Shown here: one piece after another, positions 1 through 64,000 of the stretch
How positions within the stretch are numbered: position 1 is the first letter of the stretch
Layout: each line of letters begins with the position of its first letter
DNA from: Macrostomum lignano
Lineage: Eukaryota
DNA length: 64,000 nucleotides
Direction of reading: 5' to 3'
Assembly (NCBI GenBank): GCA_002269645.1
Contig: NIVC01004004.1
Coordinates: 1,111 to 65,110 of the forward strand
Program-made: the position numbers and the translations under genes
The notes under the pieces: generated by a model
Told to the model about the DNA's origin: nothing
The model's input: only the letters and a program-made list of their open reading frames with translations
Databases searched by the model: none

Positions 1-3000
1 TATTAATTGAGTTCTTTAGGTGACTTAACAAATGCGGAAAAAACTAGACACACACACAGTGGCCCAACACTTCGTGTCCCAATAATTGCTAGGAAAAATG
101 CACTGCAGTGTTTAAGCATCTCCTCTGAGGGGCCCTTGCATGCATAGCTATAGAATCTGCTAAGACCCGATCTGAGAGTTAAAAGTACAAAAAGTTATAA
201 CGCTTCTAGACACGAAAACGAATGCAGCCACAGCATGAACTAACCTTTCATTGAAGCTTCTGCTTAAGACTTTGATGCTGTGAAGCATTCTGGCATCTAG
301 CATTACTCTCGTAGACTATTAGCTGCTCTCCTGAGTTCGAAGCTGACAGGTCCGTTGCAGTCGGCATCGATTGAGTCGACTGCCAATTTAGTCAATGGGT
401 TTCGTTTCTTCTTTTCACTGGAACCTGTGGTGGGATTAGCAAAAGATCGATTTCGCATATCTATTTAGTGATTTCAAGGACGACAAAATCATTCTTCTCT
501 GCATGTCAGCTCCAGAAGATGCTAGTTTGCTTGCAGCTTTCTGTAGGAGCATTCTACTTTAGTAAAGTGTACCCATTCTAAAATAAGCTGTTTTTAATAT
601 GTCCCAACAAGTCTCTGTGCAGTGTGTCATCCGTTTGCCCATCAATTTGTTCTGGAGCCCTTTATTAATTGAGTTCTTTAGGTGACTTAACAAATGCGGA
701 AAAAACTAGACACACACACAGTGGCCCAACACTTCGTGTCCCAATAATTGCTAGGAAAAATGCACTGCAGTGTTTAAGCATCTCCTCTGAGGGGCCCTTG
801 CATGCATAGCTATAGAATCTGCTAAGACCCGATCTGAGAGTTAAAAGTACAAAAAGTTATAACGCTTCTAGACACGAAAACGAATGCAGCCACAGCATGA
901 ACTAACCTTTCATTGAAGCTTCTGCTTAAAGACTTTGATGCTGTGAAGCATTCTGGCATCTAGCATTACTCTCGTAGACTATTAGCTGCTCTCCTGAGTT
1001 CGAAGCTGACAGGTCCGTTGCAGTCGGCATCGATTGAGTCGACTGCCAATTTAGTCAATGGGTTTCGTTTCTTCTTTTCACTGGAACCTGTGGTGGGATT
1101 AGCAAAAGATCGATTTCGCATATCTGTTTAGTGATTTCAAGGACGACAAAATCATTCTTCTCTGCATGTCAGCTCCAGAAGATGCTAGTTTGCTTGCAGC
1201 TTTCTGTAGGAGCATTCTACTTTAGTAAAGTGTACCCATTCTAAAATAAGCTGTTTTTAATATGTCCCAACAAGTCTCTGTGCAGTGTGTCATCCGTTTG
1301 CCCATCAATTTGTTCTGGAGCCCTTTATTAATTGAGTTCTTTAGGTGACTTAACAAATGCGAAAAAACTAGACACACACACAGTGGCCCAACACTTCGTG
1401 TCCCAATAATTGCTAGGAAAAATGCACTGCAGTGTTTAAGCATCTCCTCTGAGGGGCCCTTGCATGCATAGCTATAGAATCTGCTAAGACCCGATCTGAG
1501 AGTTAAAAGTACAAAAAGTTATAACGCTTCTAGACACGAAAACGAATGCAGCCACAGCATGAACTAACCTTTCATTGAAGCTTCTGCTTTAAAGACTTTG
1601 ATGCTGTGAAGCATTCTGGCATCTAGCATTACTCTCGTAGACTATTAGCTGCTCTCCTGAGTTCGAAGCTGACAGGTCCGTTGCAGTCGGCATCGATTGA
1701 GTCGACTGCCAATTTAGTCAATGGGTTTCGTTTCTTCTTTTCACTGGAACCTGTGGTGGGATTAGCAAAAGATCGATTTCGCATATCTGTTTAGTGATTT
1801 CAAGGACGACAAAATCATTCTTCTCTGCATGTCAGCTCCAGAAGATGCTAGTTTGCTTGCAGCTTTCTGTAGGAGCATTCTACTTTAGTAAAGTGTACCC
1901 ATTCTAAAATAAGCTGTTTTTAATATGTCCCAACAAGTCTCTGTGCAGTGTGTCATCCGTTTGCCCATCAATTTGTTCTGGAGCCCTTTATTAATTGAGT
2001 TCTTTAGGTGACTTAACAAATGCGAAAAAACTAGACACACACACAGTGGCCCAACACTTCGTGTCCCAATAATTGCTAGGAAAAATGCACTGCAGTGTTT
2101 AAGCATCTCCTCTGAGGGGCCCTTGCATGCATAGCTATAGAATCTGCTAAGACCCGATCTGAGAGTTAAAAGTACAAAAAGTTATAACGCTTCTAACACG
2201 AAAACGAATGCAGCCACAGCATGAACTAACCTTTCATTGAAGCTTCTGCTTAAGACTTTGATGCTGTGAAGCATTCTGGCATCTAGCATTACTCTCGTAG
2301 ACTATTAGCTGCTCTCCTGAGTTCGAAGCTGACAGGTCCGTTGCAGTCGGCATCGATTGAGTCGACTGCCAATTTAGTCAATGGGTTTCGTTTCTTCTTT
2401 TCACTGGAACCTGTGGTGGGATTAGCAAAAGATCGATTTCGCATATCTATTTAGTGATTTCAAGGACGACAAAATCATTCTTCTCTGCATGTCAGCTCCA
2501 GAAGATGCTAGTTTGCTTGCAGCTTTCTGTAGGAGCATTCTACTTTAGTAAAGTGTACCCATTCTAAAATAAGCTGTTTTTAATATGTCCCAACAAGTCT
2601 CTGTGCAGTGTGTCATCCGTTTGCCCATCAATTTGTTCTGGAGCCCTTTATTAATTGAGTTCTTTAGGTGACTTAACAAATGCGGAAAAAACTAGACACA
2701 CACACAGTGGCCCAACACTTCGTGTCCCAATAATTGCTAGGAAAAATGCACTGCAGTGTTTAAGCATCTCCTCTGAGGGGCCCTTGCATGCATAGCTATA
2801 GAATCTGCTAAGACCCGATCTGAGAGTTAAAAGTACAAAAAGTTATAACGCTTCTAGACACGAAAACGAATGCAGCCACAGCATGAACTAACCTTTCATT
2901 GAAGCTTCTGCTTTAAGACTTTGATGCTGTGAAGCATTCTGGCATCTAGCATTACTCTCGTAGACTATTAGCTGCTCTCCTGAGTTCGAAGCTGACAGGT

Positions 3001-5490
3001 CCGTTGCAGTCGGCATCGATTGAGTCGACTGCCAATTTAGTCAATGGGTTTCGTTTCTTCTTTTCACTGGAACCTGTGGTGGGATTAGCAAAAGATCGAT
3101 TTCGCATATCTGTTTAGTGATTTCAAGGACGACAAAATCATTCTTCTCTGCATGTCAGCTCCAGAAGATGCTAGTTTGCTTGCAGCTTTCTGTAGGAGCA
3201 TTCTACTTTAGTAAAGTGTACCCATTCTAAAATAAGCTGTTTTTAATATGTCCCAACAAGTCTCTGTGCAGTGTGTCATCCGTTTGCCCATCAATTTGTT
3301 CTGGAGCCCTTTATTAATTGAGTTCTTTAGGTGACTTAACAAATGCGGAAAAAACTAGACACACACACAGTGGCCCAACACTTCGTGTCCCAATAATTGC
3401 TAGGAAAAATGCACTGCAGTGTTTAAGCATCTCCTCTGAGGGGCCCTTGCATGCATAGCTATAGAATCTGCTAAGACCCGATCTGAGAGTTAAAAGTACA
3501 AAAAGTTATAACGCTTCTAGACACGAAAACGAATGCAGCCACAGCATGAACTAACCTTTCATTGAAGCTTCTGCTTAAAGACTTTGATGCTGTGAAGCAT
3601 TCTGGCATCTAGCATTACTCTCGTAGACTATTAGCTGCTCTCCTGAGTTCGAAGCTGACAGGTCCGTTGCAGTCGGCATCGATTGAGTCGACTGCCAATT
3701 TAGTCAATGGGTTTCGTTTCTTCTTTTCACTGGAACCTGTGGTGGGATTAGCAAAAGATCGATTTCGCATATCTGTTTAGTGATTTCAAGGACGACAAAA
3801 TCATTCTTCTCTGCATGTCAGCTCCAGAAGATGCTAGTTTGCTTGCAGCTTTCTGTAGGAGCATTCTACTTTAGTAAAGTGTACCCATTCTAAAATAAGC
3901 TGTTTTTAATATGTCCCAACAAGTCTCTGTGCAGTGTGTCATCCGTTTGCCCATCAATTTGTTCTGGAGCCCTTTATTAATTGAGTTCTTTAGGTGACTT
4001 AACAAATGCGGAAAAAACTAGACACACACACAGTGGCCCAACACTTCGTGTCCCAATAATTGCTAGGAAAAATGCACTGCAGTGTTTAAGCATCTCCTCT
4101 GAGGGGCCCTTGCATGCATAGCTATAGAATCTGCTAAGACCCGATCTGAGAGTTAAAAGTACAAAAAGTTATAACGCTTCTAGACACGAAAACGAATGCA
4201 GCCACAGCATGAACTAACCTTTCATTGAAGCTTCTGCTTTAAGACTTTGATGCTGTGAAGCATTCTGGCATCTAGCATTACTCTCGTAGACTATTAGCTG
4301 CTCTCCTGAGTTCGAAGCTGACAGGTCCGTTGCAGTCGGCATCGATTGAGTCGACTGCCAATTTAGTCAATGGGTTTCGTTTCTTCTTTTCACTGGAACC
4401 TGTGGTGGGATTAGCAAAAGATCGATTTCGCATATCTGTTTAGTGATTTCAAGGACGACAAAATCATTCTTCTCTGCATGTCAGCTCCAGAAGATGCTAG
4501 TTTGCTTGCAGCTTTCTGTAGGAGCATTCTACTTTAGTAAAGTGTACCCATTCTAAAATAAGCTGTTTTTAATATGTCCCAACAAGTCTCTGTGCAGTGT
4601 GTCATCCGTTTGCCCATCAATTTGTTCTGGAGCCCTTTATTAATTGAGTTCTTTAGGTGACTTAACAAATGCGGAAAAAACTAGACACACACACAGTGGC
4701 CCAACACTTCGTGTCCCAATAATTGCTAGGAAAAATGCACTGCAGTGTTTAAGCATCTCCTCTGAGGGGCCCTTGCATGCATAGCTATAGAATCTGCTAA
4801 GACCCGATCTGAGAGTTAAAAGTACAAAAAGTTATAACGCTTCTAGACACGAAAACGAATGCAGCCACAGCATGAACTAACCTTTCATTGAAGCTTCTGC
4901 TTAAGACTTTGATGCTGTGAAGCATTCTGGCATCTAGCATTACTCTCGTAGACTATTAGCTGCTCTCCTGAGTTCGAAGCTGACAGGTCCGTTGCAGTCG
5001 GCATCGATTGAGTCGACTGCCAATTTAGTCAATGGGTTTCGTTTCTTTTCACTGGAACCTGTGGTGGGATTAGCAAAAGATCGATTTCGCATATCTGTTT
5101 AGTGATTTCAAGGACGACAAAATCATTCTTCTCTGCATGTCAGCTCCAGAAGATGCTAGTTTGCTTGCAGCTTTCTGTAGGAGCATTCTACTTTAGTAAA
5201 GTGTACCCATTCTAAAATAAGCTGTTTTTAATATGTCCCAACAAGTCTCTGTGCAGTGTGTCATCCGTTTGCCCATCAATTTGTTCTGGAGCCCTTTATT
5301 AATTGAGTTCTTTAGGTGACTTAACAAATGCGAAAAAACTAGACACACACACAGTGGCCCAACACTTCGTGTCCCAATAATTGCTAGGAAAAATGCACTG
5401 CAGTGTTTAAGCATCTCCTCTGAGGGGCCCTTGCATGCATAGCTATAGAATCTGCTAAGACCCAATCTGAGAGTTAAAAGTACAAAACTT
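1..5490. repeat. Tandem array of a ~662-bp unit, ~8 near-identical copies, truncated by the window start
   Basis: Identical 73-aa ORFs at 1222 and 1885 (663 bp apart). The same unit recurs to ~5490, where AAAAGTACAAAA runs into unique sequence. Copies differ mainly by 1-bp indels. Confidence 0.97.
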
Positions 5491-6686
5491 ATAATATTTG
5501 TGGTTGGACACGTAGGCTATTGAATGTCAATGGATTCAGACGAAATGTCAAGTTTTACTCAAAGCTTTTACAGCTTACCGGTTAAAGTCGACGGATCCTT
5601 TGGCAATTGCGCCACATGGCAGTTGATCAAAGGTGATATACCTGAAGTAAAGGTAGGTACTGCTTAGCAGGAGCAGTATTTTTTATAGCATTTAAATATA
5701 AATGCTTCTTGTTTCCGACAAAGTTTTTTAATACCACTTACATGTTTCTCGCTGTGCCATTCCATGCTGTTCCTTTCCATACCATGGTGACTCGGGTGCC
5801 ATGGCAGAGGCAGAGTTGACCATTGATTTCAGCATAGCGAGTACATGCCAATTTTGTTTACTGTACGTTTGCGGGGTGGCGTCAATAATAGACCAAAAAA
5901 TAAATGTACACTTAACTAGCAAGGGGACTCTGGTAAATTGGAGCCATGTACACAGGGGGGTAGGGCTTAGTCCTAACATGTACGGGGTAAGTCCTAATAT
6001 GAGTGGGCTTTTGTAAACGACACTAGCACACAGTCCCAACAATTTATAGAATATCGAATGCGCGCAGCAGTCAATAGCATGAGTCCTAACAAGAGTGGGC
6101 TGTTGTATTCAACACTGCAACACTGTCCTAACAATTTAGTTCGTGTAGAGTACTGATGCCCATCACAGTCAAAAGTACATGTAAGCCCTTGTCATTTCTT
6201 TAGGTTTATCTCCATCCAGAACCATCCTTTGACAATAAAATACCCTTAAAAGTATTTTGCTATGTTTTGCTATGTATGTATTTAATGTATGCTATGTATA
6301 TAAGTCTTGAAACAAAGACTGCAGCAAATGAATGCGCTTGAAATCTACTATTAGTAAAAATATGAGAAAAAACCAATAAAAATATGCGGGAGCATATTAG
6401 CCATTTCAGTGTCCCAATAGTGATTTGGTCGAATTTTGTATCATTTTTCATTATTGGGACGCCAGTTTTTGCTTAATTATGGACTCAGAAAGTAAAATTA
6501 TTAAAAATGAGTTGCACCATTAAAAAGAGGCTGTCGAGCTGAATCCAAAGAGTATTTTTTTGAGCTGCTATTGTAAGTTTTTTGGAAGTGTTGGACGGAC
6601 TTGATGGGACAGTCCCAACATTTTTTTTGGCCCAACAGTGCGGGTCCCGTTGTACGCGGATGGCCCAACAAATGCCCCGTGCGCAA

Positions 6687-6738
<52 letters not shown>
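6687..6738. repeat. (CA)n microsatellite
   Basis: Direct reading. Confidence 0.95.
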
Positions 6739-6894
6739 TTTCATCATTGTTGTATGGGGAGTGGGGACTGGGAGTCGAAACTGCCGAGTTTTATTGGTGT
6801 TAGTCAGTGTTGATTGCAGGAGAAAGTGTGCGTGCGTGTCTTTTTTAGTCTCGATTTGGGTCGTACCTCCCTCCTTTGCTCAGATTGCGCATCT

Positions 6895-7440
6895 AGTGAA
6901 GGAGAAGTAGGGAGATCGAGTATTGGAGATGTAGGGAGATCGAGTAGCTATTGGAGATGTAGGGAGATCGAGTATTGGAGATGTAGGGAGATCGAGTATT
7001 GGAGATGTAGGGAGATCGAGTATTGGAGATTTAGGGAGATCGAGTATTGGAGATGTAGGGAGATCGAGTATTGGAGATGTAGGGAGATCGAGTAAGGGAG
7101 TTTAGGGAGACTGAGTAGAGGAAGATCTAGGGAGGTTGAGTAGGGGTAGATGTAGGGAGATCGAGTAAGGGGAAGATGTATGGAGATAGAGTATTTAAGA
7201 TGTAGGGAGATAGAGTAAGGGAGTTTAGGGAGATTGGGTAGAGGATGATGTAGGGAGATCGAGTAAGGGAGGTAAAGGGAGATCAAGTAAGGGAGATGTA
7301 GATGTAGGGAGTTCGATGAAGGGCCATGTAGTGCGATCAAGTAGGGGAGATGTAGGGAGATCGAGTAAGGGAATTTAGAGAGATTGGGTAGAGGAAGATG
7401 TATGGAGATCAAGTAGGGGAGATGTAGGGAGATCTAGTAG
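6895..7440. repeat. Purine-rich minisatellite, ~24-bp unit GAGTATTGGAGATGTAGGGAGATC, degenerating rightwards
   Basis: Direct reading. Confidence 0.9.
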
Positions 7441-8064
7441 GGGTGCTCAGATGTGCGCCTTCCAACGCCCGTACATAACAGTTGGCAACTAATTCGCTAC
7501 TCAAATCCTCAAGCCTACGCAGACAAAAGCTTTCACGCAACAAAGAGCAGCGGTTCAACGTGTCCGCTTTTTTTAATAATCTGATTGCTATGATTCAGTT
7601 TCCATGGCTGCGCTGGCCAGTTGGCGGCCCGCAGCGCACGGAGACTCGCTTAGATTCAGACACGCGAGACAGGCGGGCTGGCAGGCAGCTCTCTGACTGC
7701 TCAAGCCGGAAATTCCAGGGCCCTGGCACGAGGCCCCGGCCCAGTCCAGTCCAGTCAGTCCACCTTGCTCACCGCCATATTCTCAATCAATCCAATCACT
7801 ATTAATGAGAGCCCTCAGTCTTTGTTCCTCTCCGTTGCTCGTCTCATATTTTCTGTCGCTCTTAAGTGGATTTTATACGGCCGCTTGTCCGTATGGCGAG
7901 ACAATCGCTTGGCTGCTTGCTGCCAGATTGTGGCACGTGGAGCGGGTGGCCACCTTTATTGATTTAAATCTGGGGAATTCCTTTGTCATGAACCTGCGCC
8001 TCTGACTCTTTCTTGGCCGTTTTCTGGGCTGCGCCATTTCATTTTTGTTGCTTGCTCTCGCTAT

Positions 8065-9600
8065 CTCTGGTCTCTCCCGCCTCTCTCTGGCCTCTCCCGC
8101 CTCTCTCTGGTCTCTCCTGCCTCTCTCTGGTCTCTCCCGCCTCTCTCTGGTCCCTCCTGCCTCTCTCTGGTCTCTCCCGCCTCTCTCTGGTCTCTCCCGC
8201 CTCTCTCTGGTCTCTCCCGCCTCTCTCTGGCCTCTCCCGCCTCTCTCTGGTCTCTCCTGCCTCTCTCTGGTCTCTCCCGCCTCTCTCTGGTCCCTCCTGC
8301 CTCTCTCTGGTCTCTCCCGCCTCTCTCTGGTCTCTCCCGCCTCTCTCTGGTCTCTCCCGCCTCTCTCTGGCCTCTCCCGCCTCTCTCTGGTCTCTCCTGC
8401 CTCTCTCTGGTCTCTCCTGCCTCTCTCTGGTCCCTCCTGCCTCTCTCTGGTCCCTCCTGCCTCTCTCTGGTCCCTCCTGCCTCTCTCTGGTCCCTCCTGC
8501 CTCTCTCTGGTCTCTCCTGCCTCTCTCTGGTCTCTCCTGTCTCTCTCTGGTCCCTCCTGCCTCTCTCTGGTCTCTCCTGCCTCTCTCTGGTCTCTCCTGT
8601 CTCTCTCTGGTCCCTCCTGCCTCTCTCTGGTCTCTCCCGCCTCTCTCTGGTCCCTCCTGCCTCTCTCTGGTCTCTCCTGCCTCTCTCTGGCCCCTCCTGC
8701 CTCTCTCTGGTCTCTCCCGCCTCTCTCTGGTCCCTCCTGCCTCTCTCTGGTCTCTCCTGCCTCTCTCTGGCCCCTCCTGCCTCTCTCTGGCCCCTCCTGC
8801 CTCTCTCTGGTCTCTCCTGCCTCTCTCTGGTCTCTCCTGTCTCTCTCTGGTCCCTCCCGCTTCTCTCTGGTCCCTCCCGCTTCTCTCTGGTCCCTCCTGC
8901 CTCTCTCTGGTCCCTCCCGCTTCTCTCTGGTCTCTCCTGTCTCTCTCTGGTCCCTCCCGCTTCTCTCTGGTCCCTCCTGCCTCTCTCTGGTCCCTCCTGC
9001 CTCTCTCTGGTCTCTCCTGTCTCTCTCTGGTCCCTCCCGCTTCTCTCTGGCCCCTCCTGCCTCTCTCTGGTCTCTCCTGCCTCTCTCTGGTCCCTCCCGC
9101 CTCTCTCTGGTCCCTCCTGCCTCTCTCTGGTCTCTCCTGTCTCTCTCTGGTCCCTCCTGCCTCTCTCTGGTCTCTCCTGTCTCTCTCTGGTCCCTCCTGC
9201 CTCTCTCTGGTCTCTCCTGTCTCTCTCTGGTCTCTCCCGCCTCTCTCTGGTCCCTCCGGCCCCTATCTGGTCTCTCCTGCCTCTCTCTGGTCTCTCCCGC
9301 CTCTCTCTGGTCTCTCCTGCCTCTCTCTGGTCTCTCCCGCCTCTCTCTTGTCTCTCCCGCCTCTCTCTGGTCTCTCCCGCCCCTCTCTGATCTCTCCCGC
9401 CTCTCTCTGGTCTCTCCTGCCTCTCTCTGGTCCCTCCTGCCTCGCTGGTCTCTCCCGCCTCTCTCTGGTATCTCCCACCCTCTCTGGTCTCTCCCGCCTC
9501 TCTCTGATCTCTCCCGCCTCTCTCTGGTCTCTCCTGCCTCTCTCTGGTCCCTCCGGCCTCTCTCTAGTCTCTCCCGCCTCTCTCTGGTCTCTCCCGCTCC
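8065..9600. repeat. Pyrimidine-rich minisatellite, 20-bp unit CTCTCTCTGGTC(T/C)CTCC(C/T)GC
   Basis: Direct reading; it generates the long repetitive ORFs at 7873-9802. Confidence 0.95.
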
Positions 9601-10109
9601 CATGTCCCTAGTCTCTAAAACTTTCTCTAAGGCAGCCTTCAATAAAATTATTGACTTACACACAGGGACTGGGTGGGTGCTTGGCATGCTCGGCACAATT
9701 GCCTCACCGACTGTCAGAAATTTTTCACAGCCTGGCTTTGGTTGCGTCAATCAGGAGTCGCAGTCCACTCGTACTGTGTTGTGCTGTAAGAATACTTCCT
9801 AGTTAGTTCTATGCTAATTGTTCACGGCTATTTAAGCTTCCCTTATAGACTTGAAGCTACGAGTAAGGCAGAGAGGAGCCACTTGTCTCAACTTCAACTG
9901 TAAATCTCTCTTCACTTGCGTATAAAGTAGGCCCAAACACTTGCGCAACTTCGTCCAGGGCCCGAGGAATCCCCATGTCCGTGATCCAGCTACCTGCAAA
10001 ATTAAACTATCTGAGGATAGGGGTGAAAATATTCAGGCAGAAATAGTGCTGACAGCCAGCCAAAATGATTTACAATCTGTAATAGTATTGCCAGGTAAAT
10101 AGCAGTAAA

Positions 10110-10113
10110 CAGC

Positions 10114-10154
<41 letters not shown>

Positions 10155-10200
10155 CTAAGACACTAAGACACTAAGACACTAAGACACTAAGACAGGCAGA
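10110..10200. repeat. (CAGA)n followed by (GACACTAA)n
   Basis: Direct reading. Confidence 0.9.
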
Positions 10201-12044
10201 CGCAGACACCAAGACAGACAATAAGAAACTAAGACAGACAAACAGACACTATGATACAGAACTCAAGTGTAGCACTGGTGTAGAGCAGTTGAGGTTGGAT
10301 TTGCTGTTCACTCAGCAGGGGGATATCCGCATCGCTAGGATAGCCTATTGTTCCTCAGTTCCCTGGTCAAAATATCAAAAGGATCTTGCATGGCTTGGTT
10401 CGTCATGCGTTGCTAAGGGTCTAATTTTTTTACAGTCAAATAAATGCTGTGACTTCCGGCGCTGTCAGCTACCGCTGCGCGCCCTCTCGAGTCTGAAGTG
10501 CCCCCCCCCCACCAAATGCTTTGGTGCAGGCCTGCCTGTTTTCGGCTCGACTTGCTGCATTGCTTGCTTCAAAAGATTTTCCCGAAACCTCTCCTCTGCT
10601 TATAGACTTGCTTGGACTCTCCGTATTCACACCTGAAGTGTCTGTAGCCAAGCCAGACACTTATGACTGACTGACTGACTGACTGACTGACTCGGGTCAT
10701 TTTTTCGCAGAAATTACGCAGCCAGCCTGCATGGTTGTCAAGCAAGCAAGCAAGCAAGCTTTTTTTGGTAGGCCAAAAATCAAACCACGTAGGAAAGTTA
10801 CGCGAAGACAGGCGGACAGAAGCTGCAGGCGTTAAAGCAGCAGAATTGCGCGTCTTTTAATTGGCCGCATAGTTGCTATAGTTGCTACCCCGAAACGATC
10901 AGGATGAAGCATCTTGACAGTGAGAAGAGGGAAGTGTTAATCTCAGACTCACTATTATGTTCTACACGCTTGACATGCTCTTGACACCTCTAGGGGAATT
11001 CTTGGGGGGTGTTGAGAAGAAGAGTGAAAGTTGAGTCTGCGGGGCTTCATAGATTGAGTTTGAGAAGTCTCTTTAACAGCCCACGCGACTTGGATACTGT
11101 CGGGGCATTGTTGACCTTCACTGTTTCTAGCATCCAGAGGGCGCATGGACTGCAGGGCTGGCCATCTGTCAGCTAAAAATAGTTTCCACTCCTATATAGC
11201 GGACTGAGAATTGCTTTTAGCTTCCACACAGATTCTGCAACACTGCAAAGTGCCGCTGGTGTTGTGCTATCCATGCGCTCAGTCTCCGCGTGTGCACAGC
11301 TGGTCTGTCGGTATATGTAGCTTAGCAACCGCTGTGTGAGTTGGGATTAAATAACGATTATGAGTAACTAGACTATAGCGAGCTGCTGTATCTTGCTAGC
11401 TTTATTGGGTCACACATTCTTCTATATTAGCTCTGACTTCGATTCCGTTTATTATTAAAATACGAGCGTGTATATCATTACTAATTATGCATTAATTAGA
11501 TGTTTTTGCTTTGCCGTGGACAATTTCATTAACTTAGCACTGCTAATGAGTCTCGCTGCACACTTCTCTCTCGAGGCCGTTCTCAAGCAGCGAGTTGAGC
11601 TCTTAGCCCGGAGGGTCTTTTAAAGCCGTTTGATCCTTCAGCACCCCCTCGGGGGTTCGAGACCAGCGGCTCATGTTAGCTCATTTTGCCCGTCTAATTT
11701 CCACCTTTTTGTGCTCTAAGACTTGAAAGTGTAGACTAAACTAACATGATTTTAGCTATGCAAAAGGTGTGTTAGAAGGCTCAGCTCAGTCATTAGCTGG
11801 ATTTGTTCTCAGACCTGTCAAATGAGCACCCAGACTGAACAAGCTCAGCGGGTGGCGGTGTTTTTGCTTCTCCCTCTGGCCTTTTGTGTGCTTTTTTGCT
11901 GCTCTCCTGAGCTGTTCTCTCAACTCTCAAGTCCGTCTCGGGTCACACAGTTCCCTAGCTTCAAATCCCCAAAACCTAACGTCTCCCAGTTTTTTATACA
12001 CTTTCATAATTACAAAAATATAGTAAATTAGGTAAATTAGTAGA

Positions 12045-13800
12045 ATATTGGGAATTGTGAAGCTTGGGGAATGTGAAGCTTAGGGATTGTGAAGCTTGGG
12101 GATTGTTCAGATTGGGGATTGTGAAGCTTGGGAATTTTTCAGATTGGGGATTGTGAAGCTTGGGAATTTTTCAGATTGGGGATTGTGAAGCTTGAGGATT
12201 TTTCAGATTGGGGATTGTGAAGCTTGGGGATTGTGAAGCTTGGGGATTGTGAAGCTTGGGGATTTTTCAGATTGGGGATTGTGAAGCTTGGGGATTTTTC
12301 AGATTGGGGATTGTGAAGCTTGGGGATTTTTCAGATTGGGGATTGTGAAGCTTGGGGATTGTGAAGCTTGGGGATTGTGAAGCTTGGGGATTTTTCAGAT
12401 TGGGGATTGTGAAGCTTGGGGATTTTTCAGATTGGGGATTGTGAAGCTTGGGGATTGTGAAGCTTGGGGATTGTGAAGCTTGGGGATTTTTCAGATTGGG
12501 GATTGTGAAGCTTGGGGATTTTTCAGATTGGGGATTGTGAAGCTTGGGGATTTTTCAGATTGGGGATTGTGAAGCTTGGGGATTTTTCAGATTGGGGATT
12601 GTGAAGCTTGGGAATTGTGAAGCTTGGGGATTGTGAAGCTTGGGGATTGCGAAGATGGGGGATTGTGAAGCTTTGGGATTGTGAAGATTCGGGATTGTGA
12701 AGCTTGGGGATTGTGAAGCTTTGGGATTGTGAAGATTCGGGATTGTGAAGCTTGGGGATTGTGAAGCTTGGGGATTGTGAAGCTTGGGGATTTTTCAGAT
12801 TGGGGATTGTGAAGCTTGGGGATTTTTCAGATTGGGGATTGTGAAGCTTGGGGATTGTGAAGCTTGGGGATTTTTCAGATTGGGGATTGTGAAGCTTGGG
12901 GATTTTTCAGATTGGGGATTGTGAAGCTTGGGGATTTTTCAGATTGGGGATTGTGAAGCTTGGGGATTTTTCAGATTGGGGATTGTGAAGCTTGGGAATT
13001 GTGAAGCTTGGGGATTGTGAAGCTTGGGGATTGCGAAGATGGGGGATTGTGAAGCTTTGGGATTGTGAAGATTCGGGATTGTGAAGCTTGGGGATTGTGA
13101 AGCTTTGGGATTGTGAAGATTCGGGATTGTGAAGCTTGGGGATTGTGAAGCTTGGGGATTGTGAAGCTTGGGGATTGTGAAGCTTGGGGATTTTTCAGAT
13201 TGGGGATTGTGAAGCTTGGGGATTTTTCAGATTGGGGATTGTGAAGCTTGGGGATTGTGAAGCTTGGGGATTTTTCAGATTGGGGATTGTGAAGCTTGGG
13301 GATTTTTCAGATTGGGGATTGTGAAGCTTGGGGATTTTTCAGATTGGGGATTGTGAAGCTTGGGGATTTTTCAGATTGGGGATTGTGAAGCTTGGGGATT
13401 TTTCAGATTGGGGATTGTGAAGCTTGGGAATTGTGAAGCTTGGGGATTGTGAAGCTTGGGGATTGCGAAGATGGGGGATTGTGAAGCTTTGGGATTGTGA
13501 AGATTCGGGATTGTGAAGCTTGGGGATTGTGAAGCTTTGGGATTGTGAAGATTCGGGATTGTGAAGCTTGGGGATTGTGAAGCTTGGGGATTGTGAAGAT
13601 TAGGAATTATGAAGCTTTGGGATTGTGAAGCTTGGGGATTGTGAAGATTGGGGATTGTGAAGCTTGGGAATTGTGAAGATTGGGAATTGTGAAGCTTGGG
13701 GATTTTTCAGATTGGGGATTGTGAAGATTGGGAATTGTGAAGCTTGGGGATTGTGAAGCTTTGGGGTTGTGAAGATTGAGGATTGTGAAGCTTGGGAGAT
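12045..13800. repeat. 16-bp minisatellite of two interleaved units (TTGGGGATTGTGAAGC and TTGGGGATTTTTCAGA) with higher-order structure
   Basis: Direct reading; the variant block TTGCGAAGATGGGG recurs near 12650, 13034 and 13466. Confidence 0.95.
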
Positions 13801-14399
13801 TGTGAAACTTGAAGACTGTAAAACTCAGGAGATTTTGAAACACTCCCACTATTTCGATTCAGTTTATAAATCAATTTTGATAATAAGACCGCCAAATCCA
13901 GTCCAGACAAAAGCATTAAAATAAGCATTTTGCTGCAGTTTCAGCCAATTTTTTACTAATTAATTAAAGAGAAAATGTGAGAACAAGGGACTCGGCTCTG
14001 AAGCCGGCATCCTTGGGGGGTGTTAGCACATTTTTGAGTATTATTCAATTCCATGATAATCTTGACGCCTTTGCAGATCATCCTGTGTCATTATCGAGCT
14101 GACACCATTTTTACTCAAAAAAGACCATTTGAGATCCCATTAGAGTCTAGACTAGCCATTGGAGAGATGTTCAATTATGAAATAGATTGGCATCTCCTAA
14201 TATTTTTGTTGCAAGAGAACCAAACAAAGTAGTTTTCCTGACCGCACCAGATAGCGATCAGGTTTTAATGCTAAACTAATTAACTTAGGGCGGTATGCCA
14301 CTTTGCTAACTTAGCCATAAGCAGAATTGTGGCATTTTTAATGTGATGGTTTAAGTATTTTTGAAATGTTGTTAGAGCTTTTGTAGAATTTTAGAGATG

Positions 14400-15178
14400 A
14401 AGATGTGTAAAGATGTAGATAAGTCTGTAAAGATGTAGAGATATCTGTATAGATTTTGTGAAAATGTAGAGATACTGTAGAGATATAGAGATGTTGTAGA
14501 TATGTAGAGATGCTGTAGAGATGTAGAGATGTAGAGATGTTGTAGAAATGTAGAGATGCTGTAGAGATGTAGAGATGTTGTAGAGATGTAGATGTTGTAG
14601 AGATGTAGATGTTGTAGAGATGTAGAGATGTTTTAGAGATGTAGAGATGTTGTAGATATGTAGAGATGCTGTAGAGATGTAGAGATGTTGTAGAGATGTA
14701 GAGATGTTGTAGAAATGTAGAGATGCTGTAGAGATGTAGAGATGTTGTAGAGATGTAGATGTTGTAGAGATGTAGATGTTGTAGAGATTTAGAGATGTTG
14801 TAGAGATGTAGAGATGTTGTAGAGATGTAGAGATGTTGTAGAGATGTAGATGTTGTAGAGATGTAGAGATGTTGTAGAGATGTAGAGATGTTGTAGAGAT
14901 GTAGAGATGTTGTAGAGATGTAGAGATGTTGTAGAGATGTAGATGTTGTAGAGATGTAGTAGATGTTGTAGAGATGTAGAGATGTTGTAGAGATGTAGAG
15001 ATGTTGTAGAGATGTAGAGATGCTGTAGAGATGTAGAGATGTTGTAGAGATGTAGAGATGTTGTAGAGATGTAGAGATGTTGTAGAGATGTAGATGTTGT
15101 AGAGATGTAGTAGATGTTGTAGAGATGTAGAGATGTAGAGATGTTGTAGAGATGTAGAGATGTTGTAGAGATGTAGAG
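14400..15178. repeat. Minisatellite built from GTAGAGAT / GTTGTAGAGAT units
   Basis: Direct reading. Confidence 0.93.
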
Positions 15179-15814
15179 AAGAGAAACTCCTATCTCGCTA
15201 GTACTTTTCTATAGAGAATTTGGCCCTGAAATAAATTTTCATAACTGCACAGTAACGCATTCTCGCTTGAACCGGATATTGTAGGATTTGGGAAACATCT
15301 TGCACAAAAATATTTTTTTTTACTTTTTTTAGATTCCCCATCGCTTCCATTCCTTTGAGCTTTGAGCATCCAAGGCTTCCCCCTGTGCCTTCTGGTCCTG
15401 TTTATTCCACTCCTCGCGTTCCAATTGGGTCCGAGGCATTTTTTCGGACACGTGGGTGGCCTTCTGGCCTTCGCTGAGTCGGGTTGGGGGAGATGGGAGG
15501 GTGGGGAGAGGGGAGGGCAGGTGTGGGGTGGGGGGAAGTTTGGAGGCCTTCATATATTGGCTAAAAGGGGGTCCCAGAGAGTTCCAAGCTGAATTCCGAA
15601 GCCGCCTATAATTCTATATATGCCCGCTTGCCTTCCTCTCCCAGTTTGTTCGATAAGAAACCGGGGGAAGTTGAATTGAGACAGAGAGAATAAAGATAAG
15701 GAGAAATTCTCCCAGCCTGCTGAGTCAGCCAGGGCTGTAAAGTGCGGGCCCGAGAGAACTGGCAAACAAGCCACTTCAAGTCCCAAGAAGAAGTGAGGAA
15801 GAAGACGCTCAGCA

Positions 15815-17392
15815 ATGCACCGCAAGCTTTCGTCTGCCGCCAAGCTGAAGTTGAAGTCGCCGCCGCCTCTGTGCATCATCAGCAGCAGCACCAGCAGCTG
15901 CGTTGGCCGCTCGTTCGGTCGCCGACTCGAGGATCAGCCGACATCGGCATCAGCGGATTTCGCTGGCTCCGGCAGCGACCCCGCGCTGCCAGCCGTGCTG
16001 ACTGTCTGCTGCGACTACCTTCGCTGCCACCTGGCCGCCGAAGGCCTGTTCCGCGTTGAAGGCTCCAAAGTTCGTCAGCGCGATTTGAAGGCCCGCCTGG
16101 AGCGCGGCCTGCCAATCAGGGACGGCACGCCAGTCCAGGACGTCAGCTCGCTGCTCAAGGCCTGGCTGCGCGAGCTGCCCGAACCGCTGCTGCCGCCCCG
16201 GCTGGCCTCCGCTCTGGCCGAGGCGTCGCCGCTGGAGCGCCGCGTCCGCCTGCTGCGCCTGCTGGGCCGGCTGATGCCGCCGAGGCAGCTGGCCGCCCTG
16301 CGTCACCTCTGCCAGCTGCTGCAGGCCGTGGCCGCCGCCTCCGGCGCCAACCGGATGACGGCGGCGAACCTGGCCACCTGCGTCGGCCCCAGCCTGCACG
16401 GCGGCGGCGACAGCGGCGGCAGCCCGGACGTGGCCCGCCTGAACGCCGCCGTGGCCTTGTTAATCGAATTCGCTCAGGACATCGGCGTCGTCTCCTCGGC
16501 TGCTGTTGAAGATGACGAGGCCGTGGTGGCGGCGTTGCAGACTCCACCGAGCACGCCGCAGCAGCCGCAGAAGCTTCTGAGGCGTCGCAGCAGCGGCAGC
16601 GGCTCGCTGAGCAGCGCCTTCCGCGCCGTCGGCCGGGCAGTCAGCCGGCTGGCCAGCCGCTCCCGTTCGCGGAGCCCCCGCCGAGCCGCCGCGGCAGCCG
16701 CGGTGGCGGCTGGAAACAGCGGCAGCCCGGTCTCCGTGGTCTCCTCGTCCGCGTCCGCCGCCTCTTCGTCGGCTGCATCGTCTGAGAAGCCGCCCTCGCC
16801 GCTGGCCGGCTTCCGCTTTGACCCGTCGGCCTGCCACACGCCCGTCATCGTCCGCGGCCGGCGGCAGAACAGCGACGCGTCGTTGAAGCGCGGCGGCGTC
16901 ATTCTGGTCGGCAAGGACGGCGACGCCAACAACAGCGGCGTTGACGCCGGCCTGTGCTTCGGTCGGCGTCGCCGCCGGCTTCTGCTGGAGAAAATCAGCG
17001 CCGGTCGGAAGGCCTCGGTGGATCTTTGCAGCCTCGGCTCGCCGCTGCCTCCCGCGCCGCACCTGCTGCCGGCGCCGGCTCCGACATTTCCGCTGCAGAC
17101 TCCGCCGCCACCGCCGCCGGCGCAGCAGCAGCAGCCTCGGAGTCAGAGTCAGCAGCAGCATCAGCAGCCGCCTCCATCGCTGCAGCCCGTCAGAACGCCA
17201 CTGCGCCGGTTGCAGCGGTCTCCGCGCGACAGTCTGCACGTTCTGCGCCAGGCGCGGCGTATTGGCGCCAGCGCTGGGCAGCCGCGCCGGCCGGACCGAC
17301 TGCGCGGAGTTCGCCGGCTCTGGTCGCCGCTGAGGATGTCGCAGAATGCCCGACTGTGCCTGCTGAGGGCTGAGGGTCTGCGGCCCGCCTGA
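15815..17392 (+). CDS. Rho GTPase-activating protein (N-terminal RhoGAP domain, low-complexity tail; layout resembles ARHGAP11A), apparently single exon
   Basis: Motifs EGLFRVEGS (arginine finger), DVSSLLKAWLRELPEPLL and NRMTAANLATCVGPSL. Confidence 0.9.
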   Translation: MHRKLSSAAKLKLKSPPPLCIISSSTSSCVGRSFGRRLEDQPTSASADFAGSGSDPALPAVLTVCCDYLRCHLAAEGLFRVEGSKVRQRDLKARLERGLPIRDGTPVQDVSSLLKAWLRELPEPLLPPRLASALAEASPLERRVRLLRLLGRLMPPRQLAALRHLCQLLQAVAAASGANRMTAANLATCVGPSLHGGGDSGGSPDVARLNAAVALLIEFAQDIGVVSSAAVEDDEAVVAALQTPPSTPQQPQKLLRRRSSGSGSLSSAFRAVGRAVSRLASRSRSRSPRRAAAAAAVAAGNSGSPVSVVSSSASAASSSAASSEKPPSPLAGFRFDPSACHTPVIVRGRRQNSDASLKRGGVILVGKDGDANNSGVDAGLCFGRRRRRLLLEKISAGRKASVDLCSLGSPLPPAPHLLPAPAPTFPLQTPPPPPPAQQQQPRSQSQQQHQQPPPSLQPVRTPLRRLQRSPRDSLHVLRQARRIGASAGQPRRPDRLRGVRRLWSPLRMSQNARLCLLRAEGLRPA

Positions 17393-17959
17393 TGCTGCAT
17401 TGGCTGGGGTGATTCACTCTGTACAGATGCTGCTGTGTACATAAGGAACTCGCGCACAATTAGTTTTAAGTTCTTAGCTTTTCATTTGCATAACTGGATG
17501 TCGATTATTTGTTATTTTGCTTGAATTACTCGAGTCTGCTGTCTATCATTTTCCATATGAATAGTGCATTACGATTCAAATATATATATATTGTAGCAAT
17601 TTATTTTTCTACTATAAGTAGTTTTCTAAAATAACGCATTTTTGTTTCTTTTTTTGTTTAATTCTCAAAAAATCAGTTGATCTGGTTGGGTAATTATCGT
17701 ATTAGAATTGGATTATTATCAATGGCGCGACCTTTGTTTGCTCATATTTTGGTGCTTTTTAGAAATGCCACAGGCGCCCGCTGTGTGGGACACCTGGCTG
17801 TGCTCTGTTGATGAAGCAGCGGGGTGCCTTGTTTTAGTTGAAGCAGAAATGCAACAATAAATTCGACTGAAATGTCAGCCATAATCTTGAATAAGCTCGA
17901 TATTCATCCATGGAAAGTAGTTGCTAGGAAAGACGATAACTCAAATAGGTGACTTTTCT

Positions 17960-18410
17960 TCCCCTCCCCATATCTCCCCTACCTACTTCTCTCCATGTCT
18001 CCCCTACCTACTTCTCTCCTCTCCCTGTCTCCCCTACCTACTTCTCTCCCTGTCTCCCCTACCTACTTCTCTCCCTGTCTCCCCTACCTACTTCTCTCCC
18101 TGTCTCCCCTGCCTACTTCTCTCCCTGTCTCCCCACCTACTTCTCTTCCTGTCTCCCCTACCTACTTCTCTCCGTCTCCCCACCTACTTCTCTTCCTGTC
18201 TCCCCTACTTCTCTCCGTCTCCCCACCTACTTCTCTCCGTTTCCCCTACCTACTTCTCTTCCTGTCTCCCCTACCTACTTCTCTCCCTGTCCCCCTACCT
18301 ACTTCTTCCTATCCCCTATCTACTTCAACCCTCTCCCTGTCTCCTCTCTGTCTCCTCTACGTACTCATCTCCTCTCCCTACTTCTCTCCTGTCTCTCCCT
18401 TACTCTAACC
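17960..18410. repeat. CT-rich minisatellite (CTCCCCTACCTACTTCT-type units)
   Basis: Direct reading. Confidence 0.9.
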
Positions 18411-18924
18411 CTACCCTCTTGCGATTGTTCCCAGTTTTTTTCCCAGTTGTGTCAAACAAAGTTCGCCCTTCACAATTCCTCTCTTTGTTTTCCTGTTCAT
18501 CGCGTGCGGGCTGTGGCTGTCTGTTGCAACTCTGCCAGCAGGGGGGCTTTAGCGAATTGCTCCCAGCAACCGGCGTGTGGGGGTTGAGTCTCCCGCTCGC
18601 TGCTCCCTCATCTTATCCTCTATTGATCTCAGCGTTGCATCTGCCGCTCGGAATCTCCCGAGCTTATTGTTGAAGTTTTCGTTGAAGTTTTTCTCTTAAA
18701 CGTAAATTTGAATCTCTCGATCAGCCCTAATTCTGTCAGGCAGTCAGTCTCAGGGGCCTTGTAGCCTCATCCACTTTCACGGCTTTGTTTAGAGTTCTCG
18801 CTTCGCATTCCATTGCCATGACGCTTTCGCATAGCCTAAAGATTTCTTTTCATATAAACTATGATAGTTCTTGCGTAGTTCTTGAGCTACGCAAGACAAG
18901 AAACGTCACACATGCACGAGAAAA

Positions 18925-19300
18925 TTCACAAACTGGAGCCTTCACAAACTGGAGCCTTAACAAACTGAAGCCTTCACAAACTGGAGCTTTCACAAACTAC
19001 TAGAGCCTTCACAAACTGAAACCTTCACAAACTGGAGCCTTCACAAACTGGAGCCTTCACAAACTGAAGCCTTCACAAACTGGAGCTTTCACAAACTACT
19101 AGAGCCTTCACAAACTGGAGCCTTCACAAACTGAAGCCTTCACAAACTGGAGCCTTCACAAACTGGAGCCTTCACAAACTGGAGCCTTCACAAACTGAAG
19201 CCTTCACAAACTGGAGCCTTCACAAACTAGCGCCTTTAAAAACCATAGGATCTTCACAAACTCTAAGAGCCTTCACAAACTGGAGACTTCACAAACTAAT
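18925..19300. repeat. 16-bp minisatellite GGAGCCTTCACAAACT
   Basis: Direct reading. Confidence 0.92.
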
Positions 19301-20904
19301 AGGTTGTCACAAAACTCTAAAGTTTGTGAGGCAAGCCATAGAATTCCAAGCGACCCCACTGTTGTTTTTTATTCAGTTCTTGAATTTTCCGAAACAAACA
19401 AAATATTTTCTTTGAGTGGTTTTATCAACCGAGTGGCTGGAGATCTTGTTATTAATTGAATGAACGAGAGAGAAAAACTGCTACAGTCTGAAGTGGTCGT
19501 CTTTACGCTTTGTGTGCTTTTTTTCCGCGAAATTTCAACCCGAATATCAAATTGCTAACGCAGGATTCCGGGGGGGGGGGGGTGGCGCCTCGGGCGAGTT
19601 TTCCCGAGGATCGGGGAAGCGAGATGGCGGGATAACAGGTCAATTGATTTGGCTAGGCAGGCAGTGCATGCGTAGGACACACAAAAACAGTGCTTTTTAT
19701 TATTCAAAGCGCCTCCAACTGATGGAGAAGAGGTAGATGGTGCATGGAAGCTGCAAGACTGTGAGGAGGTCACTTAAAACGCGCCTTCGGGGGGCGGGCA
19801 GATGAGAGGCTGGCTGGAGGCGTTCTCAAAGTGTGCGTGCAGCTGGCATTGGAGGAGAATTTCTGTTATTGCGCATGTTGTGCAAGCTCAGTGATTAGCT
19901 ATGATGATGCTGTTTGCGTGCGATGGGAGAGATGGAGAGGCTTGAGTAGGAGAGCCGGCACAGTTATTCCTTCCTTCCATCACTTGAGCTGTTTCGAGAT
20001 TGAGTTCGCTGAGCCTCTGCTTGCCTGGGTGGCTTGTAAATTGCGCCACTGTTTCTCTGCCAGCTGTGTCTCCTGCGCTGAGGTGTCGGGTGTTTAATTA
20101 GCGCAAGTCATTCCATTTTGGCAGGTGTTGGCCCTCTTAGTCTAAGAAATATTGCTTGCAAATGCCTGCTGCTAATGAACTGACAGCCTGAGAGAAGTCA
20201 TATGTCTAGATAGGGTTACAATAGTTTATTTCTCAGAATTTGTGTCAGCATCAGCAGCAGACAGCAAATTGGATGACTGATGTCATTGTAGTTCAAATTT
20301 CTGGGCTCTGGTCATTTTCTGTCAGCTGGGATTCCAGCGCCATCAGATTTTGGGTCGAATTTCTTTACTACGACTTTCCCGCGCTCTGTAATCCGAAACT
20401 CAATTCGTTTTGCAGGTGGGTGTCTAAAATAGCTTGCCTTGCTGCTCCAAGAAGTCTTCTGCTTCTAAAAGTCACCGCCCACCCTTTGGACGCTTGTGGG
20501 GGGGAGCAGAAGTCGAAACATTCCGCTGCGTTGCATTTTCCTTTCTCCGGTTTCGGCTGTCCGTCCTGACCAAGGAGATCTTGAAGCAGAGTCCTGGGAG
20601 TGGCTGTTAAATAAGGATGTGTAGAACAGAGATGGTGTCAAGATTTCTAGCCTAAGATATCAGATTCCGCAGGCTTGCTCTGTTCCTTTCTGAAGCCAAA
20701 TTGATAACTCAGATGCCAGCTATAGCATTCAATTGTAAAGTTCAAAATCAAATAAATTACTAACATCCATACTACTCTTTACACTGCTGAACCTCCGACT
20801 CACAAAGGTCCTCAGAATCCTCAGAATCACAAGAATGATGAATTACAGAAAATATCCAAGCTGAAATTAAATGACATCCTGCTTTAGAATTTGGCATCCG
20901 GGTT

Positions 20905-21518
20905 CCAAATAACAGCTGGTGTGTCCTGACAAACGCCGTGACACAAAAAACCCAAACAGCTGATGTGTCCTGACACACGCCATGACACAAAAACCCAAAC
21001 AGCTGATGTGTCCTGACACACGCCATGACACAAAAACCCAAACAGCTGATGTGTCCTGACACACGCCATGACACAAAAACCCAAACAGCTGATGTGTCCT
21101 GACACACGCCATGACACAAAAACCCAAACAGCTGATGTGTCCTGACACACGCCATGACACAAAAACCCAAACAGCTGATGTGTCCTGACACACGCCATGA
21201 CACAAAAACCCAAACAGCTGATGTGTCCTGACACACGCCATGACACAAAAACCCAAACAGCTGATGTGTCCTGACACACGCCATGACACAAAAACCCAAA
21301 CAGCTGATGTGTCCTGACACACGCCATGACACAAAAACCCAAACAGCTGATGTGTCCTGACACACGCCATGACACAAAAACCCAAACAGCTGATGTGTCC
21401 TGACACACGCCATGACACAAAAACCCAAACAGCTGGTGTGTCCTGACACACGCCATGACACAAAAACCCAAACAGCTGATGTGTCCTGACACACGCCATG
21501 ACACAAAAACCCAAACAG
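20905..21518. repeat. 43-bp tandem repeat, ~14 copies
   Basis: Unit CCATGACACAAAAACCCAAACAGCTGATGTGTCCTGACACACG, starting at 20980 and 21023; no spacers. Confidence 0.96.
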
Positions 21519-21934
21519 CTTTCTTGCACCGAATGAAATTTGACATCTTCATTTTTCTTCTATTGCGTCACTGCTCAAAATTAGAGCACCAGAGAGTTCA
21601 GAGTCGAATTCCAACTGACCGCTCAAATCCGGGGCGGTGTGTAATTATTTTTATGGCAGGGAATGAAAGTGTTTGAGGCAGCTCACGAGAAGCCTGCTGA
21701 GCAATTCACGCAAGTCACGCAAATTCGCGTCAGCTAGGGAGATGCCATTCTCAACTCAGCGTGCAGCTCGCGTGACTCGCTCGCCTGCGAAGCCGTGCGC
21801 CTCACGCTGAGCTCTGCTTGAAAAATGCCGTCCCTTCCTATTTGTGTGTTAAAACAAAATTATTTCCTTTTTACTTGCTTGCTTGCTGTCTCACAAATTA
21901 TAGAAAGCGGCATGCAAAGTGAAAATAAAGTCTC

Positions 21935-23160
21935 AACCCTCTCCTCCTTATCTCCCTCTCCTCACCATCTCCCTCTCACCCTCTCTTTACTATCCCCCTC
22001 TCACCCCTCTCCTCACTATCTCCCTCTCAACCCTCTCCTCACTATCTCCCTCTCAACCCTCTCCTCACTATCCCCCTCTCACCCTCTCTTTACTATCCCC
22101 CTCTCACCCCTCTCCTCACTATCCCCCTCTCACCCCTCTCCTCACTATCTCCCTCTCACCCCTCTCCTCACTATCCCCCTCTCAACCCTCTCCTCACTAT
22201 CTCTCTCTCACCCCTCTCCTCACTATCTCCCTCTCAACCCTCTCCTCACTATCCCCCTCTCACCCCTCTCCTCACTATCTCCCTCTCACCCCTCTCCTCA
22301 CTATCCCCCTCTCAACCCTCTCCTCACTATCTCTCTCTCACCCCTCTCCTCACTATCTCCCTCTCAACCCTCTCCTCACTATCCCCCTCTCACCCCTCTC
22401 CTCACTATCTCCCTCTCACCCTCTCTTTACTATATCCCTCTCACCCTCTTTTTACTATCTCCCTCTCACCCCTCTTCTCACTATCTCCCTCTCACCCCTA
22501 TGCTCACTATCTCCCTCTCAGCCCTATGCTCACTATCTCCCTCTCAGCCCTATGCTCACTATCTCTCTCTCACCCCTATGCTCACTATCTCCCTTTACTA
22601 TATCCCTCTCACCCTCTTTTTACTATCTCCCTCTCACCCCTCTTCTCACTATCTCCCTCTCACCCCTATGCTCACTATCTCCCTCTCATCCCTATGCTCA
22701 CTATCTCCCTCTCAGCCCTATGCTCACTATCTCTCTCTCACCCCTATGCTCACTATCTCCCTCTCACCCCTATGCTCACTATCTCCCTCTCACCCCTATG
22801 CTCACTATCTCCCTCTCACCCCTATGCTCACTATCTCCCTCTCACCCCTCTCCTCACTATCTCCCTCTCACCCCTATGCTCACTATCTCCCTCTCACCCC
22901 TATGCTCACTATCTCCCTCTCACCCCTCTCCTCACTATCTCCCTCTCACCCCTATGCTCACTATCTCTCTCTCACCCCTATGCTCACTATCTTCCTCTCA
23001 CCCTTCTCCTCACTATCTCCCTCTCACCCCTCTCCTCACTATCTCCCTCTCACCCCTATGCTCACTATCTCCCTCTCACCCTTCTCCTCACTATCTCCCT
23101 CTCACCCCTCTCCTCACTATCTCCCTCTCACCCCTTTCCTCACTATCTCCCTCTCCCCTA
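21935..23160. repeat. CT-rich ~25-bp minisatellite (CTCACTATCTCCCTCTCACCCCT..)
   Basis: Direct reading. Confidence 0.93.
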
Positions 23161-23744
23161 TTCCTGCTCTTCATATTTTTATTACAACATATCCAATTTT
23201 CCAATTCTCAAAGTTACCACAGTTCTGTTAACCCGCATTTTATCTCCTTGCATTTCTTCTCATTTGCAAAGCCACCCTGCTCTCTCCTGGCTACAGCCTC
23301 CTCCCCCAGTTCCACAGCTGCAGTTTGGGTGACTACCATCGCAATTCATCAACTCCGCGTCACTATTTTATGATTTCTCTGCTATTATCTCACATGGCAG
23401 TTCAACTTGCTCTTGTGGGCGGAGTCTATCTTGATGCCCAATGGATACCTGTGTTTTGCCCTGTCTGACCTTCATTGTTATTTGCGATAACAATGATAAT
23501 AGTGGGTTATCAAGGGTAGCTGAAGCATTTTAATAACAGAGGTCACTCGCTCGACAGTTCTGGCTTTCAGGGCCATGCTGGAACACATGCTGAAGTATAT
23601 CTGTAGCTGGGAATGGAAGGGAGTCACTTATATACCTATTCAGATCATTCTATTCAGTCTATACGAGACAGCTCAAGTCAGATCCCGATCCCAACTCAGA
23701 TTTTCCCACGGCCTCATCGCATCCCGAATTCCTACCCCGAATCC

Positions 23745-24512
23745 CATTCCAGATAGATCCCCACACCAGATCCCATCCCAATTAGATCCCCATCCTAAAT
23801 CCCATCCCAATTAGATCCCCATCCTAAATCCCATCCCAGATCCCCATCCCAGACAGATCATCAACCCAGATCTCCATCCTAGACAGATCCCCATCCCAGA
23901 TCCCCATCCCAATTAGATCCCCATCCCAGATCCCATCCCAGATCTCCATCCTAGACAGATCCCCATCCCAGATCCCCATCCCAATTAGATCCCCATCCCA
24001 GATCCCATCCCAGATCTCCATCCCAGACAGATCCTTATCCCAGATCCCCATCCCAATTAGATCCCCATCCTAAATCCCATCCCAGATCCCCATCCCAGAC
24101 AGATCTCCATCCCAGACAGATCCCCATCCCAGACAGATCCCCATCCCAGACAGATCCCCATCCCAGACAGATCCCCATCCCAGACAGATCCCCATCCCAG
24201 ACAGATCATCAACCCAGACAGATCATCAACCCAGATCTCCATCCTAGACAGATCCCCATCCCAGATCCATATCCCAGATCCCCATCCCAGATCCCCATCC
24301 CAGATCCCCATCCCAGATCCCCATCCCAGATCCCCATCCCAGATCTCCATCCCAGACAGATCCTTATCCCAGATCCCCATCCCAATTAGATCCCCATCCC
24401 AGATCCCATCCCAGATCTCTATCCCAGACGGATCCCCATCCCAGATAGATCCTCATTCCAGACAGATCCCCCATCCCAGATCCCCATCCCAGATAGATCC
24501 CCATCCCAGATC
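23745..24512. repeat. ~13-bp minisatellite AGATCCCCATCCC directly upstream of the lipin ATG
   Basis: Direct reading. Confidence 0.92.
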
Positions 24513-24575
24513 CCTATTGCATGTCCCAATCGCCACAAACTCCCATCCGCTCCCGCAGCCGCGGCCCCACCGGCC

Positions 24576-27500
24576 ATGACGGACTACCTGTACCGGTTCC
24601 TGTCGGGCGTGACCGGTTATTACCGGTCCATGAACGCCGCCTACCTCTCCGGCGCTATCGACGTGCTGGTTGTTGAGCAGCCGGACGGCAGCTTCCGCGG
24701 CAGCCCGTTTCACGTGCGCTTCGGCAAGTCGGCGAGTTTCCTGCCCCGCCAGCTGCACGTGGACGTCTACGTGAACGACCGGCCCACCGAGCTGCGGATG
24801 AAGCTCGGGCCGAACGGCGAGGCCTTCTTTGTCCGCGAGCTGCCGCCAGCAGCGCCGGAGACCCCGCCGCCCCCGGCCGCACTGGTCACCTCGCCGATTC
24901 AGAGCGACGACGAAGAGGAATACGAGGAGGAAGAGACCCGAAGGCCAGCAGCCGCTGCGGGAGGCGCCGCCGATCCGTCCACGTCCGCGAAGCTCCAATC
25001 GCCGATGCGGATGCTGCGAGCCGCCTCGCTGCCAACTCTGTTGCGGCCAGCTGAGGATTCGGCCGGCTCAGCCGAGTCCCACCGTCTGATGATGGAAGGG
25101 GCGGCTGCCGCTGCGGCGGGAGCGGCGGTGGCAGCGACAGCGGCGGCTTCTTCGGAGTCTCCGCAGGCCGGGGCGATCGCGGACGCGGCAGCTACGGCAG
25201 CAGCGGCGGTGGCGGCGACAACCGACAGCCTGTCGACGCCCCTGACGGAGCAGCGGCTGATTCAGTGCCTGTCCGACACTGACGTCTCTGGCTCGGCGGC
25301 TGCCGCGGCAGCGGCGGCGGCGGCAGCGGAGGCCCAGCAGGCGGAGGAGCAGGTCGAGTGGCCGTGGGGTCAGTTCCCCCGCCTGATGGAGTCGGAGGCT
25401 GCGGCTGAGGAGATTCACGCCAAGTCCAACAGCGACGGGGGCAGCGCGGCCGAGGAGGACAGCGACGCTGCTGCTGCTGCGGCTGCCGCTCTCGCCGCGG
25501 CTGTCGCTGCGCCACCGCCTCCGCCGATCACCTCGGAGGCAGCAACTCCGCCGCAGCAGCCGGCGCCCGCTCAGGCGAGCAAGGCCTCCCAGGAAGGCGG
25601 AGTGTACCTGTCCGACCTGGACCCGCAGCTCAGCAGCCTGTACTTGTACGCCCCCGCGCCGAGGGCCGCTTCGCCCGCCTCCGAGGACGTCGGCTACAGG
25701 TCCTCGGACGACAACGCGCACAACAGCTCGCGGCCGCCGAATCCGCATCGTCAGCAGCTGGAGGGCCTCTCCCTGTCCCTGTGCGGCCCGCTGAAGCCGG
25801 AGGAGCAGCAGCAGCAGGCCTTTGAACTTGAGCAGTGGGCGCGGCACCTCGTCACCTACGAGGAGTTCATCCGGGATCCGGACGGCGTGCTGAACAGTCC
25901 GCAGCTGGTGGTTCAGCTGGCCGGCCAGTACAGCAACTGGCGGGTGGCGGCGCCGCAGATTCTGTCTCTGGTGGCCTTCGGCACGCCGCTGCCAGACCGG
26001 GCCGTCGATCAGCTGCGCAAGAAGCACCAGCAGCCGGCCAAGTCGTCCGCCGCCTCGGCAGCGGCTGGCGGCGCCAACGCCAATTCCAGCAGCTCGGGGG
26101 GCGGCGGCAGCGGCGGTGGCTCCTCCACTGGTCGGCGACGTCGGGCCTGGAACTTCCTTTGGAAGTCGTCTTCGTCGACCGCCGCGTCAACGTCTGGCGC
26201 CGCCACAGCGGGCTCGACAACGACGTCGACAGCGTCGGCGGTCTCCGAGAAGTCGGCGGTCTCCGAGAAGTCGGCGGTCTCCGAGAAGTCGGCGGTCTCC
26301 GAGAAGTCGGCGGCAGAGGCGGAGCCGGCAGCATCGGAGCCGGTAGCACCGAAGGAGGCTCCAAAGCCTCAGCCTCAGCCACAGCCGCAACCGCAGCCGC
26401 AGCACTATCACCAGTACTCCGACAGCAACGTGTACGTGAAGTCGGTCCGCCTGACCTCCGAGGAGATCGCTAGGCTGGAGCTTCGACCTGGCGTCAATCG
26501 AGTTGAGTTCAGCGTCACCACCGCATTCCAGGGCACCACCAGGTGCTGCGCTTGCATCTACCGGGTGCACCACACCGACAGGCTGGTTGTGTCGGACGTC
26601 GACGGCACGATCACCAGGAGCGACGTGCTCGGCCACCTCCTGCCGATGCTGGGCCGCAGCTGGTCTCACGAGGGTGTCACCCGCCTGTTCCGCTCCATCC
26701 GGGACAACGGCTACCACCTGCTCTACCTGAGCTCGCGCGGCATCGGCATGTCGGCCGTCACCCGCCAGTTTATCGACTGGGTCAACCAGGAGGACGTGGC
26801 CCTGCCCGACGGCCCCATCATGCTGAACCCGACCTCCTTGGTCACCGCGTTCCGCAAGGAGGTTATCGAAAAGTGAGATTTTGGCCTGTTTTGCTGGCAG
26901 ATAATTGCCCCTACAAGAAACGCCCCCTCTAAGAATCGCCCCCTCTAAGAATCGCCACCTCAAATAATCGCCCTCCAACAATCGCACTGTCGATAATTTC
27001 CCTCCAAGAGTCGCCCATTCAAGAATCGCCCTTCAAGAATCCCCATCAAAAAATCTCTCCCTATACGAATCGCCCCTCCAAGAATCGCCCCCTAAAAAAA
27101 TCGCCCCTCAAGAAATCGCCCCTCCAAGAATCTAAGAATCGCTTCTCCAAGAATCGCCCTACAAAAATCGCCTCTCCAAGAATCGCCCTACAAGAATCGC
27201 CCTAAAAGAATCGCCTCTCCAAGAATCGCCCCCTCAAAAAATCGCCCCTCAAGGAATCGCCCCTCCAAGAATCTAAGAATCGCCCTACAAGAATCGCCCT
27301 ACAAAAATCGCCTCTCCAAGAATCGCTTCTCCAAGAATCGCCCTACAAGAATCGCCCTACAAAAATCGCCTCTCCAAGAATCGCTTCTCCAAGAATCGCC
27401 CTACAAGAATCGCTTCTCCAAGAATCGCCTCTCCAAGAATCGGCCCCCTCCAATAATCGCCCTCCAATAATCGCCCTACAAGAATCGCTCCTCCAAGAGT

Positions 27501-28158
27501 CTAAAAATCGCCCACCCAGCCGCTTTCCATCAGCCAGACTCCAATCTCTCCTTGGCCCCGCAGGTGCCCGGAGAAGTTCAAAATCGCCTGCCTGTCGGAC
27601 ATTCGCTCGCTGTTCCCCGACGGCAACCCGTTCTACGCCGGCTTCGGCAACCGCGACACCGACGCCCTGAGCTACACGGCTGTCGGCGTGGCGCCTCAGC
27701 GCATCTTCATCATCAACCCCAGCAGCCAGGTCAGCCACCGCCACTCGCTGGTGCAGTCCACCAGCTACAAGGAGCTGGGCGCCCACGTCGATCTGTACTT
27801 CCCCTGCCTGCCGGGCTCGCAGCACCATCAGCGGCTGCAGCGGCACCAGCATCAGCACGATGGCGAGTCCGAGTTCAATGACTTCTCCTACTGGCGACAG
27901 CCGATGCTCGACGCTCCGCCTCCGCCTCCACCTCCACCGTCATCGCCGGCTGCTGCCACCGCCGCCGCCGCCGCTCCAGTGGCGCCGGAGTCTCCGACTT
28001 CTTCAACTAGTCCGGTTCCGCCGGTTGTCATGGTAACTGACGAGTCTGCGACGACGTCGGCTGGGGCGGCTGTGGTGGTCGACGAGCCGTCCAGTTCACC
28101 GCCTGTCAGCGCACCTGCCGCTGCCGCCGGTGCTGACTCTCAGCAGTCGGCTCAGTGA
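24576..28158 (+). CDS. LPIN: Lipin (phosphatidate phosphatase), exons 24576-26872 and 27564-28158, ~963 aa
   Basis: N-LIP motif [28 protein letters not shown], middle domain LSLSLCG..WRVAAPQILSLVAF, and HAD motif DVDGTIT. The GT-AG intron 26873-27563 joins EVIEK|CPEKFKIACLSDIRSLF..FYAGFGNRDTD in frame. Confidence 0.96.
26920..27505. repeat. ~11-bp minisatellite (AAGAATCGCCC) filling the lipin intron
   Basis: Direct reading. Confidence 0.9.
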
Positions 28159-28279
28159 GCCGTGAGTTGGGTGCAAGAACCCGGTTTTTTCTAAGAAAGA
28201 CAGATGGCAGGATACATTTTGGCTATCGGTTCTAGATCTCGTTCATCGCGGCAACAACATTCCCAATTTGTGGATTGGC

Positions 28280-28830
28280 TCCACCAACTCCAAATCTCAC
28301 CCCATCGTCTCTCTTTCCTCCAACTCCAAATCTCACCCCATCGTCTCTCTTCAACTCCAAATCTCACACCATCGTCTCTCTCCTAACTCCAAATCTCACC
28401 CCATCGTCTCTCCCCCCAGCTCCAAATCTGACCCCATCGTCTCTCTCTCTCCTCCAACTCCAAATCTCACCCCATCGTCTCTCTTCAACTCCAAATCTCA
28501 CACCATCGTCTCTCTTCAACTCCAAATCTCACCCATCGGCTCTCTCTCCTCCAACTCCAAATCTCACCCCATCGTTTCTCTCCCACAACTCCAAATTTCA
28601 CCCCATCGTCTTTCCCCTCAGCTCCAAATCTGACCCCATCGTCTCTCTTCAGCTCCAAATCTCACACCATCGTCTCTCTTCAACTCCAAATCTCACACCA
28701 TCGTCTCTCTTCAACTCCAAATCTCACCCATCGTCTCTCTTCCCCAACTCCAAATCTCACCCCACCGTCTCCTTCCAACTCCAAATGTCACCATCCTCAT
28801 CGTCTCTCGACCCCCACCTTAACTCCAAAT
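28280..28830. repeat. ~30-bp minisatellite CAACTCCAAATCTCACCCCATCGTCTCTCT
   Basis: Direct reading. Confidence 0.9.
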
Positions 28831-30112
28831 CTCATCTCTATCCTTATTTGTATTTCACCCAATTTATAGAACTGTCGTCATTATCTGCGTCTTCTACTGT
28901 AAGTAGCATAAACTGTTTTTTTACCATATTTTCGGGTATTCAATTATTGTACGTTGAAAATTTAAAGTTCGTCAAAATAATCTTTTCAACGCGATTTAAT
29001 TCTTATCTTTCTGAATTTCTTCCATTTTTCTTTGTTTTCAGTGGTTTTTCTTTTCTTTTTTTATGTACGACAATTAATACGTAGTGCCAGTACTGTGTGC
29101 TGTGTGCCAGGATTCGGTGGCTTTCAGTATTTAATTGGCAACTGGCCTCTTGATTTGTGCAAACGCTTTGGGCTCTTTTTTAAAATCTCGTCACGCCTTG
29201 TCTTCTGTATCTATACAGAATTGCTCTTGGTCAGGATTTGTCTAGATCTGGTCATTGCTTGTCTAGATCTGGTCATTGCTCGTTGATTTTGTCGGATTTA
29301 TTGCTGCATTGTTTTTGTTATCAGTGTCAGATCATATTTGATCTATTAACAACCAAATCGCCGTCTCTTTGATGCATTGATTGATTAGCAGAAATTGCCA
29401 CCCTTGAACTTAAATCTCTTTAGATTTGATTTAATCGCAAATCAGCGCGTGTTACTACTTATATTTATTTAGTAACTAAACTGTTAACGCTTTCATTTAT
29501 AGTGCAAATACATTGCAAACTGCAACCCAGCCTGACCAGTGAGCGCGGTTCGAACCTCGAACCTCTGTGACGATTTAGACTACAAGAATACATAATATAA
29601 ATTTTGTTTTTTTCTTTTGGAGTTTGCCAGCAACTTTTAAAGATTATTAAAATGAAAATTTAACTGCCAGGCAGCGCCAGTAATCAACTCCGGGCGTTCA
29701 TTTTAAAAAATTAAAATCAGTTAAACAGTTAAACAAAAAATAAAAACAAATTTTGCGAATCATGCGCTTTTGATTCTGAATTTCGTAACGTACTTTTGCG
29801 TCATAAGTTTATTTAATCAAGTCGATTTTTATTGAATATGGATTAAATTATCAAGAATATCTCTTATAGGTTGCATAATTAATTTAATTTAATTTATTCA
29901 TTATTAATGAGCTCTCTCGTCTTTACTTAACCATACGAGTGCGCTAATTTATACTTCCTATCCTGTAATAATAGTATTACAAATAAATGCCGCACGCAAA
30001 ACAACAAAACGGGAGTTGCATGAAATGAAGCTTTCGGTAGTTAATAATGGCAGGATAAGACAGTAATCCGGACAGGATGTCAGTAATTAGTTCAGAGTCC
30101 AGGTAGGCCTCC

Positions 30113-30310
30113 TCAGATGCCGATTCGGATGTGCTGCACGATCTCGAAGATGGCCGAGCCGCACACGACAAAAACGAAGACGCCGAGTAGCCAGGCGCTA
30201 ACGGGCGGCCCGTCGCTCTTGGTCTTGAGCGATTTGGGAATGTTGCCACGCTGGGTGATGTTGTTGCTGGCCCGCTCGTTCATGATTCGCATTCTCTGCT
30301 TGGGCGCCAT
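30113..30310 (-). CDS. SERP1: Stress-associated ER protein (RAMP4/SERP1 family), 65 aa
   Basis: MAPKQRMRIMNERASNNITQRGNIPKSLK..PVSAWLLGVFVFVVCGSAIFEIVQHIR matches the RAMP4 consensus in length and C-terminal TM segment. Confidence 0.95.
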   Translation of the reverse strand: MAPKQRMRIMNERASNNITQRGNIPKSLKTKSDGPPVSAWLLGVFVFVVCGSAIFEIVQHIRIGI

Positions 30311-31940
30311 TTGATTTCTGTTGCAGTTTGATGAAGGCTCTGCACTCCTTTATTTGCTTGCGTTATTGCTGCGGTAGTTAGAGGCGGTGAAGAGAAAGGC
30401 TTGGTTCAGCAAATCGCGGGCCTCTAAATAGGCGAAGCTAGAAAGGCTTAGAACAGTTTGTGCGGTAGCCGAACTCTTACACAGGGCTAGTGCTGAATCA
30501 CGCTCAAATTGCTACCCTTTGGCCCAAACGGGCGGCAAGAGTTTGACGGCTCAAAGACCCAATGAGCGGCCGGCCTCGGAGAGGGGGTCTGAATGTACAA
30601 TCAGGGCGGGGGGTTGCCTCCCGATATCTATTTTTAGAACAATTGTGCGAAGCACAACGTGCGGCCCGGCTCGGGCTTCGCGCTCGTGGGGTCTTATCAG
30701 CGCACGTCGCGCGCAATGGAAAATTCCTCTGTATTTCCAAAGCCCGAGCTGTTGTCCCTCTATGCGTACATTTGAGATAAGCTTGTGGGATGACCCGTGA
30801 AGAACTTCTCAATGCAACCAACCGCCAGATTCTGCGTGGGTGTGCCGTGAATTCGTGGAAGATTCTAGAAGAGGGGGCACAGAAAATAAGTTTGCTATCT
30901 CTTCCTCTCTACCACGTACATTTATATCGGGGGAGTATGGACGAAAATTGTGTTGGGGATTTCCTAACATGGAAAGGGGAATAAGGGACGGGCATTTGAG
31001 TGCTCAAGTCCCCTGGAGTGAAGGCGCAGTATTGCCATTCTAGCTAGTGGACTAGATTTGCTGACAAAAGCAAAATTTCTGCCTCAACTACTAACCCTGG
31101 TAGAATATTTTGCCAAGTAAGCACTTTCGTAGCTGTACGTTCAAAGCCAGAGCGCGTGACTGCATTGCTGCTTTTGCGCAAAACATATTTCCTGATACAG
31201 CAAAATAATTGCTTTCAATTCAACGGATCTTTTTCATGGAATGGCTATCTGTCTTTTTTACGTAGCTGTTTAGTTCATTACTGCAATTACTGTGAATTAC
31301 GATGCTATTAATTGCTGTAAATTGTAATCGATCAGGCTACATACATGTAATTATTAATTAAGCAAAGCGGTGTCACGTAGCTCTTTAGACTCGGTTTCAG
31401 CCTCCATTGTCTTCAACAGTTCCCCTAATTACATGCAGGGGAAGATGAATAATCGCGGGACCAGAAGCAGTCTTGTCAGGCCTTCAAAACACTGGAGTTC
31501 TCGCCTACTGTTGCACAAATTCTACGGATTAACAACTTCTTTTCTACTCTGTATATGCAAAAATGACCCGACCCGGGCTTCTGGGCTTCTTGCCGTATTT
31601 TTCAGTCGAGTGACAGTGGAGACAATTCTGGATTTGCGTTATTTTATTCGTACTGAAATTTATCGCTGTACACATTCTCCTTATACTTTTAAGTAGCATT
31701 GTTGGAACATGACGATGTTGATAATATTGTTATTCTCTTGCTTGTTTGTACAGTCGAAAGAAAATTGAAGTTTGTTAGACGCATTTTTTGTGCAATTTAT
31801 TGGCAAATAGTTCTTTATTTTCACCCTTGCTATATATCGTTTATTTCTTTGGGTCTCAAGACTTGTCAAGAATAAGACTTGCAAAACACGCGGGGCTACC
31901 TGCCTACATTTTCAACGCTTTCAAATCCTCGGCTGGCTTT

Positions 31941-33654
31941 TTAAGGGAAGCCAGGGATGCTAACGCTGCCGAGGACCTTGGACAGCTCGTGACGGATCGG
32001 CGACTCGATGGCAGCTACAATGAGGTGCTGGACGGCGTTCACAACGACGTTGGCCACCGGCGTAAGGATCCAGTCCAGCGGGCCGAGGCCGCTGATGCTG
32101 ACGGCAACTGGGCTGACCTCGCTGATGGCGAAGTGATCCAGTCTCGGGCTCGAGCCGGCCGCGACGTCGGCGCTGACGCGGAAGACGACTCGGACGCGGG
32201 AGACCAGGAAAGAGATGCCGGCGTTGACGCCGATGCCCATGAACTCGGCGCGGGAGTCGAAGCTTCCACGGATGTTGTCAATGCCAATGACGCAGCCGAC
32301 GACAACATTGGTGCCCTGCGCGCCGATGTTGCAGTTTCCGGCCCTGTGGATGGTGGACAGACCGTAGGCCAGACCGTTGTACATCCTGGCGCTGCCCCAC
32401 ACGGTGACCAGAAGAATCTTCTTGGAGAAGCTGACCCGCTGCTCTGGAATGCTGATCGGGTCCAGGTTGTTGGCGTGGATGAGCGGCCTCAGGTTGGCCA
32501 TCAGCCTATCGACGTAGTTGTTGGCGCTTTCATCGACGGGTCGGAGGCGGTTGCTGCTGTAGGGCAGCATGCCGCCCAGGATGTCGCGCAGATCTACCTT
32601 GGCAAGCTCGTTGTTGATGACCGTGCGCAGGATGCGGTTGACCTCGGGCAGCAGGTTGCCCTTCAGCCTGTCGTAGATCAGCTTGCCCATGGCGTTCAGC
32701 AGGGTGTTGACCACGCTACCGAGGTTGCCGCCGCCGACGATGCCCTCCAGGTACATCTGCACCTGAGAGAAGGTCAGGTCGACTTGCAAGTTGTTCAGTT
32801 GAACACGGGTGAAGTCCTCGATGGACACGGAAGCCACGAAGCGAATGCTCAGGTCGTTGATTTGGATGGCAGCCGGACCGCTGCCGTACAGCGGGAAGAT
32901 CAGAATCTTGCCCTGGTGGTGGGGTTGATGAGTACATGTTTAGTGGCTCCGATGCTTCATACGAGTACATGTCCGTCTGTATACATTAAAGAGGCGTTCG
33001 ATAGATTATGGATTATAATCCTTCTGGTTTAAACTTCTTCTTCTTCTGGTTTATAATTCTTCTAGTGCCACTAAGTACTAAGGACTCAAGAAGTCATTGG
33101 AAGGCGCTTCAGAACGGCCCTGCTGTGAGCAAGGAATTTGATTTCCTCAGAAGCAAGCCGACTTGCAGGAGAAACTAAAAATCTACAGCTTATGGGTCTT
33201 CTTGGGTAAATATTGATTCTCACAAGCTTACACCTTTCTCTCCCGCGACTGTAAGCTTAAAAAAACTCACGTCCAGATTGTAATCGGCTCGGGCCGCCAC
33301 CTGCGGGAAGAACAGGTCGAGCTCGATGCTCATGCTGCCAGTGTGGCCCTTGGCATCGCGCACGACAAAGGAGGACAGGCCGTTCATGACGAAGTTGCGC
33401 ATGTTGAGCTGGACGTCGGCGACGCCCTCTTTAATCCGGGGGATGTCGATGACCGGCAGAGACAGCGGCTCAAGCGGCGGGATCATCAGCTCGGGGATTC
33501 CGTGCGGCATCGCCTGGCGCAGGTTCTCCAGAGTGGCCTTGATGTAGATGCTGATGGTGTCCAGGTCCGGGTCGGACAGAGGCGTCTCGGCGTTGCGGCA
33601 GCTGACCGCTGCCAGCAGGCAGCAGGCGACGGCGAGGCTCAGTAGTTTTAGCAT
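31941..33654 (-). CDS. Secreted tubular lipid-binding protein (JHBP/takeout-like domain plus Grp7-allergen-like domain), exons 33654-33271 and 32912-31941, ~451 aa
   Basis: Signal peptide MLKLLSLAVACCLLAAVSC and motif GIPELMIPPLEPL. The intron GTGAGT..CCAG joins ADYNLD|GKILIFPLYGSG in frame. The second domain has ANNYVDRLMANLR..LDPI..GLSTIHRAG. Confidence 0.75.
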
Positions 33655-34617
33655 CTGCGCGTGGACAAAATGCACGATGGGCGTCACAGAATTGCATTAA
33701 AGATTTTTACACTATAGGCTGAAAGGTTGATTCGAACTCCAATTCTCTGTAGATCGAGATTCAACATTGCCAAGCGAAGCTTCGGGTTACATTTGCAGGA
33801 TTGATACTACGTATTTAAGAGGTGAATACAGGTAGACTTACCTTCGTCAATATAGGTTTAGAACTAATAATTAACTTTTTACCGAAGTCTCGCCTACACT
33901 ACTGAGACCTATAGAAGCAGAGCGTTGGTCCGACTCGCGCCTTTTTGTAAGGCAAGAGATGAGACCGCATGGGTCCACGGTGAGGCGCCCGGCACCTCGG
34001 ACCACCGCGCCCTCTGCCTGGCACGCGCTGGCTGGCTGACTTGGATGAGATACGAATAGGATTGACATGCTACAGGCACTGCAGTGTGCAGTGGGAACCG
34101 CGGCAGAAGCGACTGAAAAGAGACAGAGGCAGTTGGACAGGTTGAGAACCCCCTGTGTGCCGTAGTCAGCTGGCGGACCGCAGCGCAGCGCGGTGTCAAG
34201 CGTCTAAAGTGGCCAGATCTTTTTCTGCTCTAAATGATTCAAGATAAAAGTCTAGAGTATTAAAATCTCATGATTGCTATGTTTACTAAGATTGGAGTTC
34301 TAAAAAATGCTTATCCTGCAATGATGAATTTTTCTGCTGATGCTGTTGTCTATATTTGCCTTTGTGTCACTGTTGTCGTATAGACAATAAATTATTAATA
34401 CGAGCTAGAAGTTAGCTGAATTATCTATGGTGAATTAACGGTTGAGATTGTCTGTGGGGAAGAGCATGGTAGGCGAAGGGAGACGGCTAACTGAAAAGTA
34501 CGAGGTTGAATTGCAAAATAGAAAGTACAATTATTTGGAGGATGGAAATCTGACGACTGTAATGTGACGTTGTGCGTTTAAATTTCTTATTTATTACTAC
34601 AAGACTTATTGACTTGT

Positions 34618-34790
34618 CCCCACAATCAGGCCACCAGACCCCTATGACCCCCACAGTCAGGCCACCAGACCCCTATGACCCCCACAGTCAGGTCACCAGA
34701 CCCCTATGAGCCCCACAGTCAGGCCACCAGACCCCTATGACCCGCACAGTCAGGCCACCAGACCCTCATAACCCTTACAGTCAGGCCGCT
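34618..34790. repeat. 31-bp tandem repeat, ~5 copies
   Basis: CCCCACAGTCAGGCCACCAGACCCCTATGAC-type unit. Confidence 0.9.
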
Positions 34791-35064
34791 GGGCCTCATG
34801 AAGTTTTCTTGAGTTTCTTAAGTCGGCTATTCCTTTTCCCCTCACAATCATAGTTACATGTACATGTACAAGCCAATCGATATTATACAATGTACTACAC
34901 TAATAATGTTGTTATTCATTTTAGGAAAACGTGGATGACTCCTAGAAACTTAACGTCCCGCTTCCTAATGCTGAGCCTTGAGGGTTCTTTGGCCTACTGC
35001 ACGGTCAGGTGGAGCGGCCGGGTGGGTACCGCGCCCCTTCGAGGGTAGCCCACCAACCTTTATC

Positions 35065-36395
35065 ATGGCCTTCGAGCCAACTATGGATAAAAACCCTATT
35101 TCTAGGGACGGGGTCCCTTCTAAACCCCAACCTCAGTCCGAAGGACCGGCCGGCCCTGCTGCCAGATCCCAACCGACTGATTCAACTGTGGCAAAGGAAG
35201 GACCGGCTGGCTCTGCTGGCAGATCCGACCAGAGCTACCAAAACCAAAGTACCCAAAGACCTGCCAGCTCTGCTGGTGGATCAAAGGGAACCGCGGGCTC
35301 TGAGCCTAAAGGATCGGCCAAATCTGGCAGATCCGACGAAGCTCAGCGGGCTCGGCTCGAGCGCAAACGCGCTAAGCAACGCGCCAAAAGGCAGGCCAAG
35401 AAGGGAGCTGCGGGGGCCAAAGCGGCGGCGTCCACCATGGACGCTGAAGCGACTGGCGTCCCAAGGCAACCAGACGGGCCGGCCGGTGGAAGCTCCAGTA
35501 GTTCAGCGGCGGCGCTCCCTGGAGATGCTGCTGCGGCTGCTGAGGCCGAAACCACGGCGCAACAAATGGCCACTGCCAACAAGGAGGTTCCTTCGGGAGC
35601 TACCTTTGCGGCGAAGGCCAAGGCCAAAATCCCGGGAGTGATCATCCAAGGTCGCGACCAGGACTGGACAACTGATCAGCTTCAAAAAGCGTGGAGTGCT
35701 ATTGACTCCTATCTGATTGAGCTGACTGTCGAGGAGGGAATCTCCATCGGCATTGAGCGGATGGTGCTGCGAAGCACATTCGTTCTTATTGCTCCTAGCA
35801 GTGAGGAGGACGCTCAGCAGCTGCTCCAGCGGCTGCCGACGGTCTCCTTGGATGCTGACCTCGGCGGAGCCCTTTTTCTTCGCGAAGGCCAGCGTCCAAA
35901 GACAATACCCTACGTGGTTTTTGTCCCTGCAAAGAGCACCGCAGCTGGACCAGACGTTATCCGTCGGATCCTACTGCGCCTGAATCCCGACCTCCCTGCT
36001 AGTGGACTGGTGTATCACCGCAATGTCCGCAGGGGGAAACAGGCAAATCAATCGTCCTCGGCCTTTCCAACGCTTGGGAGAGTCGGTACCCAAACGGATC
36101 CTCTTTCCAGCTGGGTGCCCTCAAGCTCAAGATGCGCCGAGGAAAGTCTGCCAAAGGGAAGCCTACTGCCAATCCCGGAATCTCCGGCAAGAGCGGGGCG
36201 CAGTCTAAGGCCCAAGGAAAGGCGCAAGCCGATCCCAAAGCCGGAGCTGCGTCTCGCCCCTCTGCTAGCAACAGTTTGGCGACCGCGGTGACGGCTCCGG
36301 CCAAGCCCCGGGAACCAAACCTGCCAGCCGGAGAAGGAGTTGAGGACGAGGCCGGGTCTTCCGAATCCGAGCTCTCCTCGGCCACCCTGGTCTGA
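35065..36395 (+). pseudogene. LINE ORF1 (gag-like) with one frameshift near 36040
   Basis: Long basic/low-complexity ORF from ATG 35065. It continues in the shifted frame KSIVLGLSNAWESRYPNG..MRRGKSAK to TGA 36395. Confidence 0.7.
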
Positions 36396-36566
36396 AGTTT
36401 CAAATCTGAATTTCGCAAGGCCAAGGAATGTAAATGGCGCCAATTCTGCAATGAGTTGGATCAAGACAGACCTACTTCTAGGCTTGTCAAGGCCCTTACA
36501 ATGGACAAAATGTCCAAATTAGCTATGATCAGAAAAGATGATGGCTCTCTTACTAAAGACCCTTAA

Positions 36567-38932
36567 CCTTATGATTACCAGTGGCATGCTGTGCATGCCA
36601 TCGTTCATTCTGTCAATTGACCATAGACAGATTTGAAGTCGATGGGAAAGCGAGTTTAGACAGAATCATTGTCTGACTCAACCAAATGGAATGCTATGCA
36701 TGCCAAGGCCAAAAAACTGTTTGTATTGTCATACTGCGTCGGAGTGTCACAAAACAAATAGAAAACGACATACATTGCATGCACAAAGGTAAATCTTAAG
36801 AACATAAGGGCAAATGAAGCTGCATGCAAGTGAATGAAAATAATTTTAGCAACAGTTCGAATAAAGTTTCAGCAAAGCGCCAGTAATCAGTTAGCCGAGT
36901 GCCACTCAAAGAAGCACGGCTCCAGGCAAAGCCCAGGCTGACCGTCACAGCCTTGGCAGAAGTAGACGGTCCGCTTTTTCAGTCTGCGCTGGTAACAAAC
37001 TCGGCAACGCTTGGTAGGCCGTTCTTGTGCTGCGGTAGCGGGTAGCTTTTCCAGCCGGTGATGAATGTCGCCTGGCTGACGGGGAAGAGCTTGACGCTTA
37101 AATCTCGATCGACCATTTCCGCTGCTTTCAATCAAGTGCTTTACACACCTTTCAGTGTAGCTGAGAAAGCTCATGGATCCACCTAGATGTCGGTACACAA
37201 TCCAGGAGTTGCGAACCAGCTGCTGTAGCAGAAACACCGCCAACTTTACGAACCATTTGTGCGTTCGGCGGCATGCGCTGTAAGGCTGGGCTGCGGCATC
37301 CATCCGATCCACACCTCCCATGTTCTGATTATATTGCAAAACCGAGTTGGGCTTCAGCAGCTGCTGCTCCACACCACCGCGCAGTACCCGGCTAACCAAA
37401 GAGCTAGCAGCCGTTGAAGCGGAGTCCAACAGATAGACAGTCTTTGTTCCTGAGCTTCGCCTGTCAACCAGCTTCACAGCAAGGATGTCACCATGTCGGG
37501 CAAAGGAATGACTCGGTGGTTGCAAGAGCATATCTCGCAGAATCGGTGGAACGCCTCGGTCTTTGCGAACGGTCCCAGTTAAGGTTGTTCCTCTGGTCAG
37601 AAGGAACTTGGCCAGTCGCACCGATGAAAACCAACTGTCGCAAAAGACCCGATATCCAAGGTCCAGAATGTCGCGACAAAGTTCTACGACGACTCTCTCA
37701 CTGATTGAGAGCTGCGGCACATCGTTGCCGAACTGTTCATTCGCAATGGTGGTTGAATGTATCAGATAGTTCCACATGTAGCCTGTAGAAGACTCTGCAA
37801 GGCAGTACAATTTGATGCCAAACTTGGCTCTCTTGTTGGGCATGTACTGCTTAAAAATCAGCCTCCCTTTATAGAGCAGCAGCGCTTCATCAACGGCAAT
37901 GCTTTGACCGGGCAGGTAGCTGTTCTTGCAAACTGTCTGGACCATGTCTAGGAACGGCCTGATCTTGCACAAGGGATCACCAGCGTCGAAGTCAAGACAG
38001 TCATAGCAACGCAGCCATGACATGATTTGTTGAAACCGCGAGCGAGGAAGCATCTTCATGCTTTGAAAGTAGGGATGAAAGTAGAACGGGTCCGTAGACC
38101 AGTAAGCCGTCACCTCCGGTTTCTGTACAACTCCGGTATATAATATAACGCCGATCACCTTCTTCATCTCAGAAACAGTGCAGGGCTTCCACGTTCTGAG
38201 CCCGTAAGGCAGTTCATCATCTCCGTGTTCTTCTTGAAACTTGGCAATATCCAGCTGCGCTCTCTTGTTTGTCCACATGCACATCTGAAGCAGCAACTCA
38301 TCGGGTAAAAATTGCTCGAAAATGGCTGTCCAGCCGTCATCAACATCAGCAGGTACGGAGAATCCCGGATTGACTCCGCTTGCCCCGAGGAACTCGGGAA
38401 GAGAATTAGCTCGAGCATCAGTCTCTGGAGTTACTGATCTCCAATCATCGTGCATCATTCCCTGATCGTCTTCCTCCGGTCCATCGTTGCCTTCTTGATT
38501 TTCGTCACCGTCCTCTCCCTCGCTCTCGGCAGTGAAAAATGAGTCATCGCTCGACTCATCGCTCGATTCGCTGTCGAGGCCCAAGTTTCGCAAGGCTTGC
38601 TTGGCTGCTTGCCGTCGCTGTCTGACCGCTTGCATTGTAAGATTTGGTAAGTTGGGGTGGTGAGCTAAGGAGGCACCAGTAAAAATTCTTGCAGTTAACT
38701 TTTCATGCCTGTATTCCCTCCCTCTTGCCTTTTTTCTAGGTTGGCCATAGACTATTCTCCAGTCAAAGATGTCACTTCTCCTGTTGAGAAAGTGTTTTCT
38801 TGCCTGTCCATAATAAAGCAACTGTTTTGAAATTCGAAGTGTACAGCGCAGATCTAAATTGTCTATGGCATGCAGTGCTTGCCATTTGGTAAGATAGAGA
38901 TGTGGGGAAGGAATTCTGTCGTAGACAAGTGG
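36567..38932 (-). mobile_element. piggyBac DNA transposon inserted into LINE ORF2
   Basis: TTAA at 36563-36566 then CC; right end GG followed by TAA at 38933. Subterminal inverted motifs: CCAGTGGCATGCTGTGCATGCCAT versus ATGGCATGCAGTGCTTGCCATTTGG, and CCATAGACA versus TGTCTATGG. Confidence 0.88.
36887..38635 (-). CDS. piggyBac transposase (PGBD4-like), ~582 aa, uninterrupted
   Basis: Catalytic triad motifs IAVDEALL, FCDSWFSS and MGGVDRMD; acidic N-terminus; C-terminal Cys-rich CRVC..CQGC..LC..PCF..WH. Confidence 0.95.
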   Translation of the reverse strand: MQAVRQRRQAAKQALRNLGLDSESSDESSDDSFFTAESEGEDGDENQEGNDGPEEDDQGMMHDDWRSVTPETDARANSLPEFLGASGVNPGFSVPADVDDGWTAIFEQFLPDELLLQMCMWTNKRAQLDIAKFQEEHGDDELPYGLRTWKPCTVSEMKKVIGVILYTGVVQKPEVTAYWSTDPFYFHPYFQSMKMLPRSRFQQIMSWLRCYDCLDFDAGDPLCKIRPFLDMVQTVCKNSYLPGQSIAVDEALLLYKGRLIFKQYMPNKRAKFGIKLYCLAESSTGYMWNYLIHSTTIANEQFGNDVPQLSISERVVVELCRDILDLGYRVFCDSWFSSVRLAKFLLTRGTTLTGTVRKDRGVPPILRDMLLQPPSHSFARHGDILAVKLVDRRSSGTKTVYLLDSASTAASSLVSRVLRGGVEQQLLKPNSVLQYNQNMGGVDRMDAAAQPYSACRRTHKWFVKLAVFLLQQLVRNSWIVYRHLGGSMSFLSYTERCVKHLIESSGNGRSRFKRQALPRQPGDIHHRLEKLPATAAQERPTKRCRVCYQRRLKKRTVYFCQGCDGQPGLCLEPCFFEWHSAN

Positions 38933-41357
38933 TAAGAAGTGCTTCAGCATATGCTCAGCACATTCTTCCCGAGGGTACCCACTGCTAGATCGGAACCCAA
39001 CCATTCGATGGATGGAGCCACCCTAGCGGCGGGCATTATCACTGAAGACTTAATCGCTAGTGCGGTCAGAACCTTCAAGCCCTTCAAATCTCCTGGACCT
39101 GATGGTATCTACCCTGTTCTTCTTCGTGAAGCAGCCAAGATACCCTCGTTCTTGAGACTCACCCGCAATCTCATGCAGGCCTCTATCCAACTGGGATACG
39201 TTCTCAAGTGCTGGACCAAAGCTCGGGTAGTCTTCATTCCCAAACCTGGGAAGGTGACTACCAGAGCGTCAAGGCATTTAGGCCAATTAGCTTAACGTCA
39301 GCAATGCTTAAGCTCACTGAGAGGCTTATTCTCTGGCGGCTGCTTTCTTGCGAGCTGACAGCAATGCCCCTCAGCAATCATCAGCACGCCTTCCGTACCG
39401 GGAGGTCGACTGACAGTGCCCTGCATGCGATAGTCTAGAAGATTGAACGGGCGGACTGGGTGACGTTTACGCCCTGGCTCTTTTTCTCGACATTGTTGGC
39501 GCCTTCGACAACGTTATCTTTGAAGCGTTTCAGAGGGCCCTTCAAAACCGCAAAGCTCACGCTACCCTCATACGGTGGATCATGTACATGATCTCTAACC
39601 GTACGGTCACTGCCCAACTTCTAGGGCAAACTGCCTCCGCCAGAGTCTGTAAGGGTGGACCCCAAGGCGGAGTCCTCACCCCGACGCTCTGGAACCTGGT
39701 CATGGACGCTCTCCTGGGCGACCCTCGACCTGATCCCGTCTTCAAAGTCGGGTATGCTGACGACGTCACTGCCATTGTGGCTGGGCCGTCCCCCAGCACG
39801 CTCAGGGATCTGATGCAGAGCTTTATCCGCAAAGCAGAATCTTGGGCCAATGACAACGGTCTGGAACTCTCTGAGCCCAAAACTGTTGCCATTACGTTCA
39901 CCAGCAGAATACGCTGGAACATACGACCTCTGCAGTTATACGGCAGAGATATTGCCTTCGCGCACCAGACCAGATGTCTCGGGGTCATACTTGACCACCG
40001 GCTCAACTGGTCCTTCCACGTGAAAGCAAAAGCCAAGCGTGCCTCAGCCATCCTGGCCCAGCTCCGACGAGCACTTGGCACTTCTTGGGGTCTATCCCCA
40101 AAGCGGCTTTGGTGGATCTACACTTCCGTAGTAAGACCTGCCATTACGTACGCCTCGGTTGTCTGGGTTAGCGCTACCCAGGTCAATAGCCATGCAGATT
40201 TGCTCAACACGATCCAAGGCAGAGCGTGTAGGCTTATCTGCAACGCCACCAGGTCCACGCCCTTTGCCGGCATGGGGCCTTCCTTAATCTACCGCCTCTC
40301 GACCTCTTCGTCAGGGGTGAGGCGGCTAGAACGACGCGGTGTTTACTTGATGCCGGTGTCAAATTCCTTTACATGAGGGCACCTGCTAAGCGGAACCTCG
40401 TCCCGCATAGCGACCTGTGCCTCAACATTCTCAACGAGTGTCAGGCCAATCGCGTCTTCACCGATGGCATTGTCTCAACGCTCAACCTGAGACAACGCTA
40501 CTCCGTAGCTATCGACTCGCGCGATACCATCAATGACCACTGAAACCCTGGTGAGCTTCACTGCTACACCGACGGTTCTAAGCAGTCAGCCAACACCGGT
40601 TTTGGTGTTGGAATCTTCCTGAACTGGAGGGTCCATTTTCCATTCGGACAGCCAAGCTGCCTTGCACGCCATCAGTGGCTGTAGTACCAATTCTGCTACA
40701 GTCATCGACTGTATCAAACTCCTCAACATGTTGGGCTCCACCAACAAAATCACCCGTAAGTGGGTTCCGGAGCATGTGGGGATCCGAGGGAATGAGTTGG
40801 CTGACGCCCTTGCAAAATTTGGCGCCTCCGGCTCCTCTCTCGGTCCCGAACCCCTTGTCCCGATTCCTGGCTATGTCATCGACTCGCGCATCAAAGCGTG
40901 GATCAGGACCCAGCACCGCTCGACTTGGGCGAACTGCACTACCTGCAGGCAATCCAGAGGCGCTGTCCCTCAGCCCTCTCACCAGCTCCGGAAGCTCCTC
41001 TTGCGCCTCTCGCGCAGAGACATCCGGGCTGCCACCATGACCCTCTCAGGTCACGGCTGCTTCTCTAGGCACCAGTACCTGCAGGACTACGCCACCAACG
41101 CCATCTGCAGTTTCTGTAACTCAGGTGACGAAACCGCTGAACATTTCGTCAGCATCTGTCCCGCCTTTACGCGAGCCAGACTCACTTACCTCGGGCCACA
41201 CACATATATTACTGAAGCGTGCAAACCCGAAAACTTTAATCAGCTCATGCGCTACCTCCGGGCCACCCACAGGGCTGAACTCTCCTTTCCAGAGAACACT
41301 ATAGCTGCTGGCGACACTGGGGGACCTCCCTGGGCGGCGCCAACCCTTCGTCCATAG
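38933..41357 (+). pseudogene. LINE ORF2 remnant (RT, RNase H, C-terminal CCHC) with several stops and frameshifts; its upstream piece lies at 36396-36566
   Basis: FKPFKSPGPDGIYP, FRPISLTS, QHAFRTGRST, GGPQGGVLTPTLWNLVMD, GYADD, CYTDGS, WVPEHVGIRGNELADALAK and CSFC..ETAEHFVSIC. Confidence 0.93.
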
Positions 41358-41699
41358 CTCGTAGCGACGCGTCGGCCGTTCAGGGATTAGCGGAATGGGC
41401 GCTCGCGCCTTCCCGCTGTGTCCCCCCGGGACAGCCCTGCAGCTAGCCTAACCTAACCTAATGCTGAGTTTGTCCTTGGCCAGTGAGAAAGTTCTCAGGT
41501 AGCTCAGAGGTAGCATCAGAGTTCATATGTGACTACAAAGGTCAACTAGAACATAATTGTTAACATTAGGCCGCGCCAGCCTAACTGGCAGGTGTGCAAC
41601 CAACAGCTCAGCTGCAGCTATCGCGGGGGGCTTCATATTACCGGAATTTCACAACGCCGAAAATTATGCATGGTCCTGGTTATATAAGTTTTCTACGAT

Positions 41700-41968
41700 G
41701 TGAAATTTTGGCCTTCTGAAGATTCGGTGTTATGAAGGACCATGCAGTAGTTTTCGGCCTTGTGAAGATTCGGTGTTATGAAGGACCATGCAGTAATTTT
41801 TGACCTTGTGAAGATTCGGTGTTATGAAGGACCATGCAGTAATTTTCGACCTTGTGAAGATTCGGTGTTATGAAGGACCATGCAGTAGTTTTCGACCTTG
41901 TGAAGATTCGGTGTTATGAAGGACCATGCAGTAGTTTTCGGCCTTGTGAAGATTCGGTGTTATGAAAG
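41700..41968. repeat. 46-bp tandem repeat, ~6 copies
   Basis: Unit TGTGAAGATTCGGTGTTATGAAGGACCATGCAGTAGTTTTCGACCT. Confidence 0.92.
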
Positions 41969-42059
41969 CGACGCCTTATTTACTGCGAGGCGCATCTGAA
42001 GGCTGCGTACGGCTGTTCAGTCCAAGGACTGGGGGGGGGGTCGTCACACACACCGTCAA

Positions 42060-42205
42060 TTATCTCAGCTAATGCTGGTACCCATTTACAGCTGGGTGAA
42101 CTGAAGCAATGCAGAGTTAAGCGTCTTGCTCAAGGACGCAAATTGTTCCGATTGTGTCAAGAATCGAACCCCGACCTTTCAGTCGTGAGTCCGACGCTGT
42201 AACCG
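42060..42205 (-). mobile_element. tRNA-derived SINE fragment with a CORE-like segment
   Basis: Minus strand: tRNA-like head with B-box GGTTCGATTC, followed by GTCCTTGAGCAAGACGCTTAAC..CCCAGCTGTAAATGGG. Confidence 0.6.
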
Positions 42206-42847
42206 AAGCTGGAATTATAAAAAGCTCCAAAACTACAAGATAAAGCAGGTTTGGAAGCTTGCTTGCTTCTTCAGTGTCAGAATCAAGCGAATGCGTCCTG
42301 GATGACCTCGCGTCACCTCTTGGTTACAGAACGCGATTCGGGTTGATTAGAAATTCAGAAGAGCAGGAAGAAAACTCGGTGCGTTCACTTTTCCATGTTA
42401 AGTTGTAATGTGCATTGCTAACTATGACATATTGCCCTAAGTATTTGGAGCTCCGACAATCCTGGCTGAGTTGATCTGAACGCGTGTGAGAGGAAAAGAC
42501 ACACACGCACACACACCGAGAGAGAGAGAGAGAGAGAGAGACAGAGGCGGGACCCGAAAGCAGCTGGTGTCAATAACGATCACTGAATTTATGACAGCCA
42601 ACCCATTACTGTGCGCGAGACGTGCGGAAGGTTGCGCCAGCTCTGATCCGACCCAACCCCCATGTAGCCCCCCCCGAACCAATGCAGAGTAATTATAAAG
42701 CAGCTTAGCAAACATGCAGGTCTCTGCAACAATCTGCTGCAGAATAAGGTGCTTGTTTACTTGCTGGAAAGGACACTCAGACAGTCTGCTGTCGAAGCGA
42801 TTCGTTGCGTAAATCTCTCCTTTGTCCAGGTGAACCCGTTCATTACA

Positions 42848-44700
42848 ATGGCCGACCAGTTGCACTCCGATTCCGATTCAACAGGTGAGCTAAGTAGGCA
42901 TTTAAAAATAGGATTCATTTCTCTATTTCTATAATTTAGGCAACCGTTTCCAGGAAAATGTTACCTTGGAAGAGTAAAATTATATCGGGGAAAGATGAGC
43001 TCGATAGAGGATGCACTCGAGGCAGATAAACGCATGCCCCTCGCGTTACATGCGTTCGATTAAGGTTGCCAGAGGACAGGTAGACAAGCAGGTAGGTCGG
43101 GGGAGGCACACAGGTAGGCAGGTGACTGTTAGCTACTATGCAGAAGTTAGTACACAGGGTGTGTTCCATTATCTCTATGCACATTGACTGCTCCGGTTTC
43201 TACCAAAAACCTGTTTTATTTTATTACTAATTTCCATTATTGCTCCACCAGCCCAGAACGGCAACGCCAAGAAGCAGCAGGACGCCACATCGATAGTGGA
43301 GAGGCGCCAACGAGATCATCTGCTCGGGGAGATGTCGAGTGCCTACAAGAGCGTCATCAGCATGGTTGGAGAGAACCCGGAGCGGCAGGGACTGAAGAAG
43401 ACTCCGGAGCGAGCGGCCAAGGCAATGCTGTTCTTCACTAAAGGTGAGAGGCTGCGATTCAAAATGCGCATATCTAGTTGGGACACGTAGAGGTCACAAT
43501 TGGACCACTAGAAGTTACCGTTGTACATGGTATTAGCCCGAAATCATATTTTTAACAGAATTGAAATATTCTGCTCTTCAGGCTACGACGAGACAATCGA
43601 CGACGTTCTTAACGAAGCTATCTTCGACGAGGACCACGACGAAATGGTAGTAGTGAAGGACATCGAGATGTTCTCAATCTGCGAGCACCACATGGTGCCG
43701 TTCATTGGCAAAGTCTCCATTGGCTACTTGCCGAATAAGCGGGTTCTGGGGATCAGCAAGCTCGCCAGGATTGTGGAGATCTACAGCCGGAGAATGCAGG
43801 TGCGCATCTGTGGACTTTTTGTAGGTGTGGTAGCTATAGGCACCGCTGGGATCGGGACTGATATGGGATCGGGACTGATATGTGATCGGGACTGATATGG
43901 GATCGGGACTGATATGGGATCGGGACTGATATGGGATCGGGACTGATATGGGATCGGGACTGATATGGGATCGGGACTGATATGGGATCGGGACTGATAT
44001 GGGATCGGGACTGATATGGGATCGGGACTGATATGGGATCGGGACTGATATGGGATCGGGACTGATATGGGATCGGGACTGATATGGGATCGGGACTGAT
44101 ATGGGATCGGGACTGATATGGGATCGGGACTGATATGGGATCGGGACTGATATGGGATCGGGACTGATATGGGATCGGGACTGATATGGGATCGGGACTG
44201 ATATGGGATCGGGACTGATATGGGATCGGGACTGATATGGGATCGGGACTGATATGGGATCGGGACTGATATGGGATCGGGACTGATATGGGATCGGGAC
44301 TGATATGGGATCGGGACTGATATGGGATCGGGACTGATATGGGATCGGGACTGATATGGGATCGGGACTGATATGGGATCGGGACTGATATGGGATCGGG
44401 ACTGATATGGGATCGGGACTGATGGCAGGGACTGATGGCATTGTGAAGCCAATCAAGCCGATCCCAAACTACAATGTAATGCAACAGGTCCAGGAGCGCC
44501 TGACAAAGCAAATAGCGATGGCCATCACGAAGGCTGTGCAGCCAAACGGGGTTGGAGTGGTGGTGGAGGCCACGCACATGTGCATGGTGATGCGAGGAGT
44601 GCAGAAGATCAACGCCGTCACCGTCACTTCCACCATGCTGGGCTGCCTTCGCGACGATCCAAAGAGTCGAGAAGAATTTCTCAGCCTGATTAAGAAATAA
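42848..44700 (+). CDS. GCH1: GTP cyclohydrolase I, exons 42848-42884, 43252-43443, 43582-43799, 44488-44700
   Basis: [57 protein letters not shown]|VQERLT and [11 protein letters not shown]. All introns are GT-AG with consistent phases; the short first exon is least certain. Confidence 0.96.
43846..44425. repeat. 17-bp minisatellite (GGGATCGGGACTGATAT) filling GCH1 intron 3
   Basis: Direct reading. Confidence 0.96.
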
Positions 44701-46327
44701 ATTCAATCGCTAACTGTACTTAGTGTGTGAACTAAATATAGTGTGAACTATATTTGTTTTTCATTGCTGTGGAAAATATATTAACTGTTTATGGTTTTGG
44801 ATTCATCAAATTTTAATCGTATTCATGTACTCTGGTGCTCTTTTTGATGCGATGGATTAAACTACTTGACCCAAACTAAAAGGTTGCCTGAAAAATGTGT
44901 TGCAGACATCTTATTTATAAACTTTTTCTATGTTGTATATCTAATTATAAATGCATCAATCAATTATATCTGATACATATGCATCAGGTGGACGTAAGTT
45001 ATATAGTTTGTACTCATCATTTGGCAAAGATTCCTTCAAAATTTAATGATAGATTTCCTCTCCTGCTATGTTCAAATTTCTAATTCATATGCGGTTGTTT
45101 ATTAAACCAGAAAATAGGAACAAAATATAACGAGAGATGATTCGTCTTATTATAGACATTTTTTGCTCAGAACAACTGATTAACAAGCAAACCTCTCAGG
45201 CAAGTCTTGCAAATAACAGGGCTGAAATTAAAGAGAGTAAAATTATTCGAGCTTTTATACAATTTTACTTTTTCAGCACCAAGGCGGACAAACAGGTATT
45301 TCGAAATTTAAGCTTCGCGAAGTTGTGCAAAGAACATACGGTAAAATACGTGTACTGATTGAGTTTTTATGGAAACAACTGAAAAGTTAAAACAAAATTT
45401 CGAGAAACAATATAAAATAAATAAATTATCGCCATAAACTACGCTTTCTTGCTTTAATAATAACTTCAGTAACACTTTATAGCCTGGAAAACTTTTAACA
45501 CTTACAGATTTTAGCGTTTGTAGTAGTTTAACTTTGAATGTACTAACTAATTTTTAAATCAAGTTGATGAGAGGAAAAAAAACTTACCATGCAAGGTCAC
45601 TAAAATTTAAGTTGTAGAGAGCTTCATAATCTCACGAATAGTTATGCAGAGTTTAATTGCGCCATCGCTTTAAAATTAGCAGTAGTAAACCAATAAATAT
45701 TAAGGAATAATGATCTGCTGCGCAAAAATGAATACGAGCTCAACTTCAACGTCATCAGTTCAATCTAGTTCTATCGTCGAGGTCGACAAAAATTGTAAAC
45801 TAAGTGTAAGTTAAATTAGATTTTTCAAATTAGAATAGTGAAAATAATGCTTGGTAAGCAGCAATGCTTTTTAATACAGTGATGTTATTAACACTTAGAA
45901 AGACATTAAGAATAAGATGCGCAAATTTAAACATACGAGCGTAATTGACTTAAATTTTCTTTGTGTTGAATATTTCAAACTTCTCATTCAAGGATTACAG
46001 AAATAAGAATTTTATGTACCCATACAAACTATTTAATGATACTTCTTTATATAATCTATATAAAAAATCAGGACTTTCAGAAATACAGTTAATTGAAAAT
46101 CAAGCAGACATAATACAAATAATAAAGTGATTTTAAATGTGTTTCTAATAATTTTATTAGCTTTAATTTGTCTTTTCGAAATCACAAGCAATTAGTGCCA
46201 AATAAAAAGCTCACTAAATTAAAAAAGATTGAAATCCCTATTTAAATATTGTTTAAGTACAGTACAAAAATTTCTGAAAGCATCTGTCTATTCAATCTGA
46301 TGCAACACTGGTGCCCAAACTCGACAG

Positions 46328-47525
46328 GCATCGATCGCTGCGTACAAGAAAGCTGTGGAAGCAGAGACGGAGCAGAAATTTGTCGCGGCTTTTTGGCTCT
46401 ATCGCCAAGCAGCCCAACAGATGTCAGAAGCGCTGGCAGAACGTCCAGAACTGAAGCATTTTGTCACCGATGGCGGTTCAGCGGCTGCTGAACTGCTGAG
46501 GATCAGCACCAGTAGGGCTTTGGAGCTGCACCGTGAACTCAAAATTGAAGGTTATTTTTTGCCTTTATGCATCCGCTTTATTGTTCAAAACACGTCACAG
46601 GGCGTGCGTCATGAGCCATCCTAAAGAAGAAAGATCGTGCATAACTGCAGTAGATCGAAGGACCCCACACACTCGGTTTTCTTAGAAATGAGCTGGAGGC
46701 CGGTAAGGATATAGCAAGCTCCGGAGAACGCATAGCTCTGAATGGGATTCTACCATAGACAGAATCGATCGATAAAACGATAAATACCGATTTCTCCAGA
46801 GCATATGCTAGAAGATCGAATAATAGCGTCCTTTGTACTCCAGTTGTTCATGGGGCAGATAGCTGTGGATATTTCAGTGGATCATCGAAGTAGTAAAGTT
46901 CAGCCAAGCCAAGGTTCAGACCGCCACTATTTTCCTTTTTGTAGTACCAGCGTCTCCCGAAGTGCTGGCTGCTCGAGCTGCTGTCGAGCGTCTTCTTTTG
47001 CAAAGTTTCACGCCCCTGCCACCATCGCCAACGCTACAACTCACGGATTTTTCGACGCAGGCCTCAGCAACCAGCAGTCGCCTTGCCGACACAGCTGGTT
47101 GGGTCTCCGCACTGATTGTCGGGCCAACGGCCGCCACCGATCTGGTGATTGCCGCCGCGATGGCGGACTGTCCAGACGGTGTGGCTGAAACAGCAGATAT
47201 TTCGGCCGCGATTTCAATCGCCACAGTTGAGTCCGAGCGCTGCTCGAGAATGGGTCGACTTCTCATGTCCGAGCTGATGCAGAGACCGGGTCTTTTGTGC
47301 CTGCGCCAGCTGGACTGCCTGTTCAACAGCGACAGCGTCATCTCCTCCGAGCTGCGTACGGAGCTTCTGGTTCGAGTCCACGCCTTGCGGAGCGCCGCTG
47401 GCGCCAGCGGAAGGAGCAGCGGCGTCCGAGTTTCTCGGTCCCGAATTCTGGCCACCGCTGCCAGCGCCGACGCCATTCCGAGCAGCGCCAGGCGAAGACT
47501 GTTCGACCTTCAGCTGTCCTGCTGA
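46328..47525 (+). CDS. MIT-domain protein with a degenerate AAA+ domain (VPS4/spastin/katanin-like layout), exons 46328-46550 and 46945-47525; 5' exon not located
   Basis: MIT-like helices AYKKAVEAETEQKFVAAFWLYRQAAQQM. A GT-AG phase-1 intron joins to an AAA-like core with ALIVGP, LLCLRQLD, ELRTELLVR, ILATA and ARRRLF. Confidence 0.6.
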
Positions 47526-48239
47526 CAGATTCCCACTCACTGTCTTTCAAAAGTGCTTTCAATTCCTGTCTTTTTTCACGCATCTTATATAACCATGTCA
47601 TATGTAAATAGTACATGTTTACTCTGTCGGGTTTCAAGAAATTCTCAAAGAAATATACCGGGATTTCTGGCGAATCGCAATGTAGGCGATGATGACTGCT
47701 TCAGTGGATGGCTGCTGTAACTAACTGCTGCATATAGCAGATCCTTATAAAACATAGAGCTTCGTTGCTCTGCTTTTGTTGACATAAAGCGACCGTTCTT
47801 TGGTACGAGCCTACATGTACATCTTACAGTCTGACAAGCAGCCATTTGACAAAACTCTCATTTACATTGTGTCCAGTGTACAGCCCAATTAGTTATAGCT
47901 ATACATTGTACACTAGATCTGCAGGTACATGTTACTCGTATCTGCATCTACAATCGCATAAGCGAGCTAAGCAGAATCCTAAAAATACGATCTTAAGTGC
48001 CCAGCTTAGCTCGCGAATTCATGATGCAATGATACGAGTAATTTCAAAGTTCAGATCAGCGTTGATAAGCAACCAGCCTCGTGCAACTGTGATGCATTCA
48101 GAAAAGAAGGAAGAAATTAAAATAGCTGTGTCATGATGTGTATCGCATCGTCTACATGCAGTTGTTTTTCACTCGTGAATAAGTTGTTTGTTCATTTGTC
48201 ATTTCACCACAAATCCTCACGTTGAGACAAACTTCATCA

Positions 48240-49175
48240 TCAGCCAGCAGTGATCAGCATGTGGTCGGCCAGTACGGCCTGATCATTCCAGACTCCGGCA
48301 CTCGGGTTGTACACGATTCTGGGTAGTCCGGTGCCGTTGCCGCCCAGGTTGGCCCAGGCGCAGATTTCGATCTTCTCCACCACGGCCAGGACGCCAGAGT
48401 CGTCGTTGCAAGTTGAAAAAGTGGTGTTGATGAAGAATGTGCGATTGTGGTAGCTACCGGAGCCCACGCTGGAGGAGCCGATGATGGAGAAGAAATTGTA
48501 CGACCTGCCGGGTAGGCTCATTTCCGGCTCGCTGCCGACCAGTCGCGACGGGTCGAACCAATTCATGAAGTTGAGTTCGGCAAAGCTCGCATCGAACGCG
48601 ATCTTGAGCACAGTTTTGCCAGCTGTGACCAGCTCGATGGACAGAGTCTTTGCTGTTATAAGTTTCACGAGATCCGACAGTCGGTCGAGCCAGCAGGACC
48701 GCCAGAAGGTCGCGGGAGGCGGCCCAACGTCCGGTGACATGAGCAGAGTCTCGTTGCACCCGTCCGGCTTCAGGTACGAGTCCAGCACTTTCACCTGGCT
48801 GCCGGAGCTCACGGCGAACAGCACGATTCGCGGCTGAGCCTTGGACACCGGCAGCAGCACCGTCTGCTGGTCGGACTCGTTCGCCCGAACCTGGTCGCAC
48901 CAGCTCAAGACGTCGCAGACTCCGGCCTGGTCGGTGGTCGCGTACCGGACGAAACCGGGCTCAGCCGCCTGTTGCTTGAGCAGCAGCCAGTTGCTCAGAC
49001 AGTCCAGAAGGCTCCTTACCGGCTCCTTGAGCATCGATCGGCAGCCGGTGAGAGCTCCGGGCAGTGCCAGCTGCTTGAAAGTCTCCGAGTCCTGACTTGT
49101 TGGGTCTTCGCTGCAGACAGACGAGGCTGAAAACGCCAGCAGCATGAGGAGGCTGGTGAAACTCTGAGAATGCAT
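48240..49175 (-). CDS. Secreted Cys-containing protein, 311 aa, possible PAN/apple-like N-terminal domain plus an uncharacterised C-terminal domain
   Basis: Signal peptide; C..WC and GVCDV pattern; C-terminal NWFDPSRL..FSIIG..RTFFIN..C.ND.G.L.VVE..CAW; GC-rich codon usage like neighbouring genes. Confidence 0.7.
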   Translation of the reverse strand: MHSQSFTSLLMLLAFSASSVCSEDPTSQDSETFKQLALPGALTGCRSMLKEPVRSLLDCLSNWLLLKQQAAEPGFVRYATTDQAGVCDVLSWCDQVRANESDQQTVLLPVSKAQPRIVLFAVSSGSQVKVLDSYLKPDGCNETLLMSPDVGPPPATFWRSCWLDRLSDLVKLITAKTLSIELVTAGKTVLKIAFDASFAELNFMNWFDPSRLVGSEPEMSLPGRSYNFFSIIGSSSVGSGSYHNRTFFINTTFSTCNDDSGVLAVVEKIEICAWANLGGNGTGLPRIVYNPSAGVWNDQAVLADHMLITAG

Positions 49176-49943
49176 TCGCTAGAGCTTCCAACTTAAAACG
49201 TGCTGTTGTTAATCTTTTTCAGGAAGGAGCAAAGCATGCACTCAGGGAAAAAGAAAAGGGAGGATTCTCCAGTTTCGTATTTATACAGAATTTTATACAA
49301 AAGAAAGGAGACATCATAGCATGCATTAGGCTTTGCTCCGATATCCTTTGGTTTGATTGACGTGCTTAAGCAGAGCGATTTGCATAAGAAGTAGCTGGCT
49401 GCTTTGTTGAATACGCATGAATAAAGTTTCTTTTTTGATAACGTGAGCCATTTCGATCTGTCAATAAAGTCTGTCAATAGTCTCACAGAAAACGCTGAAT
49501 TTTGTTTTGAAGAGACTGAGCACCCATTTCTTCATGCAATATTTCGATTGCATTTATCCTTTCTTTAGCCACGTCCGGTCTGCAAAAGGATAAAACACTG
49601 AACTACCAGCATATGGTTTCTTTGTCAAGTGCTTCACGTCTTTCCCTGGTATACTTTTAAAGCGTAGTCCAAACGGATAAAAAGATTCGCATGAGTCGCA
49701 GAATTTTCTTTACTCAGACCGTTTCAACTTATGCAAAGGCCTATTCTGCAGAGACTCAACGCATGAAAAGTCATCAGAAGTCTTTATTTGAACTTTTAAC
49801 AAAGTAACCAAATGGAAAAAAAATTGAATTAGCAACAAAACGGCACGAGCTATTAGCCAACAGGACTCATACGATGGACAAACATGTCAGTAAAGTTTCG
49901 TCATTGTGCGCCGTCTTCCATAGCGAACTGGCAGAAACTCTTC

Positions 49944-51080
49944 TCAGGCCAGCCGCAGCATCAACCGGATGCTCTTCAGCGCGTTCGCTCTGTCTGTCGT
50001 GGCACCCCACCAGATCATTGAGCTTGCATCCTTTATGGCAGAGAAACGGTAAATTCCGTTTGGATTCGTCTTTAAACAGTGTTTATACCACCAGCCGCCG
50101 TAGCCATAGACTGCGGAACAGTGACGCATGCTGTCAACGTCATTGTCCCTGTCGAAGGTGGAGAACTGCATTCCCCGGTGATAAGTGAGCGAGTCTTCGC
50201 TCATATTAGAATTGCCAACCAGGTACGAGTCTAAGGTCATCTTGTAGTTGGCGCTGGCATCGCCCACGGTGAAGCCGGAGTACTCGCAGACAAACAGGGC
50301 ATCCGACCACGCGACGGCCTCGATTCTCAGAAGCCGCGGATGATTTCCACTCAATTCGTGGATTTTTCTCAGACCTGAAAGGCAATAAATTTTAGAGAAA
50401 ACTGAACCTGTTACTGGGAGTTCGGACTCTCAGGAAGACTGAAAATCATGATTCACTCGCCAATCCAGAAGTCAGAGCTGTCTCCGAAGCCGTTCTCGTA
50501 CTCCGACCAGTTCCTGGCAAAGCTCACGCTGCCGTTGATTCGCTGCTGAATCAGGTAGAAATGTCTTCCCTCGACGATGTCTGGAATTGGAAGGTTGGTA
50601 AAACTTCATAGGTGTGAATTCTGATTCGTTTAAACGAGGTAATATTAGTTTTTAATAGCTCAGTAAATCGTCAATTTTGTGCCACTTACAAGGCTCAAAG
50701 GCTGACTCGTCAGCTGGTCGGCGGAACACCTGGCCGCTGCCACCAGCAGCCCCGAAGTCGGCATTCCACAGGGCAGACAGCAGGCAGAGACCCGATTCCG
50801 GTACGAATGTCACAGCCGAGCAGACAAGGCTGCCCAGCCACTCGCATTTCATCGCGCAGTCTCGCTCGTTCCGACCCGACAGAGCTCTATAGATTGAGCT
50901 GACTGTCGAGTTCAGAGGCTGACTGGAGAACTCTGCAAGAAGCGAGAGCATTTTCGCAAATAATCAGGGTTGCAGATTGCCAGAGTCAATTACTGAGCAA
51001 TTATTCATCTTACCGGCGGCAGTACAAACGGAGACTAGCAGAGCCAGATTCACAGTTGCCAACAAGCAGCAGCTCCACAT
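49944..51080 (-). CDS. PAN/apple plus fibrinogen C-terminal domain protein (paralog 1), exons 51080-51014, 50932-50690, 50580-50461, 50374-49944
   Basis: Signal-peptide exon; DCAMKC..C...C PAN pattern; FReD motifs QQRINGSVSFARNWSEYENGFG, DFWIG|LRKIH, FSTFDRDND and GGWWYKHC. Intron 3 needs a GC donor. Confidence 0.88.
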
Positions 51081-51749
51081 GCAGCTTCAGTTTTGGCTCC
51101 TTTACGTAATTTTTATTGCTGCTTTGACGTGTCAATACCGTTCTAGTTTGAGCTTCGGGCTTATATATGCTGAAAAAGTCATCTTAAATTGCATGGCATC
51201 CAAATTAACCAGACGGAGGGTAAACATCGTCAGGTTGTTTAATGGAAGCGTAATGGGATGATGGAGCTGAAGAGGATGCTTCTTAGACCACTTCAGTGAA
51301 ACTTTGGAGGTGTTAATCTTGCTGTGTGGTCAGAATTGAATTACAGCTTATGACAGATGGACTGTTTACTCCATTTAACTTCGATCCCTAGGGTGTCTAC
51401 AGGTAATTCAATGATAATGGTTCATAATTGTTCTTCAGCTCATTCAGAGTGTCAATTTCTGTGCATCGTTGAGCAAATTTGAGAATTTTAACCTCCATTA
51501 AGTTCCTATTACTTACATATATTACTACATATTACTACATATTACTACATATATAAGACCAAAACTCCCTGGGCAATTAGTGATTCACAGAGTGATTGTA
51601 GTAAGCACTCCTTATTTATATTATACTTATTAACATTTTGACTGCTTTTAGTCTCTTCATCCCTTTCCAACAAGTTACGAAATATGCAGAAACTTGTTTT
51701 AGCTTAGAGTTTAGGAGCTGAGGAAATGCATGAGAAATTTTGCGACTGA

Positions 51750-51970
51750 ATCCAGTAGAAAATTGTATACAGGTGCAGGTGTTATAGCTACATGTACACA
51801 GTTGATACAGATGCAGGTGTTAGCTACATGTACACAGGTAACACAGATGCAGGTGTTAGCTGCATGTACACAGGTAACACAGATGCAGGCATGTACACAG
51901 ATGCAGGCATGTACACAGATGCAGGTGTTAGCTACATGTACACAGATGCAGGTGTTAGCTACATGTATAC
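51750..51970. repeat. Degenerate tandem repeat GATGCAGGTGTTAGCTACATGTACACA
   Basis: Direct reading. Confidence 0.85.
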
Positions 51971-52431
51971 ACTGCTTTCTCTCGTTCCAAACAATATTCC
52001 TGACGATGCGATGACCTTGGTCTTCGAAACGCGTCATAACAACCTACATGTTGATTTTCGGCTTCCACAGTTAGGGAAATTTTGCTGACTCTACTCACAC
52101 ACAGGTTGCATAGCCACCAAAATGCCTTTCTCAACCCGTCAGGTCAAGTACGCGACTTGTGCCTTTTAGGATTAAACTTGATGGGCGTGAAACGCACGAG
52201 TCTTAGGTGAATCCTATATACTAAAAATGTGATGTTTATATATATATATATATGATAGATTAGAGAAAAAATGGCTTAACCGATTTTCATGAGACTTGCA
52301 CTTGAGAAGTAGGTATTATGAAGTTCTGCAGCTGCATTTCCATCCACCTGAGACGCTCGTAGCGGACGATGCACCTCAGTGGTCTCACCAGGTCCTAGCC
52401 ACTTATTGACAGATGAACAAAGCGAGACGAG

Positions 52432-52432
<1 letters not shown>

Positions 52433-52488
<56 letters not shown>

Positions 52489-52490
52489 GA
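52433..52490. repeat. (GA)n microsatellite
   Basis: Direct reading. Confidence 0.95.
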
Positions 52491-52766
52491 GAGAAGTTAG
52501 GAAAGAAGTAAAATGGCTGCCAAGGGCAGTCAAGTACTTATCAAGCCTGAACGCACCAACGATTCATGCATTAACCAGTCATGCAAAAAATGTATTTCCG
52601 CCGATGACTCCATGCATTAAGCATTGTTTTCATGCATTCATGAGGCAGAGGAAAGAGGATGATTAGGCAATAAAATTATTGTCAATTGTTTGCTTCAGAC
52701 ATAAAAGTCAGGTAGAATCGCAATTTTTGTCAGGTGAGGGACTGACGGCTCCGAACGCATATCGAT

Positions 52767-53712
52767 ATGGACAGCAGGCTGTTGACGGTGGTAGCTGCGC
52801 TATCGCTGCTTGTCACCGCCTCTGCTGCAGCTGGTATGTCATTAAAATTGACTGAGTATCGCCCAATCACGAGCCAAATTCTTAAGAATTACCCTCGTAC
52901 ATGTACACGGTAGTACACCTAAACTTAATTCCAGAATTCTCGATTCAGCCAGTGCAACCAGTAGCAATCTCAGGGCACAGGACTTTTCCCGGTCTAAACG
53001 AGAGAGACTGCGCGATGAGGTGCGAATCGCTCGGCCTGCTCTGCTCGGTTGTTGCATTCGTGCGGGAATCCGGTCTCTGCCTGCTGTCTGCCATCCGGAA
53101 TGCCAGCTTCGGAGCTGCTGCTGGCAGCGGCCAGGTGTTTCGCCGATCCGGCAGCGGGCTGAGTTTTGAGCCGTGTGAGTCGGAATTCGGTTGATAGGGT
53201 TTTATGGTAATGCCGCCCGGCCCTAGGCAATGATAAACATTTTACCTGTAGCTGGTAAACATCTTTTTTTGAGATGAAAAGTCATAACTGGAAGGACGCT
53301 ACCTCGAACATCAGAAAATTTAATTGGGAGGTCTACGCTGCGACATGCATTAGCAATATAAGCTTTTGCAGCGTTTTATCAGCACTAAATTTGCAGTAAC
53401 TCACTTTCTGAACTTTCCCTGCAGTCCTGCAGTAACAGAGGAACCTGTCATGTATTTTGTCCTCCGACGCTGATTCAAACATTTAATCGAAGATTGACAA
53501 AAGACAAAATAAAAAACACCAATAGTTATTAATTTTTAGTGCATTATGTACGATTCTTAATTTCAGAATAAATCTGTACCAAACTTAATCAGATATTGTG
53601 GACGGCAGGACGTTCTGGGTGTTCTTGAAACGCGTTCTGGGCAATTTGAGCTTTGCTAAGACCTGGTCTGAATACGAAAATGGATTTAGTGATGGAATCG
53701 ACTTCTGGATTG
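52767..53712 (+). CDS. PAN/apple plus fibrinogen-domain protein (paralog 2), exons 52767-52833, 52935-53174, 53593-53712; the last exon is displaced beyond the window by the Polinton
   Basis: Same exon phases and near-identical exon sizes (67/240/120) as paralog 1; SFAKTWSEYENGFSDGIDFWIG followed by GTAAG. Confidence 0.85.
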
Positions 53713-53715
53713 GTA

Positions 53716-53973
53716 AGTAGTATAGAAAAAGACGCTTCTAGACCCAGAGCACTTTTTTAATGCCCGTTTTAAGGGTCTAGAGGGGGGACACGGGGGGTAA
53801 ATAAAAAAACACATCTAAACACCATTAATACATCTAATCACCCATAATCACCCCTAACAATAAAAATCACTTCCAAACACTCCCCAACACCCCCCTCGCG
53901 TCCCCCCTCTTAAGACCTTACAAACGGCCATTAAAATAAGGTCTGATCTAGAAGCGTCTTTTTCTATACTACT
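53716..53973. repeat. Terminal imperfect palindrome (fold-back) at the Polinton left end
   Basis: 53716-53742 is the exact reverse complement of 53947-53973; imperfect pairing continues ~55 bp inwards. Confidence 0.92.
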
Positions 53974-54030
53974 ACTCTATAACCCCTTGCCCGCGCCGCA
54001 GGCGCGAAGGGTCTTTTTCTGTTACTAAAA

Positions 54031-54345
54031 ATGACCCGAGTTTACACCTTTTCTGTTAGTGATACTTTTGAGACTGTTGCTAAAAATGCAGAGATAATAA
54101 AACAACATATTTTGAATGGAATAATTGATGAAGTTTATTTAAAATATGACGACAAGCATGACCTAAAACTTTATCCATTAGAGCTAGATGAGATGTATGA
54201 TTTAGAACAAGAGGGTGAGTTAATATTTCAACTTGGAGATTATTTAAATTCGGATGATTGGGAGGTTAGATCAACAGATTCCGAATCAACAAATAGTTCA
54301 TATGAAACCAGCGATTCAGAGAATGAAAGTGAAATTTTTATGTGA
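54031..54345 (+). CDS. Polinton hypothetical acidic protein, 104 aa
   Basis: Intact ORF with TAAAAATG start; no recognisable motif. Confidence 0.6.
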   Translation: MTRVYTFSVSDTFETVAKNAEIIKQHILNGIIDEVYLKYDDKHDLKLYPLELDEMYDLEQEGELIFQLGDYLNSDDWEVRSTDSESTNSSYETSDSENESEIFM

Positions 54346-54361
54346 AAAAAATATTTAAAAA

Positions 54362-54586
54362 ATGAATTATTATTCTATAACAGAAACGACTTTTATTATG
54401 AAAAATATATATAAAAAAATGAAGGTAAACTATTCCTATATCGGAAATGTTCCAATTAATGAACTTAATGAAAATTTAAGTCTAATCACTGTTGAACAAA
54501 TGTCAATAATAATATTAGTAACAATTATTGTAATAATATTGTTTTTGTTTGTAATAAAAAATTTACTACCATGTTGTCTTAAGTAA
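54362..54586 (+). CDS. Polinton small membrane protein, 74 aa
   Basis: Intact ORF with A-rich start and C-terminal hydrophobic segment IIILVTIIVIILFLFVI. Confidence 0.55.
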   Translation: MNYYSITETTFIMKNIYKKMKVNYSYIGNVPINELNENLSLITVEQMSIIILVTIIVIILFLFVIKNLLPCCLK

Positions 54587-54596
54587 CTGTTTGAAC

Positions 54597-55574
54597 TTAG
54601 TTCGCAGACATTATCTGGTTCTCATAAAAAGAACCCAATATTTCTTCACCGTCCTTATCAGCAATTATATAGGTTGTAGGATTGGTATTTAAAACTTTAC
54701 TGATAGTAAATTTCTCACTTATCTTCCAATATCCTTTTCTTCCTTTTTCAAACTTATCTTTCCATTTATAGATATAAACAGAATCACCAACCTTAAAACC
54801 TTTAGTTTTCTTTTTTTCAAAATCTCCAAAAGTAACCTTAACATTTTCAGGTTTGTTATAAGCTTGTTGAGGAGCCATCTTTATGGCCGAATGATATGAA
54901 TTGTTATAATCTTTTACAACGTCTGGTAATATTTTTACCCATTTTTGGTTTCCATTAAGACTAAACTGAAACCACAATTTCTTACCTAAAGTTCGATTAA
55001 ATCTTTCTATTAATGCGTTTTTACTCTCTCCATAAATAGAATAAATTTTATTAATATACTCCCCATTCGCGTCCTTTTTCCTTTCTTGTCCTTTTTCAAA
55101 ATGATACAATTTATACATATGAGGATTGTAAAATTCTTTTCCTTCATCAACACACAACCGGTTGCTTTTTTCATCAAGGCTTCTAAAAGCAGCAGCAACC
55201 TCCTCTCCTTTTTTGGATTTTAAAGGAATTGCCCACGCGTATCGAGTAAAACCATCTAATATGGTTAAAATATATTTATATCCTTTATCGATCGGCATAG
55301 ACATTAAATCAGCATACCAAATTTCGTTCTTTTTGAAGTTCATGATTTTTCTATAAAATTTAGGTTTTCGATATTCTTTATGAAGAATCTTTGCCTCATC
55401 AGAACTTAACCCACCGCCACTTAACAACAAACACTCAACACAATTATTTCCATGTTGATTATAATTAATTCCCAAACCAAATTTAACTTTAGATTGTAGA
55501 ATCTTTTTAACCATCCACCTAGTTAATTTTTGACCTACCGATAATCCCTGCAAGTTATCTAATCCTTGAATCAT
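54597..55574 (-). CDS. Retroviral-type (rve) DDE integrase of Polinton type, probably the 3' part of a PLA2-integrase fusion gene
   Basis: WYADL (D), CVDEGKEF (D), LIERFNRTL (E), LTILDGFTRYAWAIPLKSK, and C-terminal FKVGDSV..FEKG..W..F.I.KVLNTNPTTY..EEI.G.FYE. Confidence 0.95.
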   Translation of the reverse strand: MIQGLDNLQGLSVGQKLTRWMVKKILQSKVKFGLGINYNQHGNNCVECLLLSGGGLSSDEAKILHKEYRKPKFYRKIMNFKKNEIWYADLMSMPIDKGYKYILTILDGFTRYAWAIPLKSKKGEEVAAAFRSLDEKSNRLCVDEGKEFYNPHMYKLYHFEKGQERKKDANGEYINKIYSIYGESKNALIERFNRTLGKKLWFQFSLNGNQKWVKILPDVVKDYNNSYHSAIKMAPQQAYNKPENVKVTFGDFEKKKTKGFKVGDSVYIYKWKDKFEKGRKGYWKISEKFTISKVLNTNPTTYIIADKDGEEILGSFYENQIMSAN

Positions 55575-55600
55575 TTTTTGATCGGCTTCATGTTTTAATC

Positions 55601-56206
55601 TTAATGCTTCCTCGGCGGGTTCTTGTCAGCATCTCTATATGCTAAGTCGTGATAGTATGCTAACCAATCAATCCCATTTATTGGAATTGAATCAGATTTT
55701 GGAGTATTGTCAGGATTTAATCTCAAATCTAAGCGAGTGCCGGGTAGTTTACCCTCAATCTTTCGAAAGAGGCTGGAGCACACCTTAAGCGGCGATAATT
55801 ACCGCCCATCTCCGTCTGCTCTCTGAACCTTCTCCTTATATTTAAAATACTTAGGAGCTTGGCTGCGCATTGCCACCGTGTCTTCAAGCTTTTTACCTTT
55901 GGGAAGAGGAGTTACCTCTGTTCCTTCAAAAGATTTCTCAATTGAAGTGGTACTTGAAGCTGTATGACGGGTTTCACGCAATTTGGAGATGTCGCCACAA
56001 ATAGTGACTAGCAAGGACATTGCCTTCCTCACTCAGGCCACGGGTTAACCTGTGAAGTTCATTGATGGTAGGTGTAGCTCACCCGTATACCTCCCAGTAG
56101 TAAATATTGGTGGTAAGCTTGTTAATCCTTTTTGAACATCTAAAAATCCTCCTTCAAATACTAATTGATCGAACCTACGGTTCGCGAACTTCGTTCGGTT
56201 GCTCAT
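55601..56206 (-). CDS. Parvovirus-type phospholipase A2-like domain gene, exons 56206-56048 and 55744-55601, split by a group I intron
   Basis: Joining the exons gives GELHLPSMNFTG|PGTRLDLRL..PINGIDWLAYYHDLAY (Ca-loop GPG and catalytic HDxxY). Confidence 0.88.
55745..56047 (-). ncRNA. Group I self-splicing intron (IC1-like, 303 nt, no internal endonuclease ORF)
   Basis: P1 CAGGU/GCCUG with U.G at the splice site; P3 CAUCUCC/GGAGAUG; P element AAAUUGCGUGAAA and Q element AAUGCGCAGCC forming P4; P5abc with A-rich bulge and GAAA loop; P6 CUCCU/AGGAG; P7 GAGAGCA/UGCUCC; P8 GGCGG/UCGCC; P9 CCUC/GAGG; P9.0 AG/CU. Removal restores the frame. Confidence 0.92.
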
Positions 56207-56756
56207 TTTTAATAGCCATAAAAATACATGATAGCACCAATTGTTTTGCAAACTCTTCGATAGTTGGTTGTTTAACTTTTTTATAGCGATTATCTACGCT
56301 AGTTAAGTATCTTTTATTTCTCCAATTTTCAGACTTTTTAATCTGATCATCGTCTTTGTAACTAAATGAAGAAGCGGGGATGAAATGATCAATATCTAAC
56401 TTTCCAGTATAATCTTTTGATACATAATAATTTCTTGTGAAATTTAACCAATCAAAAAAGAATTCTTTTGTGCAACCAAGATATGAGATATAGTCCTTGT
56501 CATTAAAATTTTTCAACGCCCAATTTATTCTATTTCTAATTAAAACAATATGTTTGTAATTATCATCAGTGTGATACTTATTTTTTCTATATTCATTCCA
56601 TTTATCTTTATTGTTTTTTATCCAAATAGCAGATGAGGTATTATGACAAGATCGACAATCATTTCTAAATTTTTTTGAATCATTTCTCCAAAAATAAAAT
56701 TCTTTTGTCATCGGTTTTTCTTGTTTACACTTAGTACAAATCTTATTAGTTTCCAT
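56175..56756 (-). CDS. Free-standing HNH-type endonuclease with N-terminal Zn ribbon, 193 aa
   Basis: CTKC..CRSC; YLGCTKEFFFDWL; LDIDHFIPASSF..NWRNKRYL..DNRYK, the HNH/HNN pattern of viral homing-like nucleases. Confidence 0.8.
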   Translation of the reverse strand: METNKICTKCKQEKPMTKEFYFWRNDSKKFRNDCRSCHNTSSAIWIKNNKDKWNEYRKNKYHTDDNYKHIVLIRNRINWALKNFNDKDYISYLGCTKEFFFDWLNFTRNYYVSKDYTGKLDIDHFIPASSFSYKDDDQIKKSENWRNKRYLTSVDNRYKKVKQPTIEEFAKQLVLSCIFMAIKNEQPNEVREP

Positions 56757-56783
56757 TTTATAAAAAATAAATTTACCAATTAA

Positions 56784-57449
56784 TTAAACACCAGTATGTC
56801 CAGCAGCTTTCGCAGCAGCTAAAACAAGTTTTCGTGGTGTTTTAAATCCATCACCAACAGCTGGTTTGTTATTTATAGAATTAACAATCCTTTTATACAA
56901 GCTGGTATTTTTAACAGCTCCTCCTAACTCATCATAAAAAATTCTAGCACTTATTAATTCATCCCTAGTATATAAATCAGGGTTAAACTTTACCCTAGGG
57001 TTCATAACAATATTATATGCTCCACCCAATTCTCTATATAGTTCATTTCGATTTTTATCAACTCCACCAATTCGATAATTATTATTACCTAAATCTGTCG
57101 CAGCAATACTAGCTGGTACTCTTGGATATTGTTCCCGATCGCCCCGCTCTGCACGTCTAATCTCTGCAATTCTCAATTGTGCTTGATCAACATCATAAGC
57201 AGGCGGCTCATCTAAAATTTCATCCTCTTTTGGCTCCGTATTTTTAGCAATTTTTTCCAGAAGATCTTTATCTGTTTTTTCTAGTTCACTAATTTTCCCA
57301 GTAATAGGATTAACAAAAGGAGCAGCAAATCTTTCGCCAGCTAATTGTATTCCTAACTTTCTTTTTTGTAAATTTCTAACAAAATCAGAATATCTTTGCT
57401 TCTCTTTATAAATCGCTAACTCTCCATCAACGTCCATAAATTGACTCAT
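56784..57449 (-). CDS. Polinton hypothetical protein, 221 aa
   Basis: Intact ORF with TAAAAAATG start, divergent from the capsid gene. Confidence 0.7.
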   Translation of the reverse strand: MSQFMDVDGELAIYKEKQRYSDFVRNLQKRKLGIQLAGERFAAPFVNPITGKISELEKTDKDLLEKIAKNTEPKEDEILDEPPAYDVDQAQLRIAEIRRAERGDREQYPRVPASIAATDLGNNNYRIGGVDKNRNELYRELGGAYNIVMNPRVKFNPDLYTRDELISARIFYDELGGAVKNTSLYKRIVNSINNKPAVGDGFKTPRKLVLAAAKAAGHTGV

Positions 57450-57483
57450 TTTTTAACATAAAAAACTTTTTTAACTTAAAAAA

Positions 57484-58956
57484 ATGGCTGAAACAAAAAC
57501 TATGTGGAGTGATGAATTTCATTTCAAAAAGCACCGACAGTATATTAATGAGGTCAGAGCAAGAGATTTAAATTATACCCTACCAACAAGTGATAATTCA
57601 AATAACTTTACTACTGGAACGGTAACTTTTGACATCGGCGCAACCAACACTATATTGGATATGAAAAATGCGTTTTTCCGCGTTAGATGGTTGTATACTA
57701 GAAATGATGGAACTGCTCTTGCAGCCGGAGATATCGCAGATCGATCCGGAATAATAATAGAAAATGATTGGTTTTATAAATGTTTTTCCCAAGCTCAACT
57801 AACTGTTAATGGTGCTGAGGTTGAGACATCATCAAACCCCGCAGAGATTAATGGAGTTTTGAAACATTTAAATTATACTTATTTATCAAAACAAGTTGGT
57901 GATAATGTTGGGTGGATGCCGGATAAAGGTAACGGGCAAGCATTAGTTTTCCCTAATGTACAAAACGCAGCCGGTGCAGATACTGCAGCGCTAATTGTTT
58001 ACCTTAATACAAACATAGTTCCAGTTGTAACCACTATGACTAATACAAAAGATATTAATACTGGTTTTATAGATCGTCAGAATAAATTCCCAGTCGCGGT
58101 TTTAACCACAGCAACAGCATATGAGCAGGACTTTTCAATCTTTCCACTATTTGGGTTTTTCTCACCAAATCGGGTATGGAAAGGATTAAAATTTGGGATA
58201 CAGTTGCAAATATCTGGTGGATATCAGCCTAGGATACTTTATGGAACCTCAATTTCAACCGATATAGCAGTTCGTATAGATTCAATTCAATTAGTCGTAC
58301 CAACTATTGAGGTAACAGCCCCACTTTTAAAACACATCGATAATCAGTTAACGCATGATCAGGAAATATTTTATTTGAATCGTCGACATTTTATGCGAAC
58401 CATTAATAATAACCAGGATTCATTCCAGTGGCAAATACTGACATCAAAACGTCGGGTGAGATATATTTTTGTTTGGTTTAAGATAACAAATAGAAGGAGT
58501 AAAAGAGCAAATGGGGATTTATATTGGCTTCAATCCGGTGCCATAGCAGAACAAGCAGCCACCGCAACAGACAATGCGGCTGCAGCTATTAACGAGTTTA
58601 ATGTTCAGAATATCCGCCTGCAGGTTGATGATCAATATTATCCGGTTAAAGACCCCCTAAATTTAAATACAGCAAATAATAATGTTAATGATTTTATAAA
58701 ATATTATCAAGATTATGCCAAAAATGAAGCGTATGCCGTCCCTCAGTACACACCCACAGAGTTTCTAAACATTCATCCAGTGGTTGTTTATGATCTAACG
58801 GCACAGAAAGAAAACGTAGCCAATATTGGACTTAATTATATGTTAGAGATTAATAAAACCGGTAATCAGGCACTTGACGCCCACGTATTGTTTCTAGAGG
58901 AATATATGTCAATTGCTAAAGCTGATGGCACGATTGTTCGGGACGCGCCACTTTAG
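57484..58956 (+). CDS. Double jelly-roll major capsid protein, 490 aa
   Basis: Size, position and Polinton MCP-like motifs FSQAQLTVNGAEVE..NPAEI, VRYIFVWFK, NIRLQVDDQYYP and PVVVYDLTAQ. Confidence 0.88.
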   Translation: MAETKTMWSDEFHFKKHRQYINEVRARDLNYTLPTSDNSNNFTTGTVTFDIGATNTILDMKNAFFRVRWLYTRNDGTALAAGDIADRSGIIIENDWFYKCFSQAQLTVNGAEVETSSNPAEINGVLKHLNYTYLSKQVGDNVGWMPDKGNGQALVFPNVQNAAGADTAALIVYLNTNIVPVVTTMTNTKDINTGFIDRQNKFPVAVLTTATAYEQDFSIFPLFGFFSPNRVWKGLKFGIQLQISGGYQPRILYGTSISTDIAVRIDSIQLVVPTIEVTAPLLKHIDNQLTHDQEIFYLNRRHFMRTINNNQDSFQWQILTSKRRVRYIFVWFKITNRRSKRANGDLYWLQSGAIAEQAATATDNAAAAINEFNVQNIRLQVDDQYYPVKDPLNLNTANNNVNDFIKYYQDYAKNEAYAVPQYTPTEFLNIHPVVVYDLTAQKENVANIGLNYMLEINKTGNQALDAHVLFLEEYMSIAKADGTIVRDAPL

Positions 58957-59040
58957 TGTCGCAGTGCAAAGCACGTCGCACCATTGTAAAATGAGTGCAG
59001 GTCTCCGACCGTCGCGCCTATTTAAATTATTTCTTTAAAA

Positions 59041-59835
59041 ATGGTAAAGGCAAAACACAATAAAATATTTCCAAATGATCCTTTTCTTTGTTTAGTAATC
59101 GGAGGATCAGGTAAAGGAAAAACACACTTTGTTTACGATTTATTAACAACAGATGGAATGTTAGACTATAATAATTTAATAATTTATACTAATAAACCTA
59201 GAATAAAATATTATGAATTTCTTAAACATGGATTAAAAAACAAATTAAAAAAAGATGTCTTGTTTAGAATGTTAAGAGCATATGAGCAATATGAGGATGA
59301 TGACGAACCGCGATTTAATCTAGCAGACATTGAGGATTTATGTAAAACAATGGCACAACAGCCAGAAAACATCACCGATCGCCCCGAAGGGTCGCGGACT
59401 TCGTCCGATCGCGCCCCAACTGTTAGAGTATCAACCCGATTAGCCTATGATCAAATTCCAAAACATGATAAAACACTAATTATTTTTGATGATTGTATTA
59501 ATGACGGTGATCAAGAATTGCAAAAGGAAATTTTTGTTAGTGGTAGAGGAGATGGAATTGGAGCTTTTTATCTTACTCAATCCTTTAGAGAATTAGAATC
59601 GATTATAAAAAAGAATGCTAGCTGTTGTGTAATGTTTGATTTAGATAACTATGATCTACAAAATATTCACGCTAGATTTAATCCCGGATTGGATGCAAAA
59701 CCATTTAAAAGTATGTGTAAAAAAATTTGGGATGATAGCCAATACAAACATATTTATATCAATCCGAGGTTAGAAAGGAAACATAGAATTTTAACAAATT
59801 TGATAAAAGAAGATAATGAGGAAGAAGAGACATAG
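59041..59835 (+). CDS. A32-like genome packaging ATPase, 264 aa
   Basis: Walker A GGSGKGKT, Walker B LIIFDD, and GR..GIGAFYLTQS. Confidence 0.93.
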   Translation: MVKAKHNKIFPNDPFLCLVIGGSGKGKTHFVYDLLTTDGMLDYNNLIIYTNKPRIKYYEFLKHGLKNKLKKDVLFRMLRAYEQYEDDDEPRFNLADIEDLCKTMAQQPENITDRPEGSRTSSDRAPTVRVSTRLAYDQIPKHDKTLIIFDDCINDGDQELQKEIFVSGRGDGIGAFYLTQSFRELESIIKKNASCCVMFDLDNYDLQNIHARFNPGLDAKPFKSMCKKIWDDSQYKHIYINPRLERKHRILTNLIKEDNEEEET

Positions 59836-59855
59836 CACAATTTCCCACTATAAAA

Positions 59856-60670
59856 ATGACTACAAATTTAAATACTATAAAACAATTGGTAGATCGAACT
59901 AATTCAAAATTTAGTACAACATTACAGTTTATAATGACAACCAGCGAGCAACGGATTCAATTGCGCGATCCATTACAACTTGATCAAAGCCTAAGTTATC
60001 AAATAGGTTTAATTCTATTTTCGGTTTTCAACATGCCTCAATTAATTAATGCAACAAATAATCAATTTAGATATTCTAAAGATTCCGGAGCCAATTGGAC
60101 AACATTTAGCGTTAACCCAGGAGCGTATAGCTATACTGATTTGAATGCTTATATAGAAGGAAATTAACAACTAATGGTGATTGGGTAGCAGGAGCAATTG
60201 TTATAGGTGTTGATTTACCGTCTGGCAGATTCACACTATCACTAGGATCCGGATATCAGGTTGATTTCACAATTGCAAATTCACTCAGAACCATACTTGG
60301 ATTTAATTCCCGAATAGTTACCACATCAAGCACCGGTGATACAGTTGGAAATATTGAGGGTGGAGTAATACAATTAATATAACAACCGACATATCAAACG
60401 GTGGTTATATAACAGATAATAACGGAGTTTTGGTTCAACGTGGAATTATTTATTCAATCCCATTTCTTGCTGTTCCAATTGGAGAGAAAATGATTGTTGC
60501 ACCCAAACCCCAATATATTACCTTAAATCAATATAGTTCAATCAATTTATATTAGGATTGTAGATGAAAGCGATAGATTAATAAGTTTTGGTGGGCAATC
60601 AATAACAATAATTTTACGTATAAAACAGGTTTACGAACCTTTGGTTCAGGACTTTGTCCGTTTCCTATAG
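59856..60670 (+). pseudogene. Minor capsid (penton) protein, frameshifted as assembled
   Basis: PLQLD..Y.IGL..FSVFN..I...NN.FRY..PGAYSYTDLN at the start. The end IYIRIVDESDRLISFGGQSITIILRI is reached only through several 1-bp shifts. Confidence 0.75.
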
Positions 60671-60882
60671 TAAAAATGGGTAATCGAACAACATGTTCGC
60701 GTGCAAAGCACGATAATAATAATTTAATAAAAAAAAATCAGAAAAAGTTAAAAAAGCTGAAGATAATTACGAACTAGAACTAGCAAAATTAAGGCAGTTA
60801 CAAGCTGATAAAATAAGAAAGGAATTGTTAAAACCCACACCTACGAAACTAACTAAAACCAAGAGTTTTTCAGGAACATAAA

Positions 60883-61320
60883 ATGACCATGACGTGGGAT
60901 GATTTTAAACAAAGATATGGAACGGACACAACAAGCAATATCGAATTAACAAATTGGGCGAGGCAGTTAAAAATAAAACCATTCAGATGTGTTATGCGGA
61001 TGAGATAAAAGACTTACCACAATATGGATGTTTCATTGTTAATATTGAAACAACAAAAGAAAATGGTGTTCATTGGTCAGCAGTTTATTCAAACCTAAAC
61101 TTGTTTATTTTTTTGATTCATACGCGCTTCCTCCGTTACAGGAAATAAAAGACAATTTAATCATACTAAAAATCGTTTATGTGGAGATCATCACGAACAA
61201 TTTCAAACCTTTGATAAAAGTTATTGCGGGCAAGCAGCGTTGTATTTTTTATATCGACTTTCGAATGAAGCTCGTGTAAACCCCGAAGTATTTAAGACTA
61301 TTTTAGACTCTATAAAATAG
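60883..61320 (+). pseudogene. Adenain-type cysteine protease, frameshifted as assembled
   Basis: IVNIETTKENGVHW (His), YFFDSY (Asp) and QTFDKSYCG (Gln/Cys) spread over shifting frames. Confidence 0.85.
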
Positions 61321-61330
61321 ACAGTAAAAA

Positions 61331-63360
61331 ATGTTATTTTCTGGAACACCCTCATGGAACGGAACATCAAGTACTGGTGGTGGTACTTCTGGTGGAATAA
61401 GTGTTACATTCGGAGATAACCGATATATTAATGAAGATGAAGGTTATAAAAAAAGTGAAGTTGATACTAAACTAAATTTAAAAAGAAATGTTGCAGATTC
61501 CTATACCAAAACTCAAATAGATAATTCCCTAAATTTAAAACGGAACGTAGCCGATTCATATACAAAAACAGAGGTTGACAATGGGTTAAATTTAAAAAGA
61601 GATATAACTGATTCTTATTCTCGAACTCAAATAGATGATTCATTAAATTTAAAACGCAATACGGCCGATTCTTATACCAAAACCGAAGTTGATAATTCCC
61701 TAAATTTAAAACGGAATGTTGCTGATTCCTATACCAAAACTGAAGTTGATAATTCCCTAAATTTAAAAAGAGATATAACTGATTCCTATACCAAAACCGA
61801 AGTTGATAATTCCCTAAATTTAAAAAGAGATATAACTGATTCTTATAGCAAAACTGAAGTTGATAATTCCTTAAATTTAAAAAGAGATATAACTGATTCC
61901 TATACCAAAACGGAGGTTGATAATTTAGTTGGGGTGGAGCCCCAAACAGATCGATTCCAAACGGTTGAAACTGGTCACATACCTACCATGGCAGATTGGA
62001 GTGGAAATGGTTTTGCAATAACCGCAAGCACTGCATTTAATACAACTGATTTTGCAAGTTGGAAAGCGTTTGATGGAAATGATTCAACAGATTGGGCAAC
62101 AAATAATACTCAAACCGATTATTGGATTCAAGTCCAATGCCCTTCCGCAATAATGTGTTATAAAATTGATTTACGTGGTAGGCCATCACCTTCAACCGAG
62201 CACCCAGCATCATGGCGATTTGAGGGAAGTAATGACAATACAAGTTGGGACGTATTAATACCTGCGGATAGTTCTGTAGAATAAATAACTCAACTCAAAC
62301 AATTAATGTCACACAAAATTTTGATAAAACATATTCATATTTCAGATTGTTCTGTCTTACATCAACTCGGGTTCACAACCCGGCTGTCAACCTTCAGATT
62401 TATAGACAGACTTTTACAATTCTTGATTTAAATTGGGAGTAGTTAATCAATCAATTGATATGGGTAATACAATTACTAATATCTCTAATATAAACGATAA
62501 CAGTTCTGTTGTTACTAAAGGTTATGTTGACACGCGAGTAACACAAACGGCGGATGGCCGAATGTCTTTTAATGATAAAATAAAATTGGATGGAATACCT
62601 GCAATCGATGCCGCTTTGTACGAGCCCGTAATTTGCAATTGGACTGGATATCAAAACCCAACCACAGCCGGTGATATTTTTCCAACTGGAAGTTTTGTTG
62701 GTAGCGCTACTTATATTGATTATCAAAATGGAGCTAGAATTACTGATGAAGCAAGTGGTCAGTCTGGAGCGTTGCAATTTAATTTCACCCATTTTCGTAA
62801 TATCTCCGCCTCCTTCTATTTCCGAGTTGCTAATGCTACAGGAATGGTGCTGATGCGGTTTGGTTTTATGCATATTGTCACGAACGTCCAACAAGTGAAT
62901 TTGGATCCGGGTTAACAACCCGCGCCGGCTTGATTGTGTTTGCGAGTGAATGGCATGATAGAGTTGGGGTTGTTTGGAGCAATATAAAATCAGACGGTGC
63001 AACAGCTCGTAATGATGTTCTTAATGACGCAGATCAAACTATAACCTATGCTAATATTGATAACGGCGATTGGCATCTTTTTGAAATTAATATTTTAAAT
63101 CAAAGAGTTTGGTATCAAATAAGCACATACAATGTATCAGCTAATACATATACGCTAATTGGGCAAAACTTTTTTACATATGATAGTGGAACTTGGGAGA
63201 TTTAGATAAAACGGGAACTCTTATGGGTTTTGGTGCTCGAACTGGAGGAGCAGATGCCGCACATTTTATTCGTGGTGCAGCCGTTTGTGGTAGCACATCA
63301 GCAGGATATGATTTTGCTGCGACCGCATATTTGGAACGGCCACAAACCGAAATACCTTAA
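61331..63360 (+). pseudogene. Fibre/receptor-binding-like protein: 17-aa repeats, F5/8C-like domain, L-type-lectin-like domain; frameshifted after 62284
   Basis: Repeats YTKTEVDNSLNLKRDITDS; WKAFDG..W..WIQV..WRFEGSNDNTSW; downstream frames give GADAVWFY and GFGARTGG..H.I. Confidence 0.65.
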
Positions 63361-63374
63361 ATATTTCTATATAA

Positions 63375-63602
63375 ATGGCTTTTAGTAGAACTCCATCGAT
63401 GCGGCAAAATAATGTTATTATTCCTATTCCTAAACAAGAATCAAATATAAAAACATTCAAATCTCATACCAAATTTTTATTTAGTACTGTAAATGTTCAG
63501 GATAATAAGAAGCTTCAAGAATTAATTAAGTTATTAAAAAATCATATTATACTTCAAGAGTTTTGGAAAATAGGATTTAAATGGAGAAAAAAGAAAGAAT
63601 AA
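63375..63602 (+). CDS. Polinton hypothetical protein (may continue by frameshift)
   Basis: ORF with TAAATG start directly after the fibre gene. Confidence 0.4.
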   Translation: MAFSRTPSMRQNNVIIPIPKQESNIKTFKSHTKFLFSTVNVQDNKKLQELIKLLKNHIILQEFWKIGFKWRKKKE

Positions 63603-64000
63603 CTCCAATACAATACCTATTAAGCTCGGGACAAATCCCCAAAGAGCGTGGGGAATTCATTTTGGTGCTATTAAAAATAGACGAGAATGTCGGTATCTGA
63701 AGCAGATAAATGGGAACGCGACCGGTTCAACCAACGTAAAGGTCAGATGTTGAGTAATGTTGATCGATAAATTATGATTATGATTTATATGCTAAAAAAG
63801 TAAGAAGAGTTTCAAACCATATAAGAAATATGGATTTTTCAATATTGGATTTGGAAGCTTATCAATGTTATGTGTAATCGTTTTAGGTATTTTAACAATC
63901 TATTCCAACTCTTAATTTATCTCAATTATTTTTAGGTATTTCAATTGGCTCAATATCAGGTTTTGAATTGATCAGGAACTTATCAATACTTTTAGCAATT

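Follow-up and report, generated by a model that had tools for sequence, protein, structure and literature searches.

In a family of Polinton-like elements of Macrostomum lignano, two unrelated nucleases alternately fill a slot beside a group I intron, and relatives of both nucleases occur inside the same loop of a homologous intron. The copy described here lies in a window of 64,000 nucleotides (the whole stretch of DNA analyzed, from contig NIVC01004004.1), where the slot is held by a free-standing HNH gene. It is about an even call that the HNH protein is a nuclease of homing type, interchangeable and directed at the site of intron insertion in rival copies or close to it, with cleavage and homing predicted; a strict form, in which the enzyme cuts only intronless alleles, takes up about half of that weight.

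The element and its split gene

The host genome searched comprises 764 Mb in 5,269 contigs. Within the window, the DNA is AT-rich and gene-dense from ~53,716 onward, up to the point where both window and contig end; a left-end motif, AGTAGT, is at 53716. The relevant features are:

53716..64000, no strand assigned: Polinton/adintovirus-like element with rve integrase, A32 ATPase and probable capsid gene; runs off the window
54597..55744, minus strand: exon 2, completing the PLA2-like domain and containing the rve integrase; a frameshift in the window copy separates the two parts
55745..56047, minus strand: ORF-less group I intron, 303 nt (RF00028, 62.2 bits against a cut-off of 50, E 1.8e-15)
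56048..56206, minus strand: exon 1 of the gene in which PLA2 and integrase are fused; its last codon is the Gly of the PLA2 Gly-Pro-Gly motif
56170..56198 (approximate limits), minus strand: small palindromic insertion in the HNH/exon-1 overlap, missing from many copies
56175..56756, minus strand: free-standing HNH (His-Me) nuclease ORF, 193 aa, assigned by motif, conservation and predicted fold
56757..56788, minus strand: AT-rich motif ahead of the HNH ATG, common to intact HNH copies
56784..57449, minus strand: 221-aa ORF, function unassigned, the upstream border of the nuclease slot
57484-58956: probable capsid gene, 490-aa ORF
59041-59835: A32 ATPase gene

The rve integrase, A32-type ATPase and PLA2-like gene are among the genes expected of a Polinton/adintovirus. 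The rve match falls just below the Pfam cut-off in the window copy (E 3.4e-7) and above it in a copy of a second family (L133); Pox_A32 is above its cut-off, and PF08398 (PLA2-like) is above its own in intronless copies. The 490-aa ORF has no capsid profile match in Pfam. In sister copies, polymerase-like ORFs of 830-875 aa have Endonuclease_7 as their only Pfam match, and this Endonuclease VII (His-Me) domain (L238:31-2529, L239:7213-9840) recalls the HNH insertion described for pPolB2 Polintons (10.1101/2023.08.22.554363). The ORF at 61331-62284 of the window is fibre-like, containing repeats of 19 residues as well as an F5/8 type C domain. The host flank contains a long tandem array with a 16-bp unit (11900-13600), as well as what we take to be a GTP cyclohydrolase I-like exon and a fibrinogen-like exon (44407-44700 and 49944-50240).

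Both Polinton families have the integrase fused to a PLA2-like domain (window 54597-56206; L133:2369-3727). The domain is of the parvovirus type, and the intron splits its Gly and Pro codons; in intronless copies, the PLA2-integrase gene is one continuous ORF. Because of this fusion, expression of the full-length integrase would depend on splicing or on an internal start. No spliced joint is listed in eight contig runs, none of which is on record as RNA, and the joint seen in sequence runs carries the letters of the genomic intronless allele.

The intron match, which was missed in a wider 11-kb RF00028 scan, has a P1 helix with a U-G pair at the 5' splice site, and the G-binding pair of P7 is kept. 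The last base of the window intron is A, not the terminal G expected of such an intron. Among type-A introns, the last base is A in 77/105, G in 24 and T in 4 (junction offset by indels); many near-identical A-ending copies share the terminal A and keep the P7 G-binding pair. No paper on group I introns with a terminal A came up in a literature search. The introns of family 2 and of a metagenomic locus discussed below end in G, and their RF00028 scores are 85.2 and 101.4 bits, respectively, as against only 30.7 bits for type B. The type B intron (L102:2170-2500 and 17 other places) has the same 5' splice site as type A and a different core, with a compensated P1 and shared peripheral domains, and its 3' junction seems to add a codon.

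The local anatomy given in a preliminary description of this DNA is borne out by the ORF coordinates. The HNH gene ends at 56175 and overlaps the next gene, which has its ATG at 56206, by 32 bp (56175-56206), and the distance from the HNH stop to the 5' splice site (56048|56047), put there at ~130 bp, measures 127 bp. The same description held the intron to encode no nuclease, and this also stands, since its sole ORF of at least 60 aa is a 73-aa frame that runs through the ribozyme core. In intronless copies, the HNH stop lies 106 bp from the junction, and the longer overlap in the window is due to the small palindromic insertion. Short GC-rich palindromic insertions recur in the overlap region, in the P5 extension of the intron (a 333-nt variant) and in several ORFs.

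The HNH gene and the occupants of its slot

The window protein consists of an N-terminal four-Cys zinc finger, a helical linker and a C-terminal beta-beta-alpha core (D123, H124, N147 and N156). It has no Pfam match, and PF01844 is matched by only 4/91 of its relatives at E <=0.01. A full HMMER search identified 2,256 relatives at E <=0.001, unlike a word-indexed protein search, which found nothing; a sequence search of the PDB gave no clear relative. The four core residues and K159 are invariant in 16 close rows of the alignment and at least 90% conserved in 91 rows, and the zinc residues are likewise invariant, as are the four core residues in 48 distinct HNH alleles. In the structural model (pLDDT 92.6), two strands (120-124 and 148-152) and a helix (153-159) hold the conserved residues. 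Fold searches with this model return many HNH nucleases, all weakly (best Foldseek E 0.047, with none <0.001; Z 4-6, with 4.2-5.2 for the core), and atlas neighbours of the protein are annotated as HNH with scores of 0.87-0.89. On motif, conservation and predicted fold, the 193-aa protein is accepted here as an HNH/His-Me finger nuclease with predicted activity, and the label given to it in the preliminary description therefore holds despite the missing Pfam match. The AT-rich motif before its ATG is a possible promoter. The family is widespread, and its members need not share a target.

The HNH gene is under purifying selection. Across the 48 distinct alleles, dN/dS is 0.47 overall and 0.34 in the nuclease domain, from pairwise counts on related, recombining copies with three damaged ORFs left out. 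The Eco47II-like nuclease described below has a value of 0.30. The available HNH tree is a quick one with many open forks.

Searches with the intron, the HNH gene and exon 2 located 126 family-1 places that were fetched and classified; in the exon-2 search, which reached into a more distant family, 150 of 450 candidates were scored. The slot is occupied by HNH in 84 places, by the Eco47II-like gene in 37 and by a third ORF with an HNH tail in two, and it is truncated in three. The third ORF is acidic and belongs to no known family (L153:1471-1938, L165:1459-1920); a segment similar to it is present in the upstream-gene region of two divergent intronless copies (L103, L104). In one truncated copy, the Eco47II-like gene runs into host-like repeated RING-like ORFs (L213:2201-2758).

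An intron is present in 123/126 places. Among the 84 HNH copies, 71 have type A, 10 have type B and three have none; among the 37 Eco47II-like copies, the corresponding numbers are 30, 7 and 0, and the zero is not significant with so few cases. A further 14 HNH places, which were not fetched, have spacings of 411-463 bp between HNH and exon 2, indicating an intron. The preliminary description had proposed a two-part system of HNH gene and intron, to be checked by their co-occurrence across copies. Of the 84 HNH copies, 81 also have an intron. The three exceptions, from two lineages, have HNH without it, which agrees with one half of the refuting outcome named in that description, an HNH gene present regardless of the intron. 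Two of these retain an intact HNH gene with the usual upstream motif, and their junction sequences and HNH alleles differ from those of the window.

Allele linkage shows no excess either. Among 63 distinct copies, the distance correlation of HNH with intron alleles is 0.32, and with a distant integrase segment it is 0.30, so that no co-conversion signal is apparent. The missing excess carries little weight, because such a signal would be lost if intron-bearing copies recombined freely. Nuclease and intron are thus not inherited as a pair across copies in the manner of collaborative homing, and an exclusive HNH-intron pair is ruled out by the 126-copy table. What survives of the two-part proposal is its anatomy, an intact HNH gene under purifying selection, and a family member found inside a homologous intron at the same codon position.

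The Eco47II-like nuclease, GGNCC and intron-encoded relatives

The alternative slot gene encodes 168 aa, is unrelated to HNH and matches RE_Eco47II (PF09553), a family of restriction endonucleases (PMC3424549, PMC10305163). The intronic form scores 26.2 bits against a cut-off of 25.9, and the free-standing form 23.8 bits (E 3.9e-5), below that cut-off. Eco47II homologues are predicted to cut unmethylated GGNCC (PMC10305163). Gly-Pro codons necessarily spell GGNCC, and the intron splits that word.

The word is otherwise nearly missing from these elements. In the ORFs of seven elements (five of family 1 and two of family 2, 10-17 kb each and non-independent), GGNCC occurs 0, 1, 2, 0, 0, 1 and 0 times, against 3.2-8.9 expected from synonymous shuffles, for a total of four seen and ~38 expected; three of the four are the junction itself in intronless copies. 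Among 7,640 words, only GGNCC is at or below a third of expectation in all seven elements. Five other words pass the depletion test, but in family 1 only, and either their expected counts are low or their loss is incomplete; no short recognition word for HNH stands out. In the window, there are 0 sites in 53700-64000 and 182 in the 53.7-kb host flank. That GGNCC is forced at the Gly|Pro junction and depleted elsewhere marks the Eco47II-like gene as probably the tighter partner of the intron, with GGNCC cleavage as its predicted activity. In contrast to Eco47II restriction systems, no methyltransferase was noticed on inspection of the listed ORFs, and the element itself appears to avoid GGNCC.

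In family 2, a second Polinton family of the same genome whose integrase is ~57% identical, an Eco47II-like ORF sits inside the same intron loop in 17/18 of the intron-bearing places fetched, and 24 intronless places have neither nuclease within 1.5 kb. Five of nine database homologues of the Eco47II-like nuclease also read into the intron core. Some family-2 loci (L141:1625-2000, L206 and L212) have a second partial exon 1, with or without an intron head, upstream of the gene.

The HNH family has intron-encoded members of its own. A motif scan of metagenome contigs gave three loci, and in one of them (L226, Ga0307474_10150753) PLA2 exon 1 ends in the same Gly and exon 2 starts with PGT. Its intron has an RF00028 core (101 bits), a P1 guide like that of the window and a terminal G, and it contains an ORF of the HNH family. 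A perfect 21-bp stem encloses this ORF, which occupies the loop where family 2 has its Eco47II-like ORF. The relationship is distant: 29% identity, E 3e-9 at library scale, another subclade and one internal stop. A closer HNH relative, P0006 (E 1.3e-20), whose intron belongs to an unassigned host gene, extends into this intron core, as do 4/6 of its cluster mates (E <=3.6e-14). Among the 150 HNH matches listed, none outside its cluster runs into the core. No related loci came from viral contigs scanned with P0006, with the PLA2 region or with alignments of Eco47II-like and PLA2 sequences, a P1-motif scan gave 120 loci of which none is related, and a scan of prokaryote genomes gave 0 loci. The same intron lineage is found in giant-virus-like capsid and RNA polymerase genes (L221-L225). 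In three of these loci (L221-L223), the 5' part before the capsid ORF has no RF00028 score, and a second intron 3 kb away does score.

Homing and the competing explanations

In the favoured reading, two element genomes would share a cell, and the HNH enzyme would nick or cut a long site near the Gly|Pro junction of the rival genome. Repair from the donor would then transfer the HNH gene together with exon 1, and also the intron in donors that have one. Such a process would work like collaborative homing, but with no exclusive pair, and the HNH enzyme may not strictly spare or require the intron-containing allele. The homing enzyme I-HmuI reportedly nicks intron-bearing and intronless targets alike. 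Family-1 diversity peaks around the junction, which would be expected close to the target of a homing enzyme: variation in the gene is highest over the last 45 nt of exon 1 (pS 0.43, pN 0.128, compared with 0.05-0.36 and 0.002-0.057 in 13 integrase windows). Relaxed constraint could also yield this peak. Against the favoured reading, all three intronless family-1 copies carry HNH, two of them intact, a pattern that could be due to chance as only two lineages are involved.

Those same intact genes would fit a selfish gene that is blind to the intron, spreading by intronless homing, competing with the Eco47II-like gene for the slot and cutting a polymorphic neighbouring gene, with the intron as linked cargo. 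We consider this unlikely, though it is the strongest of the alternatives. It would account for the poor linkage of the slot to its neighbours, for HNH alleles whose amino-acid identity runs from 100% to as low as ~51%, against ~95% for the integrase, for the putative DNA-binding N-terminal half being the most variable (dN/dS 0.49-0.63), and for the tendency of the exon-1 haplotype to lean with slot type (24/34 versus 5/13, Fisher P 0.054). However, immunity by polymorphism predicts tight linkage between HNH and its target, and the slot correlations (0.30-0.34 for exon 1, 0.42 for the upstream gene) are no higher than background. It also leaves the intron-encoded relatives at the Gly|Pro site unexplained. 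Less likely again is that the slot nucleases have no homing role and act on co-infecting viruses, on host DNA or in genome processing. The alternative occupant does resemble a short-site restriction enzyme, its word is lost throughout the element and occurs 182 times in the host flank, the N-terminal zinc finger of the HNH protein matches Hpy99I, a restriction enzyme (Z 5.9, rmsd 1.8 over 42 residues), and intron endonucleases can serve viral interference (PMC11620839). Yet no second word is lost as cleanly as GGNCC, and HNH is dispensable, being missing from 37 copies of family 1 as well as from those flanks of family 2 that were fetched. The least probable of the three is an idle relic, a former homing gene carried along after the intron became nearly fixed and its targets disappeared. 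The prevalence of the intron is consistent with this, as are an HNH dN/dS well above the 0.09 of the integrase and the 23/84 HNH copies that fail an intact-ORF filter. Against it, 61/84 HNH ORFs pass that filter and only 35 of the 84 pass the one for integrase, the catalytic and zinc residues are invariant, and dN/dS remains <0.5.

Parts of this arrangement are already known. Protist Polinton-like viruses have group I introns and HNH genes (PMC12220804), and phages have collaborative homing, in which free-standing nucleases can cut where an adjacent ORF-less intron inserts and spread together with that intron (PMC3984707, PMC2988022). The present candidate shares the anatomy of the collaborative homing described for cyanophage psbA and for T3/T7-like phages (PMC3984707, PMC2988022, PMC11296320, PMC10448857). 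It differs in its setting, a Polinton-like element within the nuclear genome of a eukaryote, and in the alternation of two unrelated nucleases; the cut site is putative, and free-standing and intron-encoded states occur in one genome. Phage homing slots also turn over, with a PD-(D/E)XK gene taking the place of an HNH gene, and such turnover in islands of homing endonuclease genes has been proposed as an origin of collaborative-homing layouts; the available portion of that report describes no short restriction-type site hidden by an intron (PMC10448857). HNH enzymes often nick their targets (PMC3984707, PMC2988022, PMC10448857). Action of HNH nickases at a distance from their gene, with co-conversion of flanking markers, is familiar from T4 seg and mob genes, with intronless and trans homing, and from nicking by I-HmuI and I-HmuII (PMC2988022, PMC2790892). 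Unlike I-HmuI, the window protein has its zinc finger first and its nuclease last, and the two have no significant sequence or fold match (Foldseek E 2.1). The protist viruses have RF00028 introns measuring 309-376 bp, as well as HNH genes that are either free-standing or fused, but their introns lie in a short unannotated host gene, and the accessible text links no nuclease to the intron (PMC12220804). The adintovirus paper, in the sections available, mentions PLA2 genes and neither HNH nor a viral group I intron (PMC8502044). A literature search of incomplete coverage found no report of group I introns or homing pairs in animal Polintons.

It may be, as a tentative extension, that this animal Polinton population holds in one genome every stage of a proposed route, from an empty site, through an ORF-less intron beside a free-standing nuclease, to a nuclease inside the intron. 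A long-site HNH enzyme and a GGNCC restriction enzyme would then have converged on the Gly|Pro junction, competing for one slot and driving homing between virus genomes in animal cells. Collaborative homing is known from phages and is a proposed step in the emergence of mobile group I introns. Many natural copies of the empty, adjacent and internal states coexist in this genome, which makes the sequence of events and the target sites directly testable, and for a compact HNH family, with >2,000 relatives still uncharacterised, a target would be defined.

What the first reader, a model, noticed from the sequence alone, without database searches (positions are those of the whole stretch)
55745..56047. 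Group I self-splicing intron inside an endogenous virus in an animal nuclear genome
Seen (minus strand): a 303-nt insert splits NFTG|PGTR exactly in the PLA2 Ca-binding GPG loop and has in-frame stops, so it must be removed. It folds into the complete group I core: P1 CAGGU/GCCUG (56038-56034) with the U.G splice pair, P2 and P2.1, P3 (55991-55985 with 55813-55807), P4 UGCGU/GCGCA, P5abc (CUUCAAG/CUUGAAG, A-rich bulge, GAAA loop), P6, P7 GAGAGCA (55823-55817)/UGCUCC (55780-55775), P8 and P9. P7 differs from the usual GACUA/UAGUC by compensatory changes while keeping the bulged A and G-C guanosine site, which argues for selection on structure. Established: IC1 introns are typical of fungal, algal and protist nuclear rDNA, and in animals group I introns are known from mitochondria of cnidarians, sponges and placozoans. 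Inference: a ribozyme intron carried into an animal genome by a Polinton, probably acquired from a microbial eukaryote. I cannot check whether this has been reported.
Basis: partly seen in the sequence, partly recalled or inferred. Interest (0 to 1): 0.96.

Follow-up and report, generated by a model that had tools for sequence, protein, structure and literature searches.

The report
Ribozyme intron in an endogenous virus
A real group I (self-splicing type) intron, next to its likely homing nuclease gene, interrupts the phospholipase-integrase gene of a Polinton-like virus copy lying in an animal-type chromosome. Such introns were already reported in related viruses of protists, and this copy sits in a decaying gene.

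Summary
Rfam's group I intron model matches minus strand 56057-55754 at 62.2 bits (threshold 50), but only when about 1 kb is scanned. The 10.5-kb and 64-kb scans lose it at the filter stage. Uninterrupted homologues read straight across the insert, so its bounds are 56047-55745 (303 nt, three in-frame stops).

- The intron's last base is not the usual guanosine. A natural self-splicing precedent for this exists.
- The host gene is a PLA2-integrase fusion with one frameshift.
- An intact HNH nuclease gene lies directly upstream. In related contigs its homologue sits inside the homologous intron.
- The same codon is interrupted in several metagenomic relatives, while their close kin lack the insert.

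So the intron belongs to the virus family and was not picked up inside the animal. The flank is animal-like (arthropod-like lipin, fibrinogen-type exon, piggyBac). No protein-primed polymerase lies in the window, so "Polinton" is unproven. Group I introns in Polinton-like viruses of protists were published in 2025. I rate this a new member of a known kind, of moderate interest. I did not fetch relatives' DNA or join the exons.

The parts
55745..56047 (-). Group I intron without an ORF, 303 nt. It has P1-P9 with a P2/P2.1 extension and a P5abc extension. The 5' splice site follows U56048 and the 3' exon starts at 55744.
   Evidence: RF00028 at 62.2 bits against a gathering score of 50. Helix-by-helix pairing and P10 4/6. 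Junction fixed by uninterrupted homologues.
54597..56206 (-). PLA2-integrase fusion gene, given as one part with the intron included. It joins a parvovirus-type PLA2 domain to an rve integrase core. It is broken by one frameshift and has no in-frame stop outside the intron.
   Evidence: PF00665. 452 homologues, many combining PF08398 and PF00665. Alignment A1. tblastn gives 3 pieces in 2 frames with 0 stops. The profile matches retroviral-type integrase structures.
56048..56206 (-). Exon 1 (53 codons). It ends at the G codon just before the PG of the Ca-binding loop.
   Evidence: Aligns to the N-termini of P0003, P0005, P0197 and P0179.
56175..56756 (-). Intact free-standing HNH/EndoVII-type nuclease gene (193 aa). 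It ends 128 nt upstream of the intron insertion site and overlaps the start of exon 1. It is the likely homing endonuclease.
   Evidence: phrog_1035 endonuclease VII at E 1.1e-7 and phrog_2255 HNH. It is 33% identical over 190 aa (E 2e-29) to P0167, whose C-terminus is the translation of the homologous intron core.
56784..57449 (-). ORF of 221 aa, function unknown.
   Evidence: No family hit.
57484..58956 (+). ORF of 490 aa. It is a major capsid protein only by position and size; the assignment is not verified.
   Evidence: No Pfam, PHROG or PDB match. The single-sequence model is unusable, with pLDDT 31.
59041..59835 (+). A32-type packaging ATPase.
   Evidence: PF04665 at 28.9 bits against a cut-off of 22.8. 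phrog_2666 terminase large subunit.
61331..62284 (+). Fibre-like ORF with eight 19-aa repeats and a discoidin (F5/8 type C) domain.
   Evidence: PF00754 at E 1.7e-9. Repeat period of 57 nt.
53716..64000 (.). AT-rich (about 32% GC) virus-like element. The left border is approximate, and the element runs off the right end of the window.
   Evidence: Composition step. Gene content.
53598..53712 (+). Host exon of a fibrinogen-related gene, followed by a GT donor. It is the last host coding sequence before the element.
   Evidence: PF00147 at 22.1 bits, E 1.5e-4. Sequence read.

Best explanation
A mobile group I ribozyme intron lives in the virus family and came into the animal chromosome as part of an integrated Polinton-like virus genome.

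Splicing (inferred). In the transcript of the PLA2-integrase gene the RNA would fold into the P1-P9 core. It would bind free guanosine at the G-C pair next to the bulged A in P7 and cut after U56048, the U.G wobble of P1. It would then join exon 1 to the base at 55744, helped by a 4-of-6 P10 pairing. This would restore the Ca-binding loop that uninterrupted homologues encode.

Spread (inferred). The HNH nuclease gene directly upstream has homologues that sit inside the homologous intron in relatives. It is the likely homing endonuclease that cuts intron-less alleles in co-resident genomes, so the intron, and with it the nuclease gene, is copied in by repair. This is the intron-encoded or 'collaborative' homing known from phages.

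What is shown: the ribozyme architecture, the exact exon junction, the nuclease homology and its link to this intron family, and interrupted and uninterrupted alleles among relatives.

What is inferred: self-splicing, homing, and expression in an animal cell.

In this particular copy the host gene is frameshifted and the intron does not end in G. The copy is probably a recent fossil, not a working gene.
For: -: RF00028 at 62.2 bits over the full model.
- all helices paired. The P7 G-C pair plus bulged A is present. P10 is 4/6 for these bounds against 2/6 for the alternatives. The insert has 3 in-frame stops.
- PLA2-integrase homologues read uninterrupted across the insertion point, and the exons match on both sides.
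- ORFs P0002, P0043, P0180 and P0181 begin with the same translated intron tail directly before PGT. P0013 and P0187 read out of a homologous intron at the same codon. Seven further ORFs begin with Met directly before PGT. Close kin P0003, P0197, P0179, P0014, P0020, P0196 and P0188 are uninterrupted.
- ORF193 is an HNH/EndoVII-type nuclease homologous to P0167 (E 2e-29), whose last 46 residues are the translation of the intron's P2.1-P5 region.
- P0166, a second nuclease-like ORF, runs into the same core.
- PMC3679873: homing endonuclease genes are inserted in P1, P2, P6, P8 or P9 of nuclear introns, and a natural intron with a terminal A self-splices.
- PMC11296320: describes collaborative homing by adjacent free-standing nucleases.
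Against: - The last intron base is not the near-universal guanosine.
- The gene has a frameshift, so splicing could not give a full-length protein here.
- No RNA data are available.
- No nucleotide alignment of relatives was made, so covariation rests on comparison with the Rfam consensus and on back-translation of ORFs that read into related introns.
- I did not show that P0167-type nuclease ORFs lie in the PLA2 intron itself. The only hint is that members of the two clusters sit on contigs of the same length.
- The MFE z-score of the isolated RNA is only -1.75.
Confidence: 0.72

Rival explanations
1. Fossil only. The intron was functional in the free virus, but in this integrated copy it is inert sequence. 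It cannot complete exon ligation and the gene is already a pseudogene, so nothing happens at this locus.
For: The last base is not G. There is one frameshift in the same gene. The stretch 60168-61330 holds only short ORFs.
Against: The core is undamaged, with all helices paired and 62.2 bits. The HNH, ATPase and 490-aa ORFs are intact. A natural intron with a terminal A self-splices (PMC3679873). Relatives P0002 and P0043 share the same 3' tail reading, so the tail is not random decay.
Confidence: 0.45
2. The element is not in the animal genome. It would be a free Polinton-like virus of a protist or of a co-infecting large virus, joined to host DNA by mis-assembly or contamination.
For: GC content steps sharply from 42-66% to about 32%. 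Nearly all relatives come from metagenome assemblies. A foldback sits exactly at the border. The second end is not in the window.
Against: The contig is continuous from a fibrinogen-type exon with its splice donor into the element. The element shows decay typical of endogenous copies. An integrase gene lies at the end next to the junction.
Confidence: 0.15
3. The intron was acquired by this Polinton from nuclear rDNA of a fungus, alga or protist.
For: Peripheral P2/P2.1 and P5abc elements resemble those of nuclear rDNA introns (PMC3679873). No close phage relative was found; the only match is a 48-nt core hit.
Against: Homologous introns occupy the same codon in diverged relatives. The window and P0002 are 58% identical in protein yet share the intron tail. 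These introns have their own nuclease genes, so residence in the virus family is old. No donor was identified.
Confidence: 0.1
4. It is an ordinary spliceosomal intron, or a chance structure.
For: A GT lies at the exon 1 border.
Against: No AG acceptor restores the reading frame seen in homologues. The covariance-model E-value is 3.6e-15.
Confidence: 0.01

Closest known systems
Group I introns (RF00028) in endogenous Polinton-like viruses of protists: Paulinella micropora, Desmodesmus armatus and Rhodomonas lacustris (PMC12220804, 2025)
   Same: The same RNA family in the same broad class of integrating viruses. Sizes are similar (309-376 nt there, 303 nt here).
   Different: There the introns sit in a gene for a protein of about 50 aa upstream of the capsid gene, no nuclease was annotated, and the hosts are protists. 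Here the intron sits in the PLA2 loop of a PLA2-integrase gene, is linked to an HNH nuclease, and lies in an animal-type chromosome.
[quoted passage not shown] 2009, as cited in PMC11296320)
   Same: An ORF-less intron lies in a conserved codon with a nuclease gene immediately beside the interrupted gene. Relatives carry the nuclease inside the intron.
   Different: This is a eukaryotic virus-like element. Cleavage and homing were not tested. The nuclease lies upstream and overlaps the start of the interrupted gene.
Nuclear rDNA group I introns of the IC1/IE type, such as Tetrahymena and the myxomycete introns (PMC3679873)
   Same: The P1-P9 core, the G-C guanosine site in P7, an extended scaffold domain, and homing endonuclease genes in peripheral loops.
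   Different: Those all interrupt rRNA genes. This one interrupts a protein-coding gene. Subgroup membership was not testable here.
Diderma L2066 intron with a terminal A instead of G (PMC3679873)
   Same: The last intron base is A.
   Different: That intron is proven to self-splice. Here activity is unknown.
PLA2-like genes of Polintons, adintoviruses and entomopoxvirus-associated Polinton-like viruses (PMC3671162, PMC8502044, PMC11296320)
   Same: A parvovirus-type PLA2 domain (PF08398) in a virus of this supergroup.
   Different: In adintoviruses it is fused to a pX-like domain (PLA2X). Here and in hundreds of metagenomic relatives it is fused to the rve integrase. No intron is reported in those papers.

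Membership tests
Group I intron (Rfam RF00028) | Covariance-model score at or above the curated gathering score | tested here: met
   62.2 bits against 50, over the full model. The match is lost by the filters in larger scans.
Group I intron (Rfam RF00028) | P1 formed by the 5' exon end and an internal guide, with a U.G wobble at the splice site | tested here: met
   P1 is 7/7, with U56048.G56038.
Group I intron (Rfam RF00028) | Core helices P3-P9 in the canonical order, with the P3/P7 pseudoknot | tested here: met
   All are paired and in the right order.
Group I intron (Rfam RF00028) | Guanosine-binding G-C pair in P7 next to a bulged nucleotide | tested here: met
   G55821-C55776 next to bulged A55822.
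Group I intron (Rfam RF00028) | 3'-terminal guanosine. This is near-universal but not strictly defining, because a natural self-splicing exception exists (PMC3679873). | tested here: not met
   The only boundary that reproduces the homologues' reading ends in A. Boundaries that end in G change the loop length and give P10 2/6. In the related P0013/P0187 lineage the last codon is Met, so the last base there is G.
Group I intron (Rfam RF00028) | Removal restores a continuous reading frame that matches intron-less homologues | tested here: met
   The exons were aligned separately and abut at G|PG. The insert is a multiple of 3 nt. The exons were not joined.
Group I intron (Rfam RF00028) | Self-splicing or guanosine-dependent cleavage | not testable with these tools
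   No RNA or biochemical data.
Subgroup IC1 | Subgroup-specific peripheral elements and junction consensus | tested here: inconclusive
   P2, P2.1 and P5abc are present, but no P9.1 or P9.2. No subgroup model is available.
HNH homing endonuclease | HNH / beta-beta-alpha-metal nuclease domain | tested here: met
   phrog_1035 at E 1.1e-7 and phrog_2255. Pfam, NCBIfam and PDB gave nothing. The structure model was unusable, with pLDDT 41.
HNH homing endonuclease | Genetic association with a self-splicing intron | tested here: met
   It is adjacent to the intron in the window. Its homologue P0167 reads into the homologous intron core.
HNH homing endonuclease | Cleavage of the intron-less target site | not testable with these tools
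   -
Polinton / Maverick | Protein-primed family B DNA polymerase | tested here: inconclusive
   None lies in 53.7-64 kb. The element runs off the window.
Polinton / Maverick | Retrovirus-type (rve) integrase | tested here: met
   PF00665. The profile hits PFV integrase structures.
Polinton / Maverick | Double jelly-roll capsid protein, penton, A32-type ATPase and adenain-type protease | tested here: inconclusive
   The ATPase is met. Capsid, penton and protease were not verifiable.
Polinton / Maverick | Terminal inverted repeats and a target-site duplication | not testable with these tools
   The right end lies outside the window. A foldback lies at the left border.
Parvovirus-type PLA2 domain (PF08398) | Profile match and an HD catalytic dyad downstream of the Gly-rich Ca loop | tested here: met
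   Exon 2 alone gives E 0.077. Full-length homologues carry PF08398. The loop and the HD..Y motif align.

The most novel reading that the evidence does not exclude
The intron family is still active. Group I ribozyme introns with their HNH nucleases would be circulating today in Polinton-like viruses that infect or integrate into animals. The copies with a terminal A would be splicing-competent, and ribozyme splicing of a protein-coding transcript would take place in animal nuclei. The window and its relatives would also capture both states of the nuclease (inside the intron and free-standing beside it) within one virus family.
Probability: 0.15. Interest if true: 0.8.

Novelty: new member of a known kind. 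Interest (0 to 1): 0.58.

Why it matters
- Location. A 2013 review states that all known group I introns in eukaryote nuclei interrupt rRNA genes (PMC3679873). In animals they are known from mitochondria of non-bilaterians (PMC5633667). A ribozyme intron carried into an animal chromosome inside a virus-derived element extends that map.
- Method. Surveys of endogenous Polinton-like viruses call genes on the assumption that such elements have no introns (PMC10120064). The intron is also lost by Rfam's default filters in windows of 10 kb or more. Such introns are therefore probably under-counted, and interrupted genes are mis-called as 5'-truncated ORFs, as seen in P0002, P0013 and P0016.
- Biology. 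The intron targets the catalytically essential Ca loop of the PLA2 domain. It occurs as interrupted and uninterrupted alleles, with the nuclease either inside or beside it. This makes it a natural series for studying how introns and homing nucleases associate in eukaryotic viruses.

Tried and rejected
- Whole-window Rfam gathering scan and 10.5-kb E-value scan: no RF00028 hit, a filter effect.
- Second intron in the fragmented stretch 59.8-61.4 kb and in 62.2-64 kb: none.
- Word-based homologue search with the HNH ORF: nothing.
- Pfam, NCBIfam and PDB for the HNH ORF: nothing. Only PHROGs hit.
- Structure predictions of the HNH ORF (pLDDT 41) and the 490-aa ORF (pLDDT 31) were unusable, so no fold search was run.
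- Phage collection searched with the intron: only a 48-nt core match in Brochothrix phages, uninformative.
- Look-up of the host piggyBac transposase to name the host: not on record.
- Boundary models that end the intron on a G: rejected. They add or remove residues against all uninterrupted homologues and have poorer P10.
- Spliceosomal reading: rejected.
- Four further hits of the intron-translation search (P0168-P0171) are repetitive, unrelated proteins.

Full report
**1. Is it there?**

Yes. A scan of window 55400-56400 against all Rfam families gives RF00028 (group I catalytic intron). The match is on the minus strand at 56057-55754, at 62.2 bits against a gathering score of 50. The E-value is 3.6e-15 and the full model is matched. 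The same hit is absent from the 64-kb gathering scan and from a 10.5-kb E-value scan. The bit score does not depend on the filters, so the hit is real, but routine pipelines would miss it.

| Helix | Pairs | Note |
|---|---|---|
| P1 | 7/7 | U.G wobble at U56048 |
| P2 | 8/8 | |
| P2.1 | 5/5 | |
| P3 | 7/7 | |
| P4 | 6/6 | |
| P5 | 4/4 | |
| P5a / P5b / P5c | 7/7, 6/6, 5/5 | GAAA loop on P5b |
| P6 / P6a | 3/3, 5/5 | |
| P7 | six pairs | bulged A next to a G-C pair |
| P8 | 6/6 | |
| P9 | 4/4 | |

Against the Rfam consensus printed, the two middle pairs of P7 are changed on both strands and remain paired. The minimum-free-energy fold of the isolated RNA is only mildly better than shuffles (z = -1.75). 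That is normal for a pseudoknotted ribozyme and carries little weight.

**2. Boundaries**

I searched the two exons apart and did not join them. Exon 1 is 56206-56048. Exon 2 runs downward from 55744.

- In alignment A1 the uninterrupted homologues (P0003, P0005, P0004, P0014 and others) read ...G|PG... straight across the point where the window has the insert.
- tblastn of five homologues covers both exons.

- The Rfam alignment stops 9 nt short, at a G that in fact belongs to the P9 stem.
- The last base of the insert is not the guanosine that group I introns normally end with.

Boundary models that do end on a nearby G would add or remove residues relative to every uninterrupted homologue. 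They also give a poorer P10, 2/6 against 4/6. A natural nuclear intron with a terminal A that self-splices efficiently is on record, Diderma L2066 (PMC3679873). The feature is therefore unusual, not disqualifying.

**3. The interrupted gene**

It is not a stand-alone PLA2. It is a fusion of a parvovirus-type PLA2 domain with an rve integrase.

- 452 homologues were found at E below 1e-5. Many are 380-490 aa and carry both PF08398 and PF00665. Nearly all come from ENA, JGI or Logan assemblies.
- A profile of the family matches retroviral-type integrase structures.
- In the window the gene has one frameshift and no in-frame stop outside the intron. tblastn finds three pieces in two frames.

**4. 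The intron belongs to the virus family**

The evidence comes from ORFs that gene callers started inside, or ran into, related introns.

- P0002, P0043, P0180 and P0181 begin with the same 13-residue translation of the intron's 3' tail that the window shows, directly before PGT. Twelve of the 13 residues are identical, although P0002 is only 58% identical to the window in the protein proper.
- P0013 and P0187 read out of a homologous but diverged intron at the same codon. Their last codon before PGT is Met, so that lineage ends in G.
- Seven more ORFs start with Met directly before PGT.
- Close kin of each group are uninterrupted: P0003 and P0197, P0179, and P0014, P0020, P0196 and P0188.
- The window's closest relatives (P0001 and P0003, 68-69% identical) lack the insert, while the more distant P0002 has it. 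Such a patchy pattern is expected for a mobile intron or for repeated precise loss.
- Back-translation of P0187 is compatible with the consensus P7 sequence on both strands, where the window has the compensated variant. This is an inference only, because Leu, Ser and Arg codons are ambiguous.

**5. The nuclease**

- ORF 56756-56175 (193 aa, intact) matches phage endonuclease VII and HNH families (phrog_1035 at E 1.1e-7, phrog_2255). It ends 128 nt upstream of the insertion site and overlaps the start of exon 1.
- I searched the in-frame translation of the intron (77 aa) against 1.84 billion representatives. This returned P0167, which represents a cluster of 7 on ENA contigs of up to 42 kb.
- The first 185 residues of P0167 are homologous to ORF193 (33% identity, E 2e-29).
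- Its last 46 residues are the translation of the intron's P2.1-to-P5 region (61% identity).
- In those relatives the nuclease gene therefore sits in a 5' peripheral loop of the intron and runs into the core. This is the classical layout of an intron-encoded homing endonuclease (PMC3679873 lists P1, P2, P6, P8 and P9 as insertion points).
- A second hit, P0166, is a different nuclease-like ORF with weak similarity to PF09553. It runs into the same core (70% identity over 37 residues).
- In the window the nuclease is free-standing beside an ORF-less intron. This is the layout known from collaborative homing in phages (cited in PMC11296320).
- That the P0167-type ORFs lie in the PLA2 intron specifically is suggested only by members of both clusters sitting on contigs of identical length.

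**6. Setting**

- The element is about 32% GC and runs from about 53.7 kb to beyond the window end.
- It holds the PLA2-integrase gene, the HNH gene, a 221-aa ORF, a 490-aa ORF (capsid by position only), an A32-type ATPase and a repeat-rich discoidin-domain ORF.
- The stretch 60168-61330 holds only short ORFs in several frames. No family hit and no second intron were found there. I could not establish which genes are broken there or how often.
- No protein-primed polymerase lies in the window, so 'Polinton-like virus element' is the safer name.
- The flank is animal-like:
  - a lipin exon whose best hits are arthropod lipins at about 36% identity;
  - a RhoGAP ORF;
  - an intact piggyBac-type transposase and a reverse-transcriptase fragment;
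  - a fibrinogen-type exon ending in a splice donor 4 nt before a 258-nt foldback that borders the element.
- The host species was not identified. It is not human.

**7. Comparison and novelty**

- RF00028 introns in endogenous Polinton-like viruses were reported in 2025 for three protist hosts only, in a different gene and with no nuclease annotated (PMC12220804).
- I found no paper that mentions a group I intron in an animal-resident element, or in a PLA2 or integrase gene of this virus supergroup.
- Mechanistically nothing is new. The target gene, the host setting, the nuclease in two positions and the terminal base are new. I rate it a new member of a known kind, with interest 0.58.

**8. 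Steps left out, and a slip**

- I did not fetch the DNA of any relative's contig, or of the element beyond the window, by look-up, pattern or accession. I cannot tell whether these are viruses of animals. As a result no nucleotide covariation analysis was possible.
The splice model was tested exon by exon.
- These were part of the Tetrahymena intron, a short capsid-PLA2 motif of a parvovirus, and a tetraloop-receptor motif.

Noticed in passing
window 53716-53973: A 258-nt near-perfect foldback with 27-nt perfect outer arms and a DNA fold z-score of -11.8. It lies exactly between the host fibrinogen-type exon and the AT-rich element. It could be a MITE or the element's terminus. A weak, sub-threshold miRNA-family hit there only reflects the hairpin.
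   Followed up: partly
window 1-64000 versus 55400-56400: The RF00028 match, which is above the gathering score, is found only when about 1 kb is scanned. The 10.5-kb and 64-kb scans drop it at the filter stage. Routine Rfam annotation of eukaryotic genomes would miss introns of this family.
   Followed up: yes
window 61331-62284 (+): A fibre-like ORF with eight 57-nt (19-aa) tandem repeats followed by a discoidin (F5/8 type C) domain. Discoidin-domain fibre proteins are described for Polinton-like viruses of protists (PMC12220804).
   Followed up: partly
window 60168-61330: Only short ORFs in several frames, where a penton and a protease would be expected. No family hit and no second group I intron were found. 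This is probably decay.
   Followed up: partly
window 36887-39004 (-): An intact 705-aa piggyBac-type transposase ORF (PF13843 at E 6.6e-70, plus the zinc finger). It may be an active or domesticated host transposon.
   Followed up: no
window 6900-29000: A dense series of GC-rich, strongly strand-skewed minisatellites (periods 13-57 nt, up to 77 copies). They surround the RhoGAP exon (15815-17392) and the lipin exon (24576-26876).
   Followed up: no
proteins P0002, P0013, P0016, P0022, P0043, P0186, P0190-P0192, P0194: These public gene calls for PLA2-integrase relatives start inside or at the end of an intron and lack exon 1. The database ORFs are therefore truncated artefacts of intron-blind gene calling.
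   Followed up: partly
protein P0092 and P0198: Integrase relatives are annotated in a metagenome-assembled genome of a gammaproteobacterial symbiont of a bivalve. These are probably virus or host contigs binned by mistake.
   Followed up: no
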